From the NCBI GenBank assembly GCA_963843685.1, contig CAWJLO010000006.1, positions 41,680-105,679 of the forward strand: a DNA stretch of 64,000 bases. The letters run 5' to 3'. The notes beneath the pieces were generated by a model. It saw only the letters and a program-made list of their open reading frames with translations, searched no databases and was not told the origin of the DNA. Both the position numbers and the translations under genes were made by a program. Origin of the DNA: an uncultured Chloroflexia bacterium. GTDB lineage: Bacteria > Chloroflexota > Dehalococcoidia > DSTF01 > JACRBR01. This document shows, piece by piece, positions 1 to 64,000 of the stretch; the stretch's first letter is position 1; each line of letters opens with the position of its first letter.

Positions 1-650
1 CCCGTCGTCTTGATGCGCGAGGTCGCGAACACGGAGAAGCAGTACGCCCCCGCCTGCACCAGGAACGCCGCCTGCACGCCGAACGCGCCGATCAGGCCGC
101 CGCCGATCGCCGGCCCGGCGATACGCATCGTGTTCGCCCCGAGCGAGTTCACGGCGATCGCATTCGGAAGGTCCTCCGCGCCGACGACGTCGTAGATCAT
201 CACCTGCCGCGCCGGCTGGTTGATGCTCTCCGCGAAGCCGTCGAGCGTCGCCGTGACGTAGAGCATCCAGACGCTGATCGAGTCCGTCATGATCAGCACC
301 GCGAGCGAAACCGCCGTCGTCGCGCCCAGGCTCGTCATCACCATCAGCACGGTCCGCCGGCTGAAGCGATCGGTGATCGTCCCGGCGATCGGCGACACGA
401 GGATCGACGTGACGCCGCGCGTGAACCCGACGGCGCCCACCTGGAACGGCGAGTTCGTCAGGTCGAAGATCAGCCAGCCCTGGGCGACGAACTGCACCCA
501 CTGGCCCAGCATCGTGCCGACCGTGCCCGCCCACAGCACGCGGAAGTCCGGGTACTTGCGAAGCGAGTAGAAGGTGCGCGAGCCAACGCCGAGTAGGCCG
601 CGCGATACGTCGGGCGCCGTGACCGGCGGGTTTGGCAGCGGTGTCGACAC
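1..650 (-). CDS. MFS transporter (MFS_3/enterobactin-exporter-like); 3' end lies beyond the window start
   Basis: Reverse translation from GTG (complement at 648-650) gives VSTPLPNPPVTAPDVSRG...FYSLRKYPDFRVLWAGTVGTMLGQWVQFVAQGWLIFDLTNSPFQVG...ITDRFSRRTVLMVMTSLG, a typical MFS TM1-TM6 pattern. It is missing from the ORF track because it runs off the window edge. The plus-strand ORFs 289..570 and 574..1062 are its antisense. Confidence 0.7.
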   Translation of the reverse strand, partial: MSTPLPNPPVTAPDVSRGLLGVGSRTFYSLRKYPDFRVLWAGTVGTMLGQWVQFVAQGWLIFDLTNSPFQVGAVGFTRGVTSILVSPIAGTITDRFSRRTVLMVMTSLGATTAVSLAVLIMTDSISVWMLYVTATLDGFAESINQPARQVMIYDVVGAEDLPNAIAVNSLGANTMRIAGPAIGGGLIGAFGVQAAFLVQAGAYCFSVFATSRIKTT

Positions 651-750
651 GTGTGGCCTGGCGTCTTGCTTAAGGTTCTCGGGGGTGCGGTCTCAAGGAC
701 GCGTTATCGTACCCGACGCCCACGCTCCGGTGAAGGCGGACCCGCGACGG

Positions 751-1611
751 TCACTCTCCGTGCGGACGAGGACGCTCGCCGTAGTCGCCGAACGGCGCGT
801 CGCGCCGCCGGACGGCCTCGCGGAATCCGTCTTTCATCGCCATGTCGCGCCAGGCGATCCCCTCCGGCGTGTGCCGCGCGATGCCGTCGAACACCGTGCC
901 CAGCATCTGCGTCGTCCGCAGTCCCATGTTCTCGTACGCCTGGTTCACCAGCAGCTTGCTCATCACCAACTGGTTCAGCGGGATCGTCGCCAGCTTCTGC
1001 GCCATCGATTCGGCCTCGGCCGCGAGCGCCTCTACGGGCACGGCGCGCGACACGAGCCCTAGCCGCTCAGCCTCGAGCCCCGTCAGCGACTGGCCGCTCA
1101 GCATCAGGCGCTTGGCGTGCTCCAGCCCCAGCCGGTAGACCCACATCATCGTCGTCGGCTCGCCCCACACCCGCGCCGGCGGGTAGCCGATCGAGGCGTC
1201 CTCGGCCATGTAGATGAGGTCGCTGCAGAGCGCCAGGTCGGTGCCGCCGCCCACGCACCATCCGTGCACCTGCGCGATCACGGGCTTCGGGCTCTCCCAC
1301 AGCGACATGTAGGCGCGGACGTTCCGCGACATGCCCAGGTAGTCGCGCACAGGGTCCCACTGCCCGGACATGGCCCGCTGGTTGGCGTCCTCGGCCCTGG
1401 TCCCCCAGTCCAGGTCGTATCCGGCGCAGAACGCCCTGCCGGAGCCGCTGAGGATCATCACCCGGACGTCCGGGTCCTCGTTCGCCGCGGCCACGGCGCT
1501 ACGCAGGTCCGCCACGAGCTGCGTGTTAATCGCGTTCAGGCGCTCGGGCCGGTTCAACGTGATGCGGGCAATCCCGGCAGCCGCGCTGTATTCAATAGCC
1601 TCCAGATTCAT
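751..1611 (-). CDS. enoyl-CoA hydratase/isomerase (crotonase fold)
   Basis: 286 aa; ITLNRPERLNAI...FCAGYDLD...GWCVGGG are crotonase signature segments. Confidence 0.85.
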   Translation of the reverse strand: MNLEAIEYSAAAGIARITLNRPERLNAINTQLVADLRSAVAAANEDPDVRVMILSGSGRAFCAGYDLDWGTRAEDANQRAMSGQWDPVRDYLGMSRNVRAYMSLWESPKPVIAQVHGWCVGGGTDLALCSDLIYMAEDASIGYPPARVWGEPTTMMWVYRLGLEHAKRLMLSGQSLTGLEAERLGLVSRAVPVEALAAEAESMAQKLATIPLNQLVMSKLLVNQAYENMGLRTTQMLGTVFDGIARHTPEGIAWRDMAMKDGFREAVRRRDAPFGDYGERPRPHGE

Positions 1612-1829
1612 CTCTCATCCTCTTATGACAACTCGCCGCGATCGGCTCCCTGCGCCACTCCAGAATCCGCGGCGGTTCCCCGATTTGCCAGCGCTGGCAG
1701 CGGGGCCGTACACTCTTTACATAGAGACACAGATCTTCAGTAAGCGTCCGCTGCGATTGAAACTCCCCTCACACGGTTCTGACATTCGCACTGGTCGTCG
1801 AGAAGACTACTTCGACGAAAGGTACCCGT

Positions 1830-3047
1830 TTGTCATCGTTCCGTGAATTCCCACTTCGACCTTCCAGCATGAAGGCCCTCGAAGCAATGCAGATAGAGAC
1901 GCCGACCGAGATCCAGGCCGCGTCGATCCCCCACCTGCTGGCCGGCAGCGACGTCATCGGCCAGGCCTACACCGGCTCCGGCAAGACCCTGGCCTTCAGC
2001 CTCCCGCTCATGGAGCGCATCGACGTCAACAACAAGTGGCTACAGGCGCTGATCCTCGTACCCACCCGCGAGCTGGCCCAGCAGGTCGGCGGCGTCATCG
2101 AGAAGCTGACGAAGGGCGCCGGCATCCGTTCGACGCTGATCTTCGGCGGCCGCGCGTTCGGGCCGCAGCAAGACGCCATCTACGCCGGCGCACAGGTCGT
2201 CGTCGGCACGCCCGGGCGCGTGCTGGATCACCTCAACCGCGGCACGATGCGGCTGGACGGCGTCACGTTCCTCGTGCTCGACGAGGCCGACGAGATGCTC
2301 GACCGCGGATTCGCCCCCGACGTGGAGCGCATCCTTTCGCAGACGAACACCGAGCGCCAGACGGCGCTCTTTTCGGCTACGACGCCGGAGTGGGTGCACA
2401 AGGTCTCGCAGAAGTACCTCAAGGACCCGGTTGTCATCGAGACGGCGCGCGGCGAGGACGAGCCGGGCCCCGACATCGACCACGTGGTGTATGAGGTGTG
2501 GCGCGAGGACAAGCTGAGCGTCCTCGTGAAGCTCCTCGACGAGCCCACGGAGGGTGCGACGCTCGTGTTCGGCCGCACGAAGCACGGCGTCCGCAGCCTC
2601 GGCATCAAGCTGGAGCGCATGGGCTACGGCGTCGACGTCCTGCAAGGCAACCTGAGCCAGGGCCAGCGCGACCGTGTGATCGAGAAGTTCCGCGCCGGCA
2701 AGACGCCCATCCTCCTCGCCACGAACGTCGCGGCGCGCGGGCTGGACGTACTTCACGTAACGCGCGTCATCAACTACGAGCTACCCGAAACGCATGAGCT
2801 CTTCACCCACCGCGTCGGCCGCACCGGCCGCATGGGCCGCTCCGGCCGCGCCATCACCATTCTCGGCCCGGCCGACCTGCCCAAGTGGCGCGAGATCGAG
2901 CGCGGGCTCGGCCGGCAGCTGCCGCGGATCTCGCCCGACGGCGAGGAGATCAAGGTCGCACCGCCACGCCCGAGTGGCGCCGCCCGGCCGCGCACCGCAG
3001 GCTTCGGATCGAGGCGCCGCCGCCCCGCCTTCAGCGCTCGGCGATAA
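1830..3047 (+). CDS. DEAD-box ATP-dependent RNA helicase
   Basis: Q-motif F..F.L.P..MKALEAMQIETPTEIQ, motif I AYTGSGKT, DEAD (LVLDEADEM), SAT, HRVGRTGR, and an RG-rich C-tail. TTG at 1830 is preferred over ATG at 1869 because it keeps the conserved upstream F-x-x-L Q-motif context. Confidence 0.85.
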   Translation: MSSFREFPLRPSSMKALEAMQIETPTEIQAASIPHLLAGSDVIGQAYTGSGKTLAFSLPLMERIDVNNKWLQALILVPTRELAQQVGGVIEKLTKGAGIRSTLIFGGRAFGPQQDAIYAGAQVVVGTPGRVLDHLNRGTMRLDGVTFLVLDEADEMLDRGFAPDVERILSQTNTERQTALFSATTPEWVHKVSQKYLKDPVVIETARGEDEPGPDIDHVVYEVWREDKLSVLVKLLDEPTEGATLVFGRTKHGVRSLGIKLERMGYGVDVLQGNLSQGQRDRVIEKFRAGKTPILLATNVAARGLDVLHVTRVINYELPETHELFTHRVGRTGRMGRSGRAITILGPADLPKWREIERGLGRQLPRISPDGEEIKVAPPRPSGAARPRTAGFGSRRRRPAFSARR

Positions 3048-3122
3048 CCGGCGGGTAGCCACTCGTTCGACCACAACGCCAGACACAGTTACGATGGCCT
3101 CCCATCGAAGGAGGCCATCGTC

Positions 3123-3926
3123 ATGCCCTACACTCACACGCTCTTCGAGGTGGACCGGGAAGCGCACGTCGCGACGGTGACGCTGAACAAGCCGGAGCGA
3201 CTGAACGCGATCGACGCTGACGACGCACGCGATATTCTCGCGATCTGCAATGAGATCCAGGACGACGCCGACGTCTGGGTGGCGATCTGGACCGGCGCCG
3301 GCAAGGGGTTCTGCTCAGGCGCAGACGTCGGGCGCGGGCCGCGGCCTTCCAACGCGGATGCCGACCTGAATCAGTTACTCGATGAGGGAAGTTGGGTGGC
3401 GCGCCAGGGTGAGGCGCTCTACCGCATTGACAAGCCAATGATCGCGGCCGTGAACGGCGTCGCGGCCGGAGCGGGGTTCGCGCTGGCGCTGTGTTGCGAC
3501 GTGCGCATCGGCAGCGCGGCGGCACGATTCACCACGGTGTTCCAGGAGCGCAACCTGCCCCCGGAAGGCGGGATGTCGTACCTGCTGCCTCGCGTCGTCG
3601 GGGTGAGCCGCGCCCTGGACCTGTCGCTGACGAGTCGGCGCGTAGATGCGGATGAGGCGCTGCGCATAGGACTGCTGGACCGCGTGGTGCCGGCGGAGCG
3701 GCTGATGGAGGAAGCGCGATCGTACGCCGCGTCCATCTGCGCGCTGCCCCCGAGCGCCGTCCGCGTCTCGAAGCGGGCAATCCGGCGCGCATTGGACTCG
3801 ACGTTCTCGGAGGCGACCCGCTACGAGTCGCAGATGGGCGGACTGGCCCGACGGGCGCGGGCAGACAGCGAGGAGTCGCTGCGGTCGTTCGCCGAGAAGC
3901 GCAAGCCGAAGTACGTGGGGCGCTAG
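3123..3926 (+). CDS. enoyl-CoA hydratase/isomerase (crotonase fold), paralog of 751..1611
   Basis: 267 aa; VTLNKPERLNAI...GKGFCSGADV...GVAAGAGFALAL. Confidence 0.85.
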   Translation: MPYTHTLFEVDREAHVATVTLNKPERLNAIDADDARDILAICNEIQDDADVWVAIWTGAGKGFCSGADVGRGPRPSNADADLNQLLDEGSWVARQGEALYRIDKPMIAAVNGVAAGAGFALALCCDVRIGSAAARFTTVFQERNLPPEGGMSYLLPRVVGVSRALDLSLTSRRVDADEALRIGLLDRVVPAERLMEEARSYAASICALPPSAVRVSKRAIRRALDSTFSEATRYESQMGGLARRARADSEESLRSFAEKRKPKYVGR

Positions 3927-3931
3927 GATCA

Positions 3932-6595
3932 GTGGCACTGCCGAGAGCGATGAGTCGCAGGAAGTTTCTGGCCGGGCTGGCAGGAGTGGCAGGGGTAGGC
4001 GCCGCCGCAGCGACCGGCCTGCTGACGTGGCGTGCCCGTCACCGCCGCGCCGAACCGACGACCGAATCGAAGGAAGGCGGGATCTTCGGCGAGTGGGTCG
4101 ACGCGGACGGGCTCCCCGCGTTTCGTTATACGCTCGACCATCGCACCGACCCACGCGCGGAGTACACGATCAGCGACGGGGTGACGTCGCGACTGAACTG
4201 GCACCATCTCGGTAACGATGCGACCGCGGCGATCGCGACGAACGACGGCTGGGTGCAGCTTTTCGACTTCTCGCACGGGCCGCGCTGGATGAACTACTGG
4301 GACGCGGACGCCGGGCGATACGGCGGCGGGTTCGGATGGGTGCACGAGGACGGCGCGGTGAACCCGACGCTGTTCGTCGACGCGGACCCGCAGGCGTCGT
4401 CGGTCCGAGAGTTCGGCACGGGCTACTACGACACGCGCGTCACGTCGAATGATCTGGAGATCGACCGGCGAGTGACGCTGCCCTTCGGCAACGCCACGTG
4501 GCTGTTGAGCCGCGTGACGATCCGCAACACGTCGGACCGCGCGCGCAGCCTGCGCCACTTCGAGTACTGGGACGTAAACCCGCGTTGGTTGGCCTTCGGC
4601 GTGCCGGAGCAACAGCGCACGGAGGCGGCCAAGGAACTGGAGTACCGTGTCGACGCGTCGGTCGGTAGGCTCACGGCGGTGGAACAGCAGACGGCGGGCG
4701 CGGTGCCGCTACGGACCCTGAAGCTGCCGCAGGTGCCGCCTCAACCGGGGCCTACGCTGTTCCTCGTCCCGTTAGCCGGGACGCGTGTCGACGGATTCGA
4801 CGTCGATCCGACGCGATTCTTCGGGAACGGAGGGCGCGCGGCACCGGACGCCGTCGCCGCCGGCGCCTGCACGGACTCGTCGGAGACGCGACACCCGTGC
4901 TTTGTGTACCAGTCGAACGTCGAACTCGCGGCGCACGGCGAGACGACATTGTGGTTCGCGTACGGCTACACATACGACGCCCTGCCCGACTTCCCGTCGG
5001 ATCCGGCGAGCGGGGAGCAGCGCTCGCTGGACGCCTGGCGGTCGTGGCTGCCCGCGTTCTCCATCAAGGGCGAACCCGGGTTGTGTCGCGAGCTGACGTG
5101 GCACGCGTACTATACGCGCGCGAGCGTCATGTACGATGCGTACTTTGGCAGACGCACGATCCCGCAGGGGTTCTGGTACCTCTACGGCAGCGGGTTCAAC
5201 GCCGGACTGCGCGACTCCGTGCAGCACGCGCTCCCCATGGTGTACTTCGAGCCTGCGCTGGCGAGAGACGTGATGCTCTCCGTGCTAGCGCAGGCGGACA
5301 AGACGGGGCACTTTCCGTACTCCATGACGGGCTACGGCATCGCCTACGACTTCATCTGGATGCCCGGGGACTACGACGTCTGGGCGCTGTGGCTGGCCAG
5401 CGAATACGTGCTCGCGACGCGCGACACGGCGGTGCTGGACCAGCAGCTCGCCTACTACCCCCCGGATGCCGGCGACACGGCTGCGGTCTGGGATCACCTC
5501 ACCCTCGCGTACCGGCACCTGGCCGACGTTGTCGGATTGGGGGCAAGCGGACTGCTGCACGCGCGCAACGCGGACTGGAACGACGGTCTTGTGTTCGAGG
5601 CTTCGCCAAAGGACATTGCCGGGTTCGTGCGCGACGGCGAGTCGACGCTGGCGTCGGCATTCGCCGCGTGGGTGCTGCCGAAATTCGCGAGCGTGGCGCG
5701 GCTGCGCGGCGAAACGGCGTTGGCAGACGAGGTCGACGCGTTCGCGTCAGGCTTGCGCGACAGGTTGAAGACGTACTGGACCGGGAAGTGGCTGGCCCGG
5801 GCGATCCTGCCTGACGGGACGGTGTATGGGACAGACCGCCTGCACCTGGAGCCGCAGCCGTGGGCGATCCTCTCGGGCGTGACGGACGACGCGCAGAGCG
5901 ACACGGTGCTGCGGCAGATCGACACGCTGCTACGAGACGGCTCGCCGCTCGGCGCGGAGATCATGTCAGCGCTGGACGGCACGCAGACGACGGGCGAGTC
6001 GACGGACGGCGGCGTGTGGCTCTCGCTCACGCACACGCTGGTATGGGCGGCTGCGCAGCGAAACCCCGCCATGGCGTGGGACGAGTTCATGCGGAACACG
6101 CTGCGCAACCACGCGACGGTCTACCCGGACGTGTGGGTGGGGGTGTGGAGCGGGCCGGACGCCTACAACAGCCCACGGTCGTCGCGGCCCGGGTGGACAT
6201 GGGACCTGCCGGCTCTCAACGTATTCGGACAGTCGTGGCCGATCCAGAACGTGCACACACACTCGCAGCCGCTGCTTTCGTTCCTTCGCCTCGCCGGCGT
6301 CGAACCGACCGAGAGCGGCGTACGCATCGCGCCCGTATTCCCGTTCAGCGAGTGGAGCCTGACGTCACCGGCGTTCGGCATCGAGTACGCGGCAGACTCC
6401 GTCTCCGGACACATGAGCGCGGCCGGCGACAGCATCGAGCTCCAGGTACGTCTACCGGGCGCGCTCGCGGGCGGCGACGTGCGCGTCACCGGCTCCGCGG
6501 CGATGGTCGACCACGAACCGCAGGGCGCAGACGTCGTGATCCGCATGCGCGGGCCATCGGGCGGCCGCTGGGAGTGGCGCGTCGACCGGGCGTAA
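3932..6595 (+). CDS. Tat-secreted large glycoside-hydrolase-like protein, (alpha/alpha)6-barrel type (GH63/GH65/GH116-like); exact family unresolved
   Basis: 887 aa; N-terminus MSRRKFLAGLAGVAGVGAAAA has the S-R-R-x-F-L twin-arginine motif. The central/C-terminal region (e.g. HARNADWNDGL, LGAEIMSALDG) resembles six-hairpin glycosidases. Start may be GTG 3932 or ATG 3950. Confidence 0.55.
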   Translation: MALPRAMSRRKFLAGLAGVAGVGAAAATGLLTWRARHRRAEPTTESKEGGIFGEWVDADGLPAFRYTLDHRTDPRAEYTISDGVTSRLNWHHLGNDATAAIATNDGWVQLFDFSHGPRWMNYWDADAGRYGGGFGWVHEDGAVNPTLFVDADPQASSVREFGTGYYDTRVTSNDLEIDRRVTLPFGNATWLLSRVTIRNTSDRARSLRHFEYWDVNPRWLAFGVPEQQRTEAAKELEYRVDASVGRLTAVEQQTAGAVPLRTLKLPQVPPQPGPTLFLVPLAGTRVDGFDVDPTRFFGNGGRAAPDAVAAGACTDSSETRHPCFVYQSNVELAAHGETTLWFAYGYTYDALPDFPSDPASGEQRSLDAWRSWLPAFSIKGEPGLCRELTWHAYYTRASVMYDAYFGRRTIPQGFWYLYGSGFNAGLRDSVQHALPMVYFEPALARDVMLSVLAQADKTGHFPYSMTGYGIAYDFIWMPGDYDVWALWLASEYVLATRDTAVLDQQLAYYPPDAGDTAAVWDHLTLAYRHLADVVGLGASGLLHARNADWNDGLVFEASPKDIAGFVRDGESTLASAFAAWVLPKFASVARLRGETALADEVDAFASGLRDRLKTYWTGKWLARAILPDGTVYGTDRLHLEPQPWAILSGVTDDAQSDTVLRQIDTLLRDGSPLGAEIMSALDGTQTTGESTDGGVWLSLTHTLVWAAAQRNPAMAWDEFMRNTLRNHATVYPDVWVGVWSGPDAYNSPRSSRPGWTWDLPALNVFGQSWPIQNVHTHSQPLLSFLRLAGVEPTESGVRIAPVFPFSEWSLTSPAFGIEYAADSVSGHMSAAGDSIELQVRLPGALAGGDVRVTGSAAMVDHEPQGADVVIRMRGPSGGRWEWRVDRA

Positions 6596-6614
6596 CAGGC
6601 CTGCCGACGAGCGG

Positions 6615-7409
6615 TCAGTAGCCGTCGCGGACGAACGTGCGGTAGCCCGCCACGACCTCGAACCCCATCCGGGCGTAGATCGGTTGGCCCATCTCCGACG
6701 CCTGGAGGTTCGCCATCGTGCACCCGATTTCGGCGCCGCGCCGCACGGCGTGCCACGTCATCGCCTCGCCGAGGCCCCGCTTGCGGTACGACGGGACGCA
6801 GCCGACGTTCCACACGCCGGCGACGCGGTCGCTCGCAATGAGCGCCGATGACGCGACCGGAGTCCCCTGTACGTAGCCGATGTAGAACTCCGCGTCGAGA
6901 AGGTCGAGCAGCCGCTGGCTGAGGAGTTGGCGCACGAGGTCGGCCGGCATGCCGAAGGAGGCCGCGAGCACGTCGCGGTGATAGCCGAACGCCGTCGCGT
7001 CGCGAGCGGCGCGGATCTCCAGGCCGGCAGGCGGCGGCGGGATCGTCGGAATCGGCGAGAGCGTCATGCCAGGCACGGTATCGCGATACGGGAGGCCCTC
7101 AGCAGCCGCCGCCCGCTCCGACGCGTCGTCGAGGCCGGCGCGCATGCGGACGACGAAGGGGAGGCGCCGGTCGTCGAAGTAGGCTGCTGCGCGGCCGATC
7201 GCGGCAGCGGGATCTGCCGGCGGCCGCGTGACGAAGGCGAGGTTGAACATCGCCAGCGGCAGGCCGGTGTTGATGATGAGCAGGCCGTCGCTCTCGGTCG
7301 CCTCGCCGCCGTCAATCGACGTCGCGAGGCGGCGAAAAACTTCGTAGTAATTCTGGTCTGCGCGGGCGATCAGTTCGCTGCGATCCAAGCGTTCCTCGAA
7401 GAGCTGCAC
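6615..7409 (-). CDS. GNAT family N-acetyltransferase
   Basis: The ORF track extends to 7475 but that extension overlaps tRNA-Gly. An in-frame GTG at 7409 gives VQLFEERLDRSELIARADQNYYEVFRRL... The C-terminal half (VQGTPVASSALI...GLGEAMTWHAVRRGAEIGCTMANLQASEMGQPIYARMGF) is a GNAT acetyl-CoA-binding core. Confidence 0.7.
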   Translation of the reverse strand: MQLFEERLDRSELIARADQNYYEVFRRLATSIDGGEATESDGLLIINTGLPLAMFNLAFVTRPPADPAAAIGRAAAYFDDRRLPFVVRMRAGLDDASERAAAAEGLPYRDTVPGMTLSPIPTIPPPPAGLEIRAARDATAFGYHRDVLAASFGMPADLVRQLLSQRLLDLLDAEFYIGYVQGTPVASSALIASDRVAGVWNVGCVPSYRKRGLGEAMTWHAVRRGAEIGCTMANLQASEMGQPIYARMGFEVVAGYRTFVRDGY

Positions 7410-7445
7410 GCGCGACGCGGGTCGTGATGGAAGGGAAGGAGAGGG

Positions 7446-7521
7446 TGGAGCGGGGGACGGGACTCGAACCCGCAACTTCCAGCTTGGAAGGCTAGCACTC
7501 TACCAATTGAGTTACCCCCGC
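7446..7521 (-). tRNA. tRNA-Gly (anticodon UCC)
   Basis: The reverse complement reads GCGGGGGTAACTCAATTGGTAGAGTGCTAGCCTTCCAAGCTGGAAGTTGCGGGTTCGAGTCCCGTCCCCCGCTCCA. It has a 7-bp acceptor stem, D-arm ACTC/GAGT, anticodon stem CTAGC/GCTGG with loop CTTCCAA (U33, anticodon TCC, A37), T-arm GCGGG-TTCGAGT-CCCGT, and an encoded CCA. Confidence 0.85.
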
Positions 7522-7590
7522 TCGTGGGGTGTGCCGCGAAAGTATAGCGAAGGCGGCTGAGCCGTCGACGGAGCACCCACCTTCGAGACC

Positions 7591-8317
7591 CTACGGGGTG
7601 GGCGTCGGTTCAGGGGCGGCCGTCGTCTCCGGCGTCGGAGGGTTCAGCGCCTGCGCGATCGCTTCGGGCAGGCGGAGCCACGTGCCGGCCGCCCAGCCGT
7701 TGAATCCCGTGCCGTCGAGATCTCCCGAGATCTTCCACCACGTGAAGTTTTCCGCGTCGGTCGGACCGTCCTGGATGATGGCCTTCGTGCCGTCGGGGAT
7801 GCAGTTGAGCCGATTGCTCTCCTGCGTCGGCTGCTCGCGGATGCTGAGGCAGTCGCCTTCTCCCAATCCGATGGCCACCACCTGGTCGCCTACACCGAGC
7901 GGCCAATTGATGCCGGGCACCGAAGGCTGGCTGGGGTCGTTGTTGGTGACCGAGACCACGGTCCAGGCGTCGGCCGCCTGTTCGACGATGGCCAACGCCG
8001 TCGGATCCGAGAACGTCGGCCCGAGGTTGTACGCCCGTCGCGTGCCGCGCGTCCCGGCAAGCGTGACGCACAGCTTGCCGAGGTCGACGCCCTGCTTGGC
8101 CTGCGAACAGTCGCCGACGAAGTCGACGTTGCGGTTCTGGCGCACCCAGCCGGCGATCGCGTCGATCGGGCCCGGTTGCTGCGGCGTGGACGGTGGCTTC
8201 CGGCGTCTTGCTCCCGCCGCCTCCGCCGAAGCATGCGGACGCGAGGACGGCGGCACCGGCGATGAGAACGAGCGCGCTGCGACGCGCCGAAACGCGGAGA
8301 GCCAAAGAGTGACTCAC
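7591..8317 (-). CDS. lipoprotein with C-terminal bacterial SH3 (SH3b) domain; reading frame interrupted by an apparent single-base frameshift near 8170-8230
   Basis: Frame A (7610..8317) starts with a lipoprotein signal, MSHSLALRVSARRSALVLIAGAAVLASAC-FGGGGGSKTPEA, then becomes Arg-rich nonsense. Frame B (7591..8256) carries the sensible body: ...PIDAIAGWVRQNRNVDFVGDCSQAKQGVDLGKLCVTLAG...CIPDGTKAIIQDGPTDAENFTWWKISGDLDGTGFNGWAAGTWLRLPEA, which is SH3b-like. The GTG start overlaps the stop of the upstream IMPase gene (GTGA). Confidence 0.5.
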
Positions 8318-9147
8318 TCCTCTGGTACCCCCCCGCCCTGCGCCTCAGCATAACGCGCCATGAAGTCGGCGTGCACGCGACGACCGCCGGCGGCGAACGT
8401 TGCACTCCCGATGTGCATCGCATGACCGTCTCGGTCGGAGGCGGCGCCGCCAGCTTCGCGCACGAGGAGGATGCCGGCCGCAACGTCCCACGGCCAGACG
8501 TTCATGTGGGTGTACAGGTCGAGTCGGCCGCAAGCCGCGTACGCCAACCCGAGTGCCGCGCTACCCGTGATCCGGAGCCCCTGCACGTTTGGGAAGATGC
8601 GCCGCATCAGATCGAGCTGCCGCATGCCCATCGCGTCGTCGTACCCGAGATCGACTCCAACGACCGCAGCGAAGACGTCCGGCTTGTCCGAGGCGACGAT
8701 CGGTCTGTCGTTGCAGAACGCGCCTCCGCCCGCAGTCGCCCAGAAGCCCTCGCCGTGCACGGCGTCGTACGTCAGGCCGACGACCGGCTCGCCGTCGAGG
8801 CAGAGCGCCACGTTCGTGCACCAGAACGGCATGCCGATGGCGTAGTTCTTCGTCCCGTCGATGGGGTCGATGACCCACGTCCATCCAGTGCTCGCATCGG
8901 TCCCCGAGGCGGTCTCTTCGGACAGGATCTTGTGGCCGGGAAACTCCTCGGCGAGGACGTCCTTCACCAGCAGCTCCGCCTCCACGTCGGTCGCGGTGAC
9001 GATGTTCCGGTGGCCCTTGACGTCAATCGTGTGCGTGCCGCGGAAACGTGACAGCGCGAGATCGCCGGCGACGCGGCCGCAGCGCCAGGCGACGTCGATC
9101 GCAGAGGCGCCGGACAAGGAGACGGGGAGTTCAACTGCGGACGTCAC
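8314..9147 (-). CDS. inositol monophosphatase family protein (SuhB/HisN-like)
   Basis: 277 aa; KGHRNIVTATDVEAE...WVIDPIDGTKNY...WDVAAGILLVREAGG are IMPase motifs. Confidence 0.85.
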   Translation of the reverse strand: MTSAVELPVSLSGASAIDVAWRCGRVAGDLALSRFRGTHTIDVKGHRNIVTATDVEAELLVKDVLAEEFPGHKILSEETASGTDASTGWTWVIDPIDGTKNYAIGMPFWCTNVALCLDGEPVVGLTYDAVHGEGFWATAGGGAFCNDRPIVASDKPDVFAAVVGVDLGYDDAMGMRQLDLMRRIFPNVQGLRITGSAALGLAYAACGRLDLYTHMNVWPWDVAAGILLVREAGGAASDRDGHAMHIGSATFAAGGRRVHADFMARYAEAQGGGVPEE

Positions 9148-9196
9148 CTACGAAGCGTATCGGACGGGCTGCATGCGCCCCAGCGGGGCGGCGGGG

Positions 9197-9898
9197 TCAG
9201 TTCAACCCGAAGGATGGCGCACCGGCCACCGTCTCCGGTAACCACGAGGCGAGGAGCTCCTCGAGATCCCCGGCCGCCTGATTCAGCGAGTGGTCGGCCT
9301 CGCCGTAGAGGACCAGCCGCTTGGGATCGACCGCGCGCGCGTGGATGTCTTCGCTGGCCGCGTGATCGAGGACGCCGTCGCGCATGCCGTGCACGAGGAG
9401 CAGCGGCTTGGCGAGGCGCTCGACCGTGCGCGTGCCGTAGAGCTGTGGCGAGAGCGCGGCGACGCCGGCCACCGACGGAGACAGCTCGCCCGCCTTGATC
9501 ACCACCGCCCCGCCGAACGAGTGCCCCACGAGCGCAATGCCACCGGTGGCGCCGAAGCCACGGAGCAGCGACACCCCCGCGAGAACGTCCAGCACGCACT
9601 CCTGGAACTCGCCCGGCTGGCGGTAGTGGAGGCGCAGGCCGCTGATCTTCGGCCGAAGGCGATCGGCGAGACGGCCGTACATATCGTTCGCCGGCCCCTC
9701 GAGCCCGCCCATCGCGCCGCCGACGTAAATCGCGGCGCCGGGGCCGGATGCACAGGGGTGCAAGACGCCGCGGATCTCGCCGCGTGAGGTGATGATCAGC
9801 ACTCGCAGGTTGCCGTCCGGCTCCGGGTGAGCGGCGACGTTCTCGATCGCCAGCTCCAGCTCGCGGTCGTCGTCTTCCGGCTCGTCGATGAAATCCAC
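9197..9898 (-). CDS. alpha/beta-fold hydrolase
   Basis: 233 aa; nucleophile elbow GHSFGG and catalytic-triad context (...LLVHGMRDGV...DHSL). Confidence 0.8.
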   Translation of the reverse strand: MDFIDEPEDDDRELELAIENVAAHPEPDGNLRVLIITSRGEIRGVLHPCASGPGAAIYVGGAMGGLEGPANDMYGRLADRLRPKISGLRLHYRQPGEFQECVLDVLAGVSLLRGFGATGGIALVGHSFGGAVVIKAGELSPSVAGVAALSPQLYGTRTVERLAKPLLLVHGMRDGVLDHAASEDIHARAVDPKRLVLYGEADHSLNQAAGDLEELLASWLPETVAGAPSFGLN

Positions 9899-9959
9899 GA
9901 TCAGGTCTCCAGGCAGCTGCCCGGATCATATCGCGGATGCGGCCTTGGCCGCGCGAAGG

Positions 9960-10694
9960 CTACGGCGTCGGCGTGGGCGCGCTTTGCGGCGGCCCTGAGA
10001 AAGCGCCCGGGTTGTCGAGCAGGCGGTCAAGCCCCGACTCGAACGCCGTCTCCTGCTGCGTCGAGTCGTCCTGCGTGATCGTGCCCGCCGTGACGGCGTC
10101 GGCGAGTCGCTTCTTGTTCGCGTCGATCAGCGCCTGCCGGAAGGCGGCGCGCGCCTGCCCGTGCGCCGCGGCGACCGCCTCAAGCGTCGCCCCCTGCGCC
10201 TGCAACTCGGTACGGAGCTGATCTTCCGTGATGCCGAGCACTGTCGCTGCAAGGGTGAGCGTCTGCCCGAACCCGGCTCCCCCGACGCCCCGTCCGCCGA
10301 AGCCGCCGCGGCCGATGGGCGTGCCTTCCGCTATGGCTGTTTGTTGGTCAGGCGACGGCGTGCGAGCGCCGAACGCCGGGCGAGTGCCTTCCGCGATCGC
10401 CGTCTCGAAATCCGGGTTCGGCGTGCCTCCGAAGGCGAACGGCGTTCCCTCCGCGATCGACGTCTGGATCGCGGGATCGGGCGTGCGGTTGCGGAAGCCA
10501 CGCGCGCTGCCGCTCGTGTTCGGCGCGCCAGCCGTTGCGGCGGCCGTCGGTGACTTCGATGCCGCGGATGTGCCGGAGCCACACGCCGCACCGAGCGCCG
10601 CAACGGCGATGAGGCCGACCGCGGCGACGGCCACCGGAAGGCGGGACGGGAGATGAAGCGACTTCACGGGTACTCTCTCTTCACTGAGTCGCAC
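9960..10694 (-). CDS. lipoprotein with three tandem ~21-aa repeats (hypothetical)
   Basis: Signal/lipobox ...AVAAVGLIAVAALGAAC-GSG. Three repeats follow: IQTSIAEGTPFAFGGTPNPD / FETAIAEGTRPAFGARTPSPD / QQTAIAEGTPIGRGGFGG. Then a helical C-terminal part. Start codon uncertain. Confidence 0.5.
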   Translation of the reverse strand: MRLSEERVPVKSLHLPSRLPVAVAAVGLIAVAALGAACGSGTSAASKSPTAAATAGAPNTSGSARGFRNRTPDPAIQTSIAEGTPFAFGGTPNPDFETAIAEGTRPAFGARTPSPDQQTAIAEGTPIGRGGFGGRGVGGAGFGQTLTLAATVLGITEDQLRTELQAQGATLEAVAAAHGQARAAFRQALIDANKKRLADAVTAGTITQDDSTQQETAFESGLDRLLDNPGAFSGPPQSAPTPTP

Positions 10695-10821
10695 GAATGC
10701 TGTCTCAGCTTACGGAGGGTGCACCCGAGAAGTATTGCCAGACGGTAACAGGCGGGCAGTTTGAGTCAGCGACGTTGGAGACATCTAACAGCATCATTGG
10801 AGCGCACGCGCCCCGGATGCC

Positions 10822-12006
10822 TCAGCCGATAACGCCACGCTCCCGCAGACCGCTGACGGATGCCGCATCGAACCCAAGCGACGCCAGCACGTCGTCCGTG
10901 TGCTGCCCGGCGACCGGCGCCGTGGACCGCACCTTCCCCGGCGTGTCGGAGAGCTTGGTGCCGATGCCGAGGTGCCGGACCTTCCCCAGCGTCGGGTGAT
11001 CGACCTCCACGACCATGTCGCGAGCGAGGTTGTGCGGGTCGCGCAACGCCTCCTCGAGCGAGTAGACGGGGCCGGCGCAGATGTCGGACTGCTTCAGGAT
11101 CTCGAACCACTCGTCGCGCGTCTTCGTCGAGAACTGCTCGCGGAAGAACGCCGCGATCTCCTCACGCTTCGATGCGTCGTACTGGTGCGGGATGAAGTCT
11201 TCGCACCCCATGGTCTTGCAGAGGTTGACGAAGAAGTGCGGTTCCAGGCTGCCGATGCTGATCCAGCCGCCGTCCTTGCACTGGTAGACGTTGTAGTGCG
11301 GCACGGAACCGTTCAGCAGCGTCGCACCGCGCGAGGGCGAGGCGCCGCCCATGAGCACGTTGCCGGCCATGCTGGCGAGCAGGTAGAGCACGCCGTCCGA
11401 CATCGCGATATCGACGTACTGGCCGCGCCCCGTGCGCTCCCGCGCCATCAGCGCCGCCAGAATGCCGAACGCGGCGTGCATGCCGCCGCCCGCGAAGTCG
11501 GCGATGATGTTCATCGGGATCGCCGGCGGCGTATCCGGCCAGCCGATCATGCCGAGCGCGCCGCCGACCGAGATGTAGTTGATGTCGTGCCCGACGAGCT
11601 GGCTGTACGGTCCCGTCTGGCCGAAGCCGGAAAGGGAGCAATACACGAGCCGCGGGTTCCGCTCCTTGAGCGTGTCGTAGTCGACCTGCAGCCGCTTGAC
11701 CACGCCGGGCCGGAACCCCTCCAGCACAACGTCGGCCGTCTCGGCCAGCTTGTAGAAGATCTCGCGCGCCTCCTGCTCCCGCAGGTTGAGCACGATGCTG
11801 CGCTTGTTGCGGCTCATGATGTTGTATGCGGCCAGCTTCTCCATGTCCTGCTGACGGCTGCCGGCGAAGGCGGGCGCCAGCTTGCCGTCGGCCGGCGCCT
11901 CCACGAGGAGCACGTCCGCGCCCATGTCGCCCAGCATCATCGAGCAGAACGGCCCCGGCGCCAGACGCGAGAGGTCGAGAATCTTGATCCCTTCGAGCGG
12001 CAGCAT
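10822..12006 (-). CDS. CoA-transferase family III (CaiB/BaiF/alpha-methylacyl-CoA racemase-like)
   Basis: 394 aa; MLPLEGIKILDLSRLAPGPFCSMMLGDMGADV...catalytic Asp region ...SDGVLYLL; typical family III length and architecture. Confidence 0.85.
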   Translation of the reverse strand: MLPLEGIKILDLSRLAPGPFCSMMLGDMGADVLLVEAPADGKLAPAFAGSRQQDMEKLAAYNIMSRNKRSIVLNLREQEAREIFYKLAETADVVLEGFRPGVVKRLQVDYDTLKERNPRLVYCSLSGFGQTGPYSQLVGHDINYISVGGALGMIGWPDTPPAIPMNIIADFAGGGMHAAFGILAALMARERTGRGQYVDIAMSDGVLYLLASMAGNVLMGGASPSRGATLLNGSVPHYNVYQCKDGGWISIGSLEPHFFVNLCKTMGCEDFIPHQYDASKREEIAAFFREQFSTKTRDEWFEILKQSDICAGPVYSLEEALRDPHNLARDMVVEVDHPTLGKVRHLGIGTKLSDTPGKVRSTAPVAGQHTDDVLASLGFDAASVSGLRERGVIG

Positions 12007-12089
12007 GTCAGTCCCTTTCGTCAGCGCTGAGTCCGGATGGAAGGGTGTCGGCTCGCGGCGCTTCGATCAAGGAGCAGGCTCCGCCGCGG

Positions 12090-13376
12090 TCACACGAACG
12101 GCCCTGCGAGAGTCAACACCAGCAGTACGAGCGAGAGCGAGATCACCACGGCCGCGGTTGCGATGCCGATCACGTTGAACGCCGGCGTGTTGACCCGGTC
12201 TCCCATCAACCCGCGGTCGTTGGTGAGGCGCAGCAGGCTGAACAACACCACCGGCAGTACGAGCGCGTCGATCACCTGGATCAGCAGCAGCGTACGCGTG
12301 AACGGGATGCCGGGGAGCAGCGCCAGCCCCATCGAGAGGACGATGATCCCGGTAAAGAGACCCATGAACACCGGCGCGCGCCGAAAGTCCTGCGACACGC
12401 CCTTCTCGACCCCGAGCGCCTCGGTGACGCTGTACGCGCTCGTCAGCGCCAGCACCGGCGCCGCCAGCAGGCACGCCCCCAGCAGCCCAACCGCGAACAG
12501 GTACTCGGATGCGGACCCGGCCACCGGCTCCAGCGCCTGCGCCGCCTGCGCCGCCGTATCGACACCAACCCCCTGACTGAACAGCGTCGCCGCCGTCGCG
12601 ACGATGATCGACACGGCGACAACGTTGGCGAGGAGCGAGCCCACGGCCACGTCCGCCTGCTCGTACACATAGTCCTCCGGCCGGACGGCCTTCTCGGCCA
12701 CGCTGGACGTGAGGTAGAGCTGCATGTAGGGCGTGATCGTGGTCCCGATGATGGCGATGATCAGCTGCACGCCGCTCGCCGAGTGGGGCACCGTCGGTAC
12801 CGCGAGCCCGTGGGCGACGGAGCCCCAGGCCGGATGCGATAGCACTGCGGCGACCGGATAGGCGACGAACACCAGCGCCATCAGCAGGAACGTCCGCTCG
12901 ACCATCTTGTAGGAACCGAAGACGACCAGCGTCCAGAGCAGCACCGCCGCGACCGGCACGGCGATCAATCGCGAAACGTGAAGCAGCTCGGCCGCCGCAC
13001 CGATACCCACAAACTCCGAAAACGCCGTGCCCAGGTTGGCAACCAGCAGCGCTGAGACGACGAACGTCGTCATGCGGATGCCGAAGTGCTCGCGCACGAG
13101 GTCCGAGAACCCCATCCCGGTCACCGCGCCCAGCCGCGCGCACATCTCCTGCACGACGATCAGTGCCACGAGGATGACGATCACCACCCACAGAAGCTGG
13201 TAGCCGTAGCGGGCCCCCGCCGCGGAGTACGTGGCGATGCCGCCGACGTCGTTGCCCGCGTTGGCTGCGATCAGGCCGGGGCCGATAACGCCTAGGAGGA
13301 GGAAGAGGCGGGGAAATCGGCGCGCGAGCGCACGCGACCGCGGCTGCTGTGCAGGGCGCGGGTCAGCATGCTCCAA
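12090..13376 (-). CDS. NRAMP/SLC11-family transporter with non-canonical metal site (NRMT-like, putative Mg2+ transporter)
   Basis: 428 aa, about 11 TM segments. TM1 GPGLIAANAGNDVGGIATYSAAGARYGYQLLWVV aligns without gaps to the canonical [34 protein letters not shown], so DPGN becomes DVGG (Asn->Gly). TM6 IIGTTITPYMQLYLTSS aligns to the canonical LIGATVMPHVIYLHSAL (Met->Thr, His->Tyr, His->Thr). Confidence 0.8.
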   Translation of the reverse strand: MEHADPRPAQQPRSRALARRFPRLFLLLGVIGPGLIAANAGNDVGGIATYSAAGARYGYQLLWVVIVILVALIVVQEMCARLGAVTGMGFSDLVREHFGIRMTTFVVSALLVANLGTAFSEFVGIGAAAELLHVSRLIAVPVAAVLLWTLVVFGSYKMVERTFLLMALVFVAYPVAAVLSHPAWGSVAHGLAVPTVPHSASGVQLIIAIIGTTITPYMQLYLTSSVAEKAVRPEDYVYEQADVAVGSLLANVVAVSIIVATAATLFSQGVGVDTAAQAAQALEPVAGSASEYLFAVGLLGACLLAAPVLALTSAYSVTEALGVEKGVSQDFRRAPVFMGLFTGIIVLSMGLALLPGIPFTRTLLLIQVIDALVLPVVLFSLLRLTNDRGLMGDRVNTPAFNVIGIATAAVVISLSLVLLVLTLAGPFV

Positions 13377-13426
13377 CCCTTGCTGCGCTCGTACGTCCGG
13401 AATGACTATCGCCCATCACTTTCGCG

Positions 13427-14773
13427 TCAGCCGCCAAACCCCCGGCTGCGCCCCCGTCTCCACGAACCCTTCAACACGACGTCGAGAACGTCGTCGACGG
13501 TCACCGCGCCCAGGAAGCGCTGCTCCTCGTCGACGACGGGGATGGCCAGAAGATTATATTCCGCAATCTTCTCCGCGACCTCTTGCGGCTCGTCGTCGGG
13601 CGCCGCGGTCACGGGCTCGCGCGTCATCACCTCGCTCACGCCCGCGGTTGAGGCGGCGATCAGCACCTGCCGCATGCTCAGCACCCCCACCAGCCGGGCC
13701 TGCTCGTCCAGCACGAAGAAGTAGTACGCGAAGTCGGGCGCGTCTTCCCGCGTCTGGTACACGTGCAACGCCTCCGCCACCGGGCGGTCGGAGGCGATCG
13801 TCAGCACGTTGGTCGTCATCACACCGCCGGCAGAATCGGGATCGTACTCCAACAGCCGGCGGACGGCTTCGGACTCAGGCGCCTCCATCTCGTCCAGCAG
13901 CTCTTCCGCCCGGACAGCCGGGACCTTCGCCAGCACGTCCGCAGCCTCGTCCGGCTCCATCTCCTCGATCAAGTCCGCGGCCTGCTCCACCGGCATCGCG
14001 CTCAGGAGCTGCGCTTGCTGTTCGGTCGAAAGCTCCTCCAGCGTGTCCGCGGCCTGCTCCTCGTCGAGCGAAGCCAGCACCTCCGCCCCCTCCTGCTTGC
14101 TCAGCTCCGACACAATGCGGGCAAGCTGTTGTGGCCGGAGCTTGCGAAGCTGGAGGTGCCCGACCTTGAGCCGTACCGACGGAGTGTCCGTCATCAGGTA
14201 CTCGACCTCGCGCCAGTCTGTGAGCATGCGGCCGGGAAATCGCGCCCTCATACCGCTCGGGACCAGCCGCCGCAGGATGGCCCGCCCGCCCGTGTCCAGC
14301 GCGACCACGCGATAGCCGTCGTAGCTGCGCGACAGATACAGGTCGTTCACCCGCACCACGCGTGTACCCCGTACGTCGATCACCTGTCGGTCGAGTACGT
14401 CGCCGGCAAGCATCAGCTCCCCGTCGCGACGCTGAAAACGACCGACGTCCAGCGCGTCTGTGTTCAGTCGGACCTCGCCCGGACGGATCGCCGCGACGTG
14501 GTGAATGGGCACGAAGAAGTCCCGCCCGCCCGCCCGGGCGACGAGGCCGGTGAGCGTTGGGTACGCCCCCTCGTTCATCCGCGCGATCACGTCTCGAACG
14601 CGCGCGATCCGCTCGCCCTGCCGCTCCACGACCGGAGAAGCGACGATCTCGGACAGCGCCATCAGCTCGGCGCGGGCGGCAACGGGTGCGGCTTGAGCCA
14701 TCCCAGGTCCCTCCGTGCCGAGGGTAGCCCGGCTGGCTCGGCGCGGGCAACCTTCACGCGACAAGCCGGCCAC
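13427..14773 (-). CDS. soluble PRC-barrel + MgtE N-domain + CBS-pair protein (MgtE cytoplasmic Mg2+-sensor module with no transmembrane pore)
   Basis: 448 aa with no TM segment. The N-terminal ~170 aa has two PRC-barrel-like units (GERIARVRDVI...FFVPIHHVAAIRPGEVRLN; GDVLDRQVIDVRGTRVVRVNDLYL). The MgtE_N helical domain follows (LSKQEGAEVLASLDEEQAADTLEELSTEQQAQLLSAMPVEQAADLIEEMEPDEAADVLAKV...LLEYDPDSAGGVMT). Then comes a CBS pair (...FFVLDEQARLVGVLSMRQVL...LAIPVVDEEQRFLGAVTVDDVLDVV) and the protein ends. It lies 50 nt upstream of the NRAMP gene on the same strand. The start may be M1 (14773) or the internal MAQAAP. Confidence 0.75.
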   Translation of the reverse strand: MAGLSREGCPRRASRATLGTEGPGMAQAAPVAARAELMALSEIVASPVVERQGERIARVRDVIARMNEGAYPTLTGLVARAGGRDFFVPIHHVAAIRPGEVRLNTDALDVGRFQRRDGELMLAGDVLDRQVIDVRGTRVVRVNDLYLSRSYDGYRVVALDTGGRAILRRLVPSGMRARFPGRMLTDWREVEYLMTDTPSVRLKVGHLQLRKLRPQQLARIVSELSKQEGAEVLASLDEEQAADTLEELSTEQQAQLLSAMPVEQAADLIEEMEPDEAADVLAKVPAVRAEELLDEMEAPESEAVRRLLEYDPDSAGGVMTTNVLTIASDRPVAEALHVYQTREDAPDFAYYFFVLDEQARLVGVLSMRQVLIAASTAGVSEVMTREPVTAAPDDEPQEVAEKIAEYNLLAIPVVDEEQRFLGAVTVDDVLDVVLKGSWRRGRSRGFGG

Positions 14774-14822
14774 AGCTCGGGATCAGGCGGCCATTCGCTC
14801 AGAAGCAGGGCAGGGAGGTCGA

Positions 14823-16070
14823 TCAGGCGTCCGGGCCGGGCTCCGACGTCCCGAGCTGGAACGGCGCTTCGCCCTCGGCCAGGAGCTGCGTGCGCGCCTG
14901 CTGCGCCACAGGCAGCCCCCAGATCTTGATGAAACCGACTGCGCTGCCCTGATCGTACTGGTCGCCTCGGTCGTAGGTTGCCAGCGCATAGCTGTACAGG
15001 CTCTTCGGAGACTTCTTCCCGACGGCGACCGCGCGCCCTTTGTGCAGCCGCACGCGTATCGTCCCCGTCACGTGCCGCTGCGTGCTGGCGGCGTACGCGG
15101 CCAGGTCCTGGTGGTGCGGCGTGAACCAGAGGCCGTTGTAGATCACGTCCGCATACTCCTGTCGCAGCGAGTTCTTCGTGCGCAACTGCGGCTTTGAAAG
15201 CGTCAACTGCTCCAGCGCCTCATGCGCGACGTGCAGCGTCCACGCCGCCGGCGCCTCGTAGATCTCGCGCGACTTGATCCCGATCAGCCGGTCTTCAACC
15301 AGGTCGGTTCGCCCGACGCCGTGCTCGCCCGCCCATTCATTCAGCGTCTGTACGAGCGTGACGCCGTCCATCTCGTGCTCGTCCAGACTCACGGGCCGCC
15401 CGCGCACGAATCCGATCTCAACCTCGCGCGGAGCGTCTGGCGCATCCTTCACCGCCCGCGTCCAGGCGTAGATCTCCTCTGGCGGCGCCACCCACGGGTC
15501 TTCCAGCATGCCCGCCTCGATGCTGCGGCCCCAGAGGTTCTCGTCCGTGCTGTACGGGCTCGCCTTCGTCGCCGGCACCGGCACGTTGCGCGCCGCCGCC
15601 CACTCGATCTGCTCCTCGCGGCTCATCCGGTGCTCTCGTACCGGAGCGACGATCTCCAGATCGGGCGCCAGCGCCTGCGTGCTGACGTCGAAGCGCACCT
15701 GGTCATTCCCCTTACCGGTGCAGCCGTGAGCGATCGCGCTGGCGCCCTCCTCGCGCGCTACGTCGACGAGCATCTTGGCGATCAGCGGCCGCCCGATTGC
15801 GGTCGCCAGCAGATACTGACCCTCGTACACCGCACCCGACATCAGCGCCGGGAAGGCGAAGTAGTCGATGAACGGCTGCTTGCCGTCGCGGACGATCGCC
15901 TTGAGAGCGCCGATCTCCATCGCGCGCTTCTCGACGGTCTGGAGGTCCTTCTCGTTGCCGAGGTCGATCGTCAGCGCGATCACGTCGAACCCGCGCTCCT
16001 CTTTGAGCCAGCGGATAGCAACCGACGTATCGAGTCCGCCGGAGTAGGCGAGGACGACCTTCTTGGCCAT
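14823..16070 (-). CDS. argG: argininosuccinate synthase
   Basis: MAKKVVLAYSGGLDTSVAIRWLKEE...AHGCTGKGNDQVRFD... The start is taken at MAKK (ATG 16070, with GAGGTG 8 nt upstream) rather than the ORF-track 16079. Confidence 0.9.
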   Translation of the reverse strand: MAKKVVLAYSGGLDTSVAIRWLKEERGFDVIALTIDLGNEKDLQTVEKRAMEIGALKAIVRDGKQPFIDYFAFPALMSGAVYEGQYLLATAIGRPLIAKMLVDVAREEGASAIAHGCTGKGNDQVRFDVSTQALAPDLEIVAPVREHRMSREEQIEWAAARNVPVPATKASPYSTDENLWGRSIEAGMLEDPWVAPPEEIYAWTRAVKDAPDAPREVEIGFVRGRPVSLDEHEMDGVTLVQTLNEWAGEHGVGRTDLVEDRLIGIKSREIYEAPAAWTLHVAHEALEQLTLSKPQLRTKNSLRQEYADVIYNGLWFTPHHQDLAAYAASTQRHVTGTIRVRLHKGRAVAVGKKSPKSLYSYALATYDRGDQYDQGSAVGFIKIWGLPVAQQARTQLLAEGEAPFQLGTSEPGPDA

Positions 16071-16152
16071 GACGGGCACCTCATGAGTCGCAGGGAGTTG
16101 GCAGCGGGATGATTCGTCTTTGTACGTGAAAGGCGGTAGCGGTGCAAACGCG

Positions 16153-17428
16153 CTACGGGTCGAGCGAGTTCATCACCAGCCCGGTCGGCAGCTTGGGGTA
16201 GAAGTACGTCGACTTCTGCGGCATGCGCCCGCCGGCGTCCGCGACCGCCATCACCTGCTCGACGGGCGTCGCGTTGAGGAGGAAAGCCGCCTGTGCGCCC
16301 CCTCGGGCGACGGTCGCCGCCGCTTCCGCGGCGTCCTGCGTGTACGTCACGGCTTCGCCGCCGGCCAGCGCCGCGTCATCGATGCCAAACGCCGGGGCGA
16401 GGATGCCGTACTGCAGCACACTCACGTCCAACCGCCGCCATGCTCCAGGCTGGCCGGCCGGCATCGCCGCGTCGACACCTGCGCGGTCGCGGAGCGTCAC
16501 CATGCGCGCCCCGTCCGGAGCCAACACCCCGAAACGCGTCTCGCGCCGATCGCCCTCGGCGAGGGCGGCGAGGACCTCCCCTCCCTGCATCGGTTCGACG
16601 TCGAACCACCGCTCGATTGCGTGCCACACAGCCGGCGTCAGCCTGCGGTGCACGAGCCGGTGCGTCGGCAGCACGAGCAGCCCCGGATCGCTGGCGTCGG
16701 TCAGCGCCATCAGCACGAAGTTCTCGGGCTCCTCCCCGGTCCAGGAAGGGGCCGATGCCCGCACTTCGTTCCGATACGTCAGTGCGGTCTCGTACCGGTG
16801 GTGGCCATCGGCGATGTACACGTCCGATCGCCGCGAGAACGTCGGCGAATGCCGCGACTCGCTTCGAATCGTCGACCGCCGAGACGACATGCCGCTGCCG
16901 GTCGGCCTCGAAGTCATAGAGCGCGCGGCCGACGAGCTTCGGCATTCTGTCGGCGCCCTGTGGCCGGTACAGGCAGTACACCGGGCTCACCTGTGTGCGC
17001 GTCGCGCGCAGCAGCTCCAGACGGTCAGCCTTGGGCCCGGAGAGCGTGTGCTCGTGCGGCTTGATGACTCCCTTCTCCCACTCCTCCAGCCGTGCGACGC
17101 AGAACACGGTGTCGCGGGAGTACGGCTGACCGGCCCACACGAACTCCTGTTTGTAGGTGTAGACCGATGGTGCTGCGTCACGCATCAGCACGCCCGCATC
17201 CCGCCAGCCCGCGAGGTCTGAGGCGGCGCGCGTGTAGCGGTTGTCGGCGGCGGTGTCGCCGCCACGTGTCTCGCCGTACTCCAGGCGCACGACGTTGTGC
17301 GGGCTGCGCCCGTACAGCGCCGCCTGCTGCTGCGGCGAGATCACATCGTATGGTGGTGCGATTGCGGCGGCGGGGTCGACGCGCGCCGCGTCGTAACGAA
17401 GCGCGCGGAACGGGCGGACGTCGGCCAT
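16153..17428 (-). CDS. DUF1015 family protein, interrupted by an apparent frameshift near 16880-16900
   Basis: N-terminal frame (start ATG 17428): MADVRPFRALRYDAARVDPAAAIAPPYDVISPQQQAALYGRSPHNVVRLEY... C-terminal frame (16153..16917): ...SDVYIADGHHRYETALTYRNEV...AFLLNATPVEQVMAVADAGGRMPQKSTYFYPKLPTGLVMNSLD, where YIADGHHR is the DUF1015 hallmark. The two frames overlap and the combined length (~425 aa) fits the family. The ORF track's 100-aa N-extension (17429..17728) is Arg-rich and rejected. Confidence 0.65.
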
Positions 17429-17511
17429 GCGGGAGTATAGGCGGCGCGCTCTCAATCGCGGTAGGACGCCGGTCTGGGGCGTAGCCACGGACGCCCGTAT
17501 AGTGTCGGTCA

Positions 17512-17841
17512 ATGTCGTTTTACTGCGTCTTCTGCGAGATCGTCGCGCACAGAGAACCGGCCCAGATCCTCCACGAAGATGATGACGTCGTGGTATTCCG
17601 CAACCGGCTGAACTGGGTACCGGTGATGCTGCTCGCCGTGCCGCGCCAGCACCTGTCGCAGGGCGAGCTATGGACGTCAGACATGATGGCGAAGGTCTCG
17701 AAAGTGGCCGCCGAAATGGGGGCGGCACACTGCCCCAACGGCTTTCGACTGCTCAGCAACTTCGGCTCCGACGCGATGCAGAGTCAGGCGCACGGACACG
17801 TGCACATCCTCGGCGGCACCTACTTGGGCGAGTACGCGTAG
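17512..17841 (+). CDS. HIT family protein (histidine triad hydrolase)
   Basis: 109 aa; CVFCEI..., LAVPRQHL, and the histidine triad HGHVHILGG. Confidence 0.8.
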   Translation: MSFYCVFCEIVAHREPAQILHEDDDVVVFRNRLNWVPVMLLAVPRQHLSQGELWTSDMMAKVSKVAAEMGAAHCPNGFRLLSNFGSDAMQSQAHGHVHILGGTYLGEYA

Positions 17842-17845
17842 CGAG

Positions 17846-18581
17846 CTAGATCTCGATGCCGAGGCCCGCGAGCGCGGCCGTCTGCGTCTCGTTGAGCTGC
17901 CGGATGCCGGCGGCGCCCAGATCGACGATGCGGTCCATCATCGCCCGGTCGAACGGCTGTCCCTCGGCCGTGCCCTGAAGCTCCACAAAGCGCCCGTCGT
18001 CCGTCATCACGACGTTGAAATCAACTTCGGCCGAAGAGTCCTCCGGGTAGTCCAGGTCCAGCACCGGCTGGCCCTCGACGATGCCGACGCTCACCGCGCC
18101 GACGAGCCCCGACATCGGCAGCGAACCGACGATGCCGTCCTTCACGAGCCGGTTGAGCGCCTGCGCCAGCGCCACGCAAGATCCGGTGATCGACGCCGTG
18201 CGCGTGCCGCCGTCCGCCCGGATGACGTCGCAATCGACGATGAAGTTGCGCTCACCGAGCAGGTCGAGGTTCGTGACGCTGCGGAGCGCCCGCCCGATCA
18301 GCCGCTGGATCTCCTGGGAGCGGCCGCTCTGCCGTCCGCGCGAGGCCTCGCGCTCCGTGCGCGTGTTCGTCGAGCGCGGGCAGCATGCCGTACTCCGCCG
18401 TCACCCAGCCGCCGCCCGTGCCGCGCAGGAACGCAGGCACGCGGTCCTCCATGCTCACGGTGCAGAGCACCCAGGTGTTGCCGAACTTCACCATTGCCGA
18501 GCCCTCCGCGTGGTCGAGGAAGTTCGGCTCAATCGTCACGGGCCGCATCTGGTCCGGACTGCGTCCGTCGTGTCGGGCCAA
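17846..18581 (-). CDS. rph: ribonuclease PH, with an apparent single-base frameshift at ~18378-18380
   Basis: N-frame (18252..18581): [56 protein letters not shown], then nonsense. Shifting by one base at ...ctgcc[c]gcgctcg... continues perfectly as [81 protein letters not shown]...(17846..18175 frame)...[20 protein letters not shown]. Confidence 0.8.
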
Positions 18582-18624
18582 CGTGCTGCTCCTTCGTCGA
18601 TATGCGGTTCGAAACCGGTAGAGC

Positions 18625-21033
18625 CTAGCGCGAGTGGACGCAGGCGACCAGCGAAGTGATCAACGCGCCGTTGACACCCACAAGCCGTGTTCCGTCCGTC
18701 TCGAAGTGGATCGCACCCGAGACGGCGGTGTCGTACACCGGAGCGTACTGCTCAATCCGGTCCACGATGTCCGGCGCCGGATGGCCGAACTGGTTGTCCT
18801 TGCCCGTCGAGACCGCCGCCACCTCCGGCTGCACCGCCGCGAGAAACTCGGGGGTGCTGGACGTGCGGCTGCCGTGGTGCGGCACCTTGAGCACCGTAGC
18901 GCGCAGGTCGACGCCGTCCGTTAGCAGCGCGCGCTCCGCCCTCGCCTCGATATCGGCCGTCAGCAGGAAGCTGACATCGCCCAGGGAGACCCGAATCACG
19001 ACGCCGGTGTTGTTCAGTTCGAGGTCCGCAGCCATGGCTGGATCCGGCCCGATCACGTCGAGACGGGCGCCGTCGCCGAAATCCACGCTCATCCCGGGAT
19101 GCGCAGTCTCGATGCGGAGCCCCTCGTCACCGACCGACGCGAGCCACGTGCGATAACCCGCGGAACTCTGAACTCCCGGCCCGGCGACCACGCGGGCGAC
19201 GTCGTAGCGGCTCAACACGTCGATCAGCCCGTACATGTGGTCGGCCTGCGGATGCGTCAGCACCACGAGATCGAGCGACCGGTCGTACCACTGCATTTCG
19301 TCGCCAAGCCCTCGAAGCACGGCGTCGCCCGGCCCGCCGTCGACGAGCACCTGGTGGCCGTCGGGCGATTCGATGAGGATCGCGTCCCCCTGCCCGACGT
19401 CCAGAACCGTCACCTGCAGTCGGTGTGGCGCCGGCGGCCTGAACCACCACGCCGCCGTCCCGGCAAGCAAGGCCGCAGGAAGCAGCACCACAACAAGCGC
19501 CGGTAACGCGAGCGTTTGCGATGCGATTGGCCGTGCCGTCGGCTCGCGCACGTAGCGGAGGAACACGACCACTGCCAGGACGATGACGGCATACGTTCCG
19601 AGTGCCCACAGTTCCGAGTAGCCACCGGCCGTCGCCGCAGCATGCGGAAGCGCTGCGAGCCAGCGCGCGATGTCGATCCAGTACGTGAGCACGTAGTAGC
19701 CCGGCGCCGCAAGCACGAGCCGCCCGGCCGGCAGCATGCCGCCCACCGCCGCGCCGAGCGACCCTAACAGGATCAGCGGGAACGCCGGCACCACGAGCAG
19801 GTTCGCGGGTATGGCAACGAGCGACAGCCGGCCAAAGTTCAGCGCCAGCAGCGGCGTCGTCGATACGATCGCGGCCAGCGTCATCGCGAGCGGTTCGGCG
19901 AACAGGCCGCGCACCCAGCCCGGCAAGCCCTCGACCCGGAGAGTCCTGGCGATGATCTCGACAATCCAGCGCTGGAGCGGGCCCGATAGGTACAGGATCC
20001 CGGCGGTCGCTGCGAACGTGAGCTGGAACGATACGTCGCGCACCACCGACGGCGTAAGGCCGACCATGATCGCGGCGGCGAGCAGCAGCGCGTTGAGCGA
20101 GCTGCCCCGCCGCCCCAGCACCGTCGCAGCGACCATCAGCACACCCATGATCAGCGCCCGCAGCACCGGCGGCGACAGGCCGATGAGTACGGCGTACGCC
20201 GTGACTCCCACGATCGACAGGATCAGCGCCGGACGCCGCCCGACCGCCCACGTGAGGAACATCGTGAAGAACGCCGACACGAGCACGATGTTCGAGCCGG
20301 AGACGACGACGAGATGCGACGTGTTCGTCGTGTTCAGATCGTCGGCCAGATCGGCCGGGAGCGCCGACCGCCGTCCCAGCAGCACCCCCTGCGCAAGCGA
20401 CGACTGCGGCTCCGGCAACGACAGGTCGATGGCACGGGACAGTCGCCGTCGGACCGAGAGCACCGTCGCGCGGAACAGACTGTCGTCCTCGTGCCCGACC
20501 ACGTGCGCCGACGGGAAGCCCATCGTGCTCGCGATTCCCCGGCGCGCGAGATAGTCGGCGTAGTCGAACCCGTCGACAGTCGCCGGCGTCTCGAGCTGGC
20601 CCTCCAACTCCAGGACGTCGCCGGAGCGGTAGCGCGGGTACAGGCCCGTCGTCACCAGCACACCGCCGGACGCCGGCTGCCACTCCCCGCGAAGCTCCAC
20701 TTCCCGCACAGTCACGGCGAACCGCTGCGACGTGTCGCCGATGTCCGGATCGTCCCGCAACACGGCGTGGACGCGCATGGCCACACCGTCGTTGAAGCGC
20801 GCAGCCGCGTCCGGCGCCAGGTGTGGCCGCGTCGCGTCGTAACGGGCGGCGCTCGCGGCGAACAGCAGCGGCATGGCGAGCGCGAAGAGCAGCACGCGGC
20901 GATCACCCCTGACCACCGCGACCGTGATCGTGGCGAAGGCCAATGCCAGCGCGAGCGCCCACGCGCCGCGACCGAGCGTGGCCGCGGCGACCGTGCCCGC
21001 GATCCACGCCGCCGCCAGCCAAGCCAGCGTCAC
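18625..21033 (-). CDS. comEC: DNA internalization competence protein ComEC/Rec2 (ComEC channel + C-terminal metallo-beta-lactamase domain)
   Basis: 802 aa. A polytopic membrane region contains the competence-domain stretch ([14 protein letters not shown]...). The C-terminal MBL domain has [12 protein letters not shown]...[15 protein letters not shown]...[10 protein letters not shown]. Confidence 0.85.
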
Positions 21034-21184
21034 CCGAACGTCCTTCCCGCTCCGACCAAACGGATGCGATCGTACTACGAGGCGTCAAGATCGAGCCGCC
21101 GCCCGCCGCTGACCGCCCGCCCCTACCCCTCGGACACGCCGTCACGTAGCATGAGGGCGCTCTGGCCGATTCCAGGAGAACGTT

Positions 21185-21878
21185 ATGTCCGCTACGGCAA
21201 TCATCGAGGGCGCGCGCAAAGAAGGCCGCACCCTGCTGACCGAGATCGAGGCGAAGCAGGTGCTCGAGGAGTCCGGCGTGCCGGTCTCCCCCGCCCGCCT
21301 GGCGCGCACCCGCGACGACGCCGTAAAGATGGCGAACGAGCTCGGGCTACCCGATCGTGCTGAAGATCGTCTCGCCGCAGATCACGCACAAATCCGATGT
21401 CGGCGGCGTCGCGCTGAACCTCACTTCGGCCGAGGAAGTCGGCGCGGCGTACGACTCGGTCGTCGCGTCGTCGAAGCAGCACGTGCCCGACGCAACCATC
21501 GACGGCGTCGCCGTACAGCGCATGGAGAAGCAGGGCATCGAAGTGATCGTCGGCATGATCAAGGACCCGCAGTTCGGGCCGGTGATGATGTTCGGCCTGG
21601 GCGGCGTGCTGGTCGAAGTGCTCAAGGACGTTGCATTCCGCGTCGTGCCGCTGAACGAGCGCGACGCGCGCCAGATGGTGCACGAGATCAAGGGCTACCC
21701 CCTGCTCGAGGGGTATCGCGGCCAGGATCCCGCCGACATCGCCCGCCTGGAGCAGCTGCTGCTCAAGGTCTCGCAGTTCATCGAGCAGCACCCGGAAGTC
21801 GCCGAGCTGGACCTGAACCCGGTGTTCGCCTACAAGGACGGCGCGCTCGCGGTCGATGCGCGCATCGTCCTCGACTAG
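21185..21878 (+). CDS. acetyl-CoA synthetase (ADP-forming) beta subunit / ATP-grasp domain protein; apparent frameshift at ~21344-21346
   Basis: Frame 1: MSATAIIEGARKEGRTLLTEIEAKQVLEESGVPVSPARLARTRDDAVKMANELGLP, then nonsense. Frame 2 (21357..21878): IVLKIVSPQITHKSDVGGVALNLTSAEEVGAAYDSVV...GVAVQRMEKQGIEVIVGMIKDPQFGPVMMFGLGGVLVEVLKDVAFRVVPL...LDLNPVF. The junction ctcgg[g]ctacccgatcgtg would read ELGYPIVLKI with one G removed. Confidence 0.65.
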
Positions 21879-21885
21879 CGGCGCC

Positions 21886-23320
21886 GTGATCTCCCAGGAG
21901 CACCTGCGCCGCGTTCTCAATCCGCGCACCGTCGTCGTCGTCGGCTCCAAGCGCGCCGACGGCTACATGTGGCTCCGCAACTACGGCGAATTCAAGAGCG
22001 GCAACCTCTACTCCGTCCAGATCGACCCCAACGAGATCCCCGGCATCGAGGCGATGGGCGTGACGAACTTCACGTCGCTGATGGACGTCCCCGGCGACGT
22101 CGACTACGCGATGCTCGCCGTGCCGCGGCCGGTGGCGCCACGCGTGCTTGCCGACTGCGCGAAGAAGGGCGTGGCCGGCGTCGCGCTCTTCACCTCCGGC
22201 TTCGCGGAAACGGGCGAGGAGGACGGCATCAAGCTGCAAGAGCAGGTGCTTCAGATCGCGCGCGACGGCAACATCGCCCTCATCGGCCCGAACTGCATGG
22301 GCCTGTACAACCGGCGCCTCGGCATCCGGCAGAGCGGCGAGCAGGGCGCGGGCGAAGCGGGCGACGTCGGCTTCATCTCGCAGAGCGGCACCCACGCCAT
22401 CAACTTCGGCCTCGTCGGCGAGCAGTACGGCGTGCGCGTCAGCACGTCGATCAGCATCGGCAACGCCATCATCCTCGACGTGCCCGACTACCTCGACTAC
22501 CTGGCCGACGATGCGGAGACGAAGGTCATCGCCATGTACATCGAGGGGGTGAAGGACGGCGAGCGCTTCGTCCGCTCGCTACGCCGCGCGGCTTCGATCA
22601 AGCCCGTCGTCGTCTGGAAGGGCGGCGTGACCGACGCCGGCGCCCGCGCGACGATGTCGCACACCGGCTCGCTCGCCGCCCCCCGCGCCGTCTTCGAGGC
22701 GATCGTCCGCCAGGCCGGCGCCGTGATGGCCACCAGCCTCGAAGACACCATCGACGTCGTCAAGGCGCTGCTCTACGCGAAGCCGGCGACCGGCCGCGGC
22801 ATGGGGCTGATGGCGATGACGGGCGGCCAGTCCGTCGTGATCACGGACTCGTTCGTCGAGGCTGGCCTTGAGGTGCCGCGGCTGTCGGACGCCTCGTACG
22901 ACGAGTTGCGCGGCGTTCTTCAACATCATCGGCGGCAGCTACCAGAACCCGCTCGACATGGGCGGCACCGTCGGATACGGCCAGGCCGGCGACAACATGC
23001 GCAAGCTGTTCGACATCCTCGAGCGCGACCCGCACGTCGACGCCATCGCGATGGAGATGGCGTCCGGGTTCCTGGCGCGGATGTGGGCCGCCAACCCCGC
23101 CAGCCTCGACGGCCTGCTGAACACGCTCGCCGAGCACAAGGAGCGCTCAAGCAAGCCGTTCGTCGCCGTGCTACAGCCCCAGCACGTCGAGGAAGTCGTC
23201 CGCCAGGCGCGCCTCAAGGTGCAGGAGCGCGGCATCGCCGCCTTCGCCTCGTTCGAGCGCGCCGCCCGCGCCCTCCGCCGCGCCATCGACTACCACCGCT
23301 TCAAGGCCGGGCTGGACTAG
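21886..23320 (+). CDS. acetyl-CoA synthetase (ADP-forming) alpha subunit (CoA-binding + CoA-ligase domains); apparent frameshift at ~22915
   Basis: GTG 21886: ISQEHLRRVLNPRTVVVVGSKRADGYMW...FTSGFAETGEEDGIKLQEQVLQIARDGNIALIGPNCMGL...FISQSGTHAIN...VIAMYIEGVKDGERFVRSLRRAASIKPVVVWKGG...SYDELRGV. Then the frame shifts to 22868..23320: FFNIIGGSYQNPLDMGGT...ERAARALRRAIDYHRFKAGLD. Confidence 0.65.
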
Positions 23321-23360
23321 CGTTCGACTGCACACTGCCTGCCCCCCGTCGACGAGGAGA

Positions 23361-23715
23361 TCACGCCGCCGACATGCGCCGTCGGCGTAGGCTTCGCCGC
23401 AGCAGAAGCGTCGACCCGACGGGCGTCAGTATCGCTGCGATGAACAGAGCGCCGGCGGTAGGGATCAGGTGAACCTCGTTCCTGGGCGGTTCTGAGAAGC
23501 ACCCCGATCGCGAGATAGGCGACGCTGATCATGATGAACCCGCCGAGCGTGATCATCCGGATCACTGCGACAACACAACTAGCCTCCCATTCGCCGCACA
23601 GAAGCCAGCCGAGTCCGCTTGTAAAGGAGACTCCCAACAGAACATTAAATATGGAATCAGGGAGAGTGGCCGGAGGCGCGTCAGACCACACCAGTAGCGC
23701 GAAGAGCGTTCGCAT
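23361..23715 (-). CDS. small hypothetical membrane protein (about 3 TM), possibly frameshifted near 23470-23480
   Basis: The ORF 23317..23715 gives MRTLFALLVWSDAPPATLPDSIFNVLLGVSFTSGLGWLLCGEWEASCVVAVIRMITLGGFIMISVAYLAIGVLLRTAQ. A -1 shift continues as a third TM helix plus a positive tail, NEVHLIPTAGALFIAAILTPVGSTLLLRRSLRRRRMSAA*. It lies in a locally lower-GC patch. Coordinates are approximate. Confidence 0.35.
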
Positions 23716-23949
23716 CGATCACGCATGCCACCCCGGGCAATGAGTTCGAGGCCTATTGCTATCGCCTCGTGGCGCCGACTGACGGGACCGCGCGCGCCAA
23801 GCGCGAGACGCGACCATGAAAGCCGCGCCTTCGCATCAGAAACACCCTCCATCGGAACCTCATCCATGCGCCGATGCTACGCTTGCGCGCGACCGATCGC
23901 AAGGTGCGGATGTACCATGCCCTGACGTGACGAGCTCGAGGAGGAGACC

Positions 23950-24342
23950 ATGCAACGCCAGAACATCAGCAGCGGGGCCAGGTGGGAGCCCATCGTCGGC
24001 TACTCCCGCGCCGTCCGCGTCGGAAACGCGATCTGGGTCGCCGGAACCGCGCCCGCAGGCCCGGACGGCGCCGCGCTCTTCCCCGGCGACATGTACGCCC
24101 AGGCGAAGGAGTGTCTCCGCCGCATCGAGGCCGCGCTGGCCGAGGCGGGTGCGTCGATGAAGGACGTCGTCCGCACCCGCATGTTCGTCACCGACATCAG
24201 CCGCTGGGAGGAGGCCGGCCGCGCCCACGGCGAGTACTTCGCCGACGTGCGCCCGGCCGCCACGATGGTCGAGGTGAAGGCGCTCATCGATCCGACTCTG
24301 CTCATCGAGATCGAGGCCGACGCTGTCATAAGCCAGCTATAA
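23950..24342 (+). CDS. RidA/YjgF/L-PSP family reactive-intermediate deaminase
   Basis: 130 aa; ...[21 protein letters not shown]...[27 protein letters not shown]...[20 protein letters not shown]. Confidence 0.85.
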
Positions 24343-24373
24343 CCTATCCCCTACTAACCTGTACCCTGCCCCC

Positions 24374-24715
24374 ATGGCCGACTGCTTGTTCTGCAACATG
24401 GCGTCCGGCGCCATGGACGTCCCCAAGCTCCACGACGACGACCTCGTGTTCGCCATCCGCGACATCAACCCCCGTGCCCCCGTCCACCTCCTCCTCATCA
24501 CGAAGGAGCACATCCCGGACGCCCGTCACGTCACCGCCGCGCACGGCCCCGCCCTCGCGCGCATGTTCACCGTGGCCCAGGATCTCGCGAAGACGGAGGG
24601 CCTCGATCGCCGCGGCTACCGGCTGGCCTTCAACGTCGGCGAGGACGCCGGCATGACGATCCCGCACCTCCACATGCACCTGATTGGCGGACGCAAACTC
24701 GGCGCCGAGGGCTGA
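24374..24715 (+). CDS. HIT family protein (Hint-like histidine triad nucleotide-binding protein)
   Basis: 113 aa; CLFCNM...APVHLLLITKEHI...HLHMHLIGG. Confidence 0.85.
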   Translation: MADCLFCNMASGAMDVPKLHDDDLVFAIRDINPRAPVHLLLITKEHIPDARHVTAAHGPALARMFTVAQDLAKTEGLDRRGYRLAFNVGEDAGMTIPHLHMHLIGGRKLGAEG

Positions 24716-24788
24716 GGCGACGTTGCCGCGCCGACCCGTGCGTGTGAGACTGATACGCACACTCCACGCCGCGATATAGCCGGTCCGC

Positions 24789-26023
24789 ATGGCATCTTCT
24801 CTCCGTCGATTCATCCCGCACGCGATCCTCGTCGCGCTGGTGGCGCTCTCGTTTGGGTGCTCCACAGCGCTCGTCGCCGCGCTCCCGCTGCCGAACGGCG
24901 AGAACGACTTCAACTCGCCCGGCTTCATCGTCCGCCACTCGTGGGTGAAGTTCGCCATGCTCGCGACCCGGCCGATCCGCGGCAAGCCGAGCGCGGCCGA
25001 AGAGAACGCCATGGTCGCGCGCTTCTTCGAGCTGAACGGCCTCATCGCCAACGCGGAGCGCGTCGCCGGCGATCCCAACAGCTCCCCCGCCGACGCCGCT
25101 GCCGCGACAGCGCAGGACGACCAGCTGCGTGCGGAGCGAAGCGGCATCCAGAACGAGGTGCAGCTCATCCTCGAGGGCCGGCTGACGAAGGTGATCAAGG
25201 AGGCCGGACTCACGCGCCGCTTCGGCGGCGACTACGTCTGGCCGCCCGTGAACATCCAGTTCCAGCAGCCGCCCGCCGTGCTCGTGAAGTCGCCTCGCAG
25301 CGAGATTCGGACGGAGAGCGAGCAGCTCCTGCAGGGCGACCTGCCGATCGACCGCGTGCGAGCAGCATCGAGTCCGCAGCCGAGGCGGACGGCAAGACGT
25401 CGGCGCTCGTCGTGCAGATCGGCGGCATCGCCGAGTACCCCGCCATCATCCCCTACGACTCCGACTACCACTACATCCTGCAGGACATCGCCCACGAGTG
25501 GACGCACCACTACCTGGCGTTCGCGCCGCTCGGCCGGCGCTACTACGAGAACTCGGAGCTGACGACGCTGAACGAGACGCTGGCGAACATGGTGGGCCGC
25601 GAGCTGGGCGACATGATGTTCGCGGAGTACCCCCTCCCGGCGAAGCCCCCTGCTGACGTCGGCGTGGGGCAACACCTCGCGTCGCCGTTGCCGCAGGCAG
25701 GCATCGACTTCACCACGGTGATGCGGACCCTGCACACGCAGGTCGTCGCCCTGCTCAAGCAGGGGAAGATCGCGGAAGCGGAGTCGCAGATGGAGCAGAC
25801 GCGCGCGTACCTGGCCGAAAACGGCTACTACATCCGCAAGCTGAACCAGGCGTACTTCGCGTTCTACGGCTCCTACGCGGACACCGCCGGCTCGATCGAC
25901 CCGATCGGCCCGAAGTTCGATGAGCTGCGGAAGGAGAGTCCGACGCTGAAGTCGTTCCTGGAGGAGGCGCGGGACTTCACGTCTGAGGCCGACCTGGACC
26001 GCGCGCTCGCCGCTACGAAGTGA
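24789..26023 (+). CDS. secreted hypothetical protein with HExxH motif (putative zinc metallopeptidase-like); apparent frameshift at ~25350-25370
   Basis: Frame 1 (24789..25562): a signal/TM anchor (MASSLRRFIPHAILVALVALSFGCSTALVAALP) and a sensible sequence up to ...QGDLPIDRVRA. Frame 2 (24857..26023) continues: SSIESAAEADGKTSALVVQIGGIAEYPAIIPYDSDYHYILQDIAHEWTHHYLAF...ETLANMVGRELGDMMF... Confidence 0.5.
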
Positions 26024-26712
26024 CCTGCTCGATGGCCTGGCGGAGGTCGCGCAGGTTCTCGCGCGGCGACGCTTCGCTGTTGTAGACCGAAGAGCCGCAG
26101 ACCAGCACGCGCCCGCCCGCCTCGACGCACGCCGCGGCGTTGCCGGCCTTCACGCCGCCGTCCAGCTCGATGTCCGGCGACAGCCCGCGTTCGTCCAGCA
26201 TGGCCTTGAGCCGCCGCACCTTGTCCAGCATCGACGGGATGAGCTTCTGGCCCGCCCCAGCCGGGGTTGATCATCATCACCATGATCTGGTCCGCGACCT
26301 CCAGCACCTCTTCGATGGCGCTGAGCGGCGTCGCCGGGTTGATGCAGATGCCCGCCCGCTTGTGCATCGTGTGGATCCGGCGCAGGAGCCGGTCCGCGTG
26401 GTGCGTGGCCTCGATGTGGAAGTTGATGATGTCCGCGCCCGCCTCGGCGAACGCGTCGAACTGCGCCTCCGGATCCTCGATCATCAGGTGCAGGTCGATG
26501 GGAAGCTTCGTCGCCTTGCGGATCGCCGGCGACCACGAGCGGCCCGAACGTGATCGGCGGCACGAAGTGGCCGTCCATCACGTCGAGGTGCATGTAATCC
26601 GCGCCACCCGCCTCGGCGGCCGCCACCTGCTCCGCCAGCTTGCCGAAATCCGCGGTCAGGATCGACGGCGCCAGCTTGATCGCCGCCGGGTTCGCCCAGG
26701 TTCGCCGTCATC
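26013..26712 (-). CDS. rpe: ribulose-phosphate 3-epimerase, fragmented over at least 4 frame segments by apparent single-base indels
   Basis: Segment 1: ATG 26712 (ATGA overlap with the argH stop), MTANLGEP... Segment 2 (26150..26626): ...[50 protein letters not shown]. Segment 3 (25873..26484): ...[59 protein letters not shown]. Segment 4 (26013..26231): ...[72 protein letters not shown]. Removing one C from gaaccc[c]ggcggcg joins segments 1 and 2 as [22 protein letters not shown]. Confidence 0.75.
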
Positions 26713-28196
26713 GCGCCTTCTTCCTCTTCACGCCGCGCAGCTGATCGACGCGCTTCCGGGCGCGGCGGAGCGCCGCCCCGACCTGGCGCGGCGCCGTCCC
26801 GCCCGGCACGTCGCGCGACCGTAGCGACGTCATGACGTCGATGCCGAGCGCATCGGACTGGAACAAGGGCGAGAACCGCCGCAGCTCCTCGAGCGAGAGC
26901 CGCCCGAGCTCCGCGTTCTTGCCTTCCGCGTAGCGGACGAGCTTGCCGACGGCCTCATGCGCCTCCCGGAACGGCAGCCCCTTGCGCACGAGGTAGTCGG
27001 CGAGGTCCGTGGCGAGCGAGTAATTGGCGACGGCCGCCTTGCGCGCGCGCTTCGCGTCGACCTCGATCTTCGGCAGCATCGCGGCGAGCACCTCGAGCGT
27101 GGAGAGCAGCGTGTCCTCCGTCTCAAAGAGCCACGGCTTGTCCTCCTGCAGGTCGCGGTTGTACGCGAGCGGCAACCCCTTGAGCGTCGTCAGCATGCCG
27201 ACGAGCGCGCCGATTGCGCGGCCCGTGCGCCCGCGCGCCAGCTCAGCGACGTCGGGGTTCTTCTTCTGCGGCATGATGCTGGAGCCCGTCGCGAACGCGT
27301 CCGGCAGCCGGATGAAGGCGAACTCCGCGCTCGACCACAGCACCAGCTCCTCGGCCAGCCGCGACACGTGCACGAGGCAGAGCGCGGCGGCGCTCAGATA
27401 GTCGACGACGAAGTCACGGTCCGACACGGCGTCGATGCTGTTGGCGGACACGCGGTCGAAGCCGAGATCGCCGGCGACGGAGGCGCGATCGATCGGATAC
27501 GGTACGCCGGCCAGCGCGCCGCTGCCGAGCGGCATCTCATCCATCATCTCGTGCGCGAAGGCGAAGCGCGCGGCGTCGCGGTCGAACATCTGGACGTAGG
27601 CGAGCAGGTGGTGGGCGAGCAGCACCGGCTGCGCGCGCTGCATGTGCGTGTAGCCCGGCATGGCGACGGACTTGTTCGCCTCCGCCAGCTCCAGCAGCGC
27701 CGATTCCAGCGCCAGCAGCGCGGCGATCGCCCGTCCGCACGCGCCCTTCACGTACATGCGGAAGTCCGTGGCGACCTGGTCGTTACGGGAGCGCGCCGTG
27801 TGCAAGCGACCCGGCCGCCGGGCCGATCTTCTCGGCCAGCCGCGCCTCCACGTTCATGTGCACGTCCTCGAGGTCGTCGCGCATGACGAACTCGCCGCGC
27901 GCGTACTCGTCGAGGATCTGCTGCAGACCGCGGACGATGGCGTCGGCGTCCTTCTTCGCGATGATGCGCTGCCGCCCCAGCATGCGGGCGTGCGCGATGG
28001 AGCCGGCGACGTCCTCCGGGAGGAGGCGCGCGTCGACGGAGGTGGACGAGGTGTAGGCCTCGACCATCTGGTCGGTGGCGGACGCGAACCGGCCGCCCCA
28101 CGGCTTGGGCGCGCCGGATCCTGGCGCGGCCCCATTGCGAGACGGCGCGCCGGAGCGCTTCGCCGGACGGCGCGGCGGGGTCTTTGACGTGGCCAC
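26708..28196 (-). CDS. argH: argininosuccinate lyase, apparent single-base frameshift at ~27809-27811
   Basis: N-frame (27783..28196): ...WGGRFASATDQMVEAYTSSTSVDARLLPEDVAGSIAHARMLGRQRII...EDVHMNVEARLAEKIGPAAG. C-frame (26708..27805): (R)LHTARSRNDQVATDFRMYV...GYTHMQRAQPVLLAHHLLAY...SSIMPQKKNPDVAELARGRTGR... The junction gccgg[g]tcgcttgcac would read GRLHTARSRND with one G removed. A ~30-aa N-terminal extension before WGGRF leaves the start uncertain. Confidence 0.8.
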
Positions 28197-28327
28197 GGGT
28201 CTCCCTCGTCGCGACCGCCGGACGTGGCGGACGCGGCCCTTCCCTGCGCTGGACGTGACTGATGGTATAGGGTCGGCTTCGGAGCGCGCTAGCGAGAGCC
28301 GAGATCGCCCTGACTCGCCCGGGGGAA

Positions 28328-30004
28328 TCAGCCCGGCGGCGGCAGCGTCCTCGCGAGGACGTTCTCTGCGTCACGGCGGACGAGCAGGTTGAACCAACGG
28401 CCGTCGGAGAGATGCACACTGCGGGCCGCGTACTCCCGCCAGAGGCCCTCCTGCTTCAGCATGTCGATGCGTGCGGGGATGACGCCCTGGTCCTGCGTCA
28501 TGTAGTCGTGCTGCGACCAGGCAACGGTCTGGAGCGAGTCAGTCAGCAGGATGATGTCGGGCTGCTGGTCGAGCACGTACTGCGAGTCGTACTTCTCGTG
28601 TCCGGCCGGGAACCCTCCGAGCGGCAGGTCGCGGTGCGCGATGTGCTCGTCGAGGAGGCCGAGCATATCGATGGTGTGGAGACCGGACTCGTACGGGATG
28701 GCGCCGGCAGGGATCACGGCGATGGTGGTCGTCGCGGGCACGTTGTCGTGCAGCCAGCGCCCCATCTCGACCCGCTGGGTGACGGCCAGGCGCTCTCCGG
28801 GCAGGGCGAAGTCGGCCGCGGAGGCATGCAGGTTGAACGCGAGGAGCGCGGCAACGGCGAGCGCGGCCGCCGCTTCGGCGATCCATCGCTGCCGGTGGGC
28901 GGCCAACTCCCCGATCAATGCCGCGCCCGAGGCGGCGATGATGGCGTATGCCAGCGGAAGCACCGGCGCGAAGAATCGGAACCGGGCGAGCGCGTCGCCG
29001 CCGACGTAGACGACGTAGCCAAACCACACCGCAACGAGCGCGAGCACGTAGAACGCCGGCATGCGGCGGATCGACGTCAGCGCGATCGCCAGCGGCGCGA
29101 GCAGCAGGAGCCAGGCGGCGTACTGCTGACTGAACGCGGTGAGGTAGCCCAGGCCGCGCGTGTACTGGTCGAAGCTGGCGCCGACCTTGTCGTAGTAGGT
29201 GTTGGGGAAGAGCCAGCCGTAACGGTCGTACCGCCAGACGAAGTACGGCACGAAGAGCCCTGCGAAGGCGGCGACCCACAGGGCGAGCGACATCGGCTCG
29301 ACTAACAGCTCGCCGATGCGCGCGCGCAGGCCCAGGTGGCGCGACTCCATCATGCGCGCGGCCGCCTCGCCGAGCTTGAAGAGACCCGACACGGCGACGA
29401 GCAGCAGACCATCGGGCCGCGTCATGGCGACGAACGCCCACACGGCGCCCGATGCCGGGATGCGCGGCCGGCTCTGCTCGCGGATGTGCAGCAGGACAGC
29501 GGCGAGCGCGAGCACAGCGAACAGCGGCGCCTCGAGGCCGGCTGTCGCCCATACCGCCCACGTGCCGCACGTTGAGAGGAGCAGCACGGCGGCGAGTCCC
29601 GCGGCGCGGCCGGAGGCGCCTTCGACGAGCCGCGTCGACAGCACGTACACACCGCCCGCGACCACCACCGAGAGCCCGAAGCCGAGCCAGCGACCGGCGA
29701 GAACCGGATCGGCGCCGGCCTTTACCAGCCCCGCGACGCTCAGCACCCAGAGGAAGTCCGTGTAACCCTCGACCCACTGGCCGGGGTTCCAGACGAGGCC
29801 CGCGCCATCGGCGAAGTTGCGCGCGTAGCGATAGGTGATGTACGCGTCGTCGGCGGTGTAGTGGAAGTAGAAGATGCCGTGGAAGAGCAGGATCGCCGCT
29901 CCGCCAAGGACAGCGGCCACGGCGTACTGGCGCGTGAGACGTGCGAGCGCGTACGAAAGCGCGGCTGCGCCCATGGCGCCGAGCGCCAGGTACGGGAAGG
30001 TCAC
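28328..30004 (-). CDS. GT-C superfamily membrane glycosyltransferase (ArnT/PMT/arabinofuranosyltransferase-like)
   Basis: 558 aa, about 11-13 TM. It has an N-terminal periplasmic-loop DD motif (HYTADDAYITYRYARNF) and a C-terminal soluble region (HEKYDSQYVLDQQPDIILL...). Confidence 0.6.
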   Translation of the reverse strand: MTFPYLALGAMGAAALSYALARLTRQYAVAAVLGGAAILLFHGIFYFHYTADDAYITYRYARNFADGAGLVWNPGQWVEGYTDFLWVLSVAGLVKAGADPVLAGRWLGFGLSVVVAGGVYVLSTRLVEGASGRAAGLAAVLLLSTCGTWAVWATAGLEAPLFAVLALAAVLLHIREQSRPRIPASGAVWAFVAMTRPDGLLLVAVSGLFKLGEAAARMMESRHLGLRARIGELLVEPMSLALWVAAFAGLFVPYFVWRYDRYGWLFPNTYYDKVGASFDQYTRGLGYLTAFSQQYAAWLLLLAPLAIALTSIRRMPAFYVLALVAVWFGYVVYVGGDALARFRFFAPVLPLAYAIIAASGAALIGELAAHRQRWIAEAAAALAVAALLAFNLHASAADFALPGERLAVTQRVEMGRWLHDNVPATTTIAVIPAGAIPYESGLHTIDMLGLLDEHIAHRDLPLGGFPAGHEKYDSQYVLDQQPDIILLTDSLQTVAWSQHDYMTQDQGVIPARIDMLKQEGLWREYAARSVHLSDGRWFNLLVRRDAENVLARTLPPPG

Positions 30005-30834
30005 TTCTCGAAGATCGGCAGCTCCGTGATCTCGCGGAGCGTGTGTATCGTGAAGTCTGGCGTGATGCCTTCGCCTTCCTTGTACTCGCCCAGGGCGCGG
30101 CCGGTTTGGGCACGCGTCGCCGGCATGTCCGGCGGCACCTCACCGACCTGCTCGGCCTCGTGCGGCGGGTCGTGCTTCCGCGACCGGCGCCAGATGCTCG
30201 TCATGCCCAGCGTCCGCGACGCCTCGACGTCGGCGCGGAGCGAGTCGCCGCACATCGCGGTCTCGGTCGGGTCGATCTTCATCGTCTCGAAGACGTGCTC
30301 GAAGATCTTCGGATGCGGCTTCATGTAGCCGAAGTCGCAGGAGACGGCCGTCGCCTCGAAGTAGCGGTCCAGCCCCAGCTCGCGCAGCTCCTCCGCGAAG
30401 CGCGGCCCCCCGAAGACGCGGTTGGTGATGCAGCCGATGCGCACGCCGTGGTCGCGCAGCCAGTCCAACGTCGGGAAAGCGTCGTCGTACAACGTCCGGC
30501 CAAGCTGCAGCCCGCCGATGTTCCACGCGTCCCAGAGCTGCGCCGCCTGCTCGTACGAGATCTGCAGGCCCATGCCCGCGGCGATCTCGCGGACGACGGC
30601 GTTGAAGTCGGGGCTCACGCAGTCGGACTCGTACGCCGCGCGGTCCGCCTTCTCCACCCCAAGCCGGATCTCGCGGCCGAGGAAGCGCAGCTCGCCCTCC
30701 AACGGCACGCCCCACGACTCCAGCGCGCCGCTGATGCGCCGCATGGTCTCCATGCGGATCTCCATCGCCGGCGGCATCTTCGGGAAGTGCCACAGCGTGT
30801 CGCCGAGATCGAAGAGCATCGCCTTGATCGCCAT
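30001..30834 (-). CDS. HAD superfamily hydrolase
   Basis: 277 aa; motif I MLFDLGDTL, motif II ...GCITNR, motif III/IV ...KPHPKIFEH...AMCGDSLRADV. Its stop overlaps the start of the upstream GT-C gene by 4 nt. Confidence 0.8.
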   Translation of the reverse strand: MAIKAMLFDLGDTLWHFPKMPPAMEIRMETMRRISGALESWGVPLEGELRFLGREIRLGVEKADRAAYESDCVSPDFNAVVREIAAGMGLQISYEQAAQLWDAWNIGGLQLGRTLYDDAFPTLDWLRDHGVRIGCITNRVFGGPRFAEELRELGLDRYFEATAVSCDFGYMKPHPKIFEHVFETMKIDPTETAMCGDSLRADVEASRTLGMTSIWRRSRKHDPPHEAEQVGEVPPDMPATRAQTGRALGEYKEGEGITPDFTIHTLREITELPIFEK

Positions 30835-30979
30835 TCCGTCCCTCCGAGCGGGAGGATACCGTCCGCGAAGGCCTCGAGCTACCGGGATAGACGCTCCACG
30901 ATGGCCGTTGTATCTTCGTTGTCAACGGTGCATGCGCGATGCGCGCGCCGATTCTCGTGCCACACGAAGGGAGCTACAG

Positions 30980-33022
30980 ATGGGGATCGGCATCCTGATC
31001 ATCGTACTGCTGGTGCTGCTGGTGTTCTCGTTCCTCACGCTCTTTGGCGGCATGCTCGTGAACATCGGCGGCCAGCAGGTCGGCATCATCGAGCGCAAGT
31101 ACTTCGGCCGTCACCTGCCCCAGGGCCGCGTCGTCGCGATGCGCAACGAAATCGGCGTGCAGGCGCGCGTGCTGCAGCCGGGGCTGACGTTCCTGCCGCC
31201 CTTCATCTATCGCGTCACCAAGGCCGACATGCTCGTCGTCGCCGAGGACGAGGTGGGGCTGATCGAGTCGATCGACGGGCGCCCCCTCGACCCGGGCCAC
31301 ATCTTCGGCCGTCACGTCGACGCGCACGACACGTTCCAGGACGGCGAGGCGTTCCTCCAGAACGGCGGCCAGAAGGGTCCGCAGGTCGACATCCTCCCGC
31401 CCGGCAAGTACCGGATCAACACCTACCTGTTCAAGGTGAGCAACCAGCCGGCCCTGATCGTTGCGCAGGGACAGATCGGCGTCGTCAGCGCCCGTGACGG
31501 CGAGCCGATGGCGTCCGGACGGCTGCTCGCCCACATGGTGCCCGGTCACCAGGCGTACCAGGACGGCGAGGCGTTCCTGCAGAACGGCGGCCAGCGTGGG
31601 CCGCAGATCGAGGTGATGTTCCCGGGCCGCTACCGGCTCAACACCGATCTGTTCAGCGTCGACGTGCAGCCGGCGACCATCGTGCAGGCCAACCAGGTGG
31701 GGCTCGTCACGGCAAAGGACGGCTCTCCCCTCCCACCGACCGAGTTGGTGGCGGCGAGCATCGCCGGCCACAACGACTTCCAGGATCCGTCCGCGTTCCT
31801 CGCCAACGGCGGCCAGCGCGGCCCGCAGTACGACCTCCTGAAGCCCGGCACGTATTACATCAACCCGCTGATGTTCGACGTGAAGCTCGACAACGTCGCC
31901 ATCGTGCAACGCGGCGAGGTAGCGGTGCTGGTCTCGAACGTCGGCCAGGAGCCGCCCGACATCGCACCGGAGGAGCGGCTGGCCGGGAAGGAGCGCTACG
32001 TCGTGCCGGAGGGCTTTCGCGGCATCCAGGCGGAGGTGGCGGGGCCGGGTGTGTACTACCTGAACCGCTGGGCGTACATCGCCTACATCATCCCGACGAC
32101 GAACCTCACCATCGACTGGGCCGATGAATCGATGGCCTCGTCCGTTGCGGGCGACGTCTCCGACCCGAAAAGCGGGCATCGCGCGCAGCTCTTCAACCCG
32201 CTGGCCGTCATCAGCCGCGAAGGCTTCGAGATGCGCGTCGGCGTCAAGGTGGTGATCCGCGTGCGCCCCGAGCAGGCGCCGCTCATGGTGGCGAAGATCG
32301 GCTCGCTCGAGAACCTGATCGACCACGTCGTGCACCCCATGATCGACTCGTCGTTCCGCAACCAGGCGTCGTCGTCAGAGGCGATGAATTTCATGCAGGA
32401 CCGCGCGGACGAGCAGGCGAAGGCGGAGGCGCGGACGCGCGAGGAGCTGGAGAAGTACCACGTCGAGTGCGTCTCCGTGCTGATCTCGCAGATCATCCTG
32501 CCGCAGGAGCTGATGGAAATCCACACGCGGCGCGTGATCGCCGCGCAGCAACAGGACATGTACGTCGAGCAGCAGAAGTCCGAAGAAAAGCGCATCGACA
32601 CGGAGAACACGCGCGCGAAGGCCGACAAGCAGGTCGAGCTGGTAGCCGCGCAGATCGGCGTCCAGGTAGCCGAACAGACCAAGCAGAAGACGATCAACGA
32701 GGCCGAGGGCCGCGCCCGCGCCACCGAGCTGGAAGGCGAAGCCGAGGGAAAGAAGATCCAGGCCGTCGGTGCCGCGACGGCCGAGGCGTACGAGAAGCAG
32801 GTGGCCGCCGTTGGGCAGCTCAACCTCGCGGGGATCGAAGTCACGAAGGCCGTGGCCGGCGCCGGGCTGAAGATCACGCCGGACATCATGGTCGGCGGCG
32901 GTGGTGACGGGACCGGCGGCAGCGTCTTCTCCGCCTTCATCGCCCAGCTCCTCGCTGGCAGCCGCGTCTCGATCCAGCCCCCGGCCGGCGGCGGCTCCAC
33001 ACAAGGCGGAGGGCGCAGTTAG
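30980..33022 (+). CDS. flotillin-like SPFH/band-7 family membrane protein with triplicated N-terminal beta-module
   Basis: The ORF-track start 30422 is antisense to the HAD gene. The real start is ATG 30980 (RBS GAAGGGAG): MGIGILIIVLLVLLVFSFLTLFGG (TM). Three ~60-aa tandem repeats follow: HDTFQDGEAFLQNGGQKGPQVDILPPGKYRINTYLFKVSNQPALIVAQGQIGVVSARDG / HQAYQDGEAFLQNGGQRGPQIEVMFPGRYRLNTDLFSVDVQPATIVQANQVGLVTAKDG / HNDFQDPSAFLANGGQRGPQYDLLKPGTYYINPLMFDVKLDNVAIVQRGEVAVLVSNVG. Then the SPFH core (REGFEMRVGVKVVIRVRPEQAPLMVAKIG...) and a flotillin-type EA-rich coiled coil (AEQTKQKTINEAEGRARATELEGEAEGKKIQAVGAATAEAYEKQVAAVG). Confidence 0.75.
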   Translation: MGIGILIIVLLVLLVFSFLTLFGGMLVNIGGQQVGIIERKYFGRHLPQGRVVAMRNEIGVQARVLQPGLTFLPPFIYRVTKADMLVVAEDEVGLIESIDGRPLDPGHIFGRHVDAHDTFQDGEAFLQNGGQKGPQVDILPPGKYRINTYLFKVSNQPALIVAQGQIGVVSARDGEPMASGRLLAHMVPGHQAYQDGEAFLQNGGQRGPQIEVMFPGRYRLNTDLFSVDVQPATIVQANQVGLVTAKDGSPLPPTELVAASIAGHNDFQDPSAFLANGGQRGPQYDLLKPGTYYINPLMFDVKLDNVAIVQRGEVAVLVSNVGQEPPDIAPEERLAGKERYVVPEGFRGIQAEVAGPGVYYLNRWAYIAYIIPTTNLTIDWADESMASSVAGDVSDPKSGHRAQLFNPLAVISREGFEMRVGVKVVIRVRPEQAPLMVAKIGSLENLIDHVVHPMIDSSFRNQASSSEAMNFMQDRADEQAKAEARTREELEKYHVECVSVLISQIILPQELMEIHTRRVIAAQQQDMYVEQQKSEEKRIDTENTRAKADKQVELVAAQIGVQVAEQTKQKTINEAEGRARATELEGEAEGKKIQAVGAATAEAYEKQVAAVGQLNLAGIEVTKAVAGAGLKITPDIMVGGGGDGTGGSVFSAFIAQLLAGSRVSIQPPAGGGSTQGGGRS

Positions 33023-33038
33023 GCAAGGGAGCACGGTC

Positions 33039-33815
33039 TTGAACAGCCTAGATCGAGTTCTAACGAGCGCTGTCGCTATGGCCGCGTTCGCGTTCGCGAC
33101 CATCGCCGCATCTCCTGCACCGGCGACGACCGTGCCCGGCACGCCGACGGCGCTCGCAACCGCGTCGGCCTCGACCGGCACGGCGACGGAGCCGGTCGCG
33201 ACGGTCACACCCATCCCGAGCGCGACCGAAGAACTGCCGCCGAGGCCCGGTTCTCCGACGCCGACCCCGGCCCTTCCCGAAGAGGGCGGCCCGCCCGGCG
33301 GCGTACTGGGTGGGCATCTCTACATCGACAACGACGCCAGCGGCAGCCTGACGCCCGGTGACGGCACGCCCGGTGGAACAGTCATTGTCGACGCGCTCGA
33401 CTCGGACGGACGTACTGTTCACGGATACGGGGCGGCGACAGACACCTCAGGCGTGTGGCAGATCAGAGCTCTTCCCGACGGCGCGTATCGGGTTCGCTGG
33501 GATCCGCCCGTGCCGGAGTCGCAGTGGCCGCTGACGATCCCGCCGGTTCAGGCCATCGTGCTGAACCCAATAGAGACGGTCCACGCGGTCACCAGAACGG
33601 TTGAGATCAGTGGCGCGAGCCGAATCCTCGACATCGACTTTGGCATTCCCAAGCAACAGCCGGTGGCCGGCGGCGGACTGCCGAGCACGGGCACCGGCGG
33701 CTCGGCCGACGGCTCCTGGTTGCCGATGGCGTTCGGCGCGTTCGGCATAGCCCTCGCGTTCTGCGGCGCCGCGTGGCTCACGCTTCGCCGACGGATCGGC
33801 ACGCGAACGAGCTGA
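33039..33815 (+). CDS. LPXTG cell-wall-anchored surface protein with Cna-B/SdrD-B-like beta-sandwich domain
   Basis: TTG 33039 (RBS GGGAG): MNSLDRVLTSAVAMAAFAFATIAASPAPA signal, a Pro/Thr-rich linker, a beta-domain (GGHLYIDNDASGSLTPGDGTPGGTVIVDALDSDGRTVHGYGAATDTSGVWQIRALPDGAYRVRW), and a C-terminal sorting signal LPSTG + hydrophobic segment + RRRIGTR. Confidence 0.7.
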   Translation: MNSLDRVLTSAVAMAAFAFATIAASPAPATTVPGTPTALATASASTGTATEPVATVTPIPSATEELPPRPGSPTPTPALPEEGGPPGGVLGGHLYIDNDASGSLTPGDGTPGGTVIVDALDSDGRTVHGYGAATDTSGVWQIRALPDGAYRVRWDPPVPESQWPLTIPPVQAIVLNPIETVHAVTRTVEISGASRILDIDFGIPKQQPVAGGGLPSTGTGGSADGSWLPMAFGAFGIALAFCGAAWLTLRRRIGTRTS

Positions 33816-33952
33816 CCAGGACGGCGGATTAGCGTCTATGCGTTCGATCTCGCTGCAAGCAGCAGCCGCCTGAATCCGGGTTCATCTCGCCTCATACGCG
33901 GCGCCTTCGTATACTGTCCCCACCCCCAGGGCAGCCGAAGGATCGATACCCC

Positions 33953-35719
33953 GTGCCGACTGAAGTCCTCTATCGCAAATGGCGACCCCAGCGCTTCGCC
34001 GACGTCTCCGGGCAGGACCTGCTGACGCGCACGCTCGTGAACGCCGTGGCCACGCACAGGGTCTCGCACGCGTACCTGTTCGCCGGACCGCGCGGCACGG
34101 GCAAGACCACGACCGCCCGTCTCCTCGCGAAGGCCATCAACTGCGAGAAGAACGCCGAGGACCAGAAGAAGAGCCCCGGCGAGCCGTGCAACGAATGCGC
34201 CTCCTGCAGGGCGTTCGGCACCGGCAGCGCGCTCGATCTGATCGAGATGGACGGCGCCAGCAACCGCGGCATCGACGACATCCGCAACCTGCGCGAGGCC
34301 GCGAATTACCTGCCCATGGGCGGCATCAGCGCGCACAAGGTGTACCTCATCGACGAGGTGCACATGCTGACCGAGCCCGCGTTCAACGCGCTGCTCAAGA
34401 CGCTGGAGGAGCCGCCGCCCCACATCGTCTTCATCCTCGCGACCACCGACGCGCACAAGGTGCCGGCGACGATCCTTTCGCGCTGCCAGCGGCACGAGTT
34501 CCGCCGCATCCCCCTCGCCGCCATCATCGACCGGCTGGCGTACATCGCCGAGCAAGAGGGGATCACCGTCCCCCGCGACGGCCTGGAGCTGATCGCGCGC
34601 GAAGCGACCGGCAGCCTCCGCGACGCCATCAACCTGCTGGAGCAGATCGGCGACTCGTACGGCAAGGACGCGTCGCTCGAGGCTGTGCGCGAGGGGCTGG
34701 GCCTCGTCGGCGACGAGCGGGCGGCGCAGCTGGCCACGCAGACGCTGACGGGAGACCTCGCGGGCGGGCTGGCGACGATCGGCGCCGTACGCGACGACGG
34801 CCTCGACCTCCGCCAGTTTCAGAAGGAGGTCGTGCTGCGCCTGCGCGAGCTGCTTGTCGTGCAGTCCGGCGCGGACGGCGGCGGCGCCTGGACGCCGGAA
34901 CAGGCCGAGAGCATGCGCGCGTCAGTCAAAGACGTGCCGACAGCGACGACCGTGCGCGCGCTGAAGGCGTTCGGCACGGCGGATCTGCGAGCGGACCCGC
35001 TGTCGCCGCTGCCGCTCGAGCTGGCGCTCGCCGAATCGATCCTCGAGCCGGCGCCCGTTGCGACGGGACGCGCCGAGGCGGCACCACGCCCGCCCGCGCC
35101 GCCGCCGATGCGGCCGCCGCAGGCATCACGGCCCGCGCCGCCGCCCCCGAAGCCCGCGCCACGCGCCCAGCAACCGGCGTCGGCCGAGCGCGTGCCGCCG
35201 GAGCTGCGTCGCGACCTGAGCAGCGCCTCGGCCGAAGACATCGCGGCGATGCTGGGCAGCAAGGCGCCCGTGATCCCGCCCGCGGCCGACACAGCCGAGG
35301 AGGAACCGGCGCCCGCGCCCGCGAACGGCGCCGCACATCACGCCATTGAGCCGCTGCCGGGAGCCGATGCCGGCGCGCACGCTGAGCTGGCCAACTTCGT
35401 GCCGGAGCTGCGCAAGCTCGCCCGGCCGCGCAGCGTGAAGCTCGATGCGCTGCTCAATGGCTCGTGCGAGGCCGTCTCGTGGCAGGACGGCGTGCTGACC
35501 CTCGGCTTCTACGAGGACAAGTTCCACAAGAAGGGCGTGGAGGAGGCGGCGAACCGGCGCGTGTACGAAGAGCTGGCAGCCGAGATCCTGGGAGCGCCCG
35601 TTTCTATCCGGTGTATCATTTCGCCGAAGAAGGCGAAGCCGATGAGCAAGAGCCCGCTCGTGCAGCACGCCGTGCAGACTCACGGCGCGAAGATCGTCTC
35701 CGGAGACCAGGAGCAGTAA
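33953..35719 (+). CDS. dnaX: DNA polymerase III subunit gamma/tau
   Basis: YRKWRPQRFADVSGQ...AYLFAGPRGTGKTT...CNECASCRAF (Zn module)...LIDEVHML...SRCQRHEFRRI, with a Pro/Ala-rich tau linker and C-terminal domain. Confidence 0.9.
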   Translation: MPTEVLYRKWRPQRFADVSGQDLLTRTLVNAVATHRVSHAYLFAGPRGTGKTTTARLLAKAINCEKNAEDQKKSPGEPCNECASCRAFGTGSALDLIEMDGASNRGIDDIRNLREAANYLPMGGISAHKVYLIDEVHMLTEPAFNALLKTLEEPPPHIVFILATTDAHKVPATILSRCQRHEFRRIPLAAIIDRLAYIAEQEGITVPRDGLELIAREATGSLRDAINLLEQIGDSYGKDASLEAVREGLGLVGDERAAQLATQTLTGDLAGGLATIGAVRDDGLDLRQFQKEVVLRLRELLVVQSGADGGGAWTPEQAESMRASVKDVPTATTVRALKAFGTADLRADPLSPLPLELALAESILEPAPVATGRAEAAPRPPAPPPMRPPQASRPAPPPPKPAPRAQQPASAERVPPELRRDLSSASAEDIAAMLGSKAPVIPPAADTAEEEPAPAPANGAAHHAIEPLPGADAGAHAELANFVPELRKLARPRSVKLDALLNGSCEAVSWQDGVLTLGFYEDKFHKKGVEEAANRRVYEELAAEILGAPVSIRCIISPKKAKPMSKSPLVQHAVQTHGAKIVSGDQEQ

Positions 35720-35721
35720 CG

Positions 35722-36042
35722 ATGACGATGAACCGTGACATGATGGCGAAGATCGCGCAGATGCAGGAGCGCCTCGTGAAGGCGCAGGCCGATCTCGCCG
35801 AGAAGCGCGCGGAGGGCACGTCCGGCGGCGGCGCCGTGCACATCGTGCTCACCGGCGGCATGCAAGTGGACTCGCTCAAGATCGACAAGGAAGTCATCGA
35901 CCCCGATGACGTGGAGATGCTGGAGGACCTGCTGACGGCGGCGCTGAACGAGGTGCTCGGCAAGGTCCAGTCACTGCAGATGTCGCAGCTCGCGGGCCTG
36001 GCGGGGAGCCTCGGCATCGGCGGCATCCCGGGGTTGCAGTAG
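35722..36042 (+). CDS. ybaB: nucleoid-associated protein YbaB/EbfC
   Basis: ATG 35722 (AGGAGC RBS, 3 nt after the dnaX stop): MTMNRDMMAKIAQMQERLVKAQADLAEKRAEGTSGGGAVHIVLTGGMQVDSLKIDKEVIDPDDVEMLEDLLTAALNEV. The ORF track's 35464 start is an over-extension into dnaX. Confidence 0.9.
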   Translation: MTMNRDMMAKIAQMQERLVKAQADLAEKRAEGTSGGGAVHIVLTGGMQVDSLKIDKEVIDPDDVEMLEDLLTAALNEVLGKVQSLQMSQLAGLAGSLGIGGIPGLQ

Positions 36043-36095
36043 GCCACCTCTCAGCCCGTCCCGCGTCGTTTGTAGTTCGAAGGCCCCGACCCCGC

Positions 36096-36707
36096 ATGAA
36101 CGAAGCCACCGACGTTGCGCCCGTACCCGTTACGCGCCTGATCGAGGAGTTCCACAAGCTCCCCGGCGTCGGGCCGAAGAGCGCCCAGCGGCTCACCTAC
36201 CACCTGCTCCGCATACCGAAAGAGGACGCCCTCGCCCTCGCGGACGCCATCACGCAGCTCAAGGAGCGCACCGTCCTCTGCTCCGTCTGCCAGAACGTCA
36301 CCGAGTCCGACCCCTGCGCCATCTGCCGCGACGAATCGCGCGATCGCACCGTCATCTGCGTCGTCGAGGAGCCGCTGGACATCCTCGCCGTCGAACGCAC
36401 GCGCGGCTTCCGCGGTCTCTACCACGTGCTCCATGGCGTGATCTCGCCGATGGACGGGATCGGCCCGGAGGATCTGAAGGTCAACGAGCTGCTGGCACGC
36501 CTCCGGGGCGGCAACGTCACCGAAGTCATCATGGCCACCAACCCCAACCTCGAAGGCGAGGCCACGTCGATGTACGTCAGCCGCCTGCTGACGCCCCTCG
36601 GCACGCGCGTCACGCGCCTCGCCCGCGGCCTCCCCATGGGCAGCGACCTCGAGTACGCCGACGACGTCACCCTCGCCCGCGCCCTGGAGAACCGCCAGGA
36701 CGTCTGA
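36096..36707 (+). CDS. recR: recombination protein RecR
   Basis: 203 aa; HhH (KLPGVGPKSAQRL), C4 zinc finger (CSVCQNVTESDPCAIC), Toprim (VICVVEEPLDILAVE); canonical dnaX-ybaB-recR order. Confidence 0.9.
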   Translation: MNEATDVAPVPVTRLIEEFHKLPGVGPKSAQRLTYHLLRIPKEDALALADAITQLKERTVLCSVCQNVTESDPCAICRDESRDRTVICVVEEPLDILAVERTRGFRGLYHVLHGVISPMDGIGPEDLKVNELLARLRGGNVTEVIMATNPNLEGEATSMYVSRLLTPLGTRVTRLARGLPMGSDLEYADDVTLARALENRQDV

Positions 36708-36788
36708 TCCCGCTCGCCGTTGAGTTTGCGAATCTCGTAGCCGAACAGCGCTCGCCAGAGAACGCCGTCCCGTCGTAGGATCGGCGCC

Positions 36789-37875
36789 ATGACACGGTTT
36801 GCCCCGAAGGCCGTAGCCGAGCGCGAGGGCATCGTCCCGATCGATGATCGCCTGCTCGCCTTCCTCCGCCGCGAGTGGGGCGACAACATCGCCTACGCGG
36901 ACCCGCCCGCGCCGCATCACCGGCGGCTTCGATACGACCATCTACGGCTTCCGCCTGTCCGGCACGGACGGCGATCTCGCGCAGCCACTGATCGTCCGCA
37001 TCTACGGCCCCGAAGCGCACGAGCGACAGGCGACCTTCGAGACCGTGATGCACAACACGCTCGCCGGCCTTGGCTACCCTACGCCCCGCATCCTCGCCGG
37101 CTCGACCGACGCCACCCTGCTGGGCACGCCCTTCGTCATCATGCCGCGCGTGCCCGGTCGCGTGATGCTCGCGTCCATCTTCGGTCCGCGGGCGCCGGAC
37201 ACGGCGAGGACGCTCGGCACGCTGCATGCACGGCTGCACGCGCTCGACGCCGCCGAGCTGCGGCGCGCACTCGAAGCGGCGGGCGTCGACTCGATGGGCT
37301 GGGAGGCCAGCGTCAGCCTCGACTGGATGCGGACGGAGATCGACGCGCTCCGGCTGGACGGGCTCCGCGATGCGCTCGACTGGCTCATCGCCAACCGCCC
37401 GCCCGCCCCGGCGCGTCTCGCCATCTGTCACGGCGACTTTCACCCGCTGAACATCATGATGGACGGCCGAACCGTGAGCGGTGTGCTCGATTGGGCCGGT
37501 GCCCGCATCGGCGACCCGGCGTGGGACGTCGGCGCCACGCTCGCCCTGTTCGGGCAGGGCCCCGTCGGCATGCCGGCGCCCGTCCTGCGCGCGATCGGAG
37601 TGCTCCGCCGCTGGCTGCTGGGCCGGTACATCCGTGCGTACTCCACGGCGATGCCGCTCGACATGGATGCCGTGCGCTACTACGAGGCGTACCGCTGCAC
37701 CCTGTTCCTCGTCGAGGGCGGGCAGCATCGCCAGGCGCTCGCCGGCGTCATCCCGCCGCTCGTCCGCCCGACCGCCTTTCACGCAAAGCCGGTGCTCGAC
37801 GGGATCGCCCGCCGCGTGACGCAGATCACGGGCGTGAGCGTGAGTCTCCCTCCGGAGAAGCGAAGCTCGAACTAG
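36789..37875 (+). CDS. APH-fold phosphotransferase (aminoglycoside/amino-sugar kinase family); apparent frameshift at ~36915-36925
   Basis: Frame 1: MTRFAPKAVAEREGIVPIDDRLLAFLRREWGDNIAYADPPAP. Frame 2 (36844..37875): ITGGFDTTIYGFRLSG...PFVIMPRVPG...ICHGDFHPLNIMMDGRTVSGVLDWAGARIGDPAWDVG..., i.e. the Brenner motif HGDxxxxN and the D-loop. Confidence 0.65.
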
Positions 37876-37907
37876 CAGCCGCCCGACCGACCACGTACCA
37901 TCCCCAC

Positions 37908-39773
37908 ATGCAAGACCTTCTCGTCACCCCGCTTCCGCAGTCCGTGAAACGCACTTCCGGCACCTACACCATCGCAAAGGACCGCACCATCGTCCTCTTC
38001 GGCGAGGCGGCGCAGCACGGCACCGTCGCCGCCCAGCGCCTGCAGTCCGCGCTCGCGAAGTACGCCGGCGCCGCATGGGAGATCCGCGCCGCCTCCGGCA
38101 TGGCCGAGCGCGAGGGCGTCGTCGCCGCCATCGACCATCGCGTCGAGAAGCGCGAGGGCTACCACCTGACGATCGGCGACGAGCGCATCGGCATCGTCGC
38201 CCGTGACGGCGCCGGCCTCGCCCACGGCTTCGCCACGCTCACGCAGATCGTCCGCCAGTACGGCAAGCGCCTCCCCCGACTCCACATCGAGGACCATCCC
38301 GAGTTCGCCCACCGCGGCGTCATGCTCGACATCAGCCGCGACAAGGTGCCGACGATGGCCACGCTCTACGGCCTCGTCGACATGCTCGCCGAGTGGAAGG
38401 TCAACCAGTTCCAGCTCTACATGGAGCACACCTTCGCCTACGAGCGCCACCGCGCCGTCTGGAAGGACGCATCGCCCATGACCGGCGAGGAGGTGCTCGC
38501 CCTCGACGCCTACTGCCGCGACCGCAACGTCGAGCTCGTCCCGAACCAGAACAGCTTCGGCCACATGGCCCGCTGGCTCGAGAAGAAGCCTTACAACGAC
38601 CTCGCCGAGTGCCCGCGCGGCGCCACCGTGCCGTGGGGCAAGCTGCCGCCGTTCACGCTCGACCCCTCCGACAAGCGCTCGCTCGCCCTCGTCGACGAGC
38701 TCTACGCCGAGCTCCTGCCGCACTTCACCAGCCGAATGTTCAACGTCGGCTGCGACGAGACGTTCGACCTCGGCCAGGGCAAGAGCAAGGCGCTGTGCAA
38801 GAAGCTCGGCACCGGCCGCGTCTATCTCGACTTCCTGCTCAAGATCCACGAGCTCTGCGAGAAGCACGGCCGCAAGATGATGTTCTGGGGCGACATCATC
38901 ATGCAGCACCCCGAGCTGATCGGCGAGATCCCCCGCGACGCCACCGCGCTCGAGTGGGGCTACGAGCACGATCACGCCTACGACGCCGACACGAAGGCCT
39001 TCCGGAAGGCCGGCCTGCCCTACTACGTCTGCCCCGGCACCGGCGCCTGGATCTCCCTCATCGGCCGCACCGACAACGCCGTCGCCAACATCACCAACGC
39101 CGCGACGAACGGCCGCAAGCACGGCGCCGTCGGCCTCCTGAACACCGACTGGGGCGACAACGGCCACATGCAGCCCCTCCCCGTCTCGTACCTCGGCATG
39201 CTCTACGGCGCGGCGATGTCCTGGTCGCCGTCACAGAGCGAAGGCATGGACCTCCCCCGCGCCCTCAGCCTGCACGCCTTCGACGACCCCTCCGGCGTCA
39301 CCGGCCGCGCGGCCTACGACCTCGGCAACGCCTACCAGGTCAACGGCGCGCGCTCTCGCAACGGCACCCTGCTCGCCCAGCTCTACGCCCTGCCCCTCGA
39401 CAACGACTGGCCGATGCACCGCGTCCGCGACGGGGGCTTCGAGGACACCAGCGCCCAGCTCGCCGCCACCGTCGCGAAGCTCACGCCCGACCGCATGCGC
39501 CGCGACGACGCCGAGCAAATCGTCGAGGAGTACCGCTGCGCCGTCGAGATGGCCGACGTCGGCGCCGCCATCGGCGCAACGAAGTACGCCCGCGTCAACG
39601 GCGCCAGCGCCTCCAAGCTCCGCCCGATGTACCGCCGCGCCGCAAAGCGCCTCGACGCCGTCGTCCCCGAATACGAACGCCTCTGGCTAGCCCGCAACCG
39701 CCCCGGCGGCCTCCGCGACAGCACCGCCCGCATCGCGAAGTTGGCCGCGGACCTTCGCGCGGCGGCGGGATAG
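37908..39773 (+). CDS. glycoside hydrolase family 20 beta-N-acetylhexosaminidase-like
   Basis: ATG 37908, 621 aa. GH20 catalytic-domain motifs HRGVMLDISRDKV, VELVPNQNSFGHM, FNVGCDETFDLGQ (the HxGGDE-equivalent), and W..Y...D. The ORF track fuses it in-frame with the kinase N-frame (994 aa), which is rejected. Confidence 0.8.
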   Translation: MQDLLVTPLPQSVKRTSGTYTIAKDRTIVLFGEAAQHGTVAAQRLQSALAKYAGAAWEIRAASGMAEREGVVAAIDHRVEKREGYHLTIGDERIGIVARDGAGLAHGFATLTQIVRQYGKRLPRLHIEDHPEFAHRGVMLDISRDKVPTMATLYGLVDMLAEWKVNQFQLYMEHTFAYERHRAVWKDASPMTGEEVLALDAYCRDRNVELVPNQNSFGHMARWLEKKPYNDLAECPRGATVPWGKLPPFTLDPSDKRSLALVDELYAELLPHFTSRMFNVGCDETFDLGQGKSKALCKKLGTGRVYLDFLLKIHELCEKHGRKMMFWGDIIMQHPELIGEIPRDATALEWGYEHDHAYDADTKAFRKAGLPYYVCPGTGAWISLIGRTDNAVANITNAATNGRKHGAVGLLNTDWGDNGHMQPLPVSYLGMLYGAAMSWSPSQSEGMDLPRALSLHAFDDPSGVTGRAAYDLGNAYQVNGARSRNGTLLAQLYALPLDNDWPMHRVRDGGFEDTSAQLAATVAKLTPDRMRRDDAEQIVEEYRCAVEMADVGAAIGATKYARVNGASASKLRPMYRRAAKRLDAVVPEYERLWLARNRPGGLRDSTARIAKLAADLRAAAG

Positions 39774-39783
39774 CGCGATTTCG

Positions 39784-40245
39784 ATGACACGCTACATCAT
39801 CGAACTGCAGTCGGACGTCGACACAGCCGGCATCGACGCGCACGACCTCGAACACGTCGCCGAGCGCGCCCTCGAGGCCGAGAACGTCGCGAAGCCCGCG
39901 GAACTGAGCATCATGCTCGCCGACGACGCGACCGTACGCGAGCTGAACCATCAGTATCGCAGCACGGACGCCACGACCGACGTCCTCTCCTTCTCACAGG
40001 CCGAGGGCGACGACTTCGCCCAGCCCGAGGGCACCGCTCCCCACCTCGGCGACGTCATCATCAGCGTCGACACCGCCCGTCGCCAGGCCGACGAGCACAG
40101 CATCCCCCTGCAGGACGAGCTCGCGCACCTGCTCGTCCACGGCGTCCTGCACCTGCTCGGCTACGACCACGAAGCCCCGGACGACGAGCGCATCATGCGC
40201 GCCCGCGAAGACGCCATCCTCGGCGCCTCCGCGCATCATCACTAG
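39784..40245 (+). CDS. ybeY: rRNA maturation endoribonuclease YbeY
   Basis: 153 aa; metal-binding H-x-x-x-H-x-x-x-x-x-H (HLLVHGVLHLLGYDH). Confidence 0.85.
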   Translation: MTRYIIELQSDVDTAGIDAHDLEHVAERALEAENVAKPAELSIMLADDATVRELNHQYRSTDATTDVLSFSQAEGDDFAQPEGTAPHLGDVIISVDTARRQADEHSIPLQDELAHLLVHGVLHLLGYDHEAPDDERIMRAREDAILGASAHHH

Positions 40246-40249
40246 GCCG

Positions 40250-41044
40250 TCAGCCCGGCGCGCCCCACACGACCTGCGCCGACGCCTCGAGGCCCAGCAC
40301 ACCCTCCACCGCGTACGACTCCACGATCTCCCGCACCTGCGCGTCGAACGCGGCCGCGTTCTCCGGCCCCATACGCTCGCGGGCGAGCCCCGCGCTCGCG
40401 TGCTGCGCCTCGACGTAGTCATCCACGCTCCGGCTGAACGGCAAGGGCCCGATCGTCGCCTCTCCCGCCTTCGTGAACAGCCCGCGGGCCGCCAGCTCTT
40501 CCACCAGGTCGTAGCGCTCGAAGTCCTGCATCGCCGAGTAGCGCACGATCGGCGCCATCAGCTGCTCCAGCCAGGGCGCCTCGTATCGCGCGCTGACGAT
40601 CGCCAGATGCGCGCCCGGCGCGAGCGCCGCCCGCACCTTCGGCAACACCACCTCCCACTCCATCCAGTGCAGCGCGTCGCCCGACACCGCCAGCGCGTAC
40701 GGTCCGCCGAACTCGATTTCCTCCGCCTTGCCCTGGATCCAGTGGATCGCCGCATGCTCTCCGCCCGCCATCGCGCGCCCTCGGCCGAGCATCGGCGCCG
40801 AGACGTCGATCGCGTCGATCCGCTCGACGTGCGGCGCCAGCATGCGCGTGATCTCGCCCGTGCCGCAGCCAAGTTCGAGCACAGCCCCCGCCGGCGAGGT
40901 CATCAGCCCGGCCAGGAACGCAGCCAGTTCAGGCGGGTACGGCGTCCGCAGGTGGTACGACCCCACCACGCCCTCGAGCTGAAACGTGGCCGCATTGTGT
41001 GCCGTCAGGTGCGCGGGACGCGGACGAGCACTCATCGAGCGCAC
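40250..41044 (-). CDS. class I SAM-dependent methyltransferase
   Basis: 264 aa; motif I VLELGCGTGEIT, motif post-I IDAIDVS, motif II ...ALAVSGDALHWM. Confidence 0.8.
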   Translation of the reverse strand: MRSMSARPRPAHLTAHNAATFQLEGVVGSYHLRTPYPPELAAFLAGLMTSPAGAVLELGCGTGEITRMLAPHVERIDAIDVSAPMLGRGRAMAGGEHAAIHWIQGKAEEIEFGGPYALAVSGDALHWMEWEVVLPKVRAALAPGAHLAIVSARYEAPWLEQLMAPIVRYSAMQDFERYDLVEELAARGLFTKAGEATIGPLPFSRSVDDYVEAQHASAGLARERMGPENAAAFDAQVREIVESYAVEGVLGLEASAQVVWGAPG

Positions 41045-41342
41045 GATATCACGAGGGCTTCTCGGCCACCGCTAAAGTGCTGACCGGCTCGAGTGCTGAA
41101 GTGCTCCGAATGACACGAAACGCTTGGAGATCGCAGCCGCGCCGGCGTAGCATCGCCTCATGTTCCCGTATTCTGCCCGCCGCACGTCTGCGCTGCTGAG
41201 CCCTGCGAGCACCTGCTGGCGGATGCTAACCAAAGCGTTAAGTGGGCACGGTGTTGTGGGAAATCGTTGCGCACACCGGCCGTGGATTCAGAGCGCGAGG
41301 TCGTCGTCCTGTCTTGGCGCCGGCCGCACGGCCAACCCGCCG

Positions 41343-42827
41343 TCAGGCGAAGATGTTGGTCGCGCGCTGCGCCGCTTCGATCAGCGGGATCGGGTACACG
41401 CCGAACGTCAGCACGCCGAGACCGGCGAGCACCAACAGGCCCTCGGTGAGGATCGGCGTGCGGAGCGCGGGCTCCCCCTCCGCCTCACTCAGGTACATCT
41501 GCCGCGCCACGCCGAGGTAGTAGAAAGCGGACACGGCCGTATTCAGCACGGCGATGACCACCAGCCACACCAGGTCCGCCTGGACGGCCGCATTGAAGAT
41601 GTAGATCTTTGCGATGAACCCCGCCGTCGGCGGCAGTCCGGTCAGCGACAGCAGGCAGAAGAGCAGCACCGCCGCCGGGATCGGCGCACGTCGGCCCATG
41701 CCCGCGTAATCGGCGATCTCGTCGCTCCCCGTGCGCGCGCCGATGGCCATCACGGCGAAGAAGGCGCCCAGGTTCGTGAACGCGTACGTCGCGAGGAACA
41801 GCACGACGCCGCTGGCCCCCGGCAGCGAGCCGCCGTCCGTGATGTACGTGACCGCCGCGAGCCCGACGAGGAAGTTGCCCGCCTGCGCGATCGAGCTGTA
41901 ACCCAGCATGCGGCGGATGTTCGTCTGTCGCAGCGCCATCACGTTCCCGACCGTCATCGACACCGCGGCCAGCACCGCGAACAGCATCTTCCAGTCGTTG
42001 CCCACGAACGTGTGCGGGCCGAACCCCTCGAAGAAGATCCGCATCACCACGGCAAACGCCGCCGCCTTGCTGCCGACCGAGAGGAACGCCGCGACCGGCG
42101 CCGGCGCGCCCTGGTACACGTCCGGCGTCCACATCTGGAACGGCACGATCGCCATCTTGAAGCCGAAGCCCGCCGCCATGAACACCATGCTGAAGATCAG
42201 CGCCGAGCGGATGCCGCTGTCGCCGGACGCGATCGTCGACGCGATGCTCGGCGAGCCGTCGGTGCTGATCAGGTGCGTAGTGCCGGCGATGCCGAAGAGG
42301 AACGCCATGCCGTACAGGATCACGGCCGACGCGACCGCCCCGAGCAGCAGGTACTTCAGCGCGGCCTCGCTGCCCTGGTCGTCACGCAGGAAGCCGGCAA
42401 GGATGAACTGCGTGATGCTCGTCAACTCCAGCGAGACGAAGATCGTGACGAGGTCGCGTGCGCCGGACAGCAGCATCATGCCCGACGTGGCGATCAGCAT
42501 CAGCGCGAAGAACTCGCCCTGCCGCGGGCCGAACTTGTCGGTGTAGTCGAGCGAGGCGAGGATCACGGAGCCGGACACGCCGATGAAGAGGAACGTGAAG
42601 AAGATGCTGAAGTTGTCGAGCGCCATCGTGTCGTCGTAGAACGACGCCTGCCGGTCGCGCAGTATCAGGATGACGAGCCACAACGCCGCCGCGCCCAGTC
42701 CGGCGATCGCGACGCCCGCCAGCCATTTCTTTCGGTCGCTAGGCGTCGCCAGGTCGCCGATCAGCACGAGGCCGGCCGTGACCATGACGGCGACGATCGG
42801 CCCCAGGCGGTCGAGGTCTGCCAGCAT
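41343..42827 (-). CDS. nuoN: NADH-quinone oxidoreductase subunit N
   Basis: The start is taken at MLADLDRLGPIVAVMV (ATG 42827, overlapping the nuoM TGA by 1 nt; TGATG). The ORF-track N-extension to 43019 is Arg-rich. 494 aa, a NuoN-type antiporter-like subunit. Confidence 0.85.
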   Translation of the reverse strand: MLADLDRLGPIVAVMVTAGLVLIGDLATPSDRKKWLAGVAIAGLGAAALWLVILILRDRQASFYDDTMALDNFSIFFTFLFIGVSGSVILASLDYTDKFGPRQGEFFALMLIATSGMMLLSGARDLVTIFVSLELTSITQFILAGFLRDDQGSEAALKYLLLGAVASAVILYGMAFLFGIAGTTHLISTDGSPSIASTIASGDSGIRSALIFSMVFMAAGFGFKMAIVPFQMWTPDVYQGAPAPVAAFLSVGSKAAAFAVVMRIFFEGFGPHTFVGNDWKMLFAVLAAVSMTVGNVMALRQTNIRRMLGYSSIAQAGNFLVGLAAVTYITDGGSLPGASGVVLFLATYAFTNLGAFFAVMAIGARTGSDEIADYAGMGRRAPIPAAVLLFCLLSLTGLPPTAGFIAKIYIFNAAVQADLVWLVVIAVLNTAVSAFYYLGVARQMYLSEAEGEPALRTPILTEGLLVLAGLGVLTFGVYPIPLIEAAQRATNIFA

Positions 42828-44326
42828 CAGCCCAGCACCTTCACGATGTTGATGATCCCGGTATCGAGCACGTCGGTGACAAGCGACGGCCGCAGCCCGA
42901 CGCCGACGATGACGATGACGAGCGCGGCCATGGGGATCTGCTCCCACCACATGTTCGCGTCGGGCAGTTTTTCCCAGCGCTCGTTCTTCGGCCCGAAGAA
43001 GACGCGCTGCACCGTCCACGTGATATATCCCGCTGAGAGCAGGATGCCGAAGACGGCGATGATCGTCGGCGCGGTGTACTTGTCGAAGCTGCCGAGGAAC
43101 ACGAGCAACTCGGCGACAAAGCCGGACATCGCCGGCAGCCCGAGTGCGGCCAGCCCGGCGATGATGGCAACCGTGGCCGCCAGCGGCATGGTGTTCGCGA
43201 GGCCGGAGAGCTGGTCGATATCGCGCGTGTGGGCGCGGTCGTAGATGATGCCCACCATCACGAAGAGCAAGGCCGTGATCGTGCCGTGCGTGAACATCTG
43301 CAGCGCCGCGCCGTCCAGGCTGACGTGGCCCAGCGCGGCGACGCCGAGCAGCACGTAGCCCATGTGGCTGACGCTCGAATAGGCGACGAGGCGTTTCAGG
43401 TCCTTCTGTCTCAGCGTGAGGACGGCACCGTAGATAACGCTCACGGCGGCCAGCGTCGCAAGCCAGACGCCGTAATCAGACGCGGTCTTCGGCATGAGCG
43501 TGATGAGGACGCGCAGGATGCCGTAGCCCCCCATCTTCAGCAGCACGCCGGCCAGGATGACGGAGACGGCCGTCGGCGCGTCGGTGTGGGCATCAGGCAG
43601 CCACGTGTGCAGCGGGAACACGGGCAGCTTCACCGCAAAGGCGATGAAGATGAAGCCGAAGATCAGCCAGAGCGGCATCAGCGTGCTGGAGATCGTGCTC
43701 TGTTGCAGCGCCACCATGTCGAAGGTGTGTACCGGTTCGGCGCTGAAGCCCATCACGAGGAAGCCGACGAGCATGAACGCGGAGCCGGCGACGGTGTAGA
43801 GCAGGAACTTCATCGCCGAGTACTCTTTGCGCCCGCTGCCCCAGACCGAGATCAGCATGTACATCGGCAGCAGCTCGACCTCCCAGAACAGGAAGAACAG
43901 GATCAGGTCGAGCGACGTGAAGACGCCGAGCACTCCCGTCTCGAGCGCGAGCAGCCAGATGAAGTACTCCTTCGTGCGGAGCTTCACGCCGAACGAGATC
44001 AGCGTGGCGACGACGAACAGGAACGTCGTCAACAGCACCATCGTGATGCCGAGGCCGTCGACGCCCATGTGGAACTGCACGTCGAAGCCAGCCTTTGCGG
44101 AGTCGATCCACGTGGCCTGCGTGGAGAACTGGAACGGCGACGTCTGCACCTGACCTGGGCTACGGGCGAACTGCGCCAGCAGGATGAGAGACGTGATGAA
44201 CACGGTCCCCGTCGCCATGAGCGCGAGCCACTTCGTCTGACCCTGGTCGTCGCGCGGGACCGTCAGCAGGATCACAGCGGCGGCGGTGGCCGGGAAGAAG
44301 ACGGTGAAGACGAGCACTCCGTTCAC
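42827..44326 (-). CDS. nuoM: NADH-quinone oxidoreductase subunit M
   Basis: 499 aa; MNGVLVFTVFFP..., antiporter-like ND4 family. Confidence 0.85.
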   Translation of the reverse strand: MNGVLVFTVFFPATAAAVILLTVPRDDQGQTKWLALMATGTVFITSLILLAQFARSPGQVQTSPFQFSTQATWIDSAKAGFDVQFHMGVDGLGITMVLLTTFLFVVATLISFGVKLRTKEYFIWLLALETGVLGVFTSLDLILFFLFWEVELLPMYMLISVWGSGRKEYSAMKFLLYTVAGSAFMLVGFLVMGFSAEPVHTFDMVALQQSTISSTLMPLWLIFGFIFIAFAVKLPVFPLHTWLPDAHTDAPTAVSVILAGVLLKMGGYGILRVLITLMPKTASDYGVWLATLAAVSVIYGAVLTLRQKDLKRLVAYSSVSHMGYVLLGVAALGHVSLDGAALQMFTHGTITALLFVMVGIIYDRAHTRDIDQLSGLANTMPLAATVAIIAGLAALGLPAMSGFVAELLVFLGSFDKYTAPTIIAVFGILLSAGYITWTVQRVFFGPKNERWEKLPDANMWWEQIPMAALVIVIVGVGLRPSLVTDVLDTGIINIVKVLG

Positions 44327-44330
44327 GCGG

Positions 44331-46304
44331 CTACCTCTCCACCAGGATCAGCGTCAGGAACGCCATCAGCAGCAGCCCGGCGAAGCCGACGCTCCCGTAC
44401 GCCTGGAACGAACCGGACTGGATCCATCGCAGGCCGTCGCTGATCTTCCCCGCCAGCCAACCTGCGCCGTTGACCGCACGGTCGACGACGTTGGTGTCGA
44501 ACCACTGACCCGCGAACGTGGCGGTGCCGTACAGGCCGCGCCGGATGATCACGTCCTCGTACAGCTCATCCATGTAGTACTTGCGCGCGACGAGCGTGTG
44601 GACCGGGCCAAAGACCTTCTGCAGCGATTCGGCCGTAACCACGCGCACCTGGTAGATCGCGTACGCGACGCCGATCCCCGCGAGGGCGAGCAGCGTCGAA
44701 AGGGCGGCGAGGCCGAAGTTGAACCCTTCGTGGTGTAGCGACTCCGCGGACGACGCCGGGAGCGCCCCCTCAAGCAGGTGCGCGAGACCCTCCGTCGCGT
44801 TGTTCGGGAAGTTGACGAAGCCCGCGAGCGCCGCAGGCACCGCCAGGATCAACAGCGGCAGCGCCATGACGAGCGGCGACTCGTGGGGCGCGCCGGCGTG
44901 TGCGTCGTGGGCGCCGTGCTCCGGCGCCTCGCCACCCTTGTACTCGCCCTCGAACGTGAGGAAGATCGCGCGGAACGTGTACAGCGCCGTCATGAACACG
45001 ACGGCCATGCCGATGACCCAGAGGAACTTGTCGTCGGCCCAGGCCGCGCCCAGGACCTCGTCCTTCGACCAGAATCCCGCGAACGGGACGACGCCCGACA
45101 GGCTCAGCCCGCCGATGAGGAACGTGGCGAACGTGATGGGCATGTGCTTGCGGAGGCCGCCCATCTTCCGCATGTCGAACGTGCCAGTTGCGTGGTTCAC
45201 GGAGCCGGAGCCCAGGAACAGCAGCGACTTGAAGAAGGCGTGCGTGAACAGGTGGAAGATCGCCGCCACATAGCCACCCGTGCCGAGCGCGAGCATCATG
45301 TAGCCGAGCTGGCTGATCGTCGAATACGCGAGCACCCGCTTGATGTCGGTCATGACGATGCCCATGGACGCAGCCATGATCGCCGTGAAGGCGCCGATGT
45401 AGGCGACGGTGTGCAGCGCCGTCGACGAGACCTGGAACACCGGGTACATGCGCGCGACGAGATAGACGCCGGCCGCGACCATCGTCGCGGCGTGGATGAG
45501 CGCGGAGACCGGCGTCGGGCCCTCCATCGCATCGGGGAGCCAGACGTGCAGCGGGAACTGCGCCGACTTGCCGACAGCGCCGGCGAAGATGCCAAGCGCG
45601 AAGAGCGTCAGCACAGCGTCGCTGAGTTGGTGATTCTGGGCGATCTGCTGGATCAGCGGGATGTTGAAGGTATCCGTCTTCGTCCAGATCAGCAGGATGG
45701 CGAGCAGGAAGCCGATATCGCCGAGGCGGGTCGTGAGGAAGGCCTTCTTCGCCGCGTCGCCCGCCGACTTCTTCTGGAACCAGAACCCGATCAGCAGGTA
45801 GGAACCGAGACCGACGAGCTCCCAGAACACGTACATGATGAGGATGCTGTCGACCATGACCAGCCCGAGCATGGCGGCCGTAAACAGCGACATCCAGGCG
45901 AAGTAGCGGGAGTAGCCGCCATCGCCCTCCATGTAGCCCTGCGAATAGACCTGCACCAGCAGCGAGACCGACGTGACGACGACAAGCATGATCGCGCTCA
46001 GACCGTCGATGCGGAGACCGACGTTGACCGTCAGGCTGGGGCCGCCAAGCTGCTGCAGGATCGGATTGTCGGCGTGGATGGAGAGCCACTCGTACGTGCC
46101 GAAGTGCAGCGCCTGGCCGTCCGTGTTGATCACGCTGTCCAACGCCCAGAGCGCGAACAGAAACGCCGTGCCCACGGCGGCGATGGTGACGTAGCCGGAC
46201 AGCCGCGGATACGGCTTCGTGATGAAGCCGATGATCAGCAGCGAGGCGACCGGCAGCAGCAGGATCGACCAGGCGACGCCTTCGGGGATCGTCGGTAGGA
46301 GCAC
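44331..46304 (-). CDS. nuoL: NADH-quinone oxidoreductase subunit L
   Basis: 657 aa; ND5 family with the long C-terminal horizontal-helix region. Confidence 0.85.
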   Translation of the reverse strand: MLLPTIPEGVAWSILLLPVASLLIIGFITKPYPRLSGYVTIAAVGTAFLFALWALDSVINTDGQALHFGTYEWLSIHADNPILQQLGGPSLTVNVGLRIDGLSAIMLVVVTSVSLLVQVYSQGYMEGDGGYSRYFAWMSLFTAAMLGLVMVDSILIMYVFWELVGLGSYLLIGFWFQKKSAGDAAKKAFLTTRLGDIGFLLAILLIWTKTDTFNIPLIQQIAQNHQLSDAVLTLFALGIFAGAVGKSAQFPLHVWLPDAMEGPTPVSALIHAATMVAAGVYLVARMYPVFQVSSTALHTVAYIGAFTAIMAASMGIVMTDIKRVLAYSTISQLGYMMLALGTGGYVAAIFHLFTHAFFKSLLFLGSGSVNHATGTFDMRKMGGLRKHMPITFATFLIGGLSLSGVVPFAGFWSKDEVLGAAWADDKFLWVIGMAVVFMTALYTFRAIFLTFEGEYKGGEAPEHGAHDAHAGAPHESPLVMALPLLILAVPAALAGFVNFPNNATEGLAHLLEGALPASSAESLHHEGFNFGLAALSTLLALAGIGVAYAIYQVRVVTAESLQKVFGPVHTLVARKYYMDELYEDVIIRRGLYGTATFAGQWFDTNVVDRAVNGAGWLAGKISDGLRWIQSGSFQAYGSVGFAGLLLMAFLTLILVER

Positions 46305-46311
46305 TATTCCT

Positions 46312-46503
46312 CTAAATCTTCCGCATGATCTCCTGGGCGACGTGCGTCTTGCTGTCCGGCACCCAGATCTCGCGTGGCTCGGCCATCGGCGCGTCGCCCG
46401 TCAGCGGCGGTACGACGCGGTTCGACACGCCCTCTGCGTCGAAGAGCTCCTTCCACACCTCGGCGGCGTAACCGTTCTTCACGTCCATCAGCTTGGACCA
46501 CAT
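46312..46503 (-). CDS. small (63 aa) soluble protein inserted between nuoK and nuoL; DUF2007-like (PII-like fold) by recollection
   Basis: MWSKLMDVKNGYAAEVWKELFDAEGVSNRVVPPLTGDAPMAEPREIWVPDSKTHVAQEIMRKI. It fills the nuoK-nuoL gap exactly (8 nt before the nuoL start, 50 nt after the nuoK stop). Composition is not Arg-rich, unlike the antisense ORFs. Confidence 0.55.
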   Translation of the reverse strand: MWSKLMDVKNGYAAEVWKELFDAEGVSNRVVPPLTGDAPMAEPREIWVPDSKTHVAQEIMRKI

Positions 46504-46513
46504 CTCGCTATCA

Positions 46514-46533
46514 GAACCTCGAACCTAGAACCT
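46514..46533. repeat. triple direct repeat GAACCT-c-GAACCT-a-GAACCT (mRNA sense AGGUUC x3, 7-nt period) in the nuoK-small-ORF intergenic region
   Basis: Read directly: tcaGAACCTcGAACCTaGAACCTgg, immediately upstream (mRNA sense) of the 46503 start codon. Confidence 0.8.
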
Positions 46534-46553
46534 GGCACCGCGCGATCCGGAAG

Positions 46554-46886
46554 TCACCATTTCAGCAGATCAATCTCGTCGATGTTCACCGTGCCGCGAT
46601 GGCGGTATACGGCAATCGCCAGCGCGAGCGCGACCGACGCCTCGGCCGCTGCTACGGTGATGACGAAGAGCGCGAATACCTGGCCGTCGAGCGGGTGCGG
46701 CGACACGACGAACCGCGAGAACGCGAGCAGTGTCACGTTGACGGCGTTGAGCATCAGTTCCACGCCCATCAGTACGCCGATCGCGTTGCGCTTCGACAGT
46801 GCCAGAAAGAGCCCGATCGCGAAGAGGAACGCGCCGACGACGAGCACGTTCTCCAGGCGCACCGAGGCCAGCAACACGTCAGGCAC
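46554..46886 (-). CDS. nuoK: NADH-quinone oxidoreductase subunit K
   Basis: 110 aa; ...IGVLMGVELMLNAVNV..., ND4L family, 3 TM. Confidence 0.85.
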   Translation of the reverse strand: MPDVLLASVRLENVLVVGAFLFAIGLFLALSKRNAIGVLMGVELMLNAVNVTLLAFSRFVVSPHPLDGQVFALFVITVAAAEASVALALAIAVYRHRGTVNIDEIDLLKW

Positions 46887-47394
46887 CCTCGCCCTCCTCC
46901 TCGTCTTCCTTCGTGAGGACGATCGCGCCGATCATCGCCGTCATCAGGAGCACGGAAGCAACTTCGAACGGCACGACGTACGGCTTGAGAAAGGCCTCGC
47001 CGAGCGACGCCGCCGTCGCCGGGAAGGCGCCGCGATTCGAAAGGTTCCAGTCAGTGTCATACGCCACGAACGTGATGACGGCGAAGACGAGGCCGGCGAG
47101 GATGGCGGCCGGACCGAAGAACGCTGTCTCCGAGTTCTCACGGTCGGCGGCGGGCGTCAGCATCACGGCGAACGTCATCAGCACGGCGACCGCCCCGGCG
47201 TAGATGAGGATCTGCGCCACGGCAACGAAGTCGGCTGAGAGTACGATGTAGATTCCGGCCACGCCGACAAACGTAAGCGCGAGAAACAGCACCGCGTGGA
47301 TGAGTTCACGTACGAGGGCGACCATCACGGCACAGCCCGCGGTGGTGAGCGCCAGGATCCAGAACGCCACGGTGATGCCGGTGTCGTCGATCAA
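46879..47394 (-). CDS. nuoJ: NADH-quinone oxidoreductase subunit J
   Basis: TTG 47394 (GGGGAG 8 nt upstream): MIDDTGITVAFWILALTTAGCAVMVALVRELIHAVLFLALTFVGVAGIYIVLSADFVAVAQILIYAGAVAVLM..., ND6 family. The ORF-track N-extension to 47574 is Arg-rich and overlaps nuoH. Confidence 0.8.
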   Translation of the reverse strand: MIDDTGITVAFWILALTTAGCAVMVALVRELIHAVLFLALTFVGVAGIYIVLSADFVAVAQILIYAGAVAVLMTFAVMLTPAADRENSETAFFGPAAILAGLVFAVITFVAYDTDWNLSNRGAFPATAASLGEAFLKPYVVPFEVASVLLMTAMIGAIVLTKEDEEEGEGA

Positions 47395-47413
47395 GCGCCG
47401 CACTCCCCTGGTG

Positions 47414-48709
47414 TCATGCGGGCTGCACCCCGGTGCGCGCCGCATCGGCGGCCGTCGCGGCCGGCAGCGACGGCACGTCGATGTCGGAGTAGTAGCGAAG
47501 GCGCGTCGGGAATCGCTCGAATTTCGGCGCAAGCAACCGCATGAAGGCGAAAATCGTCGCTCCGGCGAGCACATTGTTGATGATGACGTACAACGGGATC
47601 ACAATGCCGGCGCTCCACCCTGTCTCGTCCCAGATCAGCACTTCGGCGGCGACCAGCACGACGTTCAGGATGGCCATCGGCGTCATCCACTTCCACGCGA
47701 ACGCCAGCAGTTGGTCAATACGGAATCGCGGCAGCGTACCGCGCGTCCAGACGAAGAGGAAATACACCGTGTAGATCTTGCCAATGTAGATCATCCATCC
47801 GGGGACAATCTCGTCGAGTTTGTAGGCCCACCATCCGCCAAGGAACATCGTTGAGATAATGCCCGAGACGACGACGGCGTTGACCAGCTCGGCGGCGTAG
47901 AAGAGACCGAACTTCATGCCGGAGTACTCGGTGTGGTAGCCGCCCACGATCTCCGACTCGGCCTCGGCGATATCCGCCGGCGTCCGGTTCAACTCCGCCG
48001 AGACCGAGATGAAATAGATGAAGAACGGGAGCGGCTGAAGCAGCACCATCAGCACCCAGTACTTCTCCTGGAAGAGGACGATGCCCTCCAGGTTCATCGT
48101 GCCGGCGAAGAGCACGACGCCCAGAAGCGCGAGCACGATCGGGATCTCGTAGCTCACGAACATCGCGATGACGCGCATCGAGCCGAAGAGCGAGTACTTG
48201 TTGTTGGAGGCGTAGCCCGCCATGAAGACGGCCAGCGCGCCGAGCGAGGACGCCGCGAGCAGGAACAGCACACCGACGTCGAGCTGGGCGAGCGTCATGT
48301 TGCGGCCCCACGGCAGCACCGCCATCAGCACGATGCCGGGCGCCATGAACATGATCGGGGCAAAGGTAAAGATGAGTCCGTACGCGGTCTTCGGCTGCAG
48401 CACTTCCTTCTGCATCAGCTTGATCGCGTCGGCGACGGGCTGCAGCAGGCCGAACGGGCCCAGGCGGTTCGGCCCGAGACGCGACTGCATGCGGCCGACG
48501 ACGCGACGCTCGATCCAGATGTTGATGATCGCTACACCGCCGATGAACGAGACGATACCCGCCGCGCCGAGCAACCCGGAGACGACGTAGATCAGCCAGT
48601 GCGGGCCGTTGGCGTCGCTGATCAACTGCTCGATCTTGTGGCTGAGGTTCGACAGGTCGCGGATGTCGTACCAGCGCTTCGTGATGATCGTCAGCAGCAG
48701 TGCGTTCAT
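47414..48709 (-). CDS. nuoH: NADH-quinone oxidoreductase subunit H (with extra C-terminal TM/tail)
   Basis: 431 aa; ...IERRVVGRMQSRLGPNRLGPFGLLQPVADAIKLMQKE...TRGTLPRFRIDQLLAFAWKWMTPMAILN. An ATGA overlap joins it to the nuoD stop. An additional ~65-aa C-terminal segment carries a predicted TM helix (GIVIPLYVIINNVLAGATIFAFMRLL). Confidence 0.85.
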   Translation of the reverse strand: MNALLLTIITKRWYDIRDLSNLSHKIEQLISDANGPHWLIYVVSGLLGAAGIVSFIGGVAIINIWIERRVVGRMQSRLGPNRLGPFGLLQPVADAIKLMQKEVLQPKTAYGLIFTFAPIMFMAPGIVLMAVLPWGRNMTLAQLDVGVLFLLAASSLGALAVFMAGYASNNKYSLFGSMRVIAMFVSYEIPIVLALLGVVLFAGTMNLEGIVLFQEKYWVLMVLLQPLPFFIYFISVSAELNRTPADIAEAESEIVGGYHTEYSGMKFGLFYAAELVNAVVVSGIISTMFLGGWWAYKLDEIVPGWMIYIGKIYTVYFLFVWTRGTLPRFRIDQLLAFAWKWMTPMAILNVVLVAAEVLIWDETGWSAGIVIPLYVIINNVLAGATIFAFMRLLAPKFERFPTRLRYYSDIDVPSLPAATAADAARTGVQPA

Positions 48710-49812
48710 CGGTCAACCTCGCCGACGTTGATGTCGATGCTGCCGAGCGTCACGATGGCGTCGGCGATGGTCTTGCCGACGGTCATCTCCTTGAGGACGC
48801 TCAGGTTGATCAGCGAGGGGCTGCGCACGTGCCAGCGGTACGGCGCGGGGCCGCCGTCGCTGACGACGTAGAAGCCCAGCTCACCCTTCGGGGACTCGAC
48901 CCGCGAGTAGGCCTCGCCGGCCGGCGGCCGGATCGCGAGCGGCACATCAGTCTTGTGGAGACCGCCCGGGAGGTCGTGCACCGCCTGGCGGATGATACGC
49001 AGGCTCTGCTTCATCTCCTCGATCCGGATCAGCATGCGGTCATATGCGTCGCCGTTGTACCCGACGGGGATGTCGAACTTCATGCGGTCGTAGACGCAGT
49101 AAGGGTCGGCCTTGCGCGTGTCCCATGCGATGCCGGCCCCACGGAGCATCGGGCCCGTGAGCGAGGCATTGATCGCCATCTCCGGCGTGACGACGCCGAC
49201 ATCGCGCGCCCGCATCATGATGATCTCGTTGCCGACGAGGAGCTGGTCGTACTCCTCGAACCGGTACGGCAGATCGTCGTTCACTAGCTTGTCGAGCGCG
49301 GGCAGGAACTCGTCGGGAATGTCAAAGGCAACGCCGCCGATCCGCATGTAGTTGGTCGTCAGCCGGGCGCCACACGTCATCTCAAAGAGATCGAGCACCT
49401 TCTCGCGGTCGCGGAAGCAGTACATGACAGGCGTTTGCCAGGCGCCGCAGTCGTTGATGAAGGCGCCGGTGGCCATGCAATGGCTCGCGACGCGCTGCAA
49501 CTCCGAGAAGATGACGCGCAGGTATTGAGCGCGCTCCGGCACCTCGATGCCGGCGAGTTTTTCGACGGAGAGGCAGTATCCCAGGTTGCCCGTCATGGCC
49601 GCGAGGTAGTCCATGCGGTCCGTGAAGGGGATGTTCTGCGTGTAGGTGCGCTCCTCCGCGAGCTTCTCCATGCTGCGGTGCAGGTAGCCGACGACCATCT
49701 TCACGTCAACGATGCGTTCGCCGTCGATCTTCGCGACCATGCGAAACACCCCGTGCGTGCTCGGGTGCTGCGGTCCGATGTTGACCTCGACGGGAGCAGA
49801 CGTAATCGGCAC
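48706..49812 (-). CDS. nuoD: NADH-quinone oxidoreductase subunit D
   Basis: 368 aa; ...NIGPQHPSTHGVFRMVAKIDGERIVD...GYLHRSMEKLAE..., 49-kDa subunit. Confidence 0.85.
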   Translation of the reverse strand: MPITSAPVEVNIGPQHPSTHGVFRMVAKIDGERIVDVKMVVGYLHRSMEKLAEERTYTQNIPFTDRMDYLAAMTGNLGYCLSVEKLAGIEVPERAQYLRVIFSELQRVASHCMATGAFINDCGAWQTPVMYCFRDREKVLDLFEMTCGARLTTNYMRIGGVAFDIPDEFLPALDKLVNDDLPYRFEEYDQLLVGNEIIMMRARDVGVVTPEMAINASLTGPMLRGAGIAWDTRKADPYCVYDRMKFDIPVGYNGDAYDRMLIRIEEMKQSLRIIRQAVHDLPGGLHKTDVPLAIRPPAGEAYSRVESPKGELGFYVVSDGGPAPYRWHVRSPSLINLSVLKEMTVGKTIADAIVTLGSIDINVGEVDR

Positions 49813-49833
49813 GAAAGTCCTTCTCGCGCCCGG

Positions 49834-50415
49834 CTAGACCCCGGTGCCGGGGTGCTTCGGGCGAAACTCCTGTCCCGTCTGGCCCGGGACCTGCTTCGGG
49901 AACTGGCTCAGCCCGGACTTCTGGCCGCCGGGCATGGCCATGAAGTCCTTGCGCAACGGATGGCCCGGGAACTGCTCCCAGAGAAACAGCCGCGTGAGCG
50001 CGGGGTGTCCCGTGAAACGCACGCCCATCAGGTCGTACACCTCCCGCTCCTGGAGCCAAGCGCCGATCCATAACGCCGAAATTGATGGCACCTCCGGCTG
50101 CTCGTGGTCCGCCGGCACCTTCACCTCGAAGATGTGGTTCTGCGCCAACGACGAGAAGTGATACACGACGTCCATCCGCGTGACCACATCGACGCTGCAG
50201 AGCTGAACCAGGAACTTGCCGTCGAGCACGGCGTCGTCACGCACGGCGCGCATGGCTTCGAACGCGTGCTCGGGCTCGAGCACAACGTAAGCGTCGTGTA
50301 CGTCACGCACGGCGGCGGGGACGGTCACACGGATGCGCTCGGCCACGAACGCCCCGGGGAGTGTCACCGTCGCGGGGTTCGGCACTACAACCACTCCATG
50401 GCGCGCTTCCGCCAT
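49834..50415 (-). CDS. nuoC: NADH-quinone oxidoreductase subunit C
   Basis: ...VDVVTRMDVVYHFSSL...PSISALWIGAWLQEREVYDLMGVRFTGHPALTRLFL..., 30-kDa subunit. The ATG at 50415 overlaps nuoA by 31 nt. An in-frame GTG at 50385 (GGAG 8 nt upstream, TAGTG 1-nt overlap with the nuoA stop) may be the true start. No nuoB lies between nuoA and nuoC. Confidence 0.8.
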   Translation of the reverse strand: MAEARHGVVVVPNPATVTLPGAFVAERIRVTVPAAVRDVHDAYVVLEPEHAFEAMRAVRDDAVLDGKFLVQLCSVDVVTRMDVVYHFSSLAQNHIFEVKVPADHEQPEVPSISALWIGAWLQEREVYDLMGVRFTGHPALTRLFLWEQFPGHPLRKDFMAMPGGQKSGLSQFPKQVPGQTGQEFRPKHPGTGV

Positions 50416-50756
50416 GCGTAGGCGTAGCCGACGCCGAGGATAGCGATGAAGATCAACGCCTCCACGAACGCATACACCCCCAGGTGCCGGTAAGCGGCGG
50501 CCCAGGGATAGAGAAAGACGGCCTCCACGTCGAAGACGACGAAGAGCAGGGCGAACAGGTAGTAGCGCACGTTGTACCGGACGTGGGCATCACCGATGGG
50601 GACCATGCCGCACTCGTAGACCGACTCTTTGACCGGGTCGGGGCGGCGCGGGCGGATATGGAAAATGCCGAGAGCAACCGACGCCACGATGGGGATGAGC
50701 GGGAACGCGACAGCAAAGATCAGCAGGAATCCGGCTCGGCCAAACTGCTCGATCAC
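50385..50756 (-). CDS. nuoA: NADH-quinone oxidoreductase subunit A
   Basis: 123 aa (GTG start); ...PIVASVALGIF...KESVYECGM...YYLFALLFVVFDVEAVFLYPWA, ND3 family. Confidence 0.85.
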   Translation of the reverse strand: MIEQFGRAGFLLIFAVAFPLIPIVASVALGIFHIRPRRPDPVKESVYECGMVPIGDAHVRYNVRYYLFALLFVVFDVEAVFLYPWAAAYRHLGVYAFVEALIFIAILGVGYAYAWRKRAMEWL

Positions 50757-50790
50757 GGGATTCGACCCCCCGCCGGCGACACTTTGTGAA

Positions 50791-50819
50791 TTTCTACGCT
50801 ATCCGAAGCGGGATCGTAA
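50791..50819 (-). promoter_or_regulatory. candidate sigma70-type promoter for the nuo operon (TTACGA-N17-TAGAAA)
   Basis: On the minus strand ~40 nt upstream of the nuoA GTG: TTACGA, a 17-nt spacer, TAGAAA(T). Sequence-only; no TSS evidence. Confidence 0.25.
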
Positions 50820-51010
50820 CACAGCCCCCAATACCGGACAACACGCGCCACGCCGAAGCTGCAGCGGGCCGCATCGAGGGCGGCCCACTAGGAATCCGCG
50901 ACGCAGTCTCTGAGAAAGTGCCCGTAAGGCCCTCCCTCCTCTCAAGTCAGGGATTCCCCTGCCGATAGCTCAAATAGCTAGAGAAGGAATCACACCCTGA
51001 GGAGGACCGC

Positions 51011-51097
51011 ATGACCCGCTTCATCCCGACCGCGCTTGTTGCTCTGACGATCCTGGCGGCGACCGCCGCGATGGTCGCGCCGTGGACCTGGGGCTGA
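51011..51097 (+). CDS. 28-aa hydrophobic peptide (single TM) with canonical Shine-Dalgarno
   Basis: GGAGGA, 4 nt, ATG: MTRFIPTALVALTILAATAAMVAPWTWG*. Below the 60-aa ORF-track threshold. A strong GC hairpin follows 28 nt later. Confidence 0.5.
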   Translation: MTRFIPTALVALTILAATAAMVAPWTWG

Positions 51098-51124
51098 TCG
51101 GCAGTATCGCCCCGAAAGACACGG

Positions 51125-51152
51125 GATGCCCCCGCCAGCCGGCGGGGGCATC
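51125..51152 (+). terminator. perfect 12-bp GC-rich hairpin (GATGCCCCCGCC-AGCC-GGCGGGGGCATC) followed by TCATTTCC; intrinsic terminator/attenuator candidate
   Basis: The inverted repeat is read directly from the sequence. It lies between the 28-aa peptide ORF and the downstream membrane-protein gene, and the ORF track's 51126 start would translate it as PPPAGGG. Confidence 0.45.
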
Positions 51153-51224
51153 TCATTTCCGTCTCCGTGGGTCGATACTTCTTCGCCGGTCGGCCAGGGT
51201 CGTAGTCCGGGAGGCCCTCGCTTG

Positions 51225-51794
51225 ATGCACCGCCGTACAGCCGCGATGAGCGCCACACTGGCGATTGGCCTGGTGGCCGCCCAGCTGGGAGCGGTGCATT
51301 TCGCCACCTCTTCCCTGCTGGTCCGCGTTGTGCTGCCTGCAACCGTCGCCCTCGTGCCGGCGGCTCTCTGGGCTCATCGCCGCAACGTCGGTGTGTGGGT
51401 GATGTACGTCGGGCTGGCCGCGAACCTGGCGGCGATCCTCGCCAACGGCGGCCTGATGCCCATCCGTCGCTCGACCGTCGCCGAGGCGATCGGGTCCGAC
51501 CGTGCCGCCAGCTACCGCGCCGGTGGATGGGTTACTCACACGAAGGACGTACTCGTCGAAGACGGCGAGGGCCACCTGCTCGCGCTCGGCGACGGCATCG
51601 TCGTGCCTATGGGCGAAAACGGGATCGTGGCGAGCCCGGGCGACCTCGTCGTGCTGGCGGGGATCATGGTGCTCGCAGGGGAATATGTCTGGCGACGCCA
51701 GCGTCATCGCGGTGCTGCCAGTCGCTCGATCGAGACGCCGCCCGCGTCTGTGCGCACCAGCGGGGCGGAGGGAGGCGCAGCCACGTCGCCGTGA
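51225..51794 (+). CDS. hypothetical membrane protein (about 4 TM, possibly DUF5317-like)
   Basis: ATG 51225 (GGGAGG 9 nt upstream): MHRRTAAMSATLAIGLVAAQLGAVHFATSSLLVRVVLPATVALVPAALWAHRRNVGVWVMYVGLAANLAAILANGGLMP...LGDGIVVPMGENGIVASPGDLVVLAGIMVLAG... The ORF-track start 51126 is rejected because it overlaps the hairpin. Confidence 0.55.
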   Translation: MHRRTAAMSATLAIGLVAAQLGAVHFATSSLLVRVVLPATVALVPAALWAHRRNVGVWVMYVGLAANLAAILANGGLMPIRRSTVAEAIGSDRAASYRAGGWVTHTKDVLVEDGEGHLLALGDGIVVPMGENGIVASPGDLVVLAGIMVLAGEYVWRRQRHRGAASRSIETPPASVRTSGAEGGAATSP

Positions 51795-52006
51795 TGCGCC
51801 ACCCCGCCACCAATTCGGACTCCTGCGACAGCGAGGGCAAGATCCATCGCAGCGGTCCACACCCCATAGTATGGCGGCGTTCTGACCACGCTCTCACCAC
51901 CTGTGACGGTCAGAAGCAAGAATCGCCGCCCACACAGATTCGTAAGAACGAAGCGGCCCGGACGAACGTCCGGGCCGCTTGACATCCTCTGTCCACATCC
52001 CGCCCG

Positions 52007-52291
<285 letters not shown>

Positions 52292-52499
52292 GGCGGTGGT
52301 GCTCCTTGTGCTTTCCGTCGCAAAGTTCGACGGCATTGTATGAGGCGCCCTGCCGCAGTGGAAGTAGTTTTCGAAACTCATTACTTGTTTTATCCCCATT
52401 TCGACCGGACTGGCGCCGAGCGGCGCCAACCGAGAACCGCAGGGGGCTCATAGGCGTACACTGACATTGACCACAAGCCGCAGCGGGTCGGGAGGAACG

Positions 52500-52952
52500 A
52501 TGATCAGCGTTGGACAGCAGGCGCCAGATTTCGACTTGGAAGACGAGCGCGGAAACCGCGTGCGGTTGGCCGATTTCCGCGGGAAATCATCGGTGGTGCT
52601 GATGTTCTACCCGGCTGACAACACGCCGGGCTGCACGAAGCAGCTCTGCACCGCGCGCGACGACTACGATAAGTACGTGGCCGCCGGCGTCGCGGTGTTT
52701 GGCGTCAATCCGGGCAGTGCCTCGGCGCACCAGAAGTTCGCGGAGAAGCACGGATTCAAGACGCCGCTGCTGCTGGATGGCGGAGGCAAGGTGTCACGCG
52801 CGTACGACGCCCTGATGCCCATCCCGCTGCTGACGATCGTCAACCGCACCGTCGTCGGCATCGACCGTGACGGCGTCGTCCGTTTCTACGAGCGCGGCAT
52901 GCCGGGCACGAACACGATCCTGGGCGCGATGGCCGCAGCTCCCATCTCTTGA
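52500..52952 (+). CDS. bcp: peroxiredoxin Bcp (thioredoxin-dependent thiol peroxidase, AhpC/TSA family)
   Basis: ATG 52500 (GGGAGG 5 nt upstream): MISVGQQAPDFDLEDERGNRVRLADFRGKSSVVLMFYPADNTPGCTKQLCTARD... (peroxidatic Cys in PGCT). Confidence 0.85.
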   Translation: MISVGQQAPDFDLEDERGNRVRLADFRGKSSVVLMFYPADNTPGCTKQLCTARDDYDKYVAAGVAVFGVNPGSASAHQKFAEKHGFKTPLLLDGGGKVSRAYDALMPIPLLTIVNRTVVGIDRDGVVRFYERGMPGTNTILGAMAAAPIS

Positions 52953-52959
52953 ACGCGGC

Positions 52960-54549
<1,590 letters not shown>

Positions 54550-54750
54550 GGGAGTGTTGCTCCTGAGTTCTCGCCAGTGTGCCACCGGCGAATCGGCTCG
54601 TCTATCGAGTGAGTGACAGGCGGCCGATGGCGCCCCGCGGCGATGAACCGCGGGTTGTGCGCACCTCTGGAGTGAACAGGTCGATCATGACGGGGCCATC
54701 ATAACACGCGGGAGCGCTGTCGCTTCAGCCCGCGCGACGAGTGCCTTACC

Positions 54751-56967
54751 ATGGCCTGCATGGGAGAAGACACATCAGGCGCTCCCGGCGAAGATGACGC
54801 CCCCGAGAGCGTAACCGGAGGAGGGGGACGGCTGTCGTCGCAATGGATTCGGCTGCGACGACGGCCGATGGCGCCTCGGCGCGATGCGGAGCCCGGGCGC
54901 TCGGCGGACACCGTCACCCCCCGGGCGCGCGACGAAGAGGCAGAACGTGACCGCCCGCGTCAGCGGCCGGAGTTCCACCCGGAGAGCCAGGCGGAGATCT
55001 ATCGCGGCGCCAAGCCCGGGTCGCGCTACGCCAAGATGACACGCGCGTCGGAGCGACAGTTCGAGCGCGGCGAGCAGGAGGGGACGATTCGCGCCACGCA
55101 GCGCGCGGACGTCCCCCGTACGGCGGTCGGGCGCGGCTGGCGCGCATTCAAGCGCGTGCTCGTCGGGACCCCCCTGGCGTCGTCCGAGCTGGAAGAGCAG
55201 AAGCTCTCGAAGGTCAAGGCGCTCGCTATCTTCGCCTCGGACGCGCTCTCGTCCACCGCGTACGCCACCGAAGAGATCCTCCTGGTGCTGATCCTTGCCG
55301 GCACCGCTGCGCTCACGTACAGCATCGAGATCAGCATCGCCATCGCGGCGCTGCTGCTCATCGTGGCGACGTCGTACCGGCAGACCATCCGCGCCTATCC
55401 CAATGGCGGCGGCGCATACAAGGTCGCCATGGACAACCTCGGCGTCGCGCCCGGGCTGATCGCGGGCGCGTCGCTCGTCGTCGACTACACGCTGACGGTG
55501 GCAGTGAGCACGGCCGCCGGCGTGGCCGCGATCACCTCGGCGATCCCGGAGCTGCATAGCGAGCGCGTGATCCTCGCCGTCGCCTTCGTTGCCCTCCTGA
55601 CCGTCGGCAACCTGCGCGGCATCCGCGAGTCCGGGACGATGTTCGCCATCCCAACCTACTGTTTTCTCGTTGCGTTCGCGACCATGATCATCGTCGGCCT
55701 CGTGCGCGTGGCGATCGGGGGCATCGACCACGTGCCGCATCAGGACTCAATCGCGCCGGGCACCGCCTCACTGGGTGTGTTCCTCATCCTGCGGGCGTTC
55801 TCGTCAGGCGCAACGGCCCTCACCGGCATCGAGGCGATCTCCAACGGCGTGCCGGCGTTCAAGGATCCGGCGCCGAAGAACGCGGCCACGACGCTGACGT
55901 GGATGGCCGTGATCCTGACAACGATCTTCGTGAGCATCACGGTGCTGGCGCACGAGATCGGCGTACAGCCGTCCGAAACGAAGACGGTCGTCGCGCAGAT
56001 CGCGGACGCCGTGTTCGGCGGCGGACCGATGTTCTACGTGGTGCAGGTGACGACCGCCCTGATCCTCGTGTTGGCCGCGAACACGAGCTTCGCGGGCCTG
56101 CCCGCGCTGGCGTCGGTCATGGCGCAGGACCGCTACATCCCCCGCATCTTCGCGTTCCGGGGCGACCGGCTCGGCTATTCGAACGGCATCGTCGTGCTGG
56201 CGATCGCATCCATGGCGCTGCTCGTGGTGTTCGGCGCCGACACACACAGGTTGATCCCGCTGTACGCACTGGGCGTGTTCGTGGGATTCACCCTGTCGCA
56301 GACCGGCATGGTTCTGCACTGGCGCGGCACGCGCGAGCCCGGGTGGCGCCGCGCCATGCTCATTAACGGCGTCGGCGCCGTGTCGACGGGAGTGGTAGCG
56401 TTGATCGTCGCCGGGACCAAATTCTCACACGGCGCCTGGCTGACCATCTCCGCCATCATCCTGCTTACGCTGCTGTTCATGCAGATCGGCCGCCACTATC
56501 GACGGGTGCAGGAAGAGCTGCGCGTCGACGACGACTCGCTAATCCTCGACCGTGCGTCTGCGAAGCGCGGCCAGCCGGTGCTCATGCCCGTCGACGAGCT
56601 GAACCGCGCCACCGCCCGCGCACTGGCCTATGCGCGCTCCATCTCCTCGAACGTCACCGCGTTGCACGTGACCGACGACGTGGTCGACGCCGCCGCCCTC
56701 CGCGAGCAGTGGGCGCAGACGGTGCTGGACGTGCCGCTGGTTCTCGTGGAGTCCGCGTACCGCTCTCTGCTCGGCCCAGTGCTGGCGTACGTGGATGCGC
56801 TCGATCGCACGGATCCGGCCGTCGTCGTCACCGTCGTGCTGCCCGAATACGTGGCCCACTGGCCGTGGCAGCGCCTGCTTCACAACCAGTCGTCCCAGAA
56901 GCTGAAGCGCGCACTGTTGGACCGGCCGAACACGGTCGTCATCGAAGTGCCGTACCACCTGGATTAG
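54751..56967 (+). CDS. APC-superfamily amino-acid/polyamine permease with conserved N-terminal cytoplasmic extension and C-terminal Usp-like domain (paralog 1)
   Basis: 12-TM APC core (..ALAIFASDALSSTAYATEEILLVL...GGGAYKVAMDNLG...). The N-terminal region (EIYRGAKPGSRYAKMTRASERQFERGEQEGTIRATQRA) is shared with paralog 2. The ~230-aa C-terminal domain is alpha/beta (PVLMPVDELNRATARALAYARSISSNVTALHVTDD...VVVTVVLPEY...TVVIEVPY). Start codon uncertain (54751-54870). Confidence 0.75.
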   Translation: MACMGEDTSGAPGEDDAPESVTGGGGRLSSQWIRLRRRPMAPRRDAEPGRSADTVTPRARDEEAERDRPRQRPEFHPESQAEIYRGAKPGSRYAKMTRASERQFERGEQEGTIRATQRADVPRTAVGRGWRAFKRVLVGTPLASSELEEQKLSKVKALAIFASDALSSTAYATEEILLVLILAGTAALTYSIEISIAIAALLLIVATSYRQTIRAYPNGGGAYKVAMDNLGVAPGLIAGASLVVDYTLTVAVSTAAGVAAITSAIPELHSERVILAVAFVALLTVGNLRGIRESGTMFAIPTYCFLVAFATMIIVGLVRVAIGGIDHVPHQDSIAPGTASLGVFLILRAFSSGATALTGIEAISNGVPAFKDPAPKNAATTLTWMAVILTTIFVSITVLAHEIGVQPSETKTVVAQIADAVFGGGPMFYVVQVTTALILVLAANTSFAGLPALASVMAQDRYIPRIFAFRGDRLGYSNGIVVLAIASMALLVVFGADTHRLIPLYALGVFVGFTLSQTGMVLHWRGTREPGWRRAMLINGVGAVSTGVVALIVAGTKFSHGAWLTISAIILLTLLFMQIGRHYRRVQEELRVDDDSLILDRASAKRGQPVLMPVDELNRATARALAYARSISSNVTALHVTDDVVDAAALREQWAQTVLDVPLVLVESAYRSLLGPVLAYVDALDRTDPAVVVTVVLPEYVAHWPWQRLLHNQSSQKLKRALLDRPNTVVIEVPYHLD

Positions 56968-57120
56968 AAATTTCCAGTGGTCTTTGCGGGACCACCTCGC
57001 CGGCGGTAGGCTTGCTGATCGTCTATCAAGGCGGAACCTTGCAGAACACCAACGCGCGCTCCGGTCCCCGGCCAGGAGCAAACCACCTCCACATCGGGTC
57101 TCACGCCCGGCCGAGGCACG

Positions 57121-59205
57121 ATGTCTGACCCCGTTCCACTACGACCGCCGGAAGATGAACACCTGCGCGTCCGCGTGCCCCGCCCTACGCCCGTGCCCGA
57201 CGTCGAGCAATCGGAGATTGTCCGGGGCACGAAACCGGGTTCCCGATATGCCCGGCGAGTCCGAGAGGGCGAACGCCACTTCGAACGCGGCGAGGACGAA
57301 GCTACGTTCCGCGCGACGGAGCGTGCTACCGCGCCCCGTACGGGTGCGCAGCGCTTCTGGCGTAACGTGCGCCGCGTCGCCGTCGGCTCGCCGATCGCGT
57401 CGGAGGAGGCGGACGAGCAGCGCCTCCCGAAATGGAAGGCGCTCGCGGTCTTCTCGTCGGACGTGCTCTCGTCAAGCGCCTACGCGACCGACGAGATCCT
57501 GCTGGTACTGGCGGCGGCCGGCGCAGGAGCGTTGACCCACTCGATCGAGATCGCCGGGGCGATCGCCGTCTTGCTGGCGGTCGTCACGTTCTCATACAGG
57601 CAGACGATTCGCGCATATCCCAGCGGGGGCGGCGCGTACATCGTCGCCCGCGAGAACCTGGGCGATGCGTACGGGCTGACGGCGGCGGCGGCCCTCGCCG
57701 TCGACTACGTGCTCACGGTGTCCGTGTCGATCGCGGCCGGCGTACTCGCGATCACGTCAGCCTTCCCGCACCTGCATCCGGTGTCCGTCGAGATCTCGGT
57801 CGGCGTCGTCGCCGTGATCACTCTGCTCAATCTTCGTGGCATCAGCGAGTCGGCGACGATCTTCGCGATACCCACCTACGCATTCATCGTCGCCATCGTC
57901 GTGCTGCTCATAGGCGGCTTTGTCAGACTTGCCATCGACCCGAACCTGCACGCGGCGGTGCCGGCATCCGTCCATCCGCTGGGATCGTCCGGGCTGACGC
58001 TATTCATCGTGCTGCGCGCGTTCGCGTCGGGGTGCGCCGCGCTCACCGGGACCGAGGCCATCTCGAACGGCGTGCCGGCGTTCCGGAAGCCGGAGTCGAA
58101 GAACGCGGCGACGACGCTGTTGTGGATGGGCCTGATCCTGGGGAGCTTCTTCCTGGGCATTACGTTCCTCGCCCACGAGTTCGGCATTCAGCACGCGGAC
58201 AAAGTTTCGGTGCCCGCGCAGATCGCCAAGACCGTCTTCGGCGGCGGGCCGGTGTTCTACTCGATCCAGGCGGCGACGGCCCTGATCCTGCTCCTCGCGG
58301 CGAACACGAGCTTCGCCGACTTCCCGCGCCTGGGCTCGATCCTGGCGCGGGACCGCTTCCTCCCGCACCAGTTCACCTTCCGCGGCGATCGGCTGGCGTT
58401 CTCGAACGGCATCATCGTCCTGGGCGCCAGCGCAGGGTTGCTGCTGATCGCCTTCGACGCCGACGTCGACAAGCTGATCCCGCTGTACGCGTTCGGCGTG
58501 TTCGTCTCGTTCACCCTCTCCCAGAGCGGCATGGTGGTGCACTGGCTGCGCCTGCGCGAGCCGGGCTGGCGCCGCAGCCTCGCCATCAACGCCGTGGGCG
58601 CGGGCGCGACCGGCGTCGTCGCGGCGATCGTCGGCGGCACGAAGTTCAACGAAGGCGCCTGGATCTCCATGCTGGCGATGCTCGCGCTCGCGATCGCGTT
58701 CTTCGCCATCTACAAGCACTACTCGGGCGTGGAACGGAAGATCGAAGTACCGCGCGGCGCCCTCATCGAAACCGGAGCAAAACGTCGCCACGCTGTCCTG
58801 GTGCCGGTCGACGAGATGAACCGCGCCGTGCTGCGCACCGTGGAGTACGCCCGCACGATCTCTCCGGGCGTCACGGCCATCCACGTCACGGACGACCTGG
58901 AGGCCGGCCAGGCACTCCGCCGTCAGTGGGAGGCGACGGTACTGGACATCCCGCTCGTCATCATCGACTCCCCGTACCGGTCGTTCGTGGCGCCGGTGCT
59001 CTCGTACGTCGACGCGCTCGACCGCGCCGACCCGGGGCGGTTCGTGACGGTCGTGCTGCCGGAGTTCCGCACCGCCTGGCCGTGGCAGCGTTTCCTGCAC
59101 AACCAGTCGGCGCGCCGGCTCAAGAACGCGCTGCTCGATCGGCCGAACACGGTCGTGACTGAGGTCCCCTACCTCCTCGCTGCCCCGGACGCTACCGGAG
59201 TCTGA
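57121..59205 (+). CDS. APC-superfamily permease with N-terminal extension and C-terminal Usp-like domain (paralog 2)
   Basis: 694 aa, collinear with 54751..56967 (IVRGTKPGSRYARRVREGERHFERGEDEATFRATERA...KALAVFSSDVLSSSAYATDEILLVL...HAVLVPVDEMNRAVLRTVEYARTISPGVTAIHVTDD...FVTVVLPEF...TVVTEVPY). Confidence 0.8.
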   Translation: MSDPVPLRPPEDEHLRVRVPRPTPVPDVEQSEIVRGTKPGSRYARRVREGERHFERGEDEATFRATERATAPRTGAQRFWRNVRRVAVGSPIASEEADEQRLPKWKALAVFSSDVLSSSAYATDEILLVLAAAGAGALTHSIEIAGAIAVLLAVVTFSYRQTIRAYPSGGGAYIVARENLGDAYGLTAAAALAVDYVLTVSVSIAAGVLAITSAFPHLHPVSVEISVGVVAVITLLNLRGISESATIFAIPTYAFIVAIVVLLIGGFVRLAIDPNLHAAVPASVHPLGSSGLTLFIVLRAFASGCAALTGTEAISNGVPAFRKPESKNAATTLLWMGLILGSFFLGITFLAHEFGIQHADKVSVPAQIAKTVFGGGPVFYSIQAATALILLLAANTSFADFPRLGSILARDRFLPHQFTFRGDRLAFSNGIIVLGASAGLLLIAFDADVDKLIPLYAFGVFVSFTLSQSGMVVHWLRLREPGWRRSLAINAVGAGATGVVAAIVGGTKFNEGAWISMLAMLALAIAFFAIYKHYSGVERKIEVPRGALIETGAKRRHAVLVPVDEMNRAVLRTVEYARTISPGVTAIHVTDDLEAGQALRRQWEATVLDIPLVIIDSPYRSFVAPVLSYVDALDRADPGRFVTVVLPEFRTAWPWQRFLHNQSARRLKNALLDRPNTVVTEVPYLLAAPDATGV

Positions 59206-59273
59206 CCCGAGCCTCCGGCCGCCGCCTCGACTGCTATAGTGGCCGTCGTCGGCCGAGCCCAGGGGGTAATCGC

Positions 59274-59867
59274 ATGTTCCCGAATCGCAACGTCAGCCTC
59301 ATGGCATCGGCCGGGCTGCTGGCGATCGCGCTGCTGGGCGTGGCGTGGTTCGACCTGACTACCGGCGGCGAAGCAAAGCAGGCGCCATTCCTCGGAGCCA
59401 TTGGCACGCCCATCCGCAACGCGTACGTCCCCCCGACGTCGACGCCCGTCGGGCTGCCGACCGCCGTCAGGCCGACGGCGGAGGCCCAGCCCGTCCCCGC
59501 TGGCGTCAAGGGGACGCCCGCGCAGCGCGACCAGCAGCGGAAGGTCGACCTGCTGCTGCTCGTCGACGCCGCGGAGAAGTACAAGGACGACAAAGGCAAT
59601 CTGCCGACAACGGACGATCACGTGCAGAGCCTGTGCACGTACAAGGAGCTCGACCAGGGCTGCAAGCTCGGCGAGTACACCGGCTCCGGAGACGTGCCGT
59701 CCGACCCGGTAGGCGGCGGCTACAACTACTGGTACTCCTCCGACGGTAAGACGGCGCGGTTCTACAGCTCGTTGGAGGAGCCGCTCACCGGCGACGAGCA
59801 GCCCTGCGACACCGACGACGCGGAGCTGGCGAAGCACGCCAACGTCATCTGCGTCACGGCGCCTTAG
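59274..59867 (+). CDS. secreted/membrane-anchored protein with type II secretion pseudopilin G (T2SSG)-like globular domain but no prepilin leader
   Basis: ATG 59274 (GGGGGT RBS): MFPNRNVSLMASAGLLAIALLGVAWF (signal anchor, no G-FTLIE motif), then a Pro-rich linker. Next comes AQRDQQRKVDLLLLVDAAEKYKDDKGNLPTTDDHVQSL...PSDPVGGGYNYWYSSDGKTARFYSSLEEP, which matches the GspG pattern ...[37 protein letters not shown]...PxDPWGxxYxYxSPGxxGxFDLxSLGxDG. Confidence 0.55.
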   Translation: MFPNRNVSLMASAGLLAIALLGVAWFDLTTGGEAKQAPFLGAIGTPIRNAYVPPTSTPVGLPTAVRPTAEAQPVPAGVKGTPAQRDQQRKVDLLLLVDAAEKYKDDKGNLPTTDDHVQSLCTYKELDQGCKLGEYTGSGDVPSDPVGGGYNYWYSSDGKTARFYSSLEEPLTGDEQPCDTDDAELAKHANVICVTAP

Positions 59868-59961
59868 ATCCGCCGGGGCGCCTCAGGAGTATTACTCACA
59901 ATCCGGACGGATCCGCGTGATATCCTGAACCCGCTCGCACCTGAGGAGAAGCAGCAGCGCC

Positions 59962-60567
59962 ATGGCACTTGACCTCTTCAATCGCCGCTCCCAAAAGGAT
60001 CACGCGACCTACGGCGACCGGTTGCCGGCGGGCCAGAAGCTGACGGACGGCTGGCCGGTGCTGCACTACGGCAGCATCCCGTCGATCGAACTCGGCGCCT
60101 GGAAGTTCTCGGTCGTCGGGCTGGTCGACGAGGAAGTGAACTTCACCTGGGAGGAGTTTCTGGCGCTGCCGCAGTCCACCATCCGCTCTGACATCCATTG
60201 CGTCACCCACTGGAGCAAGTTCGACAACGACTGGACCGGCGTGAGATTCACGGACCTCATGCAACACGTGAAGCCAAAGCCCGAGGCGAAGCACGTCATG
60301 GTGCACGGCTTCGGCGGCTACACGACGAACGTGCCGCTGGCGGAGCTGATGGATGACGACGTGCTGTTCGCCCACCAGCACAACGGCGAACCGCTCGCGA
60401 AGGAGCACGGCTGGCCGCTCCGGCTGGTGGTACCCAAACTCTACTTCTGGAAGAGCGCCAAGTGGGTACGTGGCCTCGTGTTCATGGAAGACGAGAAACC
60501 GGGCTTCTGGGAGATGTACGGCTATCACATCCACGGCGACCCCTGGACTGAGGAGCGCTACTCGTAG
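59962..60567 (+). CDS. sulfite-oxidase-fold molybdopterin oxidoreductase (small cytoplasmic YuiH-like form)
   Basis: 201 aa, no signal peptide. Mo-ligating Cys context IHCVTHWSKFDNDWTGV, and ...VMVHGFGGYTTNVP...WPLRLVVPKLYFWKSAKWVRGLVFM. Confidence 0.75.
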   Translation: MALDLFNRRSQKDHATYGDRLPAGQKLTDGWPVLHYGSIPSIELGAWKFSVVGLVDEEVNFTWEEFLALPQSTIRSDIHCVTHWSKFDNDWTGVRFTDLMQHVKPKPEAKHVMVHGFGGYTTNVPLAELMDDDVLFAHQHNGEPLAKEHGWPLRLVVPKLYFWKSAKWVRGLVFMEDEKPGFWEMYGYHIHGDPWTEERYS

Positions 60568-60568
60568 G

Positions 60569-61567
60569 ATGGCCGAACTCGACCTGACGGACCGCCGGAT
60601 TCTCAATGCGCTGCAGGGCTCGCTGACCCTGGACGAGACGCCGTTCGCCTCGATCGCCGAAGAGTGCGGCGTCACCGAGGACGAGCTGCTCCGGCGAGCT
60701 CAGGCGCTGCGGGACGACGGCGTACTCCGGCACCTGAGCCCGATCTTCGACGTCTTCCGCATCGGCTACAAGAGCGCGCTGATCGCCTTCGCCATCGACC
60801 CGGCGCGGCTGGACGAAGCCGCGGCGGTCGTCAGCGCACACCCTGGCGTGAGCCACAACTACGCGCGCGAGCACCATTTCAACCTCTGGGCCGTGCTGGC
60901 GATCCCGCGAGAGCAAGATTTTGACGCGGAGGTGGAGGCGCTGGCGCGTGGCGCGGGCGCGATCTCGTATCACATTCTGCCCGCGCTCAAGCTGTTCAAG
61001 ATCGCCGTTGAGTACGACATGGTCGGCAAGAAGACGGACTCAAGGCCCCGCGAGCAGAAGCCCCGTGGCCCTCGCCGCGACCTGACGGCGGAGGAGCGCG
61101 CGATCATCCGCGTCTGCCAGGACGACCTGCCGCTCGTGCGGCGGCCCTGGGCATCCGCGGCGCGACAGTTGGGCATGAGTGAGCCGGATCTGCTCGACAG
61201 GCTGCGCGCGATGGAACAGGACGGCATCTTGCGCCGGATGGCCGCAGTGCTCCGCCACCAGGAGGCGGGATTCAGCGCAAACGGCATGGCGTGCTGGCGC
61301 GTGCCCGAAGAGCGCATCGAGGAAGTCGGTTCGATCCTGGCGGCGGACCCTCGTGTGAGCCACTGCTACTGGCGGCCGACGTTCCCGGACTGGCCCTACC
61401 CGCTGTTTTCGATGGTGCACTGCGAGACGCGCGCCGATGTCGCCGCGATCGTCGCCGACCTCTCCGGCAAGACCGGCGTCACCGACTACGAGATCCTCTG
61501 GAGCGCGCGAGAGTACAAGAAGGAGCGCGTGCGCTACTTCGCGGACGCGCCCGCTGCCACGCGCTGA
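60569..61567 (+). CDS. fused siroheme decarboxylase (NirD-NirL / AhbA-AhbB type, tandem Lrp/AsnC-like repeats)
   Basis: ATG 60569, 2 nt after the Mo-enzyme stop. Repeat 1: MAELDLTDRRILNALQGSLTLDETPFASIAEECGVTEDELLRRAQALRDDGVLRHLSPIFD...VSHNYAREHHFNLWAVLAI. Repeat 2: LTAEERAIIRVCQDDLPLVRRPWASAARQLGMSEPDLLDRLRAMEQDGILRRMAAVLRHQEAGFSANGMACWRVPEERIEEVGSILAADPRVSHCYWRPTFPDWPYPLFSMVHCETRADV...TDYEILWSAREYKKERVRYF. This is a close match to AhbA/NirD sequences. Confidence 0.8.
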   Translation: MAELDLTDRRILNALQGSLTLDETPFASIAEECGVTEDELLRRAQALRDDGVLRHLSPIFDVFRIGYKSALIAFAIDPARLDEAAAVVSAHPGVSHNYAREHHFNLWAVLAIPREQDFDAEVEALARGAGAISYHILPALKLFKIAVEYDMVGKKTDSRPREQKPRGPRRDLTAEERAIIRVCQDDLPLVRRPWASAARQLGMSEPDLLDRLRAMEQDGILRRMAAVLRHQEAGFSANGMACWRVPEERIEEVGSILAADPRVSHCYWRPTFPDWPYPLFSMVHCETRADVAAIVADLSGKTGVTDYEILWSAREYKKERVRYFADAPAATR

Positions 61568-61641
61568 GCGCGCACCCACGACCCAGGTCCTCGCGGTATA
61601 GTCCCCTTCGAAACACGAGCCGCGCAGCCGACGGGGGCCGC

Positions 61642-62247
61642 TTGCCGTCCATCACCATCGTCCCGCACAAGGTCTCCACGCGCATCACGGATCCGATCGT
61701 CTCGCCGCTGGCGGCGGCCGGTGTGACGCCGAACATGATCTCAGTGGCGGGGTTCGGCGGGAACGTCGCTGCCGGCGCGCTGGCGGCGGGCGGCCACTTC
61801 CTCTGGGCCGGCGCCGTGATGCTCATCTTCAGCGCCCTGGACCTGCTGGACGGCGCGCTCGCCCGCAAGACGGGGACCGTGACAAAGTTCGGCGCGGTGT
61901 TCGACTCGGTGCTCGACCGCGTGTCCGAGGCGGCGGTCCTCGGCGGGCTGCTGTTCCACTACACGGAGGCCGGCGGACACACGCAAGAGATCGTGCTGTG
62001 CTACGCCGCAATCGTGGGCTCAATCATGGTGAGCTACGTGCGGGCACGCGCCGAGGGCATCGGGTTGACGTTGCGGGAGGGGCTGTTCACGCGCGCCGAG
62101 CGGGTGATCTTGCTCGGGGGGGCGCTGGTCGTGGGGCATGGCGTTGTGGTTTGGGCGCTTTGGGTGCTCGCCGTTATGTCACATCTAACCGCCGTGCAAC
62201 GCGTCTTCAATGTGTGGCAACGCACGTCGGGCGATGCGGCCGCGTAG
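61642..62247 (+). CDS. CDP-alcohol phosphatidyltransferase family protein
   Basis: Motif D-x2-D-G-x2-A-R-x8-G-x3-D-x3-D (DLLDGALARKTGTVTKFGAVFDSVLDRVSE); about 6 TM. The start is assigned to TTG 61642 (LPSITIVPHKVSTRITDPIV...); the ORF-track N-terminus from 61291 is Arg-rich. Confidence 0.7.
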   Translation: MPSITIVPHKVSTRITDPIVSPLAAAGVTPNMISVAGFGGNVAAGALAAGGHFLWAGAVMLIFSALDLLDGALARKTGTVTKFGAVFDSVLDRVSEAAVLGGLLFHYTEAGGHTQEIVLCYAAIVGSIMVSYVRARAEGIGLTLREGLFTRAERVILLGGALVVGHGVVVWALWVLAVMSHLTAVQRVFNVWQRTSGDAAA

Positions 62248-62256
62248 CCGACGGAC

Positions 62257-63048
62257 ATGCCCGTGATCCCCGAACGCGAGCAGCGCATCATCCAGGAGCG
62301 ATTCGCGGCCGAGCTCGCCGGGCGCGTCCGCATCGACTACTTCACCCAGCACAGGTCCCCCATCGTCGTGCCGGGGCGCGCCGAGTGCCGGCACTGCGAG
62401 GAAGTCGGCCAGGCGCTCGTCGAGGTCGCGGCGTTGCACCCGCGGATCGCGCTCACCGTCCATGAGTTCGCGGAAGGGCAGGCTGATGCCGAGAAACTCG
62501 GCGTGAAGCGCGTGCCATGCACCGTCATCCGGGGCCAGGCGAACCGTGCGCTCCGCTACTACGGCCTGCCCGGCGGCCACCAGTTCGCGAACCTCATCGA
62601 AACGATCATTATGTCGTCGCGCGCCGACGTCACGATCGGGCATGACGCATTGGTAGCCCTGAAGAAACTGCGCGAGGCCGTCCGCGTCAGCGTGTTCGTT
62701 ACGCCCGCCTGCGAGTACAGTGCAGTCGTGGCGAACATGGTGTTCCGGATGGCGCTGACGCAGGCGAACGTGAAGGCGGAGGTGGTGGAGATCGGCGAGT
62801 TTCCGGAGCTGGTGCAGCGCTTCGCGGTGACGGCCACGCCTACCACGGTGATCGACGGACGCACGTCGATCCGCGGGCTCATCGACGAGACGCAGCTGGC
62901 GACGCAGATCGTCCGCTCGGTCGAGTCGGAAACCACGCCCGCATCGATCGACGCCGGCCCGGCGACCCCGTTCGAGACCGAGCCCCCGACGCAACCGGCA
63001 ACCATCGCGGATCCCGCCGCCCCGCGCATCTACATCCCCGGCCGATGA
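62257..63048 (+). CDS. thioredoxin-fold protein with two tandem Trx-like domains (PDO/glutaredoxin-like), CxxC + CxxS
   Basis: 263 aa; domain 1 GRAECRHCEEVGQAL, domain 2 FVTPACEYSAVVANMV; Pro/Thr-rich C-terminal tail. Confidence 0.65.
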   Translation: MPVIPEREQRIIQERFAAELAGRVRIDYFTQHRSPIVVPGRAECRHCEEVGQALVEVAALHPRIALTVHEFAEGQADAEKLGVKRVPCTVIRGQANRALRYYGLPGGHQFANLIETIIMSSRADVTIGHDALVALKKLREAVRVSVFVTPACEYSAVVANMVFRMALTQANVKAEVVEIGEFPELVQRFAVTATPTTVIDGRTSIRGLIDETQLATQIVRSVESETTPASIDAGPATPFETEPPTQPATIADPAAPRIYIPGR

Positions 63049-64000
63049 CGAGTATCCCCATCGAGGAGAGCGACGCCGCAGCCGCGTCCGAGGAGCCGGT
63101 CGCCGGCACGCTCGAACGGGCGCTCAACTTCGACCTGTCGCGACCGTTCGCCTTCATCGTGCTGGCGATCGCCTACGTCGCGGGACGAGCGCCGTTCATC
63201 AACGACGGATTCGGGACCAAGCCGGACGCCTGGCGCATCGCCTTGTCGGGGTGGTGGCTCTGGGACCGGCACGAGTTCTACCCCTCGCGGCTGCCCGGCT
63301 ATCCCGTGGCGGAGCTGGGCTTCGCCTCGGTGATCAAGGGCGGCTGGGTCGCGACGAACTCGCTCACGATCGCCGTCTCGCTGCTGGGGCTGTGGTTCTT
63401 CGCCAACATCGTGCGGAAGGTCAACCTCCCGAACCGGGCGCTGATCGTCGTCGGCTTCGCGTTCCAACCGCTGATCTGGATCAACACGATGAACACGATG
63501 GACTACGCGTGGGCGCTCACGTTCATCCTGGGCTCGTACTACTTCCTGCTCCAGCGGCACACGTCGCTGGCGGGGCTGATGCTCGGCCTCGCGATCGGCT
63601 CGCGCGTGCCCTCGGCGGCGATGCTGGTACCCGCGATTATCTACCTGTGGCGCGACGGAAAGCGAAACGAGCTGCGCGACTTCGTCGTCTGGGCCGTCTT
63701 CGTGCCGATGATCGCCTTCTTCCCGATCGTCTGGAGATACGGCCCCGACTTCCTCAGCTTCTACGACGCGAAGGTCGGCTACCGGACGGTCATCCGCTTG
63801 CTGGCGAAGGACTCGCTGGGCCTGGTGGGTGCGCTGGCGGTGACGGCGGGCGTCGTCGTGTCCCTGCCGCGCCTGGCGAAGCTGCCGGGCGACGTCTGGC
63901 GCGACAAGAACGTGATGTTCTGGGCGCTGACCATCGTGTTGTACCTGATGGTCTTCTTCCGCCTCCCCCACGAGGCGGCGTACATGCTGCCGCTGTTCCC
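63045..64000 (+). CDS. polytopic membrane protein, GT-C/mannosyltransferase-like (DUF2029-like); 3' end beyond window
   Basis: ATG 63045 overlaps the preceding stop (ATGA). MTSIPIEESDAAAASEEPVAGTLERALNFDLSRPFAFIVLAIAYVAGRAPFINDGFGTKPDAWRIALSGWWLWDRHEFYPSRLPGYPVAELGF...IWINTMNTMDYAWALTFILGSYYFLL... This shows multiple TM helices and normal composition. The opposite-strand ORF 63030..63971 is R/D/E/Q-rich antisense. Confidence 0.5.
   Translation, partial: MTSIPIEESDAAAASEEPVAGTLERALNFDLSRPFAFIVLAIAYVAGRAPFINDGFGTKPDAWRIALSGWWLWDRHEFYPSRLPGYPVAELGFASVIKGGWVATNSLTIAVSLLGLWFFANIVRKVNLPNRALIVVGFAFQPLIWINTMNTMDYAWALTFILGSYYFLLQRHTSLAGLMLGLAIGSRVPSAAMLVPAIIYLWRDGKRNELRDFVVWAVFVPMIAFFPIVWRYGPDFLSFYDAKVGYRTVIRLLAKDSLGLVGALAVTAGVVVSLPRLAKLPGDVWRDKNVMFWALTIVLYLMVFFRLPHEAAYMLPLF

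Follow-up and report, generated by a model that had tools for sequence, protein, structure and literature searches.

A gene pair for an NRMT-clade SLC11 transporter and a pore-less MgtE-like partner in an uncultured Chloroflexota genome: a further example of a known module

NRMTs are counted as the fourth class of Mg2+ importers in bacteria. According to Shin et al. (2014, PLoS Genet, PMC4072509), a gene for the cytoplasmic domain of MgtE adjoins the majority of NrmT genes, and these authors already proposed that this MgtE-like fragment provides feedback regulation. Many of the NrmT operons they described carry an M-box riboswitch and others lack it (PMC4072509). In the same study CabNRMT rescued Mg2+ transport without its partner, and the A. 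capsulatum member fully rescued a Mn2+ transport defect while Mg2+ transport was rescued only in part; co-expressing the A. capsulatum partner, Acp2976, with its transporter in B. subtilis did not improve the rescue (PMC4072509). For the Eggerthella lenta protein EleNRMT (Ramanadane et al. 2022, eLife, PMC8806188), the NRMT signature is given as DxxG in helix 1 and TxxA/T in helix 6, replacing DxxN and A/CxxM, and T224 was found to be needed specifically for Mg2+ transport. EleNRMT in liposomes transports on its own, with the partner absent, and carries Mg2+ and Mn2+ alike (PMC8806188).

The locus described here lies in what we call the window, the whole stretch of 64,000 nucleotides that was analysed, and it is a two-gene module of this known type, with nothing new in kind. 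No earlier description of the pairing was known to the original prediction, but the gene pair has been in print since 2014 (PMC4072509); as it is also widespread, we regard the locus as an ordinary new example. Both open reading frames were confirmed on the minus strand, and the features discussed below are as follows.

12090..13376, minus strand: gene assigned to the NRMT clade of SLC11/NRAMP-fold transporters, 428 aa, TTG start
13239..13250, minus strand: TM1 metal-site motif D43-V-G-G46 (DxxG; canonical NRAMP DxxN), aligning to EleNRMT D55/G58
12732..12743, minus strand: TM6 metal-site motif T212-T-I-T215 (TxxT; canonical NRAMP A/CxxM), T212 corresponding to EleNRMT T224
13377..13426, minus strand: spacer from partner stop to NRMT start, 50 nt, with no terminator- or promoter-like site
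13427..14701, minus strand: partner gene for a predicted soluble PRC / PRC-like / MgtE_N / CBS-pair protein, 424 aa, start corrected from 14773
14456..14665, minus strand: PRC-barrel unit 1, residues 13-82 of the 424-aa partner
14192..14419, minus strand: PRC-like beta unit 2 (degenerate), residues about 95-170
13835..14140, minus strand: MgtE_N helical domain, residues 188-289, including D219, D251 and D255 (Pfam E 7e-24)
13472..13825, minus strand: CBS pair, residues about 293-410, including D404, D407 and N383 (two Pfam CBS matches, E 3.5e-22)
13430..13471, minus strand: conserved C-terminal tail S-W414-R-R-G-R-S-R-G-F422-G-G, basic/aromatic, where MgtE has its plug helix and pore

Judged from E-values, bit scores and signature, the transporter belongs to the NRMT clade of SLC11 and has a LeuT fold, which bears out the original call. 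It matches the Pfam Nramp profile (PF01566) at E 1.1e-87 over positions 1-356 of 357, a full-length LeuT-type core, and its best relative in the PDB is EleNRMT (7qia; E 3e-99, 45% identity), to which it aligns without a gap across residues 22-425. Matches to MntH-type chains reach E values of about 1e-28 to 1e-31, the best other SLC11 chain standing at 2.8e-31. Q367 and E121, which correspond to EleNRMT Q379 and E133, are conserved. The TTG taken as the start is the first canonical start past an in-frame TGA at 13418-13416, and the next in-frame start downstream would cut away part of TM1. In routine annotation such transporters are labelled 'Mn2+/Fe2+ NRAMP' or 'MntH', which is misleading.

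At the metal site, TM1 reads N-D43-V-G-G46, with Gly where DPGN has Asn, and TM6 reads G-T212-T-I-T215-P-Y217, with Thr for Met and Tyr for the first His. These three substitutions had been predicted and are borne out, but a fourth, of the second TM6b His to Thr, hinges on the alignment chosen: the position is Leu222 in the ungapped register, as for EleNRMT, or Thr223 in a gapped HMMER alignment to 10ky. Neither Leu222 nor Thr223 is able to carry a proton, and the TM6b histidines are lost. The TM1 Asp and Gly are invariant in our transporter alignment (A1), as is T212 in the aligned relatives. Among the 84 relatives compared, 82 have DxxG and the remaining two DxxA, and TM6 is TxxA/T/S in all. 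The Val at the TM1 x position occurs in the window's transporter only, among 84 sequences compared; by its TM6 motif the protein falls in a 'TTI(T/S)PY' subgroup.

Extrapolating from EleNRMT and CabNRMT, the transporter is expected to carry Mg2+ in largely hydrated form, as well as Mn2+, through an enlarged site and uncoupled from H+. The earlier claim of Mg2+ rather than transition metals was too strong, since EleNRMT moves both ions and rescue by the A. capsulatum member was mainly of a Mn2+ defect. Because Acidobacteriaceae relatives share the DxxG/TxxT signature of the window's transporter, this signature cannot settle the choice between Mg2+ and Mn2+.

The partner is, by its sequence, an MgtE cytoplasmic module without the pore and not an MgtE channel, as had been supposed from its MgtE_N domain and CBS pair. 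The TIGR00400 mgtE model covers it at profile positions 26-252 of 450 only, its 159 bits falling short of the cutoff of 233; this match is confined to the cytosolic half of the channel, so that a transmembrane pore is missing. The protein ends 15 residues past the second CBS domain, with no five-helix transmembrane pore, Mg1 site (D432) or plug helix. Its length, first given as 448 aa from a GTG reading frame extending to 14773, was an over-extension and is corrected to 424 aa: homologues are 424 aa long, and a GGAGG lies 8 nt ahead of the ATG at 14701. The partner matches the cytosolic domain of Thermus thermophilus MgtE (TtMgtE; 2yvy) at E 3e-34 by phmmer, and its AF2 model (mean pLDDT 85) superposes on the same structure with a Foldseek TM-score of 0.80, normalised to the target.

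Several ligands of the MgtE Mg2+ sites have counterparts in the partner. The residues equivalent to TtMgtE E59, D91 and D95 are D219, D251 and D255, conserved family-wide, and those equivalent to D247 and D250 are D404 and D407, likewise conserved. TtMgtE D226, a ligand of Mg5, is replaced by N383, an Asn in 102 of the 112 homologues, and across these 112 proteins five of the six ligand positions of Mg4-Mg7 are acidic. Acidic ligands are thus kept for Mg4 (D91/D247), Mg6 (D95) and Mg7 (E59), along with D250 of Mg5, and the partner is a putative Mg2+ binder. The partner lacks the Mg2 and Mg3 sites, through which MgtE couples sensing to its pore, and Mg1 as well; the alignment with MgtE stops at residue 409 (TtMgtE 252), short of E258/D259. 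Past this point, W414 and F422 of the tail are invariant and R415 nearly so (partner alignment A3), and the tails of divergent homologues read SWRxRLxRxF. Both the conservation of the Mg4/Mg6/Mg7 acidic ligands in the partner and a conserved basic tail standing in for the plug helix may be new. Database entries for such partners routinely read 'magnesium transporter' or 'CBS domain protein', labels that mislead.

The N-terminal region was originally described as two PRC-barrel-like units. The first of them stands, on both fold and profile match to the PRC-barrel family (PF05239; E 1.2e-8). The second is degenerate, and aligning the two units against each other with hhalign gave an in-register but weak match (probability 12%), so that 'two PRC-barrels' is supported only in part. 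A PRC-like N-terminal region of about 180 residues is present in every full-length partner found, and this too may be new; a literature search pairing PRC-barrel with MgtE gave no paper naming the two together. Structural neighbours of the region are the protein-binding PRC-barrel proteins CdpB1/CdpB2 of archaea, RimM and the reaction-centre H subunit.

The transporter and partner genes form a conserved unit. In the window they lie on the same strand with exactly the 50-nt gap first reported, and the neighbourhood census that had been suggested as a check upholds the pairing. It sampled 80 species-level loci of related transporters, 77 of them with enough flanking sequence, and found a same-strand partner in 67 (about 87%), directly upstream in 56; in reverse look-ups from the partner, an Nramp gene adjoined it in four cases out of four. 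The loci span Chloroflexota, Acidobacteriota, Desulfobacterota, Actinomycetota, one Rhodanobacteraceae genome and one Peregrinibacteria genome, with spacers that range from overlap up to about 300 nt and measure 4 nt in Eggerthellaceae. In relatives with 91-92% identity to EleNRMT, the same PRC+MgtE_N+CBS partner, 450 aa long, is encoded 4 nt upstream. The flanking genes are argG (14823-16079), upstream, and a family III CoA-transferase gene (10822-12006), downstream, on the same strand as originally noted. They adjoin the pair only in the three closest relatives and were rejected as members of the module, so the conserved unit is the pair itself.

Transcription signals tie the pair to Mg2+ elsewhere in the family. 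An Rfam scan for riboswitches at 17 related loci showed that two Desulfobacterota operons (loci L055 and L061) open with an M-box Mg2+ riboswitch (131 and 126 bits) immediately before the partner gene, a link that agrees with Shin et al. No M-box was found in the scanned Chloroflexota, Acidobacteriota or Eggerthellaceae loci, and a scan of window positions 10000-18000 returned neither an M-box nor any other Rfam family up to E 1. The element is not obligatory for the operon, since some of the members in Shin et al. lack it. Between 11800 and 16300 a sigma-70 promoter scan gave no promoter-like site, and an intrinsic terminator scan gave one terminator-like match, inside the partner coding sequence and no more than expected by chance. 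The two genes are probably co-transcribed.

We propose a model where the partner is a cytosolic sensor of divalent cations, Mg2+ in particular, that would close up when Mg2+ is plentiful. The closed form would bind the cytoplasmic face of the transporter through its PRC units, its basic tail or both, and once bound would throttle uptake, supplying a negative feedback that is otherwise missing in an uncoupled, potential-driven carrier. Taken as a whole, an NRMT whose uptake is throttled by a pore-less MgtE-like Mg2+ sensor, as a module of known type, is the explanation we consider probable. The parts that we infer are that the partner binds Mg2+, that it touches the transporter and that regulation runs in this direction. 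A regulatory rather than catalytic role is consistent with the activity of EleNRMT alone, the rescue by CabNRMT without a partner and the lack of any gain from Acp2976. The last of these also counts against a regulatory pairing, as the sole published test of a partner (Acp2976 in B. subtilis) was without effect (PMC4072509).

The ion itself may be otherwise assigned. The module could serve mainly in the uptake of Mn2+, or of another divalent cation, with a partner that senses Mn2+ and not Mg2+, an account that we take seriously but think unlikely. It would fit the full Mn2+ rescue by the A. capsulatum member and the suggestion of Shin et al. that the partner there might respond to Mn2+ (PMC4072509), the Mn2+ transport by EleNRMT (PMC8806188), the identical DxxG/TxxT site of the Acidobacteriaceae relatives and the missing M-box in the window. 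Against this, the counterpart of the Mg2+-specific T224 is invariant, the partner keeps ligands of the MgtE Mg2+ sites, and operons of the same architecture are in some cases under a Mg2+ riboswitch.

The partner might also make no contact with the transporter and be a Mg2+- or nucleotide-responsive CBS protein, merely co-expressed, that acts on some other target via its PRC-barrels; we rate this as distinctly improbable. CBS pairs are frequent binders of adenine nucleotides, and the partner's top structure matches include 5x9g, an MgtE-ATP entry, whereas to our knowledge the MgtE module is known elsewhere solely as a gate fused to a transporter. The protein-binding character of the N-terminal structural neighbours would suit another target, as would a transport-dependent rescue left unchanged by co-expression (PMC4072509), but linkage this tight, seen across several phyla and often with genes that overlap or lie close together, is typical of subunits or direct partners.

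There is very little to recommend a metal chaperone or buffer that takes the cation at the cytoplasmic exit of the transporter. Free Mg2+ is millimolar in cells, where no chaperone is needed, and the MgtE sites are of low affinity and act as a switch. The idea is an alternative of Shin et al.'s own (PMC4072509) and several conserved acidic clusters in the partner accord with it, but the transporters function without the partner (PMC4072509, PMC8806188). Finally, an ordinary proton-coupled MntH with an intact site, its substitutions being artefacts of alignment, has a negligible probability and was rejected: the transporter does match NCBIfam models for MntH and Nramp, but the MntH score of 170 bits is well under the cutoff of 430, and neither a gap-free EleNRMT alignment nor an invariant DxxG/TxxT motif is what an artefact would give.

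Returning to the sensor that throttles its transporter, we hypothesize that the partner gates the transporter in trans. As it lacks a pore, any gating must act in this way, and on an unrelated fold. It is tempting to speculate further that the two proteins form a stable heteromeric 'split' transporter, in which the pore-detached MgtE module docks via its PRC-barrels, its basic tail or both and gates the LeuT-fold carrier on cytosolic Mg2+, perhaps also ATP. We offer this as a tentative possibility. If true, one regulatory module would be shared by two unrelated transporter folds, and it would be explained how an uncoupled Mg2+ carrier avoids overloading the cell. Feedback regulation has been in print since 2014; what would be new is the anatomy of the domains together with the docking elements. 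Whichever form it takes, the partner gene is an obvious candidate for keeping an uncoupled NRMT carrier in check, and its presence in most related loci, its PRC-like region, the Mg4/Mg6/Mg7 ligands and the SWRxRxxRxF tail provide handles for experiments.

A 2025 preprint classifying MgtE covers only proteins with a transmembrane domain and has nothing on pore-less forms, and neither Cellier 2022 on SLC11 nor a 2026 review of Mg2+ transporters mentions the partner. Compared with C. acetobutylicum Ca_c0685 and A. capsulatum Acp2976/Acp2977, the locus shares the transporter clade and the gene order, with the gene for the MgtE cytoplasmic domain directly upstream. It differs from many operons of Shin et al. 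in having no M-box riboswitch and from C. acetobutylicum in having a single 424-aa partner gene where the partner there is split. Shin et al. call the partner a 'small' MgtE fragment and do not mention a PRC-like N-terminal region (PMC4072509).

With EleNRMT the window's transporter has in common DxxG in TM1, Thr at the T224 position, the Q379 and E133 equivalents and the loss of the proton-relay histidines; in TM6 it reads TTITPY against TTIAPW, with Thr for Ala and Tyr for Trp. EleNRMT was studied without its partner, which goes undiscussed in PMC8806188. Relative to archaeal CdpB1/CdpB2, the RimM C-domain and the reaction-centre H subunit, the barrel of the partner is distinguished by its fusion to an MgtE sensor module. 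Relative to the T. thermophilus MgtE channel (2yvx, 2yvy, 2zy9), the fold of the N domain and CBS pair is common to both, the plug helix, five-helix pore and Mg1-Mg3 are lacking and D226 is an Asn, and the partner is extended by a PRC / PRC-like region at its N-terminus and a basic tail at its C-terminus.

The transporter of the pair, a 428-aa NRAMP-fold protein, is by all sequence criteria a member of the NRMT clade, as the original prediction had it. It matches the Pfam Nramp profile along its full length (E 1.1e-87), and its best match among all PDB sequences is EleNRMT, the Eggerthella lenta NRMT (7qia; E 3e-99, gapless over transporter residues 22-425), with MntH-type chains at E 1e-28 to 1e-31. 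With the NCBI MntH model it scores 170 bits, short of the cutoff of 430. NRMTs are defined by a site signature, DxxG-TxxA/T, replacing DxxN-A/CxxM (Ramanadane et al. 2022, PMC8806188); here the residues are D43-V-G-G46 in TM1 and T212-T-I-T215 in TM6. Alignment equates D55, G58, E133, T224 and Q379 of EleNRMT with D43, G46, E121, T212 and Q367, and mutation of T224 abolishes Mg2+ transport in EleNRMT (PMC8806188). The first TM6b histidine position is occupied by Tyr217, the second by Leu222 in the ungapped register or by Thr223 in the HMMER gapped alignment to 10ky. The NRMT signature is common to all 84 aligned relatives, two of which have DxxA in TM1. Among these sequences, DVGG (13239-13250, reverse strand) makes the window protein the only one with Val at the second TM1 position, the other motifs being DAGG, DSGG, DASG and DAGA. 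Many public gene calls for close database homologues (P0142-P0194) are 365 aa long, start at the equivalent of V64 and are without TM1 and its DxxG motif. The real start is likely TTG, which would be why automated annotation truncates them.

The MgtE-type partner gene of the original prediction does lie 50 nt upstream on the same strand, and open reading frames, Pfam and NCBIfam agree on this arrangement.

Genes of the head-to-tail four-gene row
14823-16079, reverse strand, argG
13427-14773, reverse strand, partner ORF as first called, 448 aa
13427-14701, reverse strand, partner gene as corrected, ATG at 14701
12090-13376, reverse strand, transporter ORF, 428 aa
10822-12006, reverse strand, family III CoA-transferase, last of the four

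The 448-aa partner ORF is present, but the true gene is shorter: since homologues are nearly all 424 aa and GGAGG lies 8 nt 5' of the in-frame ATG at 14701, we place it at 13427-14701. Beyond the three closest relatives, argG and the CoA-transferase do not recur beside the pair, so what is conserved is partner plus transporter. Nearby, one frameshift close to 18380 interrupts the RNase PH gene rph (17846-18581, reverse strand): its first ~66 residues lie in one frame and the remainder in the next, so that either rph is a pseudogene or the assembly has an indel error. A gene read as DUF1015-like (16153-17728, reverse strand) seems to be divided between two overlapping ORFs (450 and 254 aa), with Arg/Ala-rich out-of-frame sequence at the end of the first and the start of the second. 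Two broken genes within 2.5 kb suggest indel errors; the closest relatives are MAGs.

The partner matches PRC (E 1.2e-8), MgtE_N (E 7e-24) and two CBS domains (E 3.5e-22) in Pfam. The NCBIfam mgtE model, which scores under its cutoff, is matched only at 26-252 of its 450 positions, so the pore half is missing. Residues 185-409 match the cytosolic domain of Thermus thermophilus MgtE (TtMgtE; phmmer to 2yvy, E 3e-34), on which the AF2 model (mean pLDDT 85) superposes (TM-score 0.80, target-normalised). The neighbour is thus confirmed as an MgtE cytosolic module without a pore. The TtMgtE Mg2+ ligands (PMC5882242) were mapped onto the partner and counted over 112 homologues.

TtMgtE Mg2+ ligands and partner equivalents
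E59 (Mg7), D219, acidic in 111/112
D91 (Mg4), D251, acidic in 108/112
D95 (Mg6), D255, Asp invariant
D247 (Mg4), D404, Asp invariant
D250 (Mg5), D407, acidic in 109/112
D226 (Mg5), N383, Asn in 102/112

The plug-helix ligands E258/D259 lie beyond the end of the alignment; where MgtE has them, the partner family instead carries a conserved basic/aromatic tail, SWRxRxxRxF, with W414 and F422 invariant.

A neighbourhood census bears out the linkage. An NRMT alignment scanned against one genome per GTDB species gave 80 loci whose transporters share 43-78% identity with that of the window; the six-frame ORFs of these loci were searched with separate HMMs for the partner N-terminal and MgtE_N+CBS regions. 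Upstream sequence of 1.5 kb or more was available for 77 loci, and in 67 of them a same-strand partner gene lies no more than 4 kb away (56 directly upstream, 3 directly downstream, 8 upstream but non-adjacent). All 64 loci matching the N-terminal model also match MgtE_N+CBS; in the three matching only the latter, the partner runs off the fetched sequence. Every full-length partner has the PRC-like N-terminal region. Hosts span Chloroflexota, Acidobacteriota, Desulfobacterota, Actinomycetota, a Rhodanobacteraceae genome and a Peregrinibacteria genome. Conversely, an Nramp gene follows 4/4 partner homologues (42-46% identical to the window partner), and in Eggerthellaceae, transporter genes whose products share 91-92% identity with the crystallised EleNRMT construct begin 4 nt after the end of a 450-aa PRC+MgtE_N+CBS gene.

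Some loci depart from the simple pair. A glycosyltransferase-like gene (PF13524) separates partner and NRMT in a Rhodanobacteraceae MAG (L057, 2868-3950) and Terriglobus roseus (L059, 3012-4061), and a Chloroflexota MAG (L076) has partner-type genes on both sides (1486-2889 and 4229-5593). Directly after NRMT, L001 and several Acidobacteriota loci have a gene that appears to encode an MscS-like mechanosensitive channel with a C-terminal cyclic-nucleotide-binding domain, Pfam-confirmed in L001 (8970-10430) and L041 (5272-6783) and presumed from ORF position and size in L025 (5377-6843) and L028 (5434-6891). It may be a third module member in this group.

Two Desulfobacterota loci have a full-length M-box Mg2+ riboswitch directly upstream of the PRC+MgtE_N+CBS gene.

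M-box riboswitches
L055, 2457-2622, Pelotalea chapellei, 131 bits
L061, 2365-2551, Deltaproteobacteria MAG, 126 bits

An Rfam search found none at positions 10000-18000 of the window, nor in any of the 21 further loci examined. The NRMTs of the two M-box loci have the TTIAPW site variant, as in EleNRMT; that of the window, where no riboswitch was found, has TTITPY.

The identities of transporter and partner we regard as very probable. The analysis shows a binding site of NRMT type, a soluble sensor module of MgtE origin keeping most cytosolic Mg2+ ligands, tight linkage across several phyla and Mg2+-riboswitch control in some lineages. EleNRMT needs neither proton coupling nor any partner to transport Mg2+ and Mn2+ (PMC8806188), and MgtE closes when Mg2+ binds between its N domain and its CBS domains (PMC5882242). 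From these we infer a model where the partner would dock on the carrier, possibly via its PRC units or basic tail, and regulate it negatively in response to Mg2+. Direct gating in trans is a tentative reading, to which we give somewhat less than even weight. A rival is a Mn2+-centred system: rescue by the A. capsulatum transporter was better for a Mn2+ defect than for a Mg2+ defect (Shin et al., PMC4072509). Alternatively, the partner might act on another target through its PRC-barrels, although its tight linkage to NRMT speaks against this. A chaperone or buffer role is the least likely of the three.

The regulatory idea is plausible and already in print; the pairing, first thought undescribed, had been reported by Shin et al. 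(PMC4072509). Their paper notes M-box control of many such operons. In their tests of the A. capsulatum pair (Acp2976/Acp2977), the partner by itself gave no growth rescue, and co-expressing it with the transporter brought no better rescue. The partner is not discussed in the EleNRMT structure paper, Cellier 2022, a 2026 review or a 2025 MgtE classification preprint, and our literature search found no paper naming both PRC-barrel and MgtE. Possibly new are the N-terminal PRC-like region of full-length partners, the retained-ligand pattern and the conserved C-terminal tail, details that help experiment design and leave the kind of system unchanged. The type of system is already known, and the window locus is a further example of it.

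Follow-up and report, generated by a model that had tools for sequence, protein, structure and literature searches.

The NDH-1 enzymes of cyanobacteria and chloroplasts are complex-I-like, lack NuoEFG and are encoded by ndh genes distributed over several loci, the subunits being assembled in trans. In these genomes, ndhK (the counterpart of nuoB) stays with ndhC and ndhJ, and ndhI with ndhA, ndhG and ndhE; unlike the layout described here, this split does not set the Fe-S subunits apart. Campylobacterota possess a 12-subunit complex I in which NuoG is present, NuoE/F are replaced and a flavodoxin serves as the donor, with all of the genes in one operon. Homologous membrane subunits also occur in the membrane-bound hydrogenase-type complexes (MBH, MBS and FHL) and in Mrp antiporters, and Mrp models appear as secondary NCBIfam matches for the L, M, N and K subunits of the present operon. 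In the 11-subunit operons of Heliobacteria and sister Dehalococcoidia, NuoEF are absent, as in the operon reported here, and their NuoD proteins are 50-63% identical to its NuoD; the best NCBIfam models of its NuoA, NuoC and NuoD also belong to this type. Compared with these operons, the locus under study has had nuoB and nuoI removed, and a conserved ORF of 63 aa lies between its nuoK and nuoL.

An operon lacking exactly nuoB and nuoI, with the other core genes in order, is also found in another phylum. Peatland Acidobacteria MAGs contain nuoACD(EFG)HJKLMN operons, with nuoB and nuoI listed on other scaffolds of the same MAGs (Hausmann et al. 2018, ISME J, PMC6018796, Table S2b), an arrangement that is tabulated, without analysis, in the supplementary text and Table S2b of that paper. 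However, in each MAG one of the operons includes nuoEFG as well, so that some of the Fe-S subunits remain with the others.

Results

A nuo operon without nuoB, nuoI and nuoEFG

The window, which is the whole stretch of 64 kb that was analysed and forms part of a 236,737-bp contig, carries on the minus strand of positions 41343-50756 the gene order nuoA-C-D-H-J-K-(63-aa ORF)-L-M-N (Table 1). The nine nuo genes were named by their Pfam and NCBIfam profile matches; all seven membrane subunits (NuoA, H, J, K, L, M and N) were matched by both collections, for each of L, M, N and H at least one model exceeded its curated cut-off, and the top NCBIfam model of nuoA was NuoA PRK07756, with which the gene call of the identical contig concurs. 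Indeed, an independent gene call on this identical 9.8-kb contig (L001) gave the same genes throughout, and the gene set proposed in the initial annotation was thus borne out, except that its list was incomplete, the conserved 63-aa ORF having been overlooked. All nine nuo ORFs are intact and high-scoring, and they are tightly packed, with translational coupling. The GTG codon of nuoC is the point where homology begins in the alignment with close relatives, nuoH overlaps nuoD by 4 nt, and the ATG of nuoN, a start chosen on the basis of the L001 call and of the alignment with relatives, overlaps the nuoM stop by one base.

Table 1. Genes of the nuo operon in the window, listed from nuoA to nuoN (L001, identical contig with an independent gene call)
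Gene	Position	Strand	Product and evidence
nuoA	50385..50756	-	123 aa, GTG start; Pfam Oxidored_q4, E 2e-36
nuoC	49834..50385	-	183 aa, GTG start; Pfam Complex1_30kDa, E 7e-35
nuoD	48706..49812	-	368 aa; NCBIfam NuoD, 471 bits (cut-off 360)
nuoH	47414..48709	-	431 aa; Pfam NADHdh, E 7e-106, residues 52-354
nuoJ	46879..47394	-	171 aa from TTG 47394; Pfam Oxidored_q3; L001 gene call
nuoK	46554..46886	-	110 aa; Pfam Oxidored_q2, E 2e-27; NCBIfam NuoK
ORF between nuoK and nuoL	46312..46503	-	63 aa; L001 gene call
nuoL	44331..46304	-	657 aa; NCBIfam NuoL, 665 bits (cut-off 556); Pfam Proton_antipo_N, Proton_antipo_M and Proton_antipo_C
nuoM	42827..44326	-	499 aa; TIGR01972 NDH_I_M, 530 bits (cut-off 264)
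nuoN	41343..42827	-	494 aa; TIGR01770 NDH_I_N, 371 bits (cut-off 333)

Direct reading of the sequence showed that the nuoA stop and the nuoC start have one base in common (TAGTG). At the other junction, the previously proposed 21-nt overlap of nuoH and nuoJ is possible if nuoJ starts at ATG 47434, whereas the gene caller's choice, the TTG after GGGGAG, leaves a 19-nt gap instead. With a 1-nt overlap at the A/C junction and either of these spacings at the H/J junction, there is no space for nuoB at the former or for nuoI at the latter, as had been claimed.

The absent genes were then sought across all six frames of the 64-kb window, where no GCPP motif occurs and the sole CxxCxxCxxxCP motif is that of a 7Fe-type ferredoxin (52007-52429). 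No match in the window was obtained by tblastn with four in-situ NuoB/NuoI queries, nor with orphan-type NuoB, NuoI and NuoG-like queries. Among some 50 further genes predicted in the window, Pfam scans revealed no NuoE, NuoF or NuoG, so that the N-module of the 14-subunit, NADH-oxidising complex I was not found within the window. These searches confirmed the lack of nuoB, nuoI and nuoEFG in situ, none of these genes being detectable in the window.

Quinone site and additional features of the subunits

The top solved-structure match of NuoD was Nqo4 (E 4e-106), and its match scores were 358 bits for complex I, 184 for MBH and 150 for FHL. In the alignment, NuoD H20, Y69 and D121 correspond to His38, Tyr87 and Asp139 of T. 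thermophilus Nqo4, and the equivalents of His34, His38, Tyr87 and Asp139 are kept in all 60 NuoD sequences of loci without nuoB and nuoI, NuoD being the most conserved subunit of the operon. No metal-binding cysteine motifs are present in the NuoD sequence, the C-terminus of which is GSIDINVGEVDR. Since the quinone-site residues of NuoD are intact, a NuoB carrying cluster N2 would still be required. A Group 4 [NiFe] hydrogenase, MBH or FHL could be ruled out, given the lack of the N- and C-terminal NiFe-binding cysteine motifs of the large subunit and the far closer similarity of NuoD to complex I, as could an Mrp-type antiporter, given the presence of NuoC, D, H, A and J, the absence of MrpE, F and G, and the conserved quinone site.

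NuoH carries an N-terminal extension of about 35 aa, and hydropathy analysis supported the additional C-terminal transmembrane helix described earlier, which spans residues 366-395, past the end of the Pfam domain. Since relatives with nuoI in place have the same C-terminal extension, as seen in locus L056, this helix has no connection with the absence of the genes. The 63-aa ORF was detected by tblastn at 58-97% identity in 55 clade loci, i.e. in every one that spans the nuoK-nuoL gap, and at 39-42% identity in four Dehalococcoidia that have nuoB and nuoI in place. Its product is soluble and cysteine-free, with a weak match to Pfam DUF2007 (E 4e-4) that lies under the cut-off.

Conservation of the gene order in soil Dehalococcoidia

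High-GC soil Dehalococcoidia that form a monophyletic clade share the gene order in each of the 53 loci that could be assessed. These loci represent species-level genomes with NuoD identities of 69-96%, and none of the 53 has nuoB or nuoI within about 10 kb. The gaps in the clade have medians of -1 nt (A/C) and 18 nt (H/J) and maxima of 108 nt and 264 nt, respectively, while in 13 outgroup loci they amount to 498-787 nt at the nuoB position and 387-1727 nt at the nuoI position; in one of the outgroup loci (L059), nuoI is fused to nuoH. Both genes are in situ in sister Dehalococcoidia, Anaerolineae and Heliobacteria, and the NuoD phylogeny places the operon of the window with the usual 11-subunit operons found in sister Dehalococcoidia.

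A large group of soil Chloroflexota hence has the operon without nuoB and nuoI as its usual arrangement, and neither an artefact, an isolated case nor chance accounts for it. The initial annotation had left room for such a gene order being standard in the lineage, with nuoB and nuoI encoded elsewhere, and this appears essentially to be the case, which makes the observation less odd than first thought.

Outside this clade, precisely these two genes have also departed from the operon, probably independently, in at least three further lineages, namely L062, Gemmatimonadota/Latescibacterota and Acidobacteria. The NuoD phylogeny suggests that the arrangement in Acidobacteria is likely of independent origin.

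Orphan nuoB, nuoI and nuoG-like genes

When metagenomes were scanned with DNA patterns for high-GC NuoB, this yielded orphan nuoB genes (L157, L190 and L198) with Dehalococcoidia-like sequence, which are monocistronic and lie in high-GC Chloroflexota MAGs. The encoded proteins score above the NCBIfam NuoB cut-offs and possess all four N2 cysteines together with a family-specific C-terminal extension. In 13 look-ups, the homologues were always located outside nuo operons, with the recurrent order cysteine desulfurase - nuoB - S26 peptidase - Ni-SOD; Fe-S assembly genes (a suf operon or an IscA-like gene) come before these in the majority of the 13, and in the majority a nuoI and nuoG-like pair lies at most about 7 kb away. 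The NuoI-like protein of 166 aa has TIGR01971 (NuoI) as its top NCBIfam model, at 94.8 bits against a cut-off of 113, and its top 17 solved-structure matches are all complex I TYKY/NuoI, aligned over the N-terminal signature segment. The NuoG-like protein is closest to the formate dehydrogenase FdsA, with the catalytic Cys-His pair changed to Val-Thr, and no NuoE, F or G other than this degenerate FdsA/NuoG-like protein was found beside the orphan genes.

One MAG, GCA_029262675.1 (OFTM331), contains both an orphan nuoB that encodes the complete set of four N2 cysteines (P0376, JAJCYW010000010.1) and an operon without nuoB and nuoI (L027, JAJCYW010000021.1), a link made by MAG binning between two large contigs (326 kb and 266 kb). 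This same-MAG link covers nuoB alone, and the orphan nuoI/nuoG-like pairs are known from related Chloroflexota MAGs. Furthermore, an orphan nuoB contig (L219) and a contig carrying an operon without nuoB and nuoI (L043) have an insertion sequence in common (99.5% identity over 1120 nt) and the same GC of 0.58. The intact NuoD quinone site, the orphan genes and the one same-MAG nuoB support the earlier claim that nuoB and nuoI are encoded elsewhere, and the accompanying remark that NuoB and NuoI are core to every complex-I-like enzyme is judged to be correct.

Discussion

The operon probably reflects a split gene organisation of a known proton-pumping, quinone-reducing complex-I-like enzyme, with the Fe-S genes elsewhere in the genome; the arrangement of the genes is unusual, whereas a new enzyme is improbable. 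The enzyme would be an NDH-1 of the 11-subunit type without NuoEF, its genes being divided between loci. The window operon would supply every cofactor-free subunit, namely the membrane arm A, H, J, K, L, M and N together with the NuoC and NuoD portion of the quinone module, as well as the small DUF2007-like protein. NuoB, with cluster N2, would come from the monocistronic gene behind the cysteine desulfurase, near suf/iscA and beside Ni-SOD, and NuoI, with clusters N6a and N6b, from the gene paired with that of the catalytically degenerate FdsA/NuoG-like Fe-S protein. The window's own genome presumably carries the same orphan genes, and the products of the separate loci would combine in trans to give an L-shaped enzyme of the ordinary kind. 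Electrons from a donor would enter at NuoI, possibly via the NuoG-like protein, and pass to N2 in NuoB, for the reduction of quinone in the NuoD/NuoH/NuoB pocket. Gene adjacency suggests that the NuoG-like protein may belong to the complex; if it does, the composition A, B, C, D, G-like, H, I, J, K, L, M, N would resemble that of the Campylobacterota enzyme.

The initial annotation had also raised a second, partial paralogous nuo cluster, which would borrow NuoB and NuoI, and perhaps NuoEFG, from a complete operon elsewhere, resulting in an isoenzyme whose quinone pocket or proton channel would differ. Chloroflexus and Acidobacteria are known to have more than one nuo operon in a genome, and the bare nuoA-C-D-H-J-K clusters in Gemmatimonas and Latescibacterota MAGs (L080 and L077) look more like an exchangeable module than a complete enzyme. 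However, the window operon has its own L, M and N and is kept in every sampled species, the NuoD phylogeny points to descent from an ordinary 11-subunit operon of sister Dehalococcoidia, and all examined nuoB and nuoI genes of the family are orphan or paired with nuoG-like only, none of them lying in another nuo operon. The proposal thus found no support in the loci examined, and we regard it as improbable.

A true loss of NuoB and NuoI, leaving either an Mrp-like ion translocator without an Fe-S chain or a NuoD onto which an unrelated redox partner docks, would fit the absence of both genes from the surroundings of the operon in every clade member, and the 7Fe ferredoxin gene lies 1.3 kb upstream. 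Nevertheless, this ferredoxin is of the generic FdxA type, without the N-terminal segment of NuoI, and the invariant quinone-binding His, Tyr and Asp of the strongly conserved NuoD, its lack of metal-binding motifs of its own, and the intact NuoB that shares a MAG with one of these operons make the loss highly improbable. An artefact of assembly, binning or decay, such as a wrongly assembled contig with two deletions or an operon that is being lost, might be suspected from other window genes that look split or truncated, such as RNase PH (two ORFs, 17846-18581) and argininosuccinate lyase, which suggest frameshift errors in the contig. This reading is effectively refuted, since the independently assembled contig L001 is identical across the cluster and the same junctions recur in 53 genomes that stem from many different studies and were sequenced on various platforms, with the nine nuo ORFs undamaged, and its probability is negligible.

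Returning to the split enzyme, it is conceivable, though we consider it rather unlikely, that the separation is a selected design, in which the electron wire of complex I forms a separately regulated cartridge that is tied to Fe-S supply or oxidative stress and serves one or several membrane-arm sets, the NuoI and FdsA-like pair being a new electron-input module. Just as tentatively, all of the Fe-S subunits (NuoB, NuoI and the NuoG-like protein) would in that case have been moved out of the cofactor-free operon in this clade. If this were true, the NuoI and FdsA-like pair would be the input module for the long-unexplained 11-subunit enzymes.

Gene content and junctions of the nuo operon

Pfam and NCBIfam models identified nine tightly packed genes, nuoA, C, D, H, J, K, L, M and N, in the window region, whose GC content is 64-69%; an independently assembled 9.8-kb contig (L001, GCA_964418935.1) is identical, and its gene calls agree with those of the window. 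The nuoA stop and the GTG start of nuoC have one base in common (TAGTG), nuoD and nuoH overlap by 4 nt, and the gene caller starts nuoJ at a TTG 19 nt past the nuoH stop, with a GGGGAG Shine-Dalgarno sequence ahead of it. The 21-nt overlap of nuoH and nuoJ given in the initial annotation is one possible reading, obtained with an alternative ATG start, but the gene caller prefers the TTG with its 19-nt gap. With either start, the A/C and H/J junctions leave no space for nuoB or nuoI, and direct reading of the junctions thus confirmed the earlier claim that the two genes cannot fit there. The extra C-terminal transmembrane helix ascribed to NuoH is indeed a real hydrophobic helix (residues 366-395), but it is unconnected with the missing genes, since relatives with nuoI in place have it too.

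The absence of nuoB, nuoI and nuoEFG, first noted for the operon itself, holds across the 64-kb window. No GCPP motif occurs in any of the six frames, and the sole CxxCxxCxxxCP motif is that of the FdxA-type ferredoxin. In tblastn searches of the 64 kb, neither the NuoB and NuoI queries from in-situ genes (those kept inside nuo operons) of two lineages nor the orphan-type NuoB, NuoI and NuoG-like queries gave a match. A hidden or frameshifted nuoB or nuoI, which had already gone undetected in any frame, was rejected by the six-frame motif search together with tblastn using six B/I queries. Furthermore, Pfam scans assigned housekeeping functions to the ~50 other predicted genes of the window, with no NuoE, NuoF or NuoG among them. 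The ferredoxin gene, separated from nuoA by a divergent DUF5317 gene, was considered as a replacement for nuoI; its product is of the generic FdxA type, without the N-terminal segment of NuoI. Weak ferredoxin-like matches were also seen upstream of nuoA in two other loci (L004 and L015).

The nuo genes are intact, unlike several split-looking or truncated housekeeping genes of the window (RNase PH, ribulose-phosphate 3-epimerase, argininosuccinate lyase and ADP-forming acyl-CoA synthetase), whose state points to pseudogenes or to frameshift errors within the contig. Separately, a fused siroheme decarboxylase-like gene points to an alternative route of haem biosynthesis.

Features of the window and of the compared loci
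Feature	Locus	Position	Strand	Remark
nuo operon	window	41343-50756	-	
Conserved small ORF, 63 aa	window	46312-46503	-	between nuoK and nuoL; overlooked initially; called as a gene in L001
7Fe-type (FdxA-like) ferredoxin gene	window	52007-52429	-	1.3 kb upstream of nuoA, same strand
CDP-alcohol phosphatidyltransferase, 69-aa ORF, Thioredoxin_3, membrane protein	window	61651-64000		right end of the window
RNase PH	window	17846-18581	-	two 109-aa ORFs
ADP-forming acyl-CoA synthetase	window	21357-23472	+	two overlapping ORFs
Ribulose-phosphate 3-epimerase	window	25873-26484	-	matches part of Pfam profile only
Argininosuccinate lyase	window	26708-27805	-	matches part of Pfam profile only
Fused siroheme decarboxylase-like gene	window	60353-61567	+	NirDL/AhbAB type; two HTH + AsnC-like halves
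Bare nuoA-C-D-H-J-K cluster	L077	9098-12994		Latescibacterota
Bare nuoA-C-D-H-J-K cluster	L080	495-4384		Gemmatimonas
NuoI with inserted domain	L057	12143-14068		nuoI in place
NuoI with inserted domain	L059	11098-14127		uninterrupted ORF from NuoH through NuoI, 1010 aa
573-aa ORF	L056	8280-9998		between nuoC and nuoD
Orphan NuoB proteins with shared C-terminal extension	L209	132-818		also L157, L190, L198, L202-L221
rve-family insertion sequence	L043	7644-8762		~0.1 kb upstream of nuoA
rve-family insertion sequence	L219	2676-3794		~6 kb upstream of orphan nuoB
NTP-transferase and short-chain dehydrogenase homologues	L066	2109-6042		3-7 kb upstream of nuoA

The B/I-less order across genomes

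We then scanned for NuoD in one genome per species, placed the nuo genes by tblastn and measured the junctions at the 80 loci listed. Of the loci whose NuoD shares at least 69% identity with that of the window, 53 could be assessed; they come from high-GC MAGs of soil or groundwater that bear the label Dehalococcoidia or Chloroflexota. At every one of the 53, the A-C gap is at most 108 nt (median -1) and the H-J gap at most 264 nt (median 18), and NuoB and NuoI gave no match within these loci and their stored flanks of ~10 kb. The same order at every one of these loci largely bears out the alternative, raised at the outset, that it is the standard arrangement in the lineage. At 13 more distant loci, from other Dehalococcoidia, Anaerolineae, a Clostridia MAG, Heliobacteria and Chthonomonas, the spacings are 498-787 nt and 387-1727 nt, respectively, and tblastn placed nuoB between nuoA and nuoC in all 13 and nuoI between nuoH and nuoJ in 12, the match in L079 beginning inside that of nuoH.

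A NuoD NJ tree groups the B/I-less loci in a single clade, which is nested among Dehalococcoidia with B and I in place. Both genes are also missing at three loci that branch apart from this clade, namely L062 (a groundwater Chloroflexi MAG), L077 and L080, the last two being clusters without L, M and N as well and with unrelated flanking genes, such as one for a sigma-70 protein with ankyrin repeats. The same two genes have therefore left the operon more than once.

The 63-aa ORF is found at 58-97% identity in all 55 clade loci spanning the nuoK-nuoL gap, and at 39-42% identity in four Dehalococcoidia with B and I in place. Since it has no cysteine and only a weak likeness to DUF2007, it was ruled out as a substitute Fe-S protein; it may encode an accessory subunit or an assembly factor that has so far gone unrecognised.

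Reading by eye of loci outside the clade gave two further observations. In two Dehalococcoidia (L057 and L059), the in-place NuoI carries a large inserted domain like the glutamate synthase small subunit (GltD/SudA-like), which hints that NAD(P)H may enter directly at NuoI. The additional ORF of L056 has a CxxxCxxC-like motif and appears radical SAM-like, and C-D gaps of similar size (~1.7 kb) occur in L058, L061 and L063.

Conservation of the quinone site in NuoD

Of all the subunits, NuoD is the best conserved in the clade. The window protein matches T. thermophilus Nqo4 with an E value of 4e-106, far above the MBH/FHL large subunits, and its H16, H20, Y69 and D121 are the equivalents of the quinone-site residues His34, His38, Tyr87 and Asp139, which are kept in 60/60 B/I-less sequences. 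NuoD itself lacks metal-binding cysteines. Since a conserved quinone pocket would make no sense without cluster N2, these features argue that the enzyme probably still needs NuoB.

Orphan nuoB, nuoI and nuoG-like genes

When the in-situ NuoB of L056 was used as a protein query, the best 120 matches were all L056-like in-situ genes, and none was of the clade type. Metagenome contigs were also scanned for the NuoB motif VDVY[IV]PGCPPRPE in GC-rich codons, and three of the 120 loci listed (L157, L190 and L198) carry nuoB without adjoining nuoA or nuoC. Their products are Dehalococcoidia-like in sequence, retain all four N2 cysteine ligands and, as queries, retrieved a large family whose members NCBI names NuoB and assigns to Chloroflexi, Chloroflexota or Dehalococcoidia MAGs. 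These orphan proteins score above the NCBIfam NuoB cut-offs and have a C-terminal extension of ~30 aa (GDFSxYLPxxDPxRxELExLFPP) that is missing from the in-situ NuoB compared. In 23/23 genomic contexts (20 contigs of homologues and the three loci), nuoB is monocistronic and lies outside nuo operons. A suf operon or an IscA-like gene is in the neighbourhood in most contexts, a cysteine desulfurase gene is immediately upstream in many, and genes for an S26 peptidase and a Ni-superoxide dismutase adjoin.

Most loci that reach far enough also contain, at most ~7 kb from the orphan nuoB, a 166-aa gene followed after 4 nt by an 875-887-aa gene, then by a second DUF2007-like ORF (77-83 aa) and a LON substrate-binding-domain gene. 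The best NCBIfam model for the 166-aa protein is NuoI, below the cut-off, and its top 17 solved-structure matches are all complex I TYKY/NuoI, with alignments that begin at the N-terminal signature segment. The nearest relative of the larger protein is FdsA, a subunit of NAD-dependent formate dehydrogenase, with NuoG more distant. In the alignment, Val-Thr replaces the Mo-ligand Cys/Sec-His pair. This replacement rules out an active formate dehydrogenase and marks the protein as a degenerate Fe-S protein of NuoG-like type. This partner of nuoI is a candidate for the electron-input side of a NuoEF-less complex I.

Links between orphan nuoB loci and B/I-less operons

P0376, the only orphan nuoB homologue of the context set from a listed clade assembly (GCA_029262675.1), lies on JAJCYW010000010.1 (326 kb), and the B/I-less operon L027 lies on JAJCYW010000021.1 (266 kb) of the same MAG, OFTM331. 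A first DNA-level comparison gave no flanks shared between orphan-nuoB loci and operon loci. A common insertion sequence, 99.5% identical over 1120 nt, was found in L219 (a 1.65-Mb contig with an orphan nuoB, GC 0.578) and the B/I-less locus L043 (GC 0.579). Furthermore, the four-gene block at the right end of the window is collinear with L217 genes that lie ~8 kb downstream of its orphan nuoB. We infer that the orphan genes are present in the window's own genome as well. First hints also tie L190-type NuoB to the L027 subclade and a 246-aa type to the L043/L048 subclade.

In L217, the orphan nuoB has NTP-transferase and short-chain dehydrogenase genes at its flanks, and homologues of these genes lie upstream of nuoA in L066, whose NuoD is 92% identical to that of the window. 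The operon and orphan-nuoB neighbourhoods may once have been adjacent.

Discussion

We consider it likely that the operon belongs to a normal NuoEF-less, complex-I-like quinone-reducing proton pump whose genes are split and whose Fe-S subunits join in trans. The window operon would supply every cofactor-free subunit; NuoB, NuoI and probably the NuoG-like protein would come from loci adjoining Fe-S biogenesis genes, with assembly in trans. The initial proposal of a second, partial paralogous cluster, here one that borrows B and I from a complete nuo operon elsewhere, is not supported, as the B and I genes found sit in no nuo operon, and we regard it as improbable. A truly Fe-S-free enzyme is very improbable, as it conflicts with the conserved quinone site of NuoD, and the chance that the arrangement is an artefact is negligible given its conservation in 53 genomes.

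The split-gene pump differs from the known enzyme in gene order; this order is the norm in the lineage, and another phylum offers a published precedent. We found no description of the B/I-less layout in Chloroflexota in the literature, and nothing specific for Gemmatimonas either. All peatland Acidobacteria MAGs of Hausmann et al. (2018, PMC6018796) have nuoACDHJKLMN operons, one per MAG also with nuoEFG, and their Table S2b places nuoB and nuoI on other scaffolds; the split was thus already recorded, though undiscussed. Mildly new are the clean partition of Fe-S from non-Fe-S subunits, the position of nuoB after a cysteine desulfurase gene, the pairing of nuoI with an FdsA-like gene, and the fact that operons have lost the same pair, nuoB and nuoI, repeatedly and independently. 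Together, these features lend support to a more ambitious regulatory or modular reading of the split, which we nevertheless hold to be rather doubtful.

To pathway-completeness tools and readers that consider the operon only, complex I will seem incomplete in these abundant soil Chloroflexota. The split obeys a clear rule: the apo-subunits are in one operon and the Fe-S subunits elsewhere, beside Fe-S biogenesis genes. That it has arisen more than once is a hint that the redox wire may be regulated or assembled separately. The known picture of the core mechanism of the enzyme is unchanged by this layout, and these soil Chloroflexota most likely have a complete complex I whose genes are distributed over separate loci.
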